Below are positions 1-26,726 of a stretch of 26,726 bases of DNA, one piece after another. The notes under the pieces are model-generated. The model was given only the letters and a program-made list of their open reading frames with translations. It was not told the origin of the DNA and did no database searches. The position numbers and the translations under genes were made by a program. The DNA comes from an uncultured Pseudomonadota bacterium (GTDB lineage Bacteria; SAR324; NAC60-12). Numbering within the stretch: the first letter of the stretch is position 1; each line of letters starts with the position of its first letter. Location: assembly GCA_913020725.1 (NCBI GenBank), contig CAJWCD010000038.1:1-26726 (forward strand), given 5' to 3'.

Positions 1-1
1 T

Positions 2-70
2 ACAGGGCGAATTTTGCTGAGGACAGGCACCAACACTCAAGAGGGGGACTATCCAAAAACTGCCTCCTGA
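2..70 (+). CDS. Possible 3' end of an upstream gene (partial, unidentified)
   Basis: Frame open from the window edge, reading TGRILLRTGTNTQEGDYPKTAS then TGA TGA (68-73). Too short to identify. Confidence 0.3.
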   Translation, partial: TGRILLRTGTNTQEGDYPKTAS

Positions 71-175
71 TGAATTTGGCTTTCCCTGAGTTTCGGCATA
101 GCAATAAATTCTCTAACTCATTGGTTTTTCAGTTATTATGAACGTCACACGGCGGCCTGTAAACAGGTTCTCAGG

Positions 176-1717
176 ATGAGTGAACCGCTGCTGATGGGAG
201 TGGACGCCGGCACCAGCCGTGTCCGCGCTCTCATCTTTGAACCTGATGGCACACTGATCGCGGAGGGCAGCGACAAACCGAAAGTGGCTTATCCCCAACC
301 GGGATGGGCCTCGATTAATGCGGAGGATCTCTGGAAATCGTGTCAGACCGCAATCCGAAGTGCAGTCGCTCAACTCAAAGACCGGCAACGGCTGAGGGGG
401 CTGGCCGTAGCCAGTGTCGGGGAAGCGGCAGTGCCGTTGGACGATCAAGGCACTCCGCTGCATCCGATTATCGCTTGGTATGATTGCCGTACAGAACCTC
501 AGGCACAATGGCTCAGGCAGCACATCGGTGAAGAACGGTTGTTTGAGGTCACCGGTCTGAATTTGTACCCGATCTTCGGGTTGTGCAAGGTGCTTTGGAT
601 TCGGGAAAACGCTCCGGAGCAATTTGCACACATAACCCGGTGGTTGAACACGGCGGATTTCCTGGCCTGGAAGCTGTGTGGAGAGTCAGCCACAGACTAC
701 AGCCTCGCCTCACGAACCTTTGCCCTTGACATCCGCAGACTGAAATACGCAGACGATCTGTTGGAAGAAGTAGGGGTAAGTCCAGCATTGTTCCAACCGC
801 TGGTCTCCTGCGGGACTCGTCTGGGAAAGATCCTGCCGGAAGTCTCCTCTGCAACCGGATTGCCCAGTGACTGCGTGGTTAGTGCGGGGGGTCACGACCA
901 TTTTATTGGAGCTTTGGTGACTGGAGCTATAACCCCGGGCACGCTGATCAATTCAATGGGAACCGCCGAAGCCCTCACCTTATTTAGGGAAAGACCTGTT
1001 GATGACACGAAAATCGGTCATCAGGGCTATACCCAGGGGGTGATTGTGGTGGACCGTCCCTATTATTATTTGGTGGGCGGATTGTCCACCTCCGGGGGAG
1101 CGGTCCAGTGGTACCACAAGTTAATGGAAAACCGGTATTCCCACGAGGAACTGATCCAGGCCGCCCGAAAGGTTCCACCCGGTTCCAACGGAGTCTGCTT
1201 CATGCCCCACCTGCGGATGGGTTCTCCACCAAATCCCGCAGGAATCGCCCGTGGTGCCTTCGTGGGTCTGGGAACCGACGTGGATCATTCCGTGCTCTAT
1301 CGGGCCATGCTCGAGGGCATGGCATGCGATGTGAGGATGATTGTCGAAGGAATGCAGGAGTTGCTTGAAATCCCGCGTATTGAAAGGATTCACTGTTTTG
1401 GCGGAGAGAGCAGGAATGCTTTGCTGATGCAAATCAAGTCCTCGGTGATGAACCGTTCTCTGGCCCGTTTGGACATAACCGAGGCCGTCAGTCTGGGCGC
1501 CGCCATGCTGGGAGGCATCGGCGCAGGAATCTTCCGGGATATTCTTGAAGCCCTGGAGGGATTGAAATATGGTCAGGAAGAAATACTTCCTGAACCCGCG
1601 TGGGTGGAAACCTACCAACGGCAGTACGCCGAGGTGTACCAAGGAGCCTGGGAGCAACTGAAACCTCTCCAAAAAAAGCTGCTGAGGCTCTATCCCCCCA
1701 TGGCGGCACCCCCCTGA
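176..1717 (+). CDS. FGGY-family carbohydrate kinase (L-fuculokinase/xylulokinase-like, substrate unknown)
   Basis: 513 aa. N-terminal GVDAGTS phosphate-1 motif, WYDxRT, GGHDH, SMGTAE, FGGESRN and EAVSLGAA are typical FGGY motifs. Confidence 0.9.
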   Translation: MSEPLLMGVDAGTSRVRALIFEPDGTLIAEGSDKPKVAYPQPGWASINAEDLWKSCQTAIRSAVAQLKDRQRLRGLAVASVGEAAVPLDDQGTPLHPIIAWYDCRTEPQAQWLRQHIGEERLFEVTGLNLYPIFGLCKVLWIRENAPEQFAHITRWLNTADFLAWKLCGESATDYSLASRTFALDIRRLKYADDLLEEVGVSPALFQPLVSCGTRLGKILPEVSSATGLPSDCVVSAGGHDHFIGALVTGAITPGTLINSMGTAEALTLFRERPVDDTKIGHQGYTQGVIVVDRPYYYLVGGLSTSGGAVQWYHKLMENRYSHEELIQAARKVPPGSNGVCFMPHLRMGSPPNPAGIARGAFVGLGTDVDHSVLYRAMLEGMACDVRMIVEGMQELLEIPRIERIHCFGGESRNALLMQIKSSVMNRSLARLDITEAVSLGAAMLGGIGAGIFRDILEALEGLKYGQEEILPEPAWVETYQRQYAEVYQGAWEQLKPLQKKLLRLYPPMAAPP

Positions 1718-3162
1718 AATTCCGGTTCCAGTTTTCCGTACAGACTTTGAAAACGGGCAAATTGCCGCTGGTATGCTTCAAGGTGCTCCGTTCGAGGCTT
1801 GATGACTTCACTGACAGGTGGGCGTTGACAGATTTCGGTGGGGGATCTCCCGGTGACGGCCAGCATCGCCAGTCTTGCGGCACCAAAGGCCGGTCCGAGT
1901 TCCGAATCTGCGTGTCTTAAGAGGGGACGCTGCAGAACAGAGGCAAGGATCTCCGCCCAGCGTCGGCTGCGAGAGCCACCGCCGATCAAGGAGACCTCCC
2001 CGATTTCCGCGCCTGCTGCAAGCAGGACTTGCTGACAATCCCCAAAAGCATAAGCCACCCCTTCCAGCACAGCCTGAACCATGTCGCTTGTGTCATGGGC
2101 ATGGGTCAACCCAAGAAAGGCTCCTGTTGCACTGGGGTTGTTATGCGGGGTTCTTTCGCCTGAAAGGTAGGGAAGAAAGAGCAACTGTCCCGGTTCAAGT
2201 GGTTTCTCTTCAAGTTCTTCAATCAAACTGCCCTCAGTGCGTTTCATGCACTTGGCCAGCCAACTCAAACAACTGGAGGCGCTCAGAATGACTCCCATCT
2301 GATGCCAGGTCTCCGGAAGGCAATGGCAGAATGCGTGGGCGCCTCGGTCCGGATTGGGAAGAAATTGTGAGTTGACGACGAAATAAACACCAGAGGTGCC
2401 CAGGGATAAAAAAGCTGACCCCGGTTCGACAGCACCAACTCCGATTGCGCCAGCGGCATTGTCTCCTGCGCTTCCAGCGACCATGACATGCTTAGGCATC
2501 CCCCATGCTTGCGCAAGTTGACTGCGCAGGGTGCCCCCCGGCTCGCTCCCTTCAACCAGCCGGGGCATGTGTTCCCGAGTCAACCCGGTGGCTTCCAGTA
2601 TGAGGTCCGACCAGTCCCTAGCGGTGGTGTCCATCCAGAGCGTTCCTGCGGAATCCGACATGTCCGAAATCGCTTCCCCGGTCAGCTTCAGGCGCAGGTA
2701 ATCTTTTGGCAAAAGGACTGTACGGGTTCTTGCGAAAACTTCCGGTTCATGCTTCCGCACCCAGCAAAGTTTCGGAGCGGTGAACCCTGGCATCGCCAGA
2801 TTGCCCGTGATTTGACGCAATTGCGGAACCCGTTCCTCCAGTTCCCTGCATTCGTTTCCGGAGCGCCCATCGTTCCAGAGGATAGCTGGACGCTGCACTT
2901 CACCCTTTTCATCAAGCAAAACAGCCCCGTGCATTTGTCCGGAAAAGCCAATACCTGCCACTTCACTGAGGGATATTTGTTTCTTCAAGTCGGCAATTCC
3001 CTGTTGCAGAGCCTCCCACCAATCCTCGGGATTCTGCTCGGACCACAACGGGTGAGGGCGGCTAATTGTGAGGGGGACGCTGGATTCGGCCAGCACGGAC
3101 TGGTCATCCCCCATCATGATGGTTTTGACCGCCGATGTCCCAAGGTCGATACCAATGTACAT
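1690..3162 (-). CDS. xylB: Xylulokinase
   Basis: Starts MYIGIDLGTSAVK (ATG at 3162). FSGQMHG, WNDGRS, GFTAPK, LLPKDY, GDNAAGA, LGTSG and YLSGERTPHN are characteristic of the XylB subfamily. Confidence 0.9.
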   Translation of the reverse strand: MYIGIDLGTSAVKTIMMGDDQSVLAESSVPLTISRPHPLWSEQNPEDWWEALQQGIADLKKQISLSEVAGIGFSGQMHGAVLLDEKGEVQRPAILWNDGRSGNECRELEERVPQLRQITGNLAMPGFTAPKLCWVRKHEPEVFARTRTVLLPKDYLRLKLTGEAISDMSDSAGTLWMDTTARDWSDLILEATGLTREHMPRLVEGSEPGGTLRSQLAQAWGMPKHVMVAGSAGDNAAGAIGVGAVEPGSAFLSLGTSGVYFVVNSQFLPNPDRGAHAFCHCLPETWHQMGVILSASSCLSWLAKCMKRTEGSLIEELEEKPLEPGQLLFLPYLSGERTPHNNPSATGAFLGLTHAHDTSDMVQAVLEGVAYAFGDCQQVLLAAGAEIGEVSLIGGGSRSRRWAEILASVLQRPLLRHADSELGPAFGAARLAMLAVTGRSPTEICQRPPVSEVIKPRTEHLEAYQRQFARFQSLYGKLEPEFQGGAAMGG

Positions 3163-3267
3163 GTGTAGACTCCAAATCTGGGTTATTGAATTCCCGCGTT
3201 CCACCGGCTATTGCAACACCTGTTGTCTGAAAAGGTCACGCGGTAAGTTACGTTCTTCGTGTGGTAG

Positions 3268-3294
3268 TGTCCTAGTTCAGCGTGAATTGGACAA
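3268..3294. repeat. Putative terminal inverted repeat of the IS remnant
   Basis: TGTCCTAGTTCAGCGTGAATTGGACAA begins with TG. Its inner 12 bp have an exact inverted copy at 4643-4654. Confidence 0.55.
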
Positions 3295-3408
3295 TCACCT
3301 CACATTCATAAGCAACTTCCGGCAACCAGATGCCGCCTGCACTTCACCTGAGGCTCTGTACCAGCCCCCTGAGTTTTCTTTAGGCATGGGGGAAGCTCCG
3401 AACATCGA

Positions 3409-3789
3409 TCAGCCCGCATTCGCAAGGCAGGTGGGAGAACGCTCGGATCCCCCTGTGCGATGTTCGTCGCCACCCGGTCGGCTATTCCTGGCAAGTTGCG
3501 CTTCCGCAGAACTCGCGTCCGTTTCACCGACCACAGCCAGTTTCTCCTCCTTCTTTCGCTCTGTCAGCTTCCTTTTCCAAGGTCGTGCCTTGCGAGCGTC
3601 TCGGACAGCAGACAGTTTCCGCCCGCGGTCGGCCATGATGGCTTCAGTGCTGCCTTCGAGTCTGTCTTTCGGCGCGACGCAGCCGATGGCGCTGTGCAAC
3701 CGCAAGTCGTTGTGATACGCCACAAAATCGGCCACGATCCGCCGGGCGTCTTACAGGTTCAACGGCGTACCGTTCTCGAAAAACGTCAT
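3409..3789 (-). pseudogene. Transposase (DDE integrase-core C-terminus) fragment with in-frame stop
   Basis: Reads GTPLNL*DARRIVADFVAYHNDLRLHSAIGCVAPKDRLEG. The (Y)N..R.HS.IG...P motif is typical of IS3/IS481 transposases. TAA at 3751-3753, and the catalytic DDE region is absent. Confidence 0.75.
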
Positions 3790-3829
3790 CAAGCCCTTGC
3801 GTAAAATAGCCCAACAGTACACTCATTCC

Positions 3830-4594
3830 TCACTTGGAAGCACGGGAAGATTCGACTTGGTAAGTGAAGCCAATCACCTCGCAGGTGAGGACAAAGGGCA
3901 GGAGCAGCCAGCCAAACAACGGTACAAAGGCGAGTCCCATCGGTAGCCAGCCCAAGCGCAACGACATCCAGCGCCACGACTTTCGCAATGCGGCAACTTC
4001 GTCCAGATCCCTCAACTCGTCGAGGTACACATTCACCACATCCCGCCCCATCCAGTGGGCTTGCACCACCATCACCAACACCACGCCAAGCAGAGGAATC
4101 AACCCGAGCAACAGCAGGAGCAGCGGAAACACACAGGACTTGAGGGCTTCCCACAGAGCGGTCTTCATGCCGTCCCACCATGCTTCGAGGGAAAAGTGTG
4201 GCTCCTCGATTTCCCGGAAATGCCGGACTACCCGGACCACGAGGCTTTGATGCCAGAGCGAGGCGAGTTCGATTGAAAAACGCAGGGCGACCATGGCGAA
4301 GACCGCCGCCGCCGTGAGTTGAAGCAACCACAAAATCACGGTTCCGGTTGCGGCAAAAAAGCCCTCGCCGCCACCGAACGCCCAGCCGATGAACGGCGCA
4401 AGGGCATAGAAATAGAAAAGCCCGTTCAACACGAGTACCGCGAGCATAAAGATCGCATAGTTGATCAGAAGTCCTCGGAGCATCTGACCGCGCAATCCTG
4501 TGATTTCAGACAACGCCTGCCGTCCGGCTCGCAACACAGACAACGCGTGGACTCCTCGCACTTGCTCGGCGGCTTGGATCATGGAATTCTGCAT
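3830..4594 (-). CDS. EI24/CysZ-like integral membrane protein
   Basis: 254 aa with several long hydrophobic segments and LIPLLG / FVPLFG..LLP motifs typical of EI24/CysZ domains. GAGGG lies upstream of the ATG. Confidence 0.7.
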   Translation of the reverse strand: MQNSMIQAAEQVRGVHALSVLRAGRQALSEITGLRGQMLRGLLINYAIFMLAVLVLNGLFYFYALAPFIGWAFGGGEGFFAATGTVILWLLQLTAAAVFAMVALRFSIELASLWHQSLVVRVVRHFREIEEPHFSLEAWWDGMKTALWEALKSCVFPLLLLLLGLIPLLGVVLVMVVQAHWMGRDVVNVYLDELRDLDEVAALRKSWRWMSLRLGWLPMGLAFVPLFGWLLLPFVLTCEVIGFTYQVESSRASK

Positions 4595-4711
4595 GGCTCT
4601 ATCCCTCGGAAATGATGTGCAACTCCATTCAGTTTAGCGCATTTGTCCAATTCAGGCACGACCCAATCTCGTCCGTCCACACTTCTACAGGTTTCTGAAA
4701 TTCGGCAGGTC

Positions 4712-4720
4712 TGCTACAAT
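4712..4720 (+). promoter_or_regulatory. Possible extended -10 promoter for the DUF433 gene
   Basis: TGcTACAAT about 40 bp upstream of the ATG at 4760; GAGGT RBS at 4752-4756. Confidence 0.35.
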
Positions 4721-4759
4721 CATTCACTCACTGGAACCGTCACCATCAATCGAGGTCTT

Positions 4760-4952
4760 ATGTCGCAACTCAGCCGAATCACTCTGAATCCTGAGCAATG
4801 CGCGGCAGGCCTGCATTCGGGGAATGCGCATTCGGGTCAAGGACATCTTGGACTTGCTTGCTGCCGGAGCTTCTCATGAGGAAATCCTCACGGATTATCC
4901 TTATTTGGAACAGGGAGACATTTTAGCTGCCCTAGAGTACGCAGCGGCTTAA
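4760..4952 (+). pseudogene. DUF433-family antitoxin, frameshifted
   Basis: MSQLSRITLNPEQC, a frameshift, then CIRGMRIRVKDILDLLAAGASHEEILTDYPYLEQGDILAALEYAAA*. The conserved CGGRPCIRG motif needs 12 nt for GGRP, but only 10 nt are present (4802-4811). Confidence 0.85.
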
Positions 4953-4983
4953 AGGATGGCACGGGGGAATAGCCGCATTTTTG

Positions 4984-5045
4984 CACCACAGAGCCACAGA
5001 GGTCGCAGAGAGTTTTTCCTCCGTGTTCTCTGCGGCTCTGTGGTG
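4984..5045. repeat. REP-like imperfect palindrome (CACAGAG-type)
   Basis: CACCACAGAGCCACAGAGGTCGCAGAG pairs with CTCCGTGTTCTCTGCGGCTCTGTGGTG. The arms are 27 bp, the outer 12 bp are perfect, and CAGAG units repeat internally. Confidence 0.75.
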
Positions 5046-5076
5046 AGTTTTCCCGCCTCTGGAAGATATACCCAAT

Positions 5077-6255
5077 GTGAAAGGACTCATGATTTTCGAC
5101 ACCCAACTCAATGAAGAGGTGGATTTGCTGCGCGAAACGGTGCGGGAGTTTGCCGCCAAGCAAATCGCCCCCATCGCCGCTGAGATTGACCGGAGCAATG
5201 AATTCCCCACCCACTTGTGGCGGAAGTTGGGCAACCTCGGACTGCTGGGCATAACGATCCCGGAGGAGTACGGCGGCTCCGGAATGAGTTATCTGGCGCA
5301 CATGGTGGCCGTGGAGGAAATCTCGCGGGCCTCCGCCTCGGTGGGATTGTCCTACGGGGCGCACTCGAATTTGTGCGTCAACCAGATTTTCCGCAACGGC
5401 ACAGAGGCTCAACGCCGCAAGTACCTTCCCAAGCTCTGCTCCGGAGAATTCGTCGGGGCGCTAGCGATGTCGGAAGCAGGGGCAGGTTCGGACGTGGTCG
5501 GCTCAATGGCCTGTCAGGCCAACAAGGTCGGCGACCGCTGGGTTGCCAACGGTAGCAAGATGTGGATCACCAATGGTCCGGACGCCGATGTGCTGGTCGT
5601 GTACATGCGCACTCGCGGCAAGGACCACGGCTCGCGGGCGATGACGACCTTCCTGATTGAGAAGGGGATGAAGGGTTTTTCGACGGCCCAGAAGCTCGAC
5701 AAGTTGGGGATGCGTGGTTCCAACACCTGCGAACTCGTTTTCAAGGACTGCGAAATTCCGGACGAGCATGTGATGGGCGAAGTCGATCAGGGCGTGTGCG
5801 TGCTGATGAGCGGTCTCAACTATGAGCGGCTTGTGCTTTCCGGAGGCCCGATTGGAGTCATGCAAGCCGCGCTGGACGTGGTGCTGCCCTACATCCACGA
5901 GCGCTGGCAGTTCGACCGCCCCATCGGCACCTTCGAGCTGATGCAGGGCAAGATCGCAGACATGTACGTTGCGCTCCAGTCGAGCCGGGCATTCGCCTAT
6001 CGCATTGCCGAGAACACGGCGAAGGGTGAAGTCTCACGCCGAGACACCGCTGCCTGTCTGCTCTATGTGTCCGAGAGTGCGGTCAAGGTCACGCTGGAGG
6101 CGATTCAGGCGTTGGGCGGCAACGGCTACATCAACGACTACCCCACCGGGCGACTGCTCCGGGATGCCAAGCTTTTCGACATTGGCGCAGGCACCAACGA
6201 AATCCGGCGGATGCTGATTGGCCGCGAGCTGTTTGAGGAAACCCAATCCGCATGA
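5077..6255 (+). CDS. ivd: Isovaleryl-CoA dehydrogenase
   Basis: Acyl-CoA dehydrogenase with [48 protein letters not shown] and [10 protein letters not shown], matching the IVD subfamily. An alternative start is the ATG at 5089. Confidence 0.9.
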
Positions 6256-6983
6256 ACACCCCCTCTTCCCGAACGGCGCTTGTCACTGGCGGGGCAAAAC
6301 GGCTGGGGCGGTTGCTGAGCCTCGCTCTCGCCGAAGACGGTTGGGACATCGCCCTGCACTGTAACCGCTCCCGTGCTGAAGCCGAAACCGTCTGCGGGGA
6401 AATCTGCAATTTGGGACAACGATGCACGATTCACACTGCGGATTTGCGGGACGATGACGACCTTGCCGACCTCGTTCCGGAGGTTGCCGAGGAGCATCCC
6501 AAGCTTGCGTTGCTCGTCAACAACGCCTCGACCTATGCACCCGGCACCATCACGGAGACCGATCTCGAATTGTTCCAAAGCCAGTTCGATGTCAATTTCA
6601 AAGCGCCCTTCTTCCTGAGTCGGGATTTCCGGAATCATGTTCCGCAGGGCCACATCATCAACCTGCTCGACACCCGCATCACCAGTCACCGCAAGCACCA
6701 GTACGCGGCCTACACCCTTGCCAAAAAAGCACTTGCCGCGCTGACCACGATGGCGGCTGTGGAGTTTGCCCCGGAAATTCGCGTGAACGGCATCGCACTC
6801 GGACCCGTTATCGCCCCACCGGACGAGGCGGACGCTTACCTTGAACATGCAGCCCAGCGCACCCCGCTCCTGCGCCCGGGCAGTCCGGAACCCGTGATTG
6901 ACACCCTACGCTTTTTATTGAGCAACGATCACCTCACCGGGCAGATCATTTTCTGCGACGGCGGCGAAAACCTGCTGGGGTGA
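6252..6983 (+). CDS. SDR oxidoreductase, pteridine reductase/FolM-like
   Basis: [12 protein letters not shown], catalytic D (LLDT) and YTLAK. ATGA overlap with ivd. Confidence 0.8.
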
Positions 6984-7041
6984 TCGTCAAGTTCGTGGGC
7001 GAACAACTTCAGGGTTGGTCTGTTACGGGATTTGCGTTATT

Positions 7042-7878
7042 TCAAGCTCCGGCAACCCCTGCTGCTCGAGCATGGTCCAGCATGTACTCCCGACCCGTGA
7101 GCATGTCCTGAAGTGAACCGAATCCGTTCATGTAGTGCCCTGTGAACCCATTTGCTTCAATGCGTTTGAAAAGGTCTCCAAAATCCACAGTACCCGTTCC
7201 GGGCAGCATGTGGAGTTCGTACTCCCCGTTGTTGTCCGCCACCCGTACCTCTTCACAAAGGCTCATGTCCATCCCATCCACAAAACCCGCGATGCCGATC
7301 GGGTCAAAATGCGCGTGGTTGATGGTGAAAGACCAGCGCAGGTTCGGGGATTGAATTTGTGCAAAATAATACTTGGTGTCTGCTAGGTTATCCGGCATGT
7401 AGTGAACTTCTGCCAGTTCTGGTTCACCGTTGAGGTTTTCGAGCAACAACAGGACATTTTGCTTTTCGGCATACTCGACCGCCCGTTTCAGACGGTCAAT
7501 GCTGGCCTGCATCCGCATTTTCCGGCAACTCGTGAAATGGTAACCGCCGTGAACCACGATCCACTCGGCACCAATTCGTTTTGCCAAATCAATGTAGGCT
7601 CGCAGGTAGGCGTCCGTGGCATCACGAAGAAACGGGGAGATTTCTGCGATGTTGACTCCGGAAAGAGTGTGCAAGCCCAGATGCAAGCCCTGCTGGTCAC
7701 AAACGGTTCGGATGCCCTTGCAACGTTCCTCATCAAAGCTCTCCAGTTGGTTTGGAGCAATGTCCGTTTGAATGTCGAAATAATAAACTTCGTTTTCGGC
7801 AGCCCATTTGACGGCTTCTTCAGCAGAAACCCGACGACCCACATCAACCCCGATGCGATAGCGAAGATTTGTTTCCAT
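7042..7878 (-). CDS. Sugar-phosphate isomerase/epimerase family (xylose-isomerase-like TIM barrel)
   Basis: GLHT, VVHGG, LLLENL, NHAH, ADNNGEYELHMLPGTGTVDF. Start uncertain (7878, 7884 or 7896). Confidence 0.8.
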   Translation of the reverse strand: METNLRYRIGVDVGRRVSAEEAVKWAAENEVYYFDIQTDIAPNQLESFDEERCKGIRTVCDQQGLHLGLHTLSGVNIAEISPFLRDATDAYLRAYIDLAKRIGAEWIVVHGGYHFTSCRKMRMQASIDRLKRAVEYAEKQNVLLLLENLNGEPELAEVHYMPDNLADTKYYFAQIQSPNLRWSFTINHAHFDPIGIAGFVDGMDMSLCEEVRVADNNGEYELHMLPGTGTVDFGDLFKRIEANGFTGHYMNGFGSLQDMLTGREYMLDHARAAGVAGA

Positions 7879-8050
7879 TTTCATCAAACCTTTCATGGTA
7901 TGGATTGGAACTTCCCGTTTGGCAGAACCGGAAATGATTGACAAGCTTGTACGCTTTACAAAAATCTCAAATTAGCTTCTTCAGATTCAACATTTTGGAA
8001 TCACAGAGAACACAGAAGCAGTTCCATTATTCGACTCTGCTTCCTGACTT

Positions 8051-9172
8051 TCAGTAGGCAAACTCCTTGACCGCGTCTTGATTGATTTCAAATCCAAGTC
8101 CCGGCTTTTTCGGCAAGGTGAGCCACTCCCCTTCCGGATCTGGCAGTCCATCAAACACCTGACGGCAGCACTCCACGGACAGGTAGTGCATTTCAACCAT
8201 CCCGCCATGGGCCAATCCGGCATGGAGGTGCATGTTGAAATGAGGCCAAGCCCCGCCGTTGTCAATCCCGACATTGAAAGCCTGGGCCATTCCCGCAATC
8301 CGGATGCACTGGGTGAATCCCCCAGAAATCACAACATTGGGTTGGATGATGTCCACCGAGTTGGCAACCATCAGATCCCGGAAGCGATAGGCCAATCCTT
8401 CGTTTTGTCCACATGCCAAAGGAATACGCGTCTGTCGACGCATCTCTGCTAGTTGCCGGACATCGTTTTGGGTGATGGGTTCTTCAAAAAAAGCGATCTC
8501 GTAGGGTTCCAAAGCCTTTGCCAGCTTGATGGCATGGAAGGGATCGAGGTTGCAGTTGGCGTCGATGTATAACTTGATTTGAGGGCCAATGGCTTCTCGA
8601 ACAGTCCGGACCCGCTGGATGTCTTCTGCAAGGACCTCGTCCAAGGTCCGCATATTCTTGTTGCGGATTGCTCCATCACTCACCGTCATTTTCAAACCAG
8701 TAAACCCGCGCTCCACCCAAAGTTTTGCCGCCTCTCCCAACTGCTCCCGCTCAAAAAAGGGAAACCCGAAGGTGGCATAAACGGGAACACGTTCACGCGC
8801 TCCACCCAGCAATCGCCACACGGGTTCCTTGTAAACTTTTCCCTTAATGTCCCAAAGCGCGACATCAATGGCAGCTATGGCATGTGCCGCATACCCCGTC
8901 TGTCCACGCGGTGAAAGCAGCCAGTAAAGTTTCTCCCAGATTTTTTCAGTGGCCATCGGGTCATCGCCAACCAGTTCCGGAGCCACGACCTTGTTGATAG
9001 CCGCTGCAACCACCTCCTCATTGGTGATGCCTGTCATGCCAAACCCAACGCATCCGGAAGTGGTCTCAATTTCCACCAAACAGATTTTGAAATGCACCAC
9101 CCGATTCAAACCCAACACATCAATGGTGATGGGAACGCGGAGTGGAGTTGCGGAGATTTTGCTGATCTTCAT
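8051..9172 (-). CDS. Mandelate racemase/muconate-lactonizing enzyme family protein (enolase superfamily)
   Basis: AIDVALWDIKGK...PVWRLLGG signature, DAN, FEEP and PGLG. Confidence 0.9.
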   Translation of the reverse strand: MKISKISATPLRVPITIDVLGLNRVVHFKICLVEIETTSGCVGFGMTGITNEEVVAAAINKVVAPELVGDDPMATEKIWEKLYWLLSPRGQTGYAAHAIAAIDVALWDIKGKVYKEPVWRLLGGARERVPVYATFGFPFFEREQLGEAAKLWVERGFTGLKMTVSDGAIRNKNMRTLDEVLAEDIQRVRTVREAIGPQIKLYIDANCNLDPFHAIKLAKALEPYEIAFFEEPITQNDVRQLAEMRRQTRIPLACGQNEGLAYRFRDLMVANSVDIIQPNVVISGGFTQCIRIAGMAQAFNVGIDNGGAWPHFNMHLHAGLAHGGMVEMHYLSVECCRQVFDGLPDPEGEWLTLPKKPGLGFEINQDAVKEFAY

Positions 9173-9179
9173 GAAGCGC

Positions 9180-10664
9180 TCAACTTGCTTTTTTCCGGGT
9201 CAGCCAGCCATAAATCGCAGGACCGCAGAGTCCGAGGAAGGCCAGCAGCAGAAACAGCACCGCGAGTGGTTGGGTAAAGATCAGCCACCACTTCCCCTCA
9301 AACATTTTCAGAGAGTTCTGCAAATTGGATTCAACCATTTCACCAAGGATCAATCCGACCGCGATGGGTGCGACGGCAAAACCGTGCCGCCTGGCAAAGA
9401 AGCCGATCACTCCAAAGATCAAAACGATCCAGACATCCAGCAAGGATGAACTTAAGGAATAGGAACCCACGATAGACAACGCGAAAACGATAGGCCACAA
9501 AATGGCCGCAGGAATCAGGGAGATGCGTGCGAAAAATTTCGCAGCATAAAGTCCCATGCCGAGGAACATGAGATTGGCAACCAGCATCGCCCCGAATATT
9601 TGATAGACCTTGTCCACTTGTTCGGTGAACAGATACGGACCCGGACGTAAGCCATGGACCATCAGTCCTACCAAAATGATGGCTGTGGTTCCACTACCCG
9701 GAATGCCGAGCACCATCGTGGGCACCATGGCACCGCCGGTGGCTGCGTTGTTTGCGGCCTCAGCGCCTGCAATTCCTTCAATGGCACCTTTGCCGAATTC
9801 CTCCTTGTTCTTGGACCAGCGGCGCGCTTCGGAATATCCGATCATGGAGGCCACAGTCGCGCCTTCTGCCGGCAGAATCCCAATGAATGTGCCAATTCCA
9901 CAAGACCGCAGGATGGTCTTCCAGATTTTTTTATAATCCTCCTTGCTGGGAAGCTTGACTGCGTTCATGCCGATTGCATTCGCAATTCGATTACCGCGTT
10001 TGGACTGCACCAGCAGTTCGGACATCGCAAACAAGCCAATGAAGACCGGGACAAAAGACAAGCCTTCATACAACTCGTAGTTACCAAACAGGAACCTCTC
10101 GATACCGGTCGCCCGCTCTGCCCCGATCGTTGCCAACCAAACTCCGAAAACACCGCCGATGAGGTTCTTAACCGCACCCCCGGAACTGATACTCGCCAGC
10201 ATCGAAAGTCCGAAGAGGGTCAATGCAAAATATTCCGGAGGGCGAAACTGATAGGCGACTCGTGCAAGCAAGGGGGCAGCAATACAAAGAACTATGATGG
10301 AAAAGACGCCGCCAACTGTACTCGACACTACCGCAACTCCGAGTGCCCGACCCGCTTCTCCTCGTTGTGCCAGCGGAAACCCGTCAAAGGTTGTTGCGGC
10401 CGCTGCCGAGGTGCCCGGAGTATTGATCAAAATAGCGGTGATTGATCCGGCAAAGGTCGCTGACACATAAATAGTCGCCAGCACCGTGATGGCATGCACC
10501 GGATCCATGGTGAGTGTGAAGGGCAGCAACAAGGCGGCACCAGTGGTAGCACCCAGACCGGGAAGCACCCCGATAACCACACCAATGATCGTGGTGGCGA
10601 AGATGAGCAGTAAAAGGTGCAGGTCGAGAACCACCGACCCCATGGCTTGCAGGGCTTCTAGCAT
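9180..10664 (-). CDS. tctA: Tripartite tricarboxylate transporter large permease
   Basis: GVLPGLG, ILINTPGT, DGFPLA, EAANNA, LGIPGS and GLRPGP are TctA motifs; 494 aa, polytopic. Confidence 0.92.
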   Translation of the reverse strand: MLEALQAMGSVVLDLHLLLLIFATTIIGVVIGVLPGLGATTGAALLLPFTLTMDPVHAITVLATIYVSATFAGSITAILINTPGTSAAAATTFDGFPLAQRGEAGRALGVAVVSSTVGGVFSIIVLCIAAPLLARVAYQFRPPEYFALTLFGLSMLASISSGGAVKNLIGGVFGVWLATIGAERATGIERFLFGNYELYEGLSFVPVFIGLFAMSELLVQSKRGNRIANAIGMNAVKLPSKEDYKKIWKTILRSCGIGTFIGILPAEGATVASMIGYSEARRWSKNKEEFGKGAIEGIAGAEAANNAATGGAMVPTMVLGIPGSGTTAIILVGLMVHGLRPGPYLFTEQVDKVYQIFGAMLVANLMFLGMGLYAAKFFARISLIPAAILWPIVFALSIVGSYSLSSSLLDVWIVLIFGVIGFFARRHGFAVAPIAVGLILGEMVESNLQNSLKMFEGKWWLIFTQPLAVLFLLLAFLGLCGPAIYGWLTRKKAS

Positions 10665-10675
10665 CGTCGTGCGAA

Positions 10676-11167
10676 TTATCCGTAGTACCAGTTCAGCAAA
10701 ATACCTCGCGGGAAACGAATCCTCAGCACCAAATCGAAAAGCAGAAAGATCAGAAGGGGGGTGATGAGGGCATTAGTGAGTGCAACAAGGATGCGTTTTT
10801 CACCCCATAAAAAGCACATCAGGAACATCACCACTGCAATTGCGATAAACAGGTCCAGACTTGTTGTCAACCCGTAGAAGACAACAAGTAAGACCATGGA
10901 TCCCCAAGTCTGGTAAGGCTCGATCGGAATCTGTGCTGGTGGTGATCTGCGTAACTGGAGGGTGAGCAGGGCCACAAGCCCCAAATTGATGGCCATCAAG
11001 AAGATTGGAAACGCACGGGGCTGCATGCTTTTACCAACAATCATAGGTGGCGAAAGCTCAAGTTGCAGGGAGAGCCAAATCACGACGATGGAAAACACCG
11101 TGATGATCCCCGGCACCACATAAATCCTTGCCTTCACTGGACTGGGTGCTCCCGTGACAGGGAGCAC
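10676..11167 (-). CDS. tctB: Tripartite tricarboxylate transporter small permease
   Basis: 163 aa hydrophobic protein with PRAFP and C-terminal FDLVLRIRFPRG, lying between tctC and tctA. Confidence 0.85.
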   Translation of the reverse strand: MLPVTGAPSPVKARIYVVPGIITVFSIVVIWLSLQLELSPPMIVGKSMQPRAFPIFLMAINLGLVALLTLQLRRSPPAQIPIEPYQTWGSMVLLVVFYGLTTSLDLFIAIAVVMFLMCFLWGEKRILVALTNALITPLLIFLLFDLVLRIRFPRGILLNWYYG

Positions 11168-11194
11168 CTTAGCTACATGGATATAAGGAGGGGG

Positions 11195-12166
11195 CTAATT
11201 GATGAGCCCCATTTCCTTCAACGCAGGGCCGAATTCAGCAACCATGGATTTGATTTGCTCACCCCAAGGTCCGGAAGGCTGTGGCGAAGTCGAATCGAGG
11301 CCGGAATTCTTCAAATAAGCCTGATACATGGAATGATCCATGGCCTTCATTATGCCCTTCTCAAGTTCTGCGCGACGTGCTGCAGAGACTCCGGCATGGG
11401 TGACGAATCCACGGGTGGTCGAAAGCACAAGGTCAATCCCAAGTGCCTTGGCGGTTTTGGCCTTTGGAATCGGTGCCATGCCATTGTGAGCAAGGATGAT
11501 CAGCGGACAAATGTCTCCTGCTTCGACCGGAGCAGCAGCTTCAGACAGGTTCAAAGTACCCACGTCAATTGAACCAGCCACGAGTTGGGTTGCGAGTTCG
11601 CCGCCGCCCTTGAAGGGAAGGTAAGTCGGCATCGGCTGTCCGAACCGCTTTGCCCACAGGAAGACCGTGATGTGGTCAATCGTTCCCGTCTGGGTGCCGC
11701 CGAACTTGATCTTGTCGCCCCGCCTCATTCCGGCCACAAACGCTTCCGGAGTCTTATAGGGACTGGTCTTGCAATTGACCATCAGGATTTGAGGATCATT
11801 CGTGCCGCGAGCAAGCGGAGCCATATCCTCAACTCTTAGCTTGGTCTTGCCTTTGCCCATCGTCATGGCGTGGCCTACCGTAAAAGTCAGGATGGTGTTG
11901 CCATCCGCCGGTCGTGTCATGAAGTAGTTCATGGCCAGGGCACCGCCCCCGCCGCGCTTGTTCACAACCACCATGTCCTGTTTGAGGGTGCGGCGCGAAC
12001 GCAGCATCATCATACGTGAGTTGACATCCGTGCCCCCGCCGGCTCCGGCATGTGTGATGACTTCAATTGCCGGCTGACCGGCTATGGCTACCGAAACACA
12101 CGCCAGCAGCATCACACTGGTCAATGTGACTGCTCCAGCTTTCAGCATTCTTTTTGAGTGTCTCAT
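11195..12166 (-). CDS. tctC: Tripartite tricarboxylate transporter substrate-binding protein
   Basis: Signal peptide (MRHSKRMLK...VAIA), AGGGTD, VVNKRGGGG, PADGNT and PFKGGG. GGAG 7 nt upstream of the ATG at 12166. Confidence 0.88.
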   Translation of the reverse strand: MRHSKRMLKAGAVTLTSVMLLACVSVAIAGQPAIEVITHAGAGGGTDVNSRMMMLRSRRTLKQDMVVVNKRGGGGALAMNYFMTRPADGNTILTFTVGHAMTMGKGKTKLRVEDMAPLARGTNDPQILMVNCKTSPYKTPEAFVAGMRRGDKIKFGGTQTGTIDHITVFLWAKRFGQPMPTYLPFKGGGELATQLVAGSIDVGTLNLSEAAAPVEAGDICPLIILAHNGMAPIPKAKTAKALGIDLVLSTTRGFVTHAGVSAARRAELEKGIMKAMDHSMYQAYLKNSGLDSTSPQPSGPWGEQIKSMVAEFGPALKEMGLIN

Positions 12167-12209
12167 TAGAGAGCTCCATTTCATGGTTAAGAAGAATGTA
12201 CTCGATTGA

Positions 12210-12231
12210 GTCAAGCTACAATTAGCTTGAC
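12210..12231. repeat. Perfect 9-bp inverted repeat in the tctC/gntR intergenic region
   Basis: GTCAAGCTA-CAAT-TAGCTTGAC. Confidence 0.6.
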
Positions 12232-12238
12232 CGTGTTT

Positions 12239-12267
12239 AATATACAATATACAAATATTGGTGTCAA
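12239..12267 (-). promoter_or_regulatory. Sigma70 promoter for the tctCBA operon, overlapped by a probable GntR operator
   Basis: On the - strand, TTGACA (12267-12262), 17 bp spacer, TATATT (12244-12239). A tandem TATACAA repeat at 12241-12254 resembles GntR/FadR-type sites. Confidence 0.7.
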
Positions 12268-12290
12268 GAATATTTTTTTGCCTAATTGTA

Positions 12291-12941
12291 ATGCAGCCCA
12301 TCAACCGTCAACCATTGGCAATGCAGGTCGCTTCTCGCATTCGGGATTTGATCGCCACGGATCAGCTTCGTCTCGGAACCCCACTGCGCGAACAGGCACT
12401 CTGCAAGGAGCTTTCCGTCTCCCGGACCCCACTCCGTGAGGCGCTCAAGCAGCTCATCGCTGAAGGACTGGTCGAGCAAGTCCCGTATCATGGTGTGGCG
12501 GTGGCCAATCCGGATCTGCCCTCCGTTGAGCAGATGCTGGAATTGCTCGGTGCCTTGGAAGGGTTCTCGGGCGAATTGGCCTGTCAGCGGGCAACGGATA
12601 ACGAGATTGCGGAAATTCGCAAACTGACCGTGCAGATGCGTGAGGCGTATGATCGGCAGAAGCGTCTGCCTTACTACAAGCTCAACCAAGCGATACACCG
12701 GGCGATCGTGCAGTTTTCGAAGAATGACGAATTGATCCGGACACATGAGCGACTCAACTCACGGCTCTACCGCATCCGCTACCTCTCCAATCGTCGCACT
12801 GACCGCTGGCACACCGCCGTGGAAGAACATGACGGGATTCTGCAAGCATTGGCGGCGCGGAATGGCACGAAACTGAACCAACTGCTGCGGGAACACCTCG
12901 GCCACACCTGGACCAAGGTCCGGGACCACTACGAACCCTGA
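12291..12941 (+). CDS. GntR-family (FCD domain) transcriptional regulator
   Basis: LREQALCKELSVSRTPLREAL winged HTH; C-terminal NQAIH and EEH FCD motifs. Confidence 0.92.
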   Translation: MQPINRQPLAMQVASRIRDLIATDQLRLGTPLREQALCKELSVSRTPLREALKQLIAEGLVEQVPYHGVAVANPDLPSVEQMLELLGALEGFSGELACQRATDNEIAEIRKLTVQMREAYDRQKRLPYYKLNQAIHRAIVQFSKNDELIRTHERLNSRLYRIRYLSNRRTDRWHTAVEEHDGILQALAARNGTKLNQLLREHLGHTWTKVRDHYEP

Positions 12942-12954
12942 CTCAGGAACTTTC

Positions 12955-13953
12955 ATGCCCACCCCTACCCTAGGACTGCTGCTTGGTGACCCCAGCGGGA
13001 TCGGCCCCGAACTTTGTGCAAAACTGGTTGCGGAAGAGATGATGGTTAGCAACCGCCGGATCATGGTGATTGGAGACCGCATAGTTCTCGAAAAAGGGTG
13101 TGCCACGGCAGGAGTTAACTTGGACATCGAAACGGTTGACTCATCTAAAGACCTGCCGGAATCCGGAGTGGGTTTGCTGAACCACCCCCGGATTGCGGCT
13201 GAAACAATCCAAGTAGGCGCCGCAACTGTTGCCAGCGGGACCTTCGCCCTTGAAAGCCTCCGGACGGCGCTAGACCTTGCTCGAACTGGGAGCCTCGATG
13301 GTTTCACGTTTGCGCCCTTCAACAAGGAGTCTTTGCGACTGGGAGGCAACACCCACGAGGATGAACTGCGCTTTGCCGCAGAAGAGTTGCGCTTTGAGGG
13401 TTACTGTGGGGAACTCAACACCACCAAGGGTTTGTGGACCTCGCGGGTCACTTCCCACATTCCCCTCAAAGATGTGTCCGCGCAGATCACCCAGTCAGGA
13501 ATCGAAAAAGCAGTCAACTTGGCGCATCAAACATTGCTGGATGCCGGTGTGACGGAACCCCGAATTGCGGTTGCCGCGCTCAATCCCCATGCGGGAGACG
13601 GCGGCAATTTTGGCACGGAAGAAATCGACACCATCGGCCCCGCTGTGACTTCACTGCAGCAAAAGGGGTTTCCGGTGCAAGGGCCGTTTCCGGCAGATAC
13701 CGTTTTTGTCCGCACCACCCGAGGGGATTTTGATGCGGTTGTAACCATGTATCACGATCAGGGGCAAATCGCGTTGAAACTGCTGGGTTTTGACAGGGGC
13801 GTTACGGTTTTAGGGGGCTTACCTATTCCGATCACCACGCCTGCCCATGGAACCGCGTTCGACATTGCAGGAAAAGGCGTTGCCAGCGTGGATGCCCTCA
13901 AGGAAGCTTGGAACTTGCTAACCAATATGGTGACCTCACGACTCGTGGCTTAG
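12955..13953 (+). CDS. PdxA-family dehydrogenase (catabolic paralog)
   Basis: GDPSGIGPE, TSHIPL, LNPHAGDGG, GPFPADT, MYHDQG and TPAHGTAFDIAGKG. It lacks the GHTE motif and sits in a catabolic context. Confidence 0.85.
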   Translation: MPTPTLGLLLGDPSGIGPELCAKLVAEEMMVSNRRIMVIGDRIVLEKGCATAGVNLDIETVDSSKDLPESGVGLLNHPRIAAETIQVGAATVASGTFALESLRTALDLARTGSLDGFTFAPFNKESLRLGGNTHEDELRFAAEELRFEGYCGELNTTKGLWTSRVTSHIPLKDVSAQITQSGIEKAVNLAHQTLLDAGVTEPRIAVAALNPHAGDGGNFGTEEIDTIGPAVTSLQQKGFPVQGPFPADTVFVRTTRGDFDAVVTMYHDQGQIALKLLGFDRGVTVLGGLPIPITTPAHGTAFDIAGKGVASVDALKEAWNLLTNMVTSRLVA

Positions 13954-13982
13954 CCGGCCTTCAATCATTCAAGCAAACCACC

Positions 13983-14915
13983 ATGACCACTTCAGCATCA
14001 CCCAGCCCCTACACTGGGGTTTTTCCCATCGCACCCACTCCTTTCAACGAGGACGAATCACTCGACCTGCCTGGACAGCAGCGGGTGTTGGACTGCATGA
14101 TTGATCAAGGCGTGGACGGCATTTGCATTCTCGCCAACTACTCCGAGCAGTTCCTGCTCACAGACAAGGAACGAAATCTCCTGCTTGAGCTTTGCTTGAA
14201 ACATGTGGCAGGACGGGTTCCAGTGATTGTCACATGCAGCCATTTCAGCACTCGAGTGGCGGTGGAACGCGCCGTTCGCGCAGAAGTGGCCGGAGCCAAA
14301 ATGCTCATGCTCATGCCTCCGTATCACGGAGCGGCCTTGCGGGCAGATGAACAAGGCGCCTTTGAGCATTTTGCGAAAATCGCAGAAGCCATTTCCATCC
14401 CAATCATGGTGCAGGATGCCCCTTTGAGTGGCGTTGCCCTCTCCGTGAATTTGCTCGCCCGGATGGCCAAGGAACTGCCTCTGGTCAGCTATTTCAAGAT
14501 TGAAATGCCCGGAACTGCCGACAAACTGCGGACTCTGATCACGGTGAGCGGTGGCACGATTGCAGGGCCATTTGATGGCGAGGAATCGATCACCCTGATG
14601 GCTGATCTGGACGCAGGAGCCACTGGAACGATGCCGAGCGCCATGCTCCCGGACTTGATCAAGCCCGTTTTGGAGCAGCACCTCTCCGGACGACGAGATG
14701 AAGCCGCTGCACAATACGCCCGCATCCTTCCCTTGATCAACTACGAGAACCGACAGTGCGGCTTGCGGGCCACCAAGGCGGCAATGCTGGAAGGCGGGGT
14801 GATCAAGTCGGATACGATTCGACACCCACTACCTCCCCTTCATCCTGAAACTCGCAAAGGACTACTGGAACTGGCTGGTCCGTTGAATCCGCTTGTCTTG
14901 AGGTGGGGGCGCTGA
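13983..14915 (+). CDS. araD: DHDPS-family enzyme, close to L-2-keto-3-deoxyarabinonate dehydratase
   Basis: ILANYSEQF, MPPYHGA, IMVQDAP, YFKIE (Schiff-base Lys), DGEESITL, LINYENRQ and PLVLRW match the Azospirillum L-KDA dehydratase as I recall it. Confidence 0.75.
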   Translation: MTTSASPSPYTGVFPIAPTPFNEDESLDLPGQQRVLDCMIDQGVDGICILANYSEQFLLTDKERNLLLELCLKHVAGRVPVIVTCSHFSTRVAVERAVRAEVAGAKMLMLMPPYHGAALRADEQGAFEHFAKIAEAISIPIMVQDAPLSGVALSVNLLARMAKELPLVSYFKIEMPGTADKLRTLITVSGGTIAGPFDGEESITLMADLDAGATGTMPSAMLPDLIKPVLEQHLSGRRDEAAAQYARILPLINYENRQCGLRATKAAMLEGGVIKSDTIRHPLPPLHPETRKGLLELAGPLNPLVLRWGR

Positions 14916-14985
14916 CGAGTCTATCGGGATCGTTTCATCTGAACCCGGCACACGGAGTGCTGGATTCCACCCCCCGGAGTTTCAC

Positions 14986-15915
14986 TCAGAACGCACCTTT
15001 GTGCTGTCGGCGTGTGTTTCCGTCAAGCCCGCCGCTGACGGCCCATTCAGCAAATAATTCGGACTTGCGCTCGAAACGGCGCGGCTGCCAGTTTTCCGTC
15101 AAAAAATCCTCATCGGCATAGTATTCGGCGAGTCCGCCGCACGGGGAATGGACGTACCAGAAATACGCGGAGGAAATCGGATGCCGCCCGGGGCCAAGCT
15201 GTGTTTTCCACCCTTCGCGGCTGATGTGCAAACCTCCGCCGAAAACCTCGTGGATGTCCCTGACAGTGAACGCCACATGGTTCAGCTTGGATTTCCCTGT
15301 GGGACTCTTGAGCAGGAAGAGGTTGTGATGACCACCACGCAGTGCGCAGCGCAGGAAGGTGCCGTGCTGCGGATAGCGGTCGGACACCTGAAAACCCAGC
15401 ATTTCCGTGTAAAACAACTCTGCCTCAGCCAAGTCCGGGACAAAGAGCACCACATGGCCCACATGAATCGGAATTGCCCGCTCGTAAACGGGGCTGGGTG
15501 CGTCTAACCGGTTAGGTGATCCCGGCGTGTTCATGGCCGCTCCGGTAACCGTAACCGATTTGCGTTGCGTCAGCCGAAAAGACAGTGATAATCCGTTGGG
15601 GTCAGTGATCCGGACGAGGCCATCCTTCCCCTCTGTAAACAATGGGTTCCCAGTAATCCGTTTGATCAAGGCATCAAGGTTACGTTTTCCCTTCACCCCC
15701 CACACCACTTCGCGCAGAGTCGAACCGGATTCCATCGCCGGAGGCAGGAGCTTGGCGTCATGGGGTCGGAGGCACACCTCCGTCCCGTCCAGAGTCTCAA
15801 ACCGAGCGGAGTGTTTGGTGCTGGACGCCTTCCGGAGACCCCAATCGCTGAGGAACTTTCGGCACAATGCCATGTCCTCGACTCCGTAAGTGATTGCGTC
15901 AATTCCGGTTAGCAT
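14986..15915 (-). CDS. VOC-family protein, type I extradiol ring-cleavage dioxygenase-like
   Basis: Two-domain VOC with GHVVL, HHNL, NHVAF and GRHPISSAYFWY..P.G..AEY. The His/His/Glu metal triad and Tyr are present. Confidence 0.8.
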   Translation of the reverse strand: MLTGIDAITYGVEDMALCRKFLSDWGLRKASSTKHSARFETLDGTEVCLRPHDAKLLPPAMESGSTLREVVWGVKGKRNLDALIKRITGNPLFTEGKDGLVRITDPNGLSLSFRLTQRKSVTVTGAAMNTPGSPNRLDAPSPVYERAIPIHVGHVVLFVPDLAEAELFYTEMLGFQVSDRYPQHGTFLRCALRGGHHNLFLLKSPTGKSKLNHVAFTVRDIHEVFGGGLHISREGWKTQLGPGRHPISSAYFWYVHSPCGGLAEYYADEDFLTENWQPRRFERKSELFAEWAVSGGLDGNTRRQHKGAF

Positions 15916-15932
15916 GATAATTCCATCAGGTT

Positions 15933-16748
15933 TCAAATGGCAAGTGTTGCCGCAAGGTTGGCTAGTCCGCGAGTGACGCTGAAGGCGGTCAGGGCGGAAG
16001 TCTTTGGGTTTTCCGGAGAGGGCAATCCCTCCAAGACGATTTGAAAATTTCCTGCCTGCGACTGCACCTCGATTTCGTGAGTGTTGCGAGCAGCGTTTGG
16101 ATCGGCGCACAGTTCGACCTCAGTTTGATCAAATCCAAGTCCAGCGAGGGCGACGGTAGCTGCGACGTTCGCATTTTTCGGAAAGCGCAGTGCCGCCTCG
16201 CGTGCCGTACCGTGGTAGAAGACAGTGGCTTCCTGCAATTGATCGAGGTCGCAGGCCGACTCAGCAGGCGTGTCACGCCATGCAACAGGAGGTTTGCGTG
16301 AGCGATACCGCACTTGGGTCAGGCCGGAAAACCGCGCTGCCGCAAGCGCATCCACCGCGCCAATGGCCCCGGCGGGTAACAGGATTTGACGGCCCGACTG
16401 CACAGCAGCGGCTTTCAGGTGGTCGTACAACTCCGCATCGGCCAAGGCACCGATGGAGATGACCATCAAATCAGTTCCGGATTGCAGCACCGTTTCTCCG
16501 AACTCCCGGACCGCAGTGTGTCCCGCACACTCGGCGACGATACTGGGCAAGAGCGCCAGCAGGTCTTCCAAGCACTCCACCACGGAAACGGTCCGCCCCG
16601 CAGCTTTCTGAACCGCTGCTTGGCGTCCGGGCTTGCACAGGATTCCAACCACCTCAGCTCTGCCCTCCGAGGCAGCGAACAGGTGCCGCAACACCGTCCG
16701 GGAAATTCCGCCGTAACCAATCAATCCAACACGAGTCATCGGCTTCAT
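15933..16748 (-). CDS. nadX: L-aspartate dehydrogenase-like protein (NadX family)
   Basis: GYGGI, ECAGH, SIGALAD, GAIGAVD, FPKNANVAAT, NTHEI and NPKTS. Confidence 0.85.
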   Translation of the reverse strand: MKPMTRVGLIGYGGISRTVLRHLFAASEGRAEVVGILCKPGRQAAVQKAAGRTVSVVECLEDLLALLPSIVAECAGHTAVREFGETVLQSGTDLMVISIGALADAELYDHLKAAAVQSGRQILLPAGAIGAVDALAAARFSGLTQVRYRSRKPPVAWRDTPAESACDLDQLQEATVFYHGTAREAALRFPKNANVAATVALAGLGFDQTEVELCADPNAARNTHEIEVQSQAGNFQIVLEGLPSPENPKTSALTAFSVTRGLANLAATLAI

Positions 16749-18391
16749 TTCGTTCTCACCGGAGGTCCGGCGAAGGGAACCTTAAACGGCCCAATAGCCT
16801 GCATGTTCACCTCCACCAATGCGGGGCCATTGACAGCGAGGGCTTCCCGGAATTTTTCTCCAAACTCGGAAATGGAGGTGACGTTCCAGTGCGGCACGCT
16901 CAGCGACTCAGATAGCTTGGCAAAGTCCGGAAGTCGCAAATCCGTGAAGTAATGGCGTCCACCGAAGCGCGCATCCTGAATGTTGCGGATGACCCCGTAG
17001 CCCTGATCATTCATCACCAGCAGGGTCACATCGGCCTGTTCCTGCACGGCGGTGGCGAGTTCACCGATGTTGAGCATCAGCCCTCCGTCTCCACAGAGTG
17101 CGACCACCTTGCGCCCCTCGGCACCAAGGGCGGCTCCAATTCCCATCGGCATCCCTTGTCCGATCCCCCCGCCCAAGGCGTGGATGCCGTTGCGAGGAGC
17201 AAATATTTTCAGCAGACGATTACCCCAAGTGCTGTTCGAGATGGTCACATCACGCACCCAGAGTGCATCTTGCTGCAACTCAGTTTGCAAGGCATCAACC
17301 AAAGCGTCGTAGGGACCAAGGGTGGTCCGGAGCCGAACCTCCGCCGCTTTCCGTGCTTTCGCCAAATCTTGAGCGAAGGAGGGATCAATATGCAGTTGGC
17401 CTTGGAGTCGACCAGCCAATCCGGACAGCACCACGGCGCTGTCGCCACAGACGAATCCGGAGTTCGGGTACGACCGTCCATCCGCCGCAGAATTCGCGTC
17501 GCTCTGGAGCAAGGGGGCGGGCAAGGCTAGTTGATAATTCTTGGTTTCGTTGCTGCGCAGGCGTGAACCGACCACAAGCATCAGGTCGCATGTGCGGTAG
17601 AACGCCTCTGCGTCCGGGTTCATGTTGAATGCTCCCAGTGTGAGCGGATGATCTTCCGGTATGATTCCTCGTCCGTTAACGCTCGTGACCACGCCGACCC
17701 CGTATTCAACCAAACGCATTGCCCCCTCACGGGCATGTCGTGCGCCGCCGCCAAGCCAGAGCAGTGGGCGTTTTGCGGTGGATAGTCGTTCCGCAAGTTG
17801 ATCCAGAATCTGCTCTCCAGGATGTGAAATCGCCACTGGAAGCGTTGAAAAATCGGCTGGCATTGGCAACGTGGCGGCTTGTACGTCGGCGGGGATTTCA
17901 ACACTGACTGGTCCCGTCGGCGCGGTCAATGCGGTGCGCACCGCTTCTCGCAACACGCCCAGCGCGGACTCCGGAGACCAGACGCGATAGGCCGCCTTGG
18001 AAATCGCCCGCAGCATTTCCAATTGCGACTTCGCCTCGTGGATGTAGCCGCATCCCCGGTCGAGGTACGGCAAATCAATTTGTCCGGTGAGGTGCAACAG
18101 CGGCGTCCCTGCGGTTTCGGCTTCCACCAAGGCTCCGGCGGCATTGCCCGCTCCGGTTCCTGTACTGGTAAAAGCTACCCCCAGTTCACCACGAGTCCGG
18201 GCGTAAGCATCGGCCATGTTGAGAGCCCCGGCCTCGCCTCGGCTGGGCACGAAGCGAATCTTGTTTCGGCGTCCAATCGCATCAAGCATCGGCAGGTTGT
18301 GGATGCTGACCACGCCAAACGCCGTCTGCACCCCACAGGCTTCCAGAAATGTGGCAACAACCTCTCCGGTAGTGACGGTTTGCTCAGACAT
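16745..18391 (-). CDS. Thiamine-diphosphate-dependent enzyme (acetolactate synthase/decarboxylase family)
   Basis: RGEAGA catalytic Glu, STGTG and GDGG...NDQGYG ThDP motif. Start ATG 18391 overlaps the SDR stop. Confidence 0.9.
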   Translation of the reverse strand: MSEQTVTTGEVVATFLEACGVQTAFGVVSIHNLPMLDAIGRRNKIRFVPSRGEAGALNMADAYARTRGELGVAFTSTGTGAGNAAGALVEAETAGTPLLHLTGQIDLPYLDRGCGYIHEAKSQLEMLRAISKAAYRVWSPESALGVLREAVRTALTAPTGPVSVEIPADVQAATLPMPADFSTLPVAISHPGEQILDQLAERLSTAKRPLLWLGGGARHAREGAMRLVEYGVGVVTSVNGRGIIPEDHPLTLGAFNMNPDAEAFYRTCDLMLVVGSRLRSNETKNYQLALPAPLLQSDANSAADGRSYPNSGFVCGDSAVVLSGLAGRLQGQLHIDPSFAQDLAKARKAAEVRLRTTLGPYDALVDALQTELQQDALWVRDVTISNSTWGNRLLKIFAPRNGIHALGGGIGQGMPMGIGAALGAEGRKVVALCGDGGLMLNIGELATAVQEQADVTLLVMNDQGYGVIRNIQDARFGGRHYFTDLRLPDFAKLSESLSVPHWNVTSISEFGEKFREALAVNGPALVEVNMQAIGPFKVPFAGPPVRTK

Positions 18392-19175
18392 AGCGCGCGA
18401 CTCCTCCATCGACTTCCAAGGCGGCTCCGGTGATGAACCCCGCCTTTGGCGAGACCAGAAACGCAATCGCCGCCGCCGCCTCTTCGGGTGAGCCGAAGCG
18501 TCCCAGCGGGATGTTCCGCAGTTTTGCTTGCTCTGCCAGCCATGCGTCAAGACTGATGCCTTCGGAAGCTTGAGCCTTGTAGCGCCGCCGCCACTGCTCG
18601 GACTCGACGGTGCCGATCAGGATCGAGTTGACTCGGATGCCCTTGGGTGCAAACTCCCGGCTCATCGAGCGCAGCAGGTTTTGCACTCCGGCTCGAGCCG
18701 AAGAGGTCGCCACCAAGCGAGGCTCCGGTTGCCGGGAGAGCAGCGAATTGACAACGAGCATCGAGCCGACTAGCGACTTTTCCAACTCCGGCAGAAAGGC
18801 GCGGGTCGGACGGATCACGCTGAAATACTTGAGTTGCAATTCCGCCATCCAGTCTTCATCCTCGGTGTCGGCAAAGGTGCTGATGCGGGCCTGTCCAGCA
18901 TTGTTAACGAGGCCGTCCACCGCGCCAAACCAGCCGAGAACGGCTTCCCGGAATTCTGCCACAGCCTCGGCATCCAGCACATCGCACGGCAGTGCCCAGA
19001 CCGCATCCCCATACTGAGATTGGAATTCCGCCAGCGCGGTTTCCAGCCGTTCCGGATTCCGGGCGCAAAACGCGACCTTCGCCCCTTCCTCCAGCAAAGT
19101 TTTCACGGTAGCCCGCCCGATTCCAGCAGAACCTCCGGTGACGATGATCACGCGATCCTTGAGTTTTAAGTCCAT
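18384..19175 (-). CDS. SDR oxidoreductase (atypical active site)
   Basis: TGGSAGIG, NNAG, TSSAR at the YxxxK position, and PLGRFG. Confidence 0.88.
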   Translation of the reverse strand: MDLKLKDRVIIVTGGSAGIGRATVKTLLEEGAKVAFCARNPERLETALAEFQSQYGDAVWALPCDVLDAEAVAEFREAVLGWFGAVDGLVNNAGQARISTFADTEDEDWMAELQLKYFSVIRPTRAFLPELEKSLVGSMLVVNSLLSRQPEPRLVATSSARAGVQNLLRSMSREFAPKGIRVNSILIGTVESEQWRRRYKAQASEGISLDAWLAEQAKLRNIPLGRFGSPEEAAAAIAFLVSPKAGFITGAALEVDGGVARYV

Positions 19176-19186
19176 GATGTCCTTTG

Positions 19187-19975
19187 TTATCCTCGATGCC
19201 CTAATCGTTTGGAGATGGCTGCTGCCGCTTCCAGCACTCGGTCTTTGATTTCACCTTCCAAGGCTTCGCGGTCAAACACGGTTTCCGGACCCGTGATGTT
19301 GATGGCCGCAATGATCTTTCCGGAAGCATCCCGGATTCCTGCCCCAACACTGACCACCCCGGCCTCGAACGCAGACAGGCTGAGAGCGTAGCCCTGCTCC
19401 TGTTCCTTGCCAAGCAACCGATGGAGTTCCGGAACCGAGTTGGCCGTCTGTTTCGTGACCTGTTCGAGCATGGTGCCTTCGTACAATTGCTGCAACTCCG
19501 GCAGGGAAAGCTCGGAGAGCAGAACGCGCCCCATCGTGGTGGCATGGGCTGGAAAGCGCGTACCGACTCCCACGTTGCTCGCCAAGTGTCGGCGTCCGGC
19601 GATGCGCAGCAGGTACACGACCTCCCGATTATCCAGCACCCCCAAATGCACCGAGCAGCCGGTTTGTTCGTTCAACGTGTTCAGAAAAGGACGGACGACT
19701 TCCAACAATTCCTGCGAGGCCAAATACTCGAAGCCCAAGTTCAGCACCCGATTGCCTAGCTGATAGGTCTTGCGCTGCGGATGGCGCTCAAGGTACTTGA
19801 GTTTTTCTAACGTGTGCGCTAAACGGAACACCGTGGAACGAGGCAACTCAAGCACCCTTGCCAGTTCCGACAAACCCCACTCCTGCTGATTGTGGGTAAA
19901 CTTTTCTAGTAGCCGCATGCCTCGCACCAAACCGGGCACAAGATAACGGTCTTCCGGAGGGGATGTTTCCGTCAT
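19187..19975 (-). CDS. IclR-family transcriptional regulator
   Basis: GLSELARVLELPRSTVFRL HTH; GTRFPAHATTMGRVLL; AAINITGP. Confidence 0.92.
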   Translation of the reverse strand: MTETSPPEDRYLVPGLVRGMRLLEKFTHNQQEWGLSELARVLELPRSTVFRLAHTLEKLKYLERHPQRKTYQLGNRVLNLGFEYLASQELLEVVRPFLNTLNEQTGCSVHLGVLDNREVVYLLRIAGRRHLASNVGVGTRFPAHATTMGRVLLSELSLPELQQLYEGTMLEQVTKQTANSVPELHRLLGKEQEQGYALSLSAFEAGVVSVGAGIRDASGKIIAAINITGPETVFDREALEGEIKDRVLEAAAAISKRLGHRG

Positions 19976-20784
19976 TGTCTTTGTCGGGAAAAGAACTTCT
20001 GTAGAGCATTGTTGAACACTTCCGGTTGCTCGATGTAGCACGCATGTCCCGCTCCTAGAAGCGATTGATACCGAGCACCTTCAAGCATTTTGGCAATCTG
20101 CTGGCTGTGTGCTTCCGGAGTGACCTGGTCGGCACTGCCGCACAGCACCAAACAGGGTGTTTGCATTTGAACAACATCTGCTCCCAAATCTCCCTGCGCG
20201 AGCATCATTGTCGCCTGTCGGTAGCCGTCCGGACGAATCTGTGCCATTGCTTCGCGCACCTGCTCGACTTGTTCCGGAGTGGCTGAACTGGAAAGCAGAC
20301 GGGCCGCTCGTGCTTGAGCCACGCCTTCCGGACCCAACTGCTCCAAGTTGCGCAGGCGCTCCTGAACCTTCTCCGGAACCGGATCACCGGGCTGCATCTG
20401 GTAGCCTACTGCACATGAAGCCAACACCAAGGCTGTGGTGCGGGTGTACTTCCGGGCGAACGCCGCCGCCATCAGCGTCCCCAAGGAATGCCCCACCAAG
20501 CAACATTCCGGAATCTGCATCGCGTCCAGAAACGCGTCCAGTGCGTCGGCATAATCCTGTGCATCAGGTTGAGGCATATCCAGTGGGGTGGATTCCCCGT
20601 AGCCGGGAGCATCCCAAGCAAGTACCCGGAACTGACCGGATAGCACGGCAAGCTGGTTTTGCCACGAACCCGAGTTGGAGCCAATCCCGTGCAACAGCAC
20701 CAACGGGGAGCCGTCGCCGGCTTCTCGGAAGCTGAATTGCCGATTTCCTGCGGCAATCGTCCGGTGGTCAAACGACAGGTTCAT
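19972..20784 (-). CDS. Alpha/beta-fold hydrolase
   Basis: LLHGIG, WDAPGYG, GHSLG nucleophile elbow, Asp (ADQVTP) and His (AGHAC). Confidence 0.9.
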   Translation of the reverse strand: MNLSFDHRTIAAGNRQFSFREAGDGSPLVLLHGIGSNSGSWQNQLAVLSGQFRVLAWDAPGYGESTPLDMPQPDAQDYADALDAFLDAMQIPECCLVGHSLGTLMAAAFARKYTRTTALVLASCAVGYQMQPGDPVPEKVQERLRNLEQLGPEGVAQARAARLLSSSATPEQVEQVREAMAQIRPDGYRQATMMLAQGDLGADVVQMQTPCLVLCGSADQVTPEAHSQQIAKMLEGARYQSLLGAGHACYIEQPEVFNNALQKFFSRQRQ

Positions 20785-20791
20785 AGTCCGA

Positions 20792-21559
20792 TCAGTTGAA
20801 CACAAACCCGCCGTTGACAGGCAGGACTTGTCCGGTAACGAAACCTGCTGCTTCGGAGAGCAGAAAGCTTACCGTGCCCACCACATCCTCCGGGAACTGC
20901 GCACGCGGGATGGCCCGTCCAGTTTCGTAGAGGTCGTGCCGTTCCTGCGGAACGTAATCTGTAGATTCGCCCCGTACCAATCCCGGAGCCACGGCGTTGA
21001 CGGTGATGCCGTCCGCCCCAAGCTCACGGGCGAGCGAGCGGGTCATGGCGATCACCGCCCCCTTGCTGGAAACGTAGTGCAGCAGCTTTGGCGCTCCCCA
21101 CAGGGCTGTGTCCGAGGCGAGGTTCACCACCCGTCCGGATGCCGAGCGACGCAGCAAGGGCGCCAACGCCTTGACCATCAACCAAGTGCCCCGCACGTTG
21201 ACGCGCATCACCATGTCCCAAGTTTCGAGGTCGATTTCCTCAAAGGTCTTGCCGCCAATGCCTGTGGCGAGCGCGGCATTGTTGACCAAGCCGTCAATTC
21301 GCTCGTAGGATTTCGCCAGTTCTGCGGAAAGCGCGTTGACCGAATCCGGGTCCGCGACATCCACAGGGAAAAACCTCGCCGTGTGCCCAGCGTTCCGGAG
21401 TTCGATTTCGGCCTGCTGGCCCCACTCCGCGTTTTTCTCGGCAATCACGACCTCCGCACCCTGCCGACCACAATCCTTGGCAAAGGCTCGTCCCAGCCCG
21501 CGTCCGGCCCCGGTGACAACGACGATCCGATCTTTCAGCAGCGACATTGCGTCTGACAT
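20792..21559 (-). CDS. SDR oxidoreductase (classical)
   Basis: TGAGRGLG, NNAA, ASD and YVSSK. Confidence 0.9.
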   Translation of the reverse strand: MSDAMSLLKDRIVVVTGAGRGLGRAFAKDCGRQGAEVVIAEKNAEWGQQAEIELRNAGHTARFFPVDVADPDSVNALSAELAKSYERIDGLVNNAALATGIGGKTFEEIDLETWDMVMRVNVRGTWLMVKALAPLLRRSASGRVVNLASDTALWGAPKLLHYVSSKGAVIAMTRSLARELGADGITVNAVAPGLVRGESTDYVPQERHDLYETGRAIPRAQFPEDVVGTVSFLLSEAAGFVTGQVLPVNGGFVFN

Positions 21560-21560
21560 C

Positions 21561-22100
21561 TCAAAGCTGTTGACGCTTGATCTGCGCCAGCGGATGGTCA
21601 GGGGGATAGGTCGGTTTTATCGGCTGGGACGTTCCCAGCATCACGCACATCAACGCTTCCTCAATGCCCTCGTTGACCAAACCCCGGTACACTCCCGGAG
21701 GAATCGAGATCAGGTCGCGCTCCTTCAGGTAGGTCTCCCACGTCTCGCCCTCGGCCTCGAACATCAGGCGAATCTGGTTGCCCCGCAAAATGAAGAACAC
21801 CTCCTCCACATCAACATGAACGTGCATCGGCCCCTCGCAGCCAGCGGGCAACACCATTGTCGAGAAAGTGAAATGCTCGGCCTGCACGGTGTTTGTGTCC
21901 GCCGACACTCCGGCGGCTCCAGTGCCTAAGTAACGCATCTGCGCCCGGCGGTATTTCGGGTCGTAGTCCGCCTGGAACTTGAGCGCATTCCAGTCCAGCG
22001 TCCGGGTTTCGTAGCGGGCGATCTTGGCGTTCATCCACGATTCCAGCGACTCGCCTGCCGGAATCACGGGGCTTGCCGTGGTTTGGGGTTCTTTACTCAT
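21561..22100 (-). CDS. Cupin-domain protein
   Basis: GPMHVHVDVEEVFFILRG motif 1 and DLISIPPGVYRG motif 2. AAGGA RBS. Confidence 0.88.
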   Translation of the reverse strand: MSKEPQTTASPVIPAGESLESWMNAKIARYETRTLDWNALKFQADYDPKYRRAQMRYLGTGAAGVSADTNTVQAEHFTFSTMVLPAGCEGPMHVHVDVEEVFFILRGNQIRLMFEAEGETWETYLKERDLISIPPGVYRGLVNEGIEEALMCVMLGTSQPIKPTYPPDHPLAQIKRQQL

Positions 22101-22206
22101 ACAGTTCCTTGTTAGTGCATGTTTTCTCGAAGGGGCCTTCCATGTCCACGAATTCGCCCATGAGGTTTTCTTCCAGCCAGATCAGGGAGGGCCTGCCATC
22201 AGGCAT
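22093..22206 (-). pseudogene. 37-codon ORF; possible remnant of an FNR-type (FAD-binding) reductase
   Basis: MPDGRPSLIWLEENLMGEFVDMEGPFEKTCTNKELYE*. It resembles the PxGxxSxWL...G..V...GPFG segment of FNR-type reductases and overlaps both neighbours by 8 nt. Confidence 0.4.
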
Positions 22207-22993
22207 CTCCAAACGAGCGCGAGGGGAGGTAGTGCAAAACCTTGCGTTCCAGCACGATGACAGCGACATAGGCGAGCACGCCGATCAGCGTAAGCAGGAG
22301 GATGGAGACGAACACCATCGCGGTGTTGGCCGAACCCTCGCCGAACACCAGCAAGTAGCCCAGGCCGATGTTGCCGCCGACCATCTCGCCGACCACCACA
22401 CCGATCACCGCGAGTGTCGCGCCGACGCGCAGTCCCGAGAAGAGCGCGGGCATGGACGCCGGGAATTCGATTTTCCAGAAAATCTGCGAGCGTCGCGCCT
22501 TGAACGAGCGGGCGAGGTTGATCAAGTCCGGATCCACCGCCCGCAACGCCCCCAGCACGTTGACCATGATCGGGAAGAAGACAATCAGCACTGCAACCAG
22601 AATCTTCGGATAAACCGTATACCCGAACCAGAGGATGAAGAGGGGTGCAAACGCCACCTTGGGCGCGATCTGCAACGCCAGCAGGTAGGGGGAGAAGACG
22701 AGTTCGGCCCAGGGTGACATGCCCATGGCATACCCAACGACCATGCCGAGCAAGGCTCCCAGCACAAAGCCAGTCATCGTTTCCATCAAAGTGACGAAGG
22801 AGTGGAAAACCACCCGCTCGGTTTCGAACATGAAAAAAAACTCGTCATAAACCATAGAGACAGGAGGCACGATGTAGTGCGGTACCCCCAGCCACTCGAA
22901 ACCCCACTCCCAGCCAGCCAAGGCCACCACCAGCAAAGCCACACTGGCTATGATTCCGCGCCCCATGCGTTGGGCTCCTCCCTCGGAATTCAT
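22199..22993 (-). CDS. ABC transporter permease (SsuC/TauC type)
   Basis: QIAPKVAFAPLFILWFG, EAA-like loop, VVGEM and GLGY. Confidence 0.92.
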   Translation of the reverse strand: MNSEGGAQRMGRGIIASVALLVVALAGWEWGFEWLGVPHYIVPPVSMVYDEFFFMFETERVVFHSFVTLMETMTGFVLGALLGMVVGYAMGMSPWAELVFSPYLLALQIAPKVAFAPLFILWFGYTVYPKILVAVLIVFFPIMVNVLGALRAVDPDLINLARSFKARRSQIFWKIEFPASMPALFSGLRVGATLAVIGVVVGEMVGGNIGLGYLLVFGEGSANTAMVFVSILLLTLIGVLAYVAVIVLERKVLHYLPSRSFGDA

Positions 22994-23014
22994 AGTTGGC
23001 CTAGTCCTTCCAAC

Positions 23015-24004
23015 CTACTCAACAAACTCGTTGGTGTAGAGATCAGACAGGGGCAGGGAACGGCGTAGAATCCCTTGGTCAACATAGAACTTCTGCAAGG
23101 CCGCCAGCCGCTCAGGGTCCATGGCTCCCAGCACTTTCTGTCCGGGATAGACGTACTTGTTGTAGAGCCGGAAGGTGTGTTCCATTGCCTTCTCCTTGCC
23201 CTTGTGCTGCGGAATCGCCTTCACATACTCCACGGAGGCCGCTGCCGGGTCGTCCATCACGACCTTCAGCCCGCGCAGGGTCGCTCGCACCAGCTTCCGG
23301 ACCAGTTCAGGACGTTCACGGATGGTGGTGTCGGAAACGAGAATCGCCTGCGCCATGCTTTTGAAGTAATCATCCGCCGGGAATATGTTCACCTTCACGC
23401 CGGCTCCCTGTGCGATGGCGATCCAATCCGGAACTGCCGCCATAGCATCGGCCTTGCCTGCGATGAACAACTTCCAAGTGTTGGCCGGACCCGCCGCCTG
23501 TGCGTTGATGTCGTGCTTGTTCAGGCCCACGCTCGCCAACATGCCAAGCAAGGCGTAATAAGTGGTGTCCTGAAAACCCAAGGTAGTCACAGTCTTACCC
23601 TTGAGATCGGCAGGACTGTTGATCCCGCGATCGGCACGAGCCGCCAACAGCATCAAGGAACGACCTCCCAGCACCGCCACGGCCTTGACTGGAACCCCGT
23701 TCGCCCTCACGATCATGGAGGTGTCGCCAATTCCACCACCGATGACTGCGTTGCCCGCGCCCACCTGCTTGGCAACGTCAACTCCGCCTCTGGCGGTTTG
23801 GAACGTGACATCCAGTCCCTCCTCGTCGTAGTAGCCCAAGTGCTTGGCCAGCATCCACGGGCTGAAGGCAGGCAGGAAGGCTGGAGCGGGTAGCAGGTAA
23901 GTGATTTTCTCTGCGGCGTGAGCGGCACTCACCGCAGTCAGCAGAAGTCCCGTAGCCGCTAGTGCCATTAGGCTCTGAGTAAATTTTTTTCTGAGTTTAC
24001 GCAT
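23015..24004 (-). CDS. ABC transporter substrate-binding protein (NMT1/THI5/SsuA-like)
   Basis: Signal peptide ending AHA, GYYDEEGLDV, GGVDVAKQVGAG and DLKGKTV. AAGGAGA RBS. Confidence 0.9.
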   Translation of the reverse strand: MRKLRKKFTQSLMALAATGLLLTAVSAAHAAEKITYLLPAPAFLPAFSPWMLAKHLGYYDEEGLDVTFQTARGGVDVAKQVGAGNAVIGGGIGDTSMIVRANGVPVKAVAVLGGRSLMLLAARADRGINSPADLKGKTVTTLGFQDTTYYALLGMLASVGLNKHDINAQAAGPANTWKLFIAGKADAMAAVPDWIAIAQGAGVKVNIFPADDYFKSMAQAILVSDTTIRERPELVRKLVRATLRGLKVVMDDPAAASVEYVKAIPQHKGKEKAMEHTFRLYNKYVYPGQKVLGAMDPERLAALQKFYVDQGILRRSLPLSDLYTNEFVE

Positions 24005-24041
24005 ATTGTCTCCTTGGTTTGAGATTAGGTTCTCGAAATTC

Positions 24042-24842
24042 CTACTTGGCTGCTCCCAGTTCAAGATGGTCAATGTCGAGAGATTTCATCAAGTGACCAA
24101 TGTGGTCACTTAGCTGCTGTCGTCGTACAAGCGGGTTTTCCCGATCAGGGACATCAATCACCAACTCCTCGGTGATGTGTCCTGGGCGCTTGCTCATCAC
24201 CAGAACGCGGTCGGACAGCGCGGCCGCTTCGGCAAGATCGTGGGTGATTAACAGTGCGGTTTTTCCGTTTACTTTTATGGACACCGCTAAATCTTGTTGC
24301 AGCACCATTTTCGTTTGGGCATCCAGCGCGGAAAATGGTTCGTCAAGTAACAGTACCGAAGGTTCCAAGACAAGGGTACGAGCCAGTGCCGCTCGTTGCC
24401 GCATCCCTCCAGAAAGCTGGTGGGGGAAGTGATTTGCGAAATCGGCAAGATGACACTGACGCAACCAGTTCATGGCACGCTCTCTCTGTTCCGATCTCGA
24501 TACTCCCTGAATCTCCAACCCAAGCTCGACGTTCTCCCGAATCGAGCGCCACGGTAGCAGCAAGTCTTTCTGGAGCATGAACGCTACATGGGAACTCGGA
24601 CCAACAACGCGAGTCGCGTCCACGAACACCTCTCCTGCCGTGGGTTTATCGAGTCCGGACGCAAGATTCAGCAGAGTGCTCTTGCCGCAACCGCTGGGTC
24701 CGATCAGCGAGACGACCTCGCCATCCTTCACGCTCAAGGAAACCCCCTCGACCGCCGTGATGGTTTCCGGAGCCGTGCCACTGGAGTTGCGGAACTGCTT
24801 GGTGACGTTCCTGAATTCGAGCCGGGCTTCACTCACGGTCAT
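24042..24842 (-). CDS. ABC transporter ATP-binding protein (SsuB/TauB type)
   Basis: GPSGCGKST, LLPWRS, LSGGMRQR, LLDEPFSALD and ITHD. Confidence 0.95.
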   Translation of the reverse strand: MTVSEARLEFRNVTKQFRNSSGTAPETITAVEGVSLSVKDGEVVSLIGPSGCGKSTLLNLASGLDKPTAGEVFVDATRVVGPSSHVAFMLQKDLLLPWRSIRENVELGLEIQGVSRSEQRERAMNWLRQCHLADFANHFPHQLSGGMRQRAALARTLVLEPSVLLLDEPFSALDAQTKMVLQQDLAVSIKVNGKTALLITHDLAEAAALSDRVLVMSKRPGHITEELVIDVPDRENPLVRRQQLSDHIGHLMKSLDIDHLELGAAK

Positions 24843-25123
24843 TCTCCCAGCCGTCGCATCTCTGCTTGGAAGTTGGCCTCGGTCCAACGGCCGCTGTCCG
24901 GAGGGTTCACACCGGATTCATTGAGTCGTCCGACGATTCCGGGCAGGTCATAGACTTCATCGCCAAAGATTTCCTGAAGCGCATCCGCCAACGACTGTTC
25001 GTAGTCTGTCGGCACAGCAGAGCGGGTTTGCCACGGCAAAAGCGTGGGCGGGTCGTAGGTTTCGAGGTAGTCCATCCCGCCCTTGTTCTCGTGGGTCTTG
25101 CTCAGCCAGGGGTTCCAGTCCAT
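24839..25123 (-). CDS. Small protein, recombinase-like helix-turn-helix domain
   Basis: 94 aa with WQTR..PTDYE..LADAL...F..LN..GV....G.WT...F.AEM.RLG. Starts 5 nt after the Rieske stop and has an ATGA overlap with the ABC ATPase. Confidence 0.7.
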   Translation of the reverse strand: MDWNPWLSKTHENKGGMDYLETYDPPTLLPWQTRSAVPTDYEQSLADALQEIFGDEVYDLPGIVGRLNESGVNPPDSGRWTEANFQAEMRRLGE

Positions 25124-25128
25124 GCGTT

Positions 25129-26157
25129 TTAACCGTGAGAGGCTTGGGCTTCCACCTGCTGTTGTGCCAGCAGCCACAAATCCCGGCGAATCTTGGTCAA
25201 CCCGGCATCGTGCTGGTAGAGCGTTTCCTGAGTCCGGGCACTGTCCGGCATCGCTTCCAGCACTCCCCGATCCTGCTCCAGCACCTCCCAGTGCAAGCCC
25301 TCCAGCCGGTTCTTGTAGAGAAACCGCCAGACATCGCGCTCCCAGCCGGAGACCTTGCGCACCCGCCAGAAATAGACCTGACAGACCTGCTCGGTCACGG
25401 GCGTGACAAACCCAATGATCGTGAAATTGCCACCCGGCCCAGCGTTCTTGCGGTAGGGGATCGCCAGTCGCATCCAGAAAGCTCCGGTGTCGGCAAATTC
25501 CACCCAGTCGAAATTCACACCGCGCTGCCCCTCTTTCTCAAACATCCAACCTTGCCCCGTTTCGGACAGCCGCATTTTCGCGGATTTGTCGCCCATCCCC
25601 ATTGAGTGCGATTTTGCATGCAGATATGATCCGTGCATGGGATCCATCACGTTGTCGATGGCGTAGCGGTAGTTGCACCTCCAGAGCGCGGTGCAGAGGA
25701 AACTGCCGTAAGCATCATCAGTGAGTTCCTCTGGAAGTTGCAACTCCACAGGGTCAGGCTGCTGTTCGTCTCCAAAATACGCGAAAATCGCCCCCTGCAC
25801 CTCCTGAGTCGGATAGCTCCGCACCTTGCGCTTGCCCTCCAGCGGGCATTTTTCCTGTGCTGGAACCCGGACCACCACGCCCTCATGGTTAACCTCCACG
25901 CCATGGTACCAGCAGGCCAGCCGATCTCCCAGATTCCACCCCAGAGAAAGACGCGCTCCCCGGTGCGGACAGCGATCCGCAATCACATGCGGGTTTCCGG
26001 AAGCGTCTCGCCAAATCGCCAAATCCTCGCTTAAGCGCGTGACCCCCAGCGGGTTCTCCTGCACCATCCAGCTCGGTGCCACCGGATACCAACGTTGACG
26101 CAGCCCTCGGTTGAGCAGCTGCTCAACCTCCTCACGTTTGGCCTTGCCCACCGTCAT
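25129..26157 (-). CDS. Rieske non-heme iron aromatic oxygenase, catalytic subunit (VanA/KshA-like size)
   Basis: CPH...CWYHG Rieske ligands; DNVMDPMHGSYLH and EQD mononuclear iron site; 342 aa. Confidence 0.92.
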   Translation of the reverse strand: MTVGKAKREEVEQLLNRGLRQRWYPVAPSWMVQENPLGVTRLSEDLAIWRDASGNPHVIADRCPHRGARLSLGWNLGDRLACWYHGVEVNHEGVVVRVPAQEKCPLEGKRKVRSYPTQEVQGAIFAYFGDEQQPDPVELQLPEELTDDAYGSFLCTALWRCNYRYAIDNVMDPMHGSYLHAKSHSMGMGDKSAKMRLSETGQGWMFEKEGQRGVNFDWVEFADTGAFWMRLAIPYRKNAGPGGNFTIIGFVTPVTEQVCQVYFWRVRKVSGWERDVWRFLYKNRLEGLHWEVLEQDRGVLEAMPDSARTQETLYQHDAGLTKIRRDLWLLAQQQVEAQASHG

Positions 26158-26190
26158 TGTCCCTAATTTCCGAGTCTCTATTCAATGTTA

Positions 26191-26229
26191 AATGTTTCGT
26201 ATAAAAAACATTGTTTTGCATATAATACA
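26191..26229. promoter_or_regulatory. Tandem imperfect palindromes, probable IclR operator
   Basis: TGTTTCGTATAAAAAACA (26193-26210) and TGTTTTGCATATAATACA (26212-26229) are 14/18 identical. The first extends to AATGTTT-N8-AAACATT. Confidence 0.6.
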
Positions 26230-26249
26230 GAAAATCTTGGGGCACGCAA
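26222..26249 (-). promoter_or_regulatory. Candidate sigma70 promoter for the Rieske operon
   Basis: On the - strand, TTGCGT, 16 bp spacer, TATTAT. The -10 lies within the second operator-like palindrome. Confidence 0.45.
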
Positions 26250-26432
26250 GCATTTTTCCAGGTGAATTCACCTTTTAGCACATGACAGGTTTTTTCGATT
26301 TGAAAAGTATGTCTGGGACATCGGTATTGGATCAGAAATATTTGAAGAGGACTTCACCTCAAAACGGTCTTCTGCGGCTTTGAAGACGGGTAATGACCTT
26401 TCTTACCGGGAGGTTGAACGGGAGCTTGATAG

Positions 26433-26589
26433 GCATCCTAGGACAACAACGATTCGAATCTGACGATAAATTTTGCAGCAAAGAATGTTTCCTACTTGGC
26501 CTCCAGTCTCAACGAATAATCCCTTTAGCCCACACACGCTGGTTGCCGAAGGGTGTCCAACCCGATAGGATTGTTGACCTCTAGGATGC
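26433..26589. repeat. About 157-bp segment bounded by inverted repeats containing CTAG
   Basis: GCATCCTAG (26433-26441) and CTAGGATGC (26581-26589), with CAACAA/TTGTTG just inside. Confidence 0.4.
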
Positions 26590-26653
26590 TGCTTTCACGG
26601 CACCTTGGTTCCTACAACTCCATTGTAACCTTGCAACCCCCATCGGGAACGCC

Positions 26654-26726
26654 ATGTCCAGCAACTTCAGCGACTCGCACGTCATCCGCAAGCCCGCCGT
26701 TTCATCCAACGGGGGCATCGTTGCCT
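26654..26726 (+). CDS. Probable gamma-glutamyltransferase family protein, 5' end (partial)
   Basis: MSSNFSDSHVIRKPAVSSNGGIVA resembles the N-terminus of cytoplasmic GGT-family proteins. Only 24 codons are visible. Confidence 0.55.
   Translation, partial: MSSNFSDSHVIRKPAVSSNGGIVA

Follow-up and report, generated by a model that had tools for sequence, protein, structure and literature searches.

The question raised by this locus is which compound its divergently transcribed genes break down, and whether they do so by a new non-phosphorylative pathway, as the first-pass annotation had proposed, or by a known one. The window analysed here is a whole stretch of 26,726 nucleotides. Based on open reading frames and Pfam matches, all above the gathering score, the coordinates of the eight claimed genes in two arms were confirmed. 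They are given here with the features of the region between the arms:

7042-7896, minus strand: xylose-isomerase-like TIM-barrel gene, about 284 amino acids, PF01261 (ORF up to 7944)
8051-9172, minus strand: enolase-superfamily gene, 373 amino acids, PF13378 and PF02746
9180-10664, minus strand: TctA, TTT large membrane subunit, PF01970, E 4e-150
10676-11167, minus strand: TctB, TTT small membrane subunit, PF07331, E 8e-10
11195-12184, minus strand: TctC, TTT periplasmic solute receptor, PF03401, E 4.5e-20 (ORF up to 12304; start put at ORF Met41 from homologue lengths)
12210-12231: inverted repeat without mismatches, GTCAAGCTA-N4-TAGCTTGAC, located between promoter and tctC start
12239-12267, minus strand: putative sigma-70-like promoter facing tctC (TTGACA, 17 nt, TATATT), a consensus match only
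12242-12254: conserved 13-mer ATACAATATACAA inside the tctC promoter, candidate GntR operator
12291-12941, plus strand: GntR/FCD regulator (FadR-like), PF00392 and PF07729 (ORF from 12258; predicted start)
12955-13953, plus strand: PdxA-family gene, PF04166, E 1e-88
13983-14915, plus strand: DHDPS-family AraD-type gene (ORF from 13908; predicted start at Met26)

The gene arrangement is no assembly artefact, because a contig from an independent metagenome (L098) repeats the identical gene order with proteins that are 98-100% identical. Both arms are syntenic in a genome of the same genus (G063) and in two of the same family (G059 and G060), and they also occur together in alphaproteobacterial, gammaproteobacterial and metagenomic loci. 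Their joint presence in many genomes bears out the earlier view that they form a functional unit. That they are instead unrelated neighbours sharing an intergenic region by chance has only general possibility in its favour and is very improbable, since the arms co-occur in all these groups of loci despite rearrangements and the synteny contradicts it. No kinase is encoded within 7042-14915, as had been claimed. The window also holds two FGGY kinases at 176-3204, about 4 kb from the divergon and with unrelated genes between.

The putative tctC promoter shows 11 of 12 consensus matches and is the top one of five sites in the region, compared with an average of 4.1 sites in shuffled sequence. The 13-mer ATACAATATACAA or its reverse complement was present in the GntR-TctC intergenic region of all seven lineage loci inspected (the divergon itself, L140, L141, L142, L102, L106 and L101). 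The inverted repeat lacks conservation in the intergenic regions of the relatives and is therefore doubtful as an operator. Repression of both arms by the GntR protein would last until its FCD domain binds a pathway intermediate.

Compared with E. coli PdxA, the PdxA-like protein has D136-E137-L138 in place of the GHT motif, Ile for the Arg of FIRTS (which we take to be Arg292 of the E. coli enzyme), Thr for the Asn of GVNIT and Ala for the motif Asp. It scores 267 bits with TIGR00557, under the cut-off of 290. The D-[ED]-x stretch and a hydrophobic residue are common to all 89 fetched members of its clade; the second PdxA copy of the genome, on contig C114, keeps the canonical PGHTE, N and IIRTSVDH. 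From these residues, the clade is predicted to act on non-phosphorylated substrates and not on phosphate esters. The missing phosphate-binding residues and the absence of a kinase agree with the non-phosphorylative route suggested before. A PdxA2-type pathway for the four-carbon acid sugars threonate or erythronate, with its kinase encoded elsewhere, would be in line with the match of this protein to D-threonate-4-phosphate dehydrogenase structures (E 1e-56) and with the DUF1537 kinase, class II aldolase and OtnI genes near some Rhizobiales loci of the clade. It is nevertheless highly unlikely, because the phosphate-binding GHT and Arg are replaced, NF002891 gives 208 bits where its cut-off is 583, no DUF1537 kinase was found in the window, and neither AraD nor the enolase has a role in such a pathway.

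The product of 13983-14915 is predicted to be an AraD-type L-2-keto-3-deoxypentonate dehydratase. Its residues 27-334 align with the Azospirillum L-2-keto-3-deoxyarabonate dehydratase (PDB 7c0c/3fkk; E 4.5e-113, 381 bits), and with the AraD-like genes of related clusters it shares 56-83% identity. Since this full-length alignment with a genuine AraD includes the conserved YFKIE lysine, the enzyme is unaltered relative to its own family. Thus, in place of the three altered active sites reported earlier, two are borne out, those of the PdxA-like enzyme and the enolase. The route probably ends, as proposed, in a C5 2-keto-3-deoxy acid that AraD converts to 2-oxoglutarate semialdehyde. No 2-oxoglutarate-semialdehyde dehydrogenase gene was found in the cluster, and none of the genome's aldehyde dehydrogenases reaches the NCBIfam cut-off for this enzyme, a point against the L-ascorbate reading favoured below. 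Three of them are full-length: HpaE, a methylmalonate-semialdehyde dehydrogenase and one generic protein. The AraD match, together with sub-threshold matches of the enolase to arabinonate and galactonate dehydratase models, is what an Azospirillum-type L-arabinonate/L-pentonate pathway has to recommend it. There the enolase and then AraD would dehydrate the imported compound, leaving a side reaction to the PdxA-like enzyme and the TIM barrel. We consider this improbable, since the PdxA-like gene lies between the GntR and AraD genes in one operon and is the most constant partner of regulator and transporter (a GntR homologue in 53 and TctA in 46 of 80 loci of its clade), and the enolase is the least constant member. 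Besides, TTT systems usually carry di- or tricarboxylates.

The first-pass annotation knew no described pathway with this combination of genes. However, the lower L-ascorbate / L-lyxonate pathway, a route reported in 2020, reportedly comprises a PdxA-family decarboxylase, an enolase-superfamily dehydratase, a DHDPS-family 2-keto-3-deoxy-L-pentonate dehydratase and a GntR regulator, and the divergon shares these four families. The set thus largely maps onto a reported pathway, an outcome that the annotation had held to speak against its proposal; arms that do not co-occur, the other such outcome, were not what we found. Six roseobacter loci (L003, L014, L067, L068, L073 and L074) show TctC-TctB-TctA, then enolase, AraD-like, GntR and PdxA-like genes. 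In roseobacter loci the four families come with an enolase of the genuine LyxD type and with an aldehyde dehydrogenase. The aldehyde dehydrogenase family typified by the gene after the PdxA-like one in L014 was seen in 7 of the 80 PdxA-like clade loci. The L003 enolase matches PDB 3stp (E 4e-241), presumably the Labrenzia L-lyxonate dehydratase, and carries K-S-R, QYD and His, which we take to be the LyxD residues. On the Ruegeria pomeroyi DSS-3 megaplasmid, a TRAP transporter and a weakly beta-propeller-like protein accompany a PdxA-like protein (53% identical), an enolase of the LyxD type and a DHDPS-family gene; an aldehyde dehydrogenase and an SMP-30/gluconolactonase are encoded there too. 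These are presumably the gene families of the reported pathway. The R. pomeroyi propeller protein had no match in our genome and the SGL matches were only 25% identical. This failure to find the upper pathway in the genome fits the scavenging of a vitamin C decay product.

We therefore read the divergon, with a probability of roughly 55%, as a variant of the bacterial L-ascorbate pathway, more precisely of its lower half, which would import a branched sugar diacid from vitamin C decay. According to PMC11066805, diketogulonate rearranges without enzymes; the free diacid that results, 2-carboxy-L-pentonate, breaks down to L-lyxonate and L-xylonate. A TTT importer would suit 2-carboxy-L-pentonate because it is a diacid. 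The transporter is close to those of certain other loci, with TctA 82-91% identical in L010, L026, L057, L080, L101-L106 and L140 and TctC 75-87% identical in the TIM-barrel loci; the values in roseobacter LyxD clusters are 63-66% and 51-53%, respectively.

Three features go beyond the known pathway: an enolase family without the dyad, a conserved TIM barrel and a separate PdxA-like clade. The divergon enolase is 29% identical to the LyxD type, and its best NCBIfam match, galactonate dehydratase, reaches 194 bits, below the cut-off of 311. In the hhalign comparison with the LyxD type, K161-M-T163 stands against K-S-R, Q256 against E, N279 against D and G307 against H, so that KxT replaces KxK/KxR, Gln the third metal Glu, and Asn and Gly the Asp and His of the dyad. 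GE, QPD and His are kept in all three of the PDB alignments listed. Judged by these residues the enzyme is not a LyxD orthologue, and it lacks those that do the chemistry in LyxD and other MR-type dehydratases, which argues against the L-ascorbate reading. We predict that it is an L-pentonate dehydratase replacing LyxD, from an unnamed family without the canonical acid/base residues. Homologues 384 amino acids long, at 64-72% identity, come from records labelled Ottowia, Variovorax, Methylocella and Sulfitobacter, and relatives in this range are also found outside PdxA/AraD contexts, for instance in L150, where the gene is accompanied just by a LysR regulator and a TTT of another kind. Of 88 genomes of the phylum, 1 had this type of enolase. 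It is missing from the locus of the same-genus G063, which is syntenic in other respects, so it is likely an insertion here. In favour of the L-ascorbate reading, four related loci (L004, L010, L026 and L151) have a divergon-type enolase (51-55% identical) in the position of LyxD, adjoining the same PdxA and the same TTT; an AraD-like gene is present in three of them, next to an aldehyde dehydrogenase in L004, and was not seen within the fetched stretch of L026. These four form a group nested inside the 24-row PdxA clade of LyxD-associated loci, and none of the loci examined has both enolase types. In a quick tree the divergon PdxA-like protein falls outside that clade, in a six-row clade of its own with own-family relatives, about 50-55% identical to the others; that its function is the same is therefore an assumption.

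Concerning the TIM barrel, the roseobacter LyxD clusters lack one, whereas the divergon has it, and the described L-ascorbate / L-lyxonate pathway has no place for it, which counts against the L-ascorbate reading. The PF01261 match has an E of 1.2e-23, and NCBIfam equivalogs are all far under their cut-offs (best 33 against 305 bits). The family extends over many marine metagenome proteins at 67-91% identity. Its AlphaFold model (pLDDT 87.8) is nearest in fold to the MJ1311 tagatose-epimerase-like protein 3wqo (Z 28.8), followed by UlaE (27.8), endonuclease IV (27.4) and ketose 3-epimerases (25-26). On this model it looks like a sugar epimerase or isomerase, and our best guess is epimerisation or isomerisation beside a keto group of the imported compound or an intermediate. 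Its orthologues adjoin the same TTT type in L010, L057, L080, L101, L102, L106, L140-L142 and L151, and are linked to this TctC type on the short contigs L099, L110, L111, L115 and L117.

These observations bear on a further possibility, that the core of TTT, TIM barrel, PdxA-like, AraD-like and GntR proteins degrades another hydroxy- or keto-dicarboxylate by an undescribed route without a pentonate dehydratase. The PdxA-like enzyme would form a keto-acid for the TIM barrel to epimerise, isomerise or dehydrate, with the product going to the AraD-like enzyme, and the enolase would be a later add-on widening the substrate range. The closest relatives (G063, G059, G060, L101, L102 and L106) have the PdxA-like, AraD-like, TTT and TIM-barrel genes in clusters that lack an enolase, and a search for LyxD orthologues in genomes G000, G062, G063, G059 and G060 found none (best match 34% identical), which suggests that the core module may need no pentonate dehydratase. 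The separate PdxA-like clade and the tight tie between TIM barrel and TctC type point the same way, and the family III CoA-transferase, enoyl-CoA hydratases, class-V aminotransferase or DRL-type oxidoreductase found with the module in relatives hint at further or different chemistry. Yet the AraD-like protein is very near a genuine L-KDA dehydratase and 57-61% identical to the AraD-like genes of LyxD clusters, and each of these genomes has other enolase-superfamily genes elsewhere. Moreover, two enolase types were recruited independently beside clusters with a TIM barrel, one of them the LyxD type (in L057), the other the divergon type (here and in L010 and L151), which suggests that a pentonate dehydratase is needed. 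We regard the undescribed route as a tentative second choice, with perhaps one chance in a handful or slightly better.

Under the preferred L-ascorbate reading, TctCBA would import 2-carboxy-L-threo-pentonate (2-carboxy-L-lyxonate), formed without enzymes from 2,3-diketo-L-gulonate, a vitamin C decay product. The PdxA-like enzyme, a predicted decarboxylase of non-phosphorylated branched hydroxy-diacids of the 2-carboxy-L-lyxonate type, would strip one carboxyl through a transient NAD-dependent oxidation and yield L-lyxonate (or L-xylonate). The enolase-family enzyme would dehydrate this to 2-keto-3-deoxy-L-pentonate, a second dehydration by the AraD-type enzyme would give 2-oxoglutarate semialdehyde, and an aldehyde dehydrogenase encoded elsewhere would oxidise it to 2-oxoglutarate. 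If this is true, an uncultured marine bacterium would turn a decay product of vitamin C into a precursor of the citric acid cycle.

Open reading frame analysis and Pfam searches confirmed the gene content and order that the first-pass annotation had claimed for the divergon. The genes are the following:

Genes of the divergon
7042-7896, minus strand, xylose-isomerase-like TIM barrel (Pfam)
8051-9172, minus strand, enolase-superfamily gene (PF02746 and PF13378)
9180-10664, minus strand, tctA (PF01970, score above the cut-off)
10676-11167, minus strand, tctB (PF07331, score above the cut-off)
11195-12184, minus strand, tctC (PF03401, score above the cut-off)
12291-12941, plus strand, GntR/FCD regulator (PF00392 and PF07729)
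12955-13953, plus strand, PdxA-family gene (Pfam)
13983-14915, plus strand, AraD-like gene of the DHDPS family (open reading frame and homology)

TctA, TctB and TctC are all present and adjacent according to Pfam and form a full tripartite tricarboxylate transporter (TTT). On the minus arm tctC, tctB, tctA and the enolase gene are closely spaced, and a gap of about 150 bases precedes the TIM barrel. The regulator, with an N-terminal GntR helix-turn-helix (PF00392) and a C-terminal FCD domain (PF07729), belongs to the FadR/FCD subfamily of the GntR family. No kinase gene was found within the divergon. Two FGGY kinase genes lie about 4 kb away, with a CysZ-like gene, an acyl-CoA dehydrogenase and a short-chain dehydrogenase (SDR) in between; they occupy 176-1717 (plus strand) and 1690-3204 (minus strand) and are convergent, overlapping by about 28 bases. 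An independent metagenome contig (L098) showed an identical gene order with 98-100% identity. The intergenic region between the GntR gene and tctC spans about 106 bases and contains a strong sigma-70-like promoter directed toward tctC (11 of 12 matches). Inside this promoter lies a candidate operator, the 13-base element ATACAATATACAA, which recurs in the intergenic region of all seven same-lineage loci compared. The region also holds a perfect inverted repeat of 9 bp at 12210-12231, whose role as an operator is doubtful, as it is without conservation in relatives.

The G+C content of 7001-15000 is 50-57%, versus 59-61% in several flanking kilobases, and the transporter genes are 82-91% identical to their counterparts in Alpha- and Gammaproteobacteria, values that would fit a laterally transferred module. 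Downstream, a long minus-strand run of catabolic genes from 14986 to 26157 encodes an extradiol-dioxygenase-like protein, an aspartate-dehydrogenase-like protein, a thiamine-diphosphate enzyme, two SDRs, an IclR regulator, an alpha/beta hydrolase, a cupin, an NMT1/THI5-type ABC transporter and a Rieske/VanA-type oxygenase. These genes probably serve the breakdown of an aromatic or alicyclic acid and have no relation to the divergon.

The first-pass annotation had proposed a new non-phosphorylative acid-sugar pathway and knew of no described pathway with this combination of genes. This interpretation is supported in part: the functional unit is real, non-phosphorylative and likely ends in 2-oxoglutarate semialdehyde. 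Its main claim to novelty does not hold, since the same combination reportedly makes up a pathway published in 2014 and 2020. In the later work, that of Stack and colleagues, Ralstonia eutropha (Cupriavidus necator) H16 reportedly converts L-ascorbate, by oxidation and ring opening, to 2,3-diketo-L-gulonate, which a WD40-like protein is said to rearrange to 2-carboxy-L-lyxonolactone; an amidohydrolase reportedly opens the lactone, and a PdxA-family enzyme using NAD+ catalytically is said to remove one carboxyl, leaving L-lyxonate. In the earlier work, that of Ghasempur and colleagues, L-lyxonate is reportedly converted to 2-oxoglutarate in Pseudomonas aeruginosa PAO1 through L-lyxonate dehydratase (LyxD, enolase superfamily), a DHDPS-family dehydratase and an aldehyde dehydrogenase.

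The window cluster resembles the reported lower half of the H16 pathway in having a PdxA-family enzyme, which would act on a non-phosphorylated branched diacid, a predicted enolase-superfamily dehydratase and a DHDPS-family dehydratase, and in likely ending at 2-oxoglutarate semialdehyde without a kinase. It differs from it in that cytochrome b561, the lactonase, the WD40-like rearrangement enzyme and the amidohydrolase are absent from the cluster, whereas TTT uptake, another enolase family and an extra TIM barrel are present and no aldehyde dehydrogenase is encoded in the cluster. With the reported PAO1 L-lyxonate pathway it would share two successive dehydrations leading from an L-pentonate to 2-oxoglutarate semialdehyde, together with a GntR-type regulator and a DHDPS-family second enzyme. 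The non-phosphorylative L-arabinose pathway of Azospirillum brasilense is similar in its AraD (PDB 3fkk, 7c0c), a close homologue of the AraD-like protein, but the upstream steps differ: the Azospirillum L-arabinonate dehydratase is of the IlvD/EDD family and the pathway is not known to include a PdxA-like step.

Two proteins of the upper pathway were sought elsewhere in the genome. No homologue of the propeller protein was identified there, and an SGL lactonase query gave weak matches only. Diketogulonate yields, enzyme-free, the free 2-carboxy-L-pentonate diacid and two lactones, whose decay products are L-lyxonate and L-xylonate (PMC11066805). For the growth of PAO1 on L-lyxonate, Ghasempur and colleagues are cited in PMC6336799. 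A full-text literature search returned citing papers and plant chemistry, and no detailed account of the bacterial PdxA-type decarboxylase, LyxD or MJ1311. Since the genome shows no propeller homologue and only weak lactonase matches, we read the cluster, from its gene content, as a likely scavenging module for the spontaneously formed 2-carboxy-L-pentonate diacid, in which the carboxylate importer TctCBA would stand ahead of the lower half of the ascorbate/L-lyxonate scheme.

The PdxA-like protein scored under the cut-offs of the NCBIfam models for PdxA (TIGR00557, 267 bits against 290) and D-threonate 4-phosphate dehydrogenase (NF002891, 208 bits against 583). HMMER alignments with five solved PdxA/PdxA2 chains placed D136-E137-L138 at the G-H-T motif; compared with E. 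coli PdxA, the Arg of FIRTS is replaced by Ile, the Asn of GVNIT by Thr and the Asp before HGT by Ala. We take GHT and the FIRTS Arg (Arg292) to be the phosphate-binding residues of PdxA. The window protein has the PdxA fold without the phosphate site, which is presumably the mark of the 2-carboxy-L-lyxonate decarboxylase of Stack and colleagues. The pattern D-[ED]-x plus a hydrophobic residue was found in all 89 clade members fetched; as these were picked by similarity, it describes the clade and is no independent test. The housekeeping PdxA of the genome is a second copy on another contig, in which PGHTE, N and IIRTSVDH are intact. In a quick maximum-likelihood tree the window protein fell in a 6-row clade with relatives from its own family, outside the 24-row LyxD-associated clade, a further difference from the H16-type pathway.

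Residues 27-334 of the AraD-like protein matched the Azospirillum L-2-keto-3-deoxyarabonate dehydratase (PDB 7c0c) with an E value of 4.5e-113, and the YFKIE lysine, which we take to be the Schiff-base former, is aligned. Given this full-length match and the aligned lysine, the active site is ordinary for an AraD. Concerning the last step, a 2-oxoglutarate-semialdehyde dehydrogenase was sought among the aldehyde dehydrogenases of the genome, which is 93% complete: none of the three full-length proteins scanned, out of nine Pfam matches, reached the NCBIfam equivalog cut-off.

Using the PdxA-like profile, 80 genome loci were collected, and their neighbourhoods were searched by tblastn (E < 1e-10, coverage of at least half). 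A GntR homologue was present in 53 of the 80, TctA in 46, TctC in 43, an AraD-like gene in 23, an enolase of any type in 20 and the TIM barrel in three. Six roseobacter loci (L003, L014, L067, L068, L073 and L074) carry, in this order, TctC-TctB-TctA, an enolase and AraD-like, GntR and PdxA-like genes. They share with the window the transporter type (TctA 63-66% identical), a GntR regulator and PdxA-like (52-55%) and AraD-like (57-61%) proteins, but differ from it in carrying a LyxD-type enolase and no TIM barrel. The L003 enolase matched PDB 3stp, which we take to be the Labrenzia L-lyxonate dehydratase, with an E value of 4e-241. In L014 an aldehyde dehydrogenase gene lies 3' of the PdxA-like gene, and its family occurs in 7/80 loci. 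A further locus, in the megaplasmid of Ruegeria pomeroyi DSS-3 (L149; NC_006569.1, 261563-280513), encodes a TRAP transporter, an HbpS-like protein, a weakly beta-propeller-like hypothetical protein, a PdxA-like protein (53% identical), a LyxD-type enolase, a DHDPS-family protein, an aldehyde dehydrogenase and an SMP-30/gluconolactonase. From this content it looks like a complete ascorbate-type cluster in a model roseobacter. The record names the PdxA-like gene 'PdxA' and the LyxD-type enolase 'L-rhamnonate dehydratase'. Compared with the window it has TRAP in place of TTT, an added lactonase and propeller-like protein, and an in-cluster aldehyde dehydrogenase.

The enolase-superfamily assignment of the window gene 8051-9172 follows from PF02746, PF13378 and the metal ligands of strands 3 and 4. 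Records under the names Ottowia, Variovorax, Methylocella, Sulfitobacter and others contain homologues of 384 amino acids with 64-72% identity; judged by these sequences, the enolase is a member of a populous family without a name. Its residues were compared with those of LyxD-type enolases by profile-profile alignment and the fixed spacing of the barrel strands:

Corresponding positions in window-type and LyxD-type enolases
K161-M-T163 in the window type, K178-S-R180 in the LyxD type
D204 in the window type, E215 in the LyxD type
E230 in the window type, E241 in the LyxD type
Q256 in the window type, E267 in the LyxD type
N279 in the window type, D290 in the LyxD type
G307 in the window type, H317 in the LyxD type

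D204 and E230 are the metal ligands kept at strands 3 and 4, Q256 occupies the third ligand position, and E258, two residues past it, is conserved. The LyxD signature, which we take from the work of Ghasempur and colleagues to be KxR at strand 2 and a His-Asp dyad at strands 7 and 6, is absent from the window enolase: unlike the first dehydratase of the PAO1 pathway, to whose type it is 29% identical, it has KxT, Gln, Asn and Gly in place of KxR, Glu, Asp and His. By contrast with the window enolase, GE, QPD and the strand-7 His are all retained in its three best PDB matches, which were compared residue by residue. The listed positions and E258 are invariant across the window-type family, so that the altered active site noted in the first-pass annotation was borne out as a trait of the entire family.

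Four alphaproteobacterial loci (L004, L010, L026 and L151) have the same PdxA-like gene and TTT, with TctA 83-85% identical to that of the window, and all but L026 have the AraD-like gene. At the position of LyxD they carry a window-type enolase (51-55% identical). Their PdxA-like proteins are nested within the LyxD-associated clade of the quick tree, and both enolase types were found together in no locus. These two observations are the best support for the reading that the dyad-less enolase likely performs the job of LyxD. Other genes accompany the module in these loci: genes for a family III CoA-transferase and for an enoyl-CoA hydratase lie ahead of the TIM barrel and TTT (L010:8291-10278, L151:14625-16618), and those for a class-V aminotransferase and a second enoyl-CoA hydratase are found upstream of either the AraD-like or the PdxA-like gene (L004:3611-5730, L026:6940-8963 and L151). 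This company suggests a CoA-dependent branch joined to the alphaproteobacterial module. Elsewhere, at 9036-14413 of L150 (G093:C87), a dyad-less enolase 66% identical to that of the window is found with a LysR regulator, TctC and a different TctA (38% identical), and the PdxA-like and AraD-like genes are absent; the dyad-less family is thus not limited to the ascorbate-type setting.

Within the phylum, the window-type enolase was present in one of 88 species genomes, that of the window itself; among 401 sampled genomes of another class there were four matches, one of them the enolase of L150. The same-genus genome G063 is syntenic with the window (AraD-like 83%, PdxA-like 78%, GntR 74%, TctC 82%, TctA 91% and TIM barrel 81% identity), and the synteny extends to the flanking SDR and acyl-CoA dehydrogenase. 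In its locus (L140, G063:C101, 4403-6826) the TIM barrel comes straight after tctA, a family III CoA-transferase stands next to the barrel, and the enolase is absent; from this comparison with G063, the window seems to have acquired the enolase and to have lost the segment with the CoA-transferase. The clusters of the same-family genomes G059 and G060 and of loci L101, L102 and L106 likewise contain PdxA-like, TTT, GntR, AraD-like, CoA-transferase and TIM barrel genes, some with a DRL-type oxidoreductase, and none contains an enolase. No LyxD orthologue was found in the five genomes of the family searched, the best match being 34% identical. Because the relatives lack it, the enolase was likely inserted late, into a core that is conserved and consists of the transporter, the barrel, the regulator and the PdxA-like and AraD-like genes.

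The DRL-type oxidoreductase, of 445-463 amino acids, combines PF21135 (DRL catalytic domain) with a homoserine-dehydrogenase-type NAD domain and is encoded immediately ahead of the TIM barrel gene in several relatives (L101:6770-8107, L100:346-1683, L141:8753-10087; also L016:2083-3474). Members of its family are present in 12 of the 80 PdxA-like loci, from Rhizobiales and other groups. Identification of the oxidoreductase as D-apionate oxidoisomerase (ApnO) was rejected, since the ApnO paper describes that enzyme as KARI-like.

The TIM barrel is 67-91% identical across many metagenome proteins, and within the window's family 4 of 45 genomes have it. Its predicted model (pLDDT 87.8) has the xylose-isomerase-like barrel fold. 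The nearest solved folds are MJ1311, UlaE, endonuclease IV, the isomerase Art22 and ketose 3-epimerases (Foldseek probability 1.0, TM 0.7-0.86; VIA Z 25-29). It shares a Pfam family with the ketose 3-epimerases, UlaE and the MJ1311 group and superimposes on them with an rmsd of 2.3-2.6 Å over about 250-260 residues, but identity to them is just 13-21% and endonuclease IV scores equally well. As epimerases, UlaE, endonuclease IV and an isomerase are alike at Z 25-29, the fold leaves the reaction undecided. No named equivalog of the ketose 3-epimerase, UlaE or OtnI type was reached (best NCBIfam scores 20-33 bits against cut-offs of 130-353), and its protein-atlas matches bear generic names only. 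UxuA-type dehydratases were not among the fold matches listed, which is not an exclusion of them. The model is consistent with a metal-dependent sugar epimerase/isomerase-like barrel, nothing narrower.

Five misfits keep alive an undescribed related route for another hydroxy- or keto-diacid, with the barrel acting on a keto intermediate: the core of the window's lineage has no enolase, the window PdxA-like protein sits in a clade of its own, the described pathway leaves the barrel without a role, genes for CoA-transferase and enoyl-CoA hydratase accompany the module in relatives, and a dedicated 2-oxoglutarate-semialdehyde dehydrogenase was not found in the 93% complete genome. Compared with the published scheme, what is new in the proposed scavenging module is the TTT uptake, the dyad-less enolase in the place of LyxD, the conserved barrel and a lineage outside the Proteobacteria. 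To the joint proposition that barrel and enolase represent two undescribed functions, the first a step outside the ascorbate and L-lyxonate pathways and the second a dehydration of L-pentonates by a new catalytic arrangement, we give roughly one chance in four. The barrel, highly conserved and linked to this TTT importer, might then produce the substrate of the PdxA-like decarboxylase from an imported vitamin C decay product, for example diketogulonate or a keto-pentonate; alternatively, it might stand in for the pentonate dehydratase in the enolase-less relatives. The enolase family, a large one, would still dehydrate L-pentonates despite the loss of three features: its His-Asp dyad, the second base on strand 2 and the glutamate that is usual as third metal ligand.

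Algae release large amounts of vitamin C, which breaks down in oxygenated seawater within minutes to hours. Modules scavenging its decay products would be a route of labile-carbon uptake for dark-ocean and oligotrophic bacteria, and the window would be such a module in a lineage distant from the proteobacteria of the original pathway work. The public names of such PdxA-like and enolase genes, 'PdxA' and 'L-rhamnonate dehydratase', are misleading. The dyad-less enolase and the TIM barrel are two abundant, well-conserved families with no assigned reaction that gene context would tie to this pathway.

Follow-up and report, generated by a model that had tools for sequence, protein, structure and literature searches.

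The analysed stretch (the window, 26,726 nucleotides of a contig of the SAR324 type) contains 13 minus-strand open reading frames within 14986..26157, every one of which matches a Pfam family (13/13; Table 1). The families comprise Rieske/VanA_C, HTH_62, an ABC ATPase, an NMT1 binding protein, a permease, a cupin, SDR1, an alpha/beta hydrolase, IclR, SDR2, a ThDP enzyme, an aspartate dehydrogenase and a VOC enzyme. With the starts as chosen, four of the 12 junctions overlap (-4, -4, -8 and -4 nt) and the remaining gaps measure 1–98 nt, the first being 5 nt when the HTH_62 start is placed at 25123. An earlier note had described 13 co-oriented, tightly packed genes, some of them overlapping, and these gene calls agree with it. 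All 13 frames are full-length and their catalytic residues are intact. Two points missing from that note are that the block holds no Rieske reductase, ferredoxin or aldehyde dehydrogenase, and that the gene for the 94-aa HTH_62 protein is conserved within the cluster. The likeness of the NMT1 binding protein to pyrimidine binders in the PDB is a distant one only.

Table 1. Features of the gene block and its upstream region in the window
Feature	Position	Strand	Basis
VOC extradiol dioxygenase, predicted 7,8-dihydroxykynurenate 8,8a-dioxygenase	14986..15915	-	conserved residues
Aspartate dehydrogenase (NadX family), predicted iminosuccinate/aminofumarate to L-aspartate	15933..16748	-	PRK13303 models
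ThDP enzyme, predicted 2-oxoacid decarboxylase	16745..18391	-	PRK07064, GDG...N motif
SDR2, atypical T157xxxR161, predicted C=C reductase	18384..19175	-	PRK07062 and motif
IclR-family regulator (PcaR/PobR-like, below cut-off)	19187..19975	-	profile matches
Alpha/beta hydrolase, predicted amide hydrolase	19972..20784	-	S100-D219-H247 triad
SDR1, predicted cis-dihydrodiol dehydrogenase	20792..21559	-	classical YxxxK
Cupin, predicted pyridine-ring-cleaving dioxygenase	21561..22100	-	conserved residues
ABC permease	22199..22993	-	Pfam match
NMT1/SsuA-type solute-binding protein	23015..24004	-	profile matches; PDB matches distant only (E 2e-13)
ABC ATPase (TauB/SsuB-like)	24042..24842	-	profile matches
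94-aa HTH_62 (PF20552), predicted Rieske small subunit	24839..25123	-	Pfam, complex prediction
VanA_C-type Rieske oxygenase, predicted to be a kynurenate 7,8-dioxygenase	25129..26157	-	Pfam, motif residues
Operator-like palindrome TGTTTC-N6-GAAACA	26193..26229	.	26193-26210, 1 mismatch

The block has enzymes of the classes that dihydroxylate a ring, dehydrogenate the diol and carry out extradiol cleavage. In the Rieske oxygenase, residues C63/H65/C82/H85 and the Fe-site residues D172/H175/H180/D296 are invariant among 30 sequences, and the best PDB matches are carbazole and phthalate dioxygenases, both weak (E 1e-20). The enzyme shares the Rieske and mononuclear iron motifs and the VanA_C domain with the VanA/CarAa/phthalate-dioxygenase-type oxygenases (carbazole 1,9a-dioxygenase, 2-oxoquinoline 8-monooxygenase), but aligns with them over its N-terminal half only. 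Oxygenases of this type are not known to have a second subunit, whereas the cluster enzyme is predicted to bind the 94-aa HTH_62 protein, with a complex score of 0.84 compared with 0.00 for the best control, a partner pLDDT of at least 89, and at least 96% of the contacts shared between runs. HTH_62 has no sequence relative in the PDB and is annotated as a recombinase-like DNA-binding helix-turn-helix; the complex model predicts instead a small subunit that binds the Rieske enzyme. SDR1 keeps Y162 and K166 of the classical motif in 72/72 aligned orthologues. The VOC enzyme has the His-His-Glu metal triad and the second-sphere His and Tyr of type I extradiol dioxygenases, with H154, H197, H213, H245, Y254 and E264 each invariant in 72–73 aligned orthologues, and its PDB matches are extradiol dioxygenases, none of them a close characterised homologue.

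The downstream enzymes are less conventional. SDR2 scores above the PRK07062 equivalog cut-off (377 versus 266 bits) and lacks the classical YxxxK motif, carrying in its place a TxxxR motif found in 76/76 aligned orthologues that aligns with the peroxisomal trans-2-enoyl-CoA reductase 1YXM. Its best PDB match is an orthologue, Q9HYA2/3LF1, which we take to be PAO1 PA3507, and its active centre is predicted to be enoyl-reductase-like, an assignment of class and not of substrate. The ThDP enzyme exceeds the PRK07064 cut-off (862 versus 495 bits), contains the GDG...N motif, and has E53 in 79/79 orthologues, so that both a C=C reductase and a decarboxylase of 2-oxoacids are represented by motif, again at the level of class and not of substrate. 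The cupin has invariant H93/H95/E99 and Arg139 (52 sequences), with Arg139 occupying the usual place of the third histidine, and is without the motif-2 histidine of the 3-His and 3-His-1-Glu dioxygenases. Its nearest PDB sequence is a quercetinase, a weak match, and a fold search with its model (pLDDT 73.5) matched generic cupin barrels only, which gives no support for a role in ring cleavage. The closest models to the hydrolase are the enol-lactonase PcaD (131 bits) and RutD; the C-C hydrolases HsaD and BphD score lower (63–73 bits), below the BphD/HsaD meta-cleavage cut-offs (63 bits against a cut-off of 462, and 73 against 400). The aspartate dehydrogenase passes the PRK13303 models and has H224 in 77/77 orthologues; NadA, the partner that marks a NadX protein of NAD biosynthesis, was not found in the genome of the window (G000, 93% complete). 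Close characterised homologues are lacking among the PDB matches of the solute-binding protein, the cupin, and the VOC and ThDP enzymes, and Atlas look-ups returned the same families and none besides.

The earlier note had proposed a synteny search, and in 80 loci anchored on the ThDP enzyme the gene set is indeed conserved together, each other core enzyme and the IclR regulator being present in 70–77 (IclR in 74, aspartate dehydrogenase in 76). HTH_62 is found in 59 of these loci, an aldehyde dehydrogenase in 75, a PDR-type reductase in 65, a phenol-hydroxylase-type FAD monooxygenase in 39, and a Rid protein in 13 as well as in further clusters. The block was also said to have its own ABC importer and IclR; both are there, but the importer lies outside the conserved core, occurring in 10–13/80 loci, with an MFS transporter in others. 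The set is kept together in Proteobacteria and Streptomyces, and uncharacterised orthologous clusters include A. baumannii A1S_0945-0958 and those of K. pneumoniae, Pseudomonas (L008, L176–L179), Variovorax, Caballeronia, Paracoccus and Streptomyces; P. aeruginosa PA3498-3514 is presumably the orthologous Pseudomonas cluster. They have the same core enzymes as the SAR324 copy, mostly at 40–70% identity (the VOC or cupin at ~30% in some), and many have the same palindrome. They differ among themselves in gene order, transporter and electron donor, the last being a ferredoxin with an FAD reductase, an FAD oxidoreductase with a flavodoxin, or a PDR type, which indicates that the donor is exchangeable between lineages. 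The 13-gene SAR324-type copy has no aldehyde dehydrogenase and no reductase, both of them usual in these clusters, and neither an FAD monooxygenase nor a Rid protein.

The 18-bp palindrome upstream of the block, followed by a weaker tandem copy at 26212–26229, is likely to be the IclR site. With at most one mismatch it heads the clusters of 55/103 cluster loci (57 sites in 2.12 Mb), compared with no site in 52 control loci (0.44 Mb) and three when the bases of the 103 loci were shuffled once. None of the kyn loci examined has the palindrome, which gives no regulon link to the kyn genes, and counts of sigma-70 promoters and terminators are at chance level. Four seawater RNA libraries yielded contigs over 20–25 of 30 bins; contigs cannot show transcription, and with no silent control beside them they are not counted as evidence.

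Kynurenic acid is 4-hydroxyquinoline-2-carboxylate, a product of tryptophan with activity in the nervous and immune systems. The biochemistry of its breakdown by bacteria has been known since the 1960s from the Hayaishi and Dagley laboratories. The classical pathway begins with EC 1.14.99.2, 1.3.1.18 and 1.13.11.10 and continues with later steps, proceeding through dihydroxylation, dehydrogenation, extradiol cleavage, NADPH reduction, decarboxylation and aldehyde oxidation to 2-oxoglutarate and aspartate. We consider it probable that the 13-gene block encodes this orphan kynurenate ("quinoline") pathway. Kynurenic acid would be imported by the ABC transporter (step 1), O2 would be added at C7-C8 by the Rieske enzyme with HTH_62 as its small subunit (step 2), SDR1 would form 7,8-dihydroxykynurenate (step 3), and the VOC enzyme would cleave the C8-C8a bond (step 4). 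The side-chain C=C bond would then be reduced by the atypical SDR2 (step 5), the 2-oxoacid decarboxylated by the ThDP enzyme (step 6), and an aldehyde dehydrogenase would yield 5-(2-carboxyethyl)-4,6-dihydroxypicolinate (step 7). The cupin would cleave the pyridine C4-C5 bond (step 8), the hydrolase would act on the amide so formed to release 2-oxoglutarate and aminofumarate/iminosuccinate (step 9), and the imine would be converted to aspartate by the aspartate dehydrogenase or deaminated by the optional Rid protein (step 10), so that kynurenate would give 2-oxoglutarate, L-aspartate and CO2 overall. The IclR protein would control the block through the palindrome, and a copy of the SAR324 type would rely on an electron donor and an aldehyde dehydrogenase from outside the block. 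The genes with their families and intact catalytic residues, their conservation, the kynA/kynU co-occurrence described below and the palindrome are observed directly. Steps 2–7 and the end products are those of the 1960s biochemistry; the gene-to-step assignments, steps 8–10 and the regulation are what we infer.

The pathway fits the genes step for step with zero surplus enzymes, and the carbon balance closes (C10 = CO2 + C5 + C4). The earlier note had recognized the logic of meta-cleavage pathways in the Rieske, SDR, VOC and hydrolase genes, which holds, and had placed the ThDP and NadX-family enzymes outside the classical pathways, which does not, since both fit the classical kynurenate pathway and so are no anomalies. 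Compared with the bph/xyl/hsa pathways, with which this logic is shared, the cluster has a hydrolase nearer PcaD/RutD than BphD/HsaD and no hydratase/aldolase pair, and has instead the ThDP enzyme, a second SDR, the cupin and the aspartate dehydrogenase. It departs from the classical kynurenate pathway in the proposed lower part, formed by the cupin, hydrolase and aspartate dehydrogenase, and in the lack of reductase and aldehyde dehydrogenase genes in the SAR324 copy. A complete, hitherto unassigned kynurenate catabolon, in which HTH_62 would be a new kind of small subunit on a VanA-type Rieske enzyme, a 2-His-1-Glu/Arg cupin would open a dihydroxypyridine at C4-C5, a catabolic aspartate dehydrogenase would capture iminosuccinate, and pathogens as well as SAR324 would consume kynurenate, is put forward tentatively, as slightly more apt to fail than to hold.

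No substrate of the cluster and no gene assignment for the kynurenate pathway was found among the matches listed in the PMC-CC and bioRxiv literature; the accessible parts of the PA3505 papers (PMC9732424, bioRxiv 313502) and of PMC3758355 and PMC9162365 give no function. This agrees with the earlier note, which knew of no assigned substrate and proposed an unsolved pathway for an aromatic or N-heterocyclic compound, a proposal that is supported and here narrowed to kynurenate. A. baumannii ATCC 19606 carries cluster genes (PMC4328036, PMC5757984), and a review (PMC10732645) reports growth of this strain on kynurenic acid, an indirect link between cluster and substrate; the A. baumannii gene order is the same in our locus L103. 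In bioRxiv 10.64898/2026.06.05.730449, kynurenic acid is described as an immunoregulatory tryptophan metabolite, and the enamine 2-aminomuconate is reported to be a substrate of human ASPDH, as a reductase, and of fungal Rid-family deaminases. The same families thus remove an enamine formed by ring cleavage during tryptophan breakdown, although with another substrate and in another branch than in the proposed bacterial route; the accessible text names no bacterial cluster. P. putida is reported, in the available part of bioRxiv 2024.10.04.616593, to accumulate kynurenate, an observation set aside as evidence on the cluster.

Loss of kynureninase (kynU) in genomes with tryptophan dioxygenase (kynA) is closely associated with the cluster in the family of Variovorax, where the prediction was fixed before testing. 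Among 251 genomes, the cluster marker was present in 10/11 kynA+/kynU- genomes compared with 15/160 kynA+/kynU+ and 3/80 kynA- genomes, with a Fisher p of 7e-9 that is overstated because kin are not independent. Removal of two genomes with weak kynureninase-like matches (G367, G507) leaves 8/9, and the 11 kynA+/kynU- genomes are scattered over a recA tree built from 28 genomes, on which they need 10 changes, at least four of them forced by well-supported branches. The cluster at the marker was verified as full or contig-limited in all six genomes checked. Genome G321 is a counter-example. In a survey of kynA neighbourhoods of cluster-positive genomes, an aromatic aminotransferase (PRK09257) lies inside the kynA operon in 6/10 kynA+/kynU- genomes and in G537, which is also kynU+, and beside kynB in G311. 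The best 11 matches to this aminotransferase include 10 from cluster-positive genomes and the next 95 include three, with a cut-off set post hoc on a continuous gradient and a query taken from a cluster-positive genome. In G489, kynA abuts the cluster, tail-to-tail with its reductase. The genome of the window has no match to the kynA-linked aminotransferase. Outside this family, the tie is weak in 201 genomes of the genus Pseudomonas (kynA in 7/17 cluster-positive versus 40/184 others, p 0.08, counts that take in the unpublished genomes G183, cluster-positive, and G232, kynA-positive, which bear on none of the other results). All 47 kynA+ Pseudomonas genomes have kynU, so that kynA+/kynU- cases do not occur there, and the aminotransferase is in none of eight kyn loci taken from seven cluster-positive genomes. 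Among 191 alphaproteobacteria the cluster is present in 1/3 kynA+/KYNU_C- genomes, and in that genome (G724) kynA has as its neighbour a divergent class V PLP gene that may encode a kynureninase.

That the same chemistry mainly serves another 4-hydroxyquinoline-2-carboxylate (xanthurenate, 6-hydroxykynurenate) or a glycoside, with kynurenate as co-substrate and the optional flavin monooxygenase funnelling xanthurenate in via C7 hydroxylation, is quite unlikely. It would account for that monooxygenase in 39/80 loci, for the TonB receptor and GH3 glycosidase that precede the Novosphingobium copy, and for the 10/17 cluster-positive Pseudomonas genomes without kynA, which imply a substrate that is often external. 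However, the window has no FAD monooxygenase, an unhydroxylated ring is what requires an SDR of the cis-dihydrodiol dehydrogenase type, and the kynA–aminotransferase link without kynU points to kynurenate. We regard as improbable an unrelated aromatic or N-heterocyclic acid, with the kynureninase-loss association arising from shared lifestyle or genome size. The weakness of the association beyond one family (Pseudomonas, p 0.08; alphaproteobacteria, 1/3), the distant likeness of the NMT1 protein to pyrimidine binders, and the lack of a close characterised homologue to fix any step are consistent with such an acid; the 10/11 versus 15/160 contrast over scattered lineages, the aminotransferase-kynA operons and the abutting kynA of G489 argue against it. 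ThDP, Rieske and extradiol enzymes are also used in the riboflavin/lumichrome pathway, but that route, as given in PMC12746152, depends on a P450 together with a xanthine oxidase, both absent here. It is highly improbable that the aspartate dehydrogenase serves NAD synthesis outside the catabolic route, as its family annotation and a pnuC gene near the A. baumannii cluster might suggest, given its retention in 76/80 loci and the failure to find NadA in the 93% complete genome.

Separate from the question of substrate is whether the SAR324 copy is incomplete or decaying after loss of its reductase and aldehyde dehydrogenase, which we consider unlikely. Orthologues of both were not found in G000, G063 or G020; G000 itself has no PDR reductase, its best aldehyde dehydrogenase matches reach 37–39%, and PDR, ferredoxin and FAD-reductase queries gave weak matches only (26–33%). 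One related copy (L002) has a broken transporter region and another (L001) is without ABC genes, as decay would predict. On the other hand, the 13 intact full-length frames, the same trimmed gene set in two sister genomes, the exchangeable donor, and the generic ferredoxins and aldehyde dehydrogenases present in G000 argue against an incomplete or decaying copy.

If the kynurenate reading is true, it would provide a function for a cluster of common pathogens, hospital ones among them, and of soil bacteria, and A. baumannii, K. pneumoniae and P. aeruginosa could consume a host immune and neural signal. It would also explain why many "aspartate dehydrogenases" are placed outside NAD synthesis, and Pfam HTH_62 would be re-annotated as an oxygenase subunit. 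With a candidate gene for each step, three orphan EC numbers become testable, as does the lower pathway. SAR324 could use kynurenate in the sea, which would add an N-heterocycle to its known marine diet.

The earlier note described 13 co-oriented, tightly packed genes with overlaps, and the gene coordinates bear this out, with overlaps at 4 of the 12 junctions and gaps of 1–98 nt at the others. The window makes up contig C38 in a genome of 3.4 Mb (G000, 93% complete), and its ThDP protein shares 84% identity with the counterpart at another SAR324 locus (L002), whose genome belongs to the same family. The catalytic residues of the cluster enzymes are intact and nearly invariant among orthologues. 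A second permease-cupin-SDR1-hydrolase-IclR-SDR2-ThDP(start) copy, 84% identical to the window in DNA, lies at G000:C178:1-4880 (L097) and is either a paralogue or a sister-species contig within the bin. The sugar-acid-type module of the window is separate from the cluster; PdxA-like and DHDPS-family genes in the same interval are divergent from its genes and tail-to-tail with the VOC dioxygenase gene, and one of two FGGY kinases scores above the xylulokinase XylB cut-off.

Positions of the cluster and of neighboring features in the window
Feature	Position	Strand	Content
Cluster	14986-26157	minus	13 genes
Cluster genes 1-7		minus	Rieske oxygenase, HTH_62 protein, ABC ATPase, NMT1 binding protein, permease, cupin, SDR1
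Cluster genes 8-13		minus	alpha/beta hydrolase, IclR, SDR2, ThDP enzyme, aspartate dehydrogenase, VOC dioxygenase
Sugar-acid-type module	7042-14915	minus	AP-endonuclease-2 TIM barrel, enolase-family dehydratase, TctABC (minus); PdxA-like and DHDPS-family genes divergent from them
FGGY carbohydrate kinases	176-3204		two facing genes, ends overlapping

The gene set is kept together elsewhere, as the earlier note's proposal of a single pathway implied. Among the best 80 of 152 ThDP-anchored loci, mostly Variovorax and searched over at most 10 kb per side, matches covering more than half of the query were found for SDR2 (77/80), aspartate dehydrogenase (76/80), cupin, SDR1, and hydrolase (75/80 each), IclR and VOC (74/80 each), Rieske (70/80), and HTH_62 (59/80), a few of the SDR matches being cross-matches; the ABC genes occur in 10–13 of these loci. 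Related clusters within the same 80 add an aldehyde dehydrogenase (75/80), a PDR-type reductase (65/80), an FAD monooxygenase (39/80), and a Rid imine deaminase (13/80), and no orthologues of the cluster aldehyde dehydrogenase and PDR-type reductase were found in G000 or its sister genomes G063 and G020. The same genes occur together in A. baumannii, K. pneumoniae, Caballeronia, Novosphingobium, Paracoccus, Pseudosulfitobacter, and Streptomyces, and the cluster marker is above cut-off in 6 of 88 genomes of the window's phylum. In some clusters (L092-L094, L163-L165, L180) a non-orthologous SDR (~30%) at the operon end takes the place of SDR2, and L092 is also devoid of the aldehyde dehydrogenase. 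The binding-protein and permease segments of L179 (G107) form three tandem repeats, reflecting either duplication or misassembly. In Novosphingobium resinovorum pSA2 (L106) a SIR2-family gene interrupts the cluster, and a TonB receptor and GH3 glycosidase precede it, a possible sign that the substrate occurs as a glycoside.

The cluster is probably a kynurenate pathway, as indicated by its enzyme classes and by genome co-occurrence; the hypothesis was drawn from the enzyme list ahead of the kynA/kynU test. The classical kynurenate pathway proceeds by 7,8-dihydroxylation, dehydrogenation, 8,8a-cleavage, NADPH reduction, decarboxylation, and aldehyde oxidation, and ends in 2-oxoglutarate and aspartate. 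SDR1 carries YxxxK; SDR2, with TxxxR, can be aligned to peroxisomal trans-2-enoyl-CoA reductase over the catalytic segment of the latter, which suits the C=C reduction step. The cupin, which matches generic cupin folds only, would open C4-C5 of 5-(2-carboxyethyl)-4,6-dihydroxypicolinate, after which the alpha/beta hydrolase, by profile scores closer to PcaD/RutD than to BphD/HsaD, would split the amide, leaving 2-oxoglutarate as the C5 product and aminofumarate/iminosuccinate as the C4-N product. Both aspartate dehydrogenase and Rid act on substrates of the latter class. A role of aspartate dehydrogenase in NAD synthesis is unlikely, since quinolinate synthase NadA was not found in the 93% complete G000; a nadB-like match on contig C203 is below cut-off. 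A 2026 preprint shows that ASPDH from human and a Rid-family enzyme from a fungus act on 2-aminomuconate (bioRxiv 10.64898/2026.06.05.730449), a precedent for both solutions. The cluster would work like meta-cleavage pathways but with another lower half. The earlier note knew of no assigned substrate, and none was found in the main texts of PMC-CC and bioRxiv papers.

If kynurenate is the substrate, the cluster is expected in kynurenine-making genomes that lack kynureninase. The 251 genomes compared within Variovorax's family (completeness filter 95) include 28 with the cluster marker, 171 with kynA, and 166 with kynU, and the cluster is present in 10/11 kynA+/kynU-, 15/160 kynA+/kynU+, and 3/80 kynA- genomes. 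G321 is a counter-example. A lenient search of the 11 with the kynureninase profile KYNU_C found nothing in 9 and weak matches in G367 (30 bits; 30% identity to a divergent class V enzyme) and G507 (24 bits), compared with 127 for true kynU; without these two, 8/9 carry the cluster. With 17 other selected genomes, mostly cluster-positive, the 11 make up a 28-genome recA tree, on which the kynA+/kynU- label needs 10 changes, at least 4 of them forced, and is not clustered relative to shuffles. The cluster was confirmed at the marker, full or contig-limited, in 6/6 fetched genomes.

An aromatic aminotransferase lies within the kynA operon of 6 of the 10 cluster-positive kynA+/kynU- genomes (G339, G363, G367, G458, G499, G517), joined by kynB and/or Rid in 4/6, and is absent from that of G315, G327, G352, and G507. 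The cluster-positive, kynU+ G537 has such an operon too, cluster-positive G311 has an aminotransferase-kynB pair, and in G489 the cluster reductase is tail-to-tail with kynA. With a cut-off set post hoc, 10 of the best 11 matches to this aminotransferase are in cluster-positive genomes versus 3 of the next 95. At six loci (L120, L122, L156, L158, L159, L161) it is accompanied by a distinct Rid (YjgF) subfamily, 75–84% mutually identical where compared and ~25% identical to the cluster Rid. A. baumannii ATCC 19606 carries the cluster genes (PMC4328036, PMC5757984), and a review reports its growth on kynurenic acid (PMC10732645).

A palindrome, TGTTTC-N6-GAAACA, 36 nt upstream of the Rieske start is likely the IclR operator, as predicted from sequence. 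Defined from the window and the loci L001 and L002, it recurs with at most one mismatch at 55/103 cluster loci, many of them Variovorax, versus 0/52 control loci, with 3 matches in one shuffle; it was not found at the kyn loci examined. Structure prediction supports binding of the 94-residue HTH_62 protein, for which a sequence search found no solved relative, to the Rieske enzyme: the complex scores 0.84 against 0.00 for the best of three controls, with partner pLDDT of at least 89 and at least 96% of contacts shared between runs. The score mark is reached by 116/157 solved versus 2/215 mismatched pairs, counts that apply only approximately with our own alignments.

Some findings weigh against the kynurenate reading. 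In 201 Pseudomonas-genus genomes, including the unpublished G183 and G232, the cluster-kynA association is weak (7/17 versus 40/184, p 0.08); kynU is present in all 47 kynA+ genomes, hence there are no kynA+/kynU- cases, and none of 8 kyn loci has an aminotransferase of the kynA-linked type. Among 191 alphaproteobacteria, 1/3 kynA+/KYNU_C- genomes carries the cluster. In that genome, G724, the class V PLP enzyme adjoining kynA (L185:6030-7226) is divergent and missed by KYNU_C and by BLAST with true kynU; it is possibly an unrecognized kynureninase. G000 has a second kynA at C82:11484-12253, matched in two frames and apparently frameshifted. Unlinked copies of kynA, an arylformamidase-like gene, and two kynU (C15, C37) are present in the window's genome, whereas the kynA-linked aminotransferase has no match there, so that in this organism the substrate would be imported.
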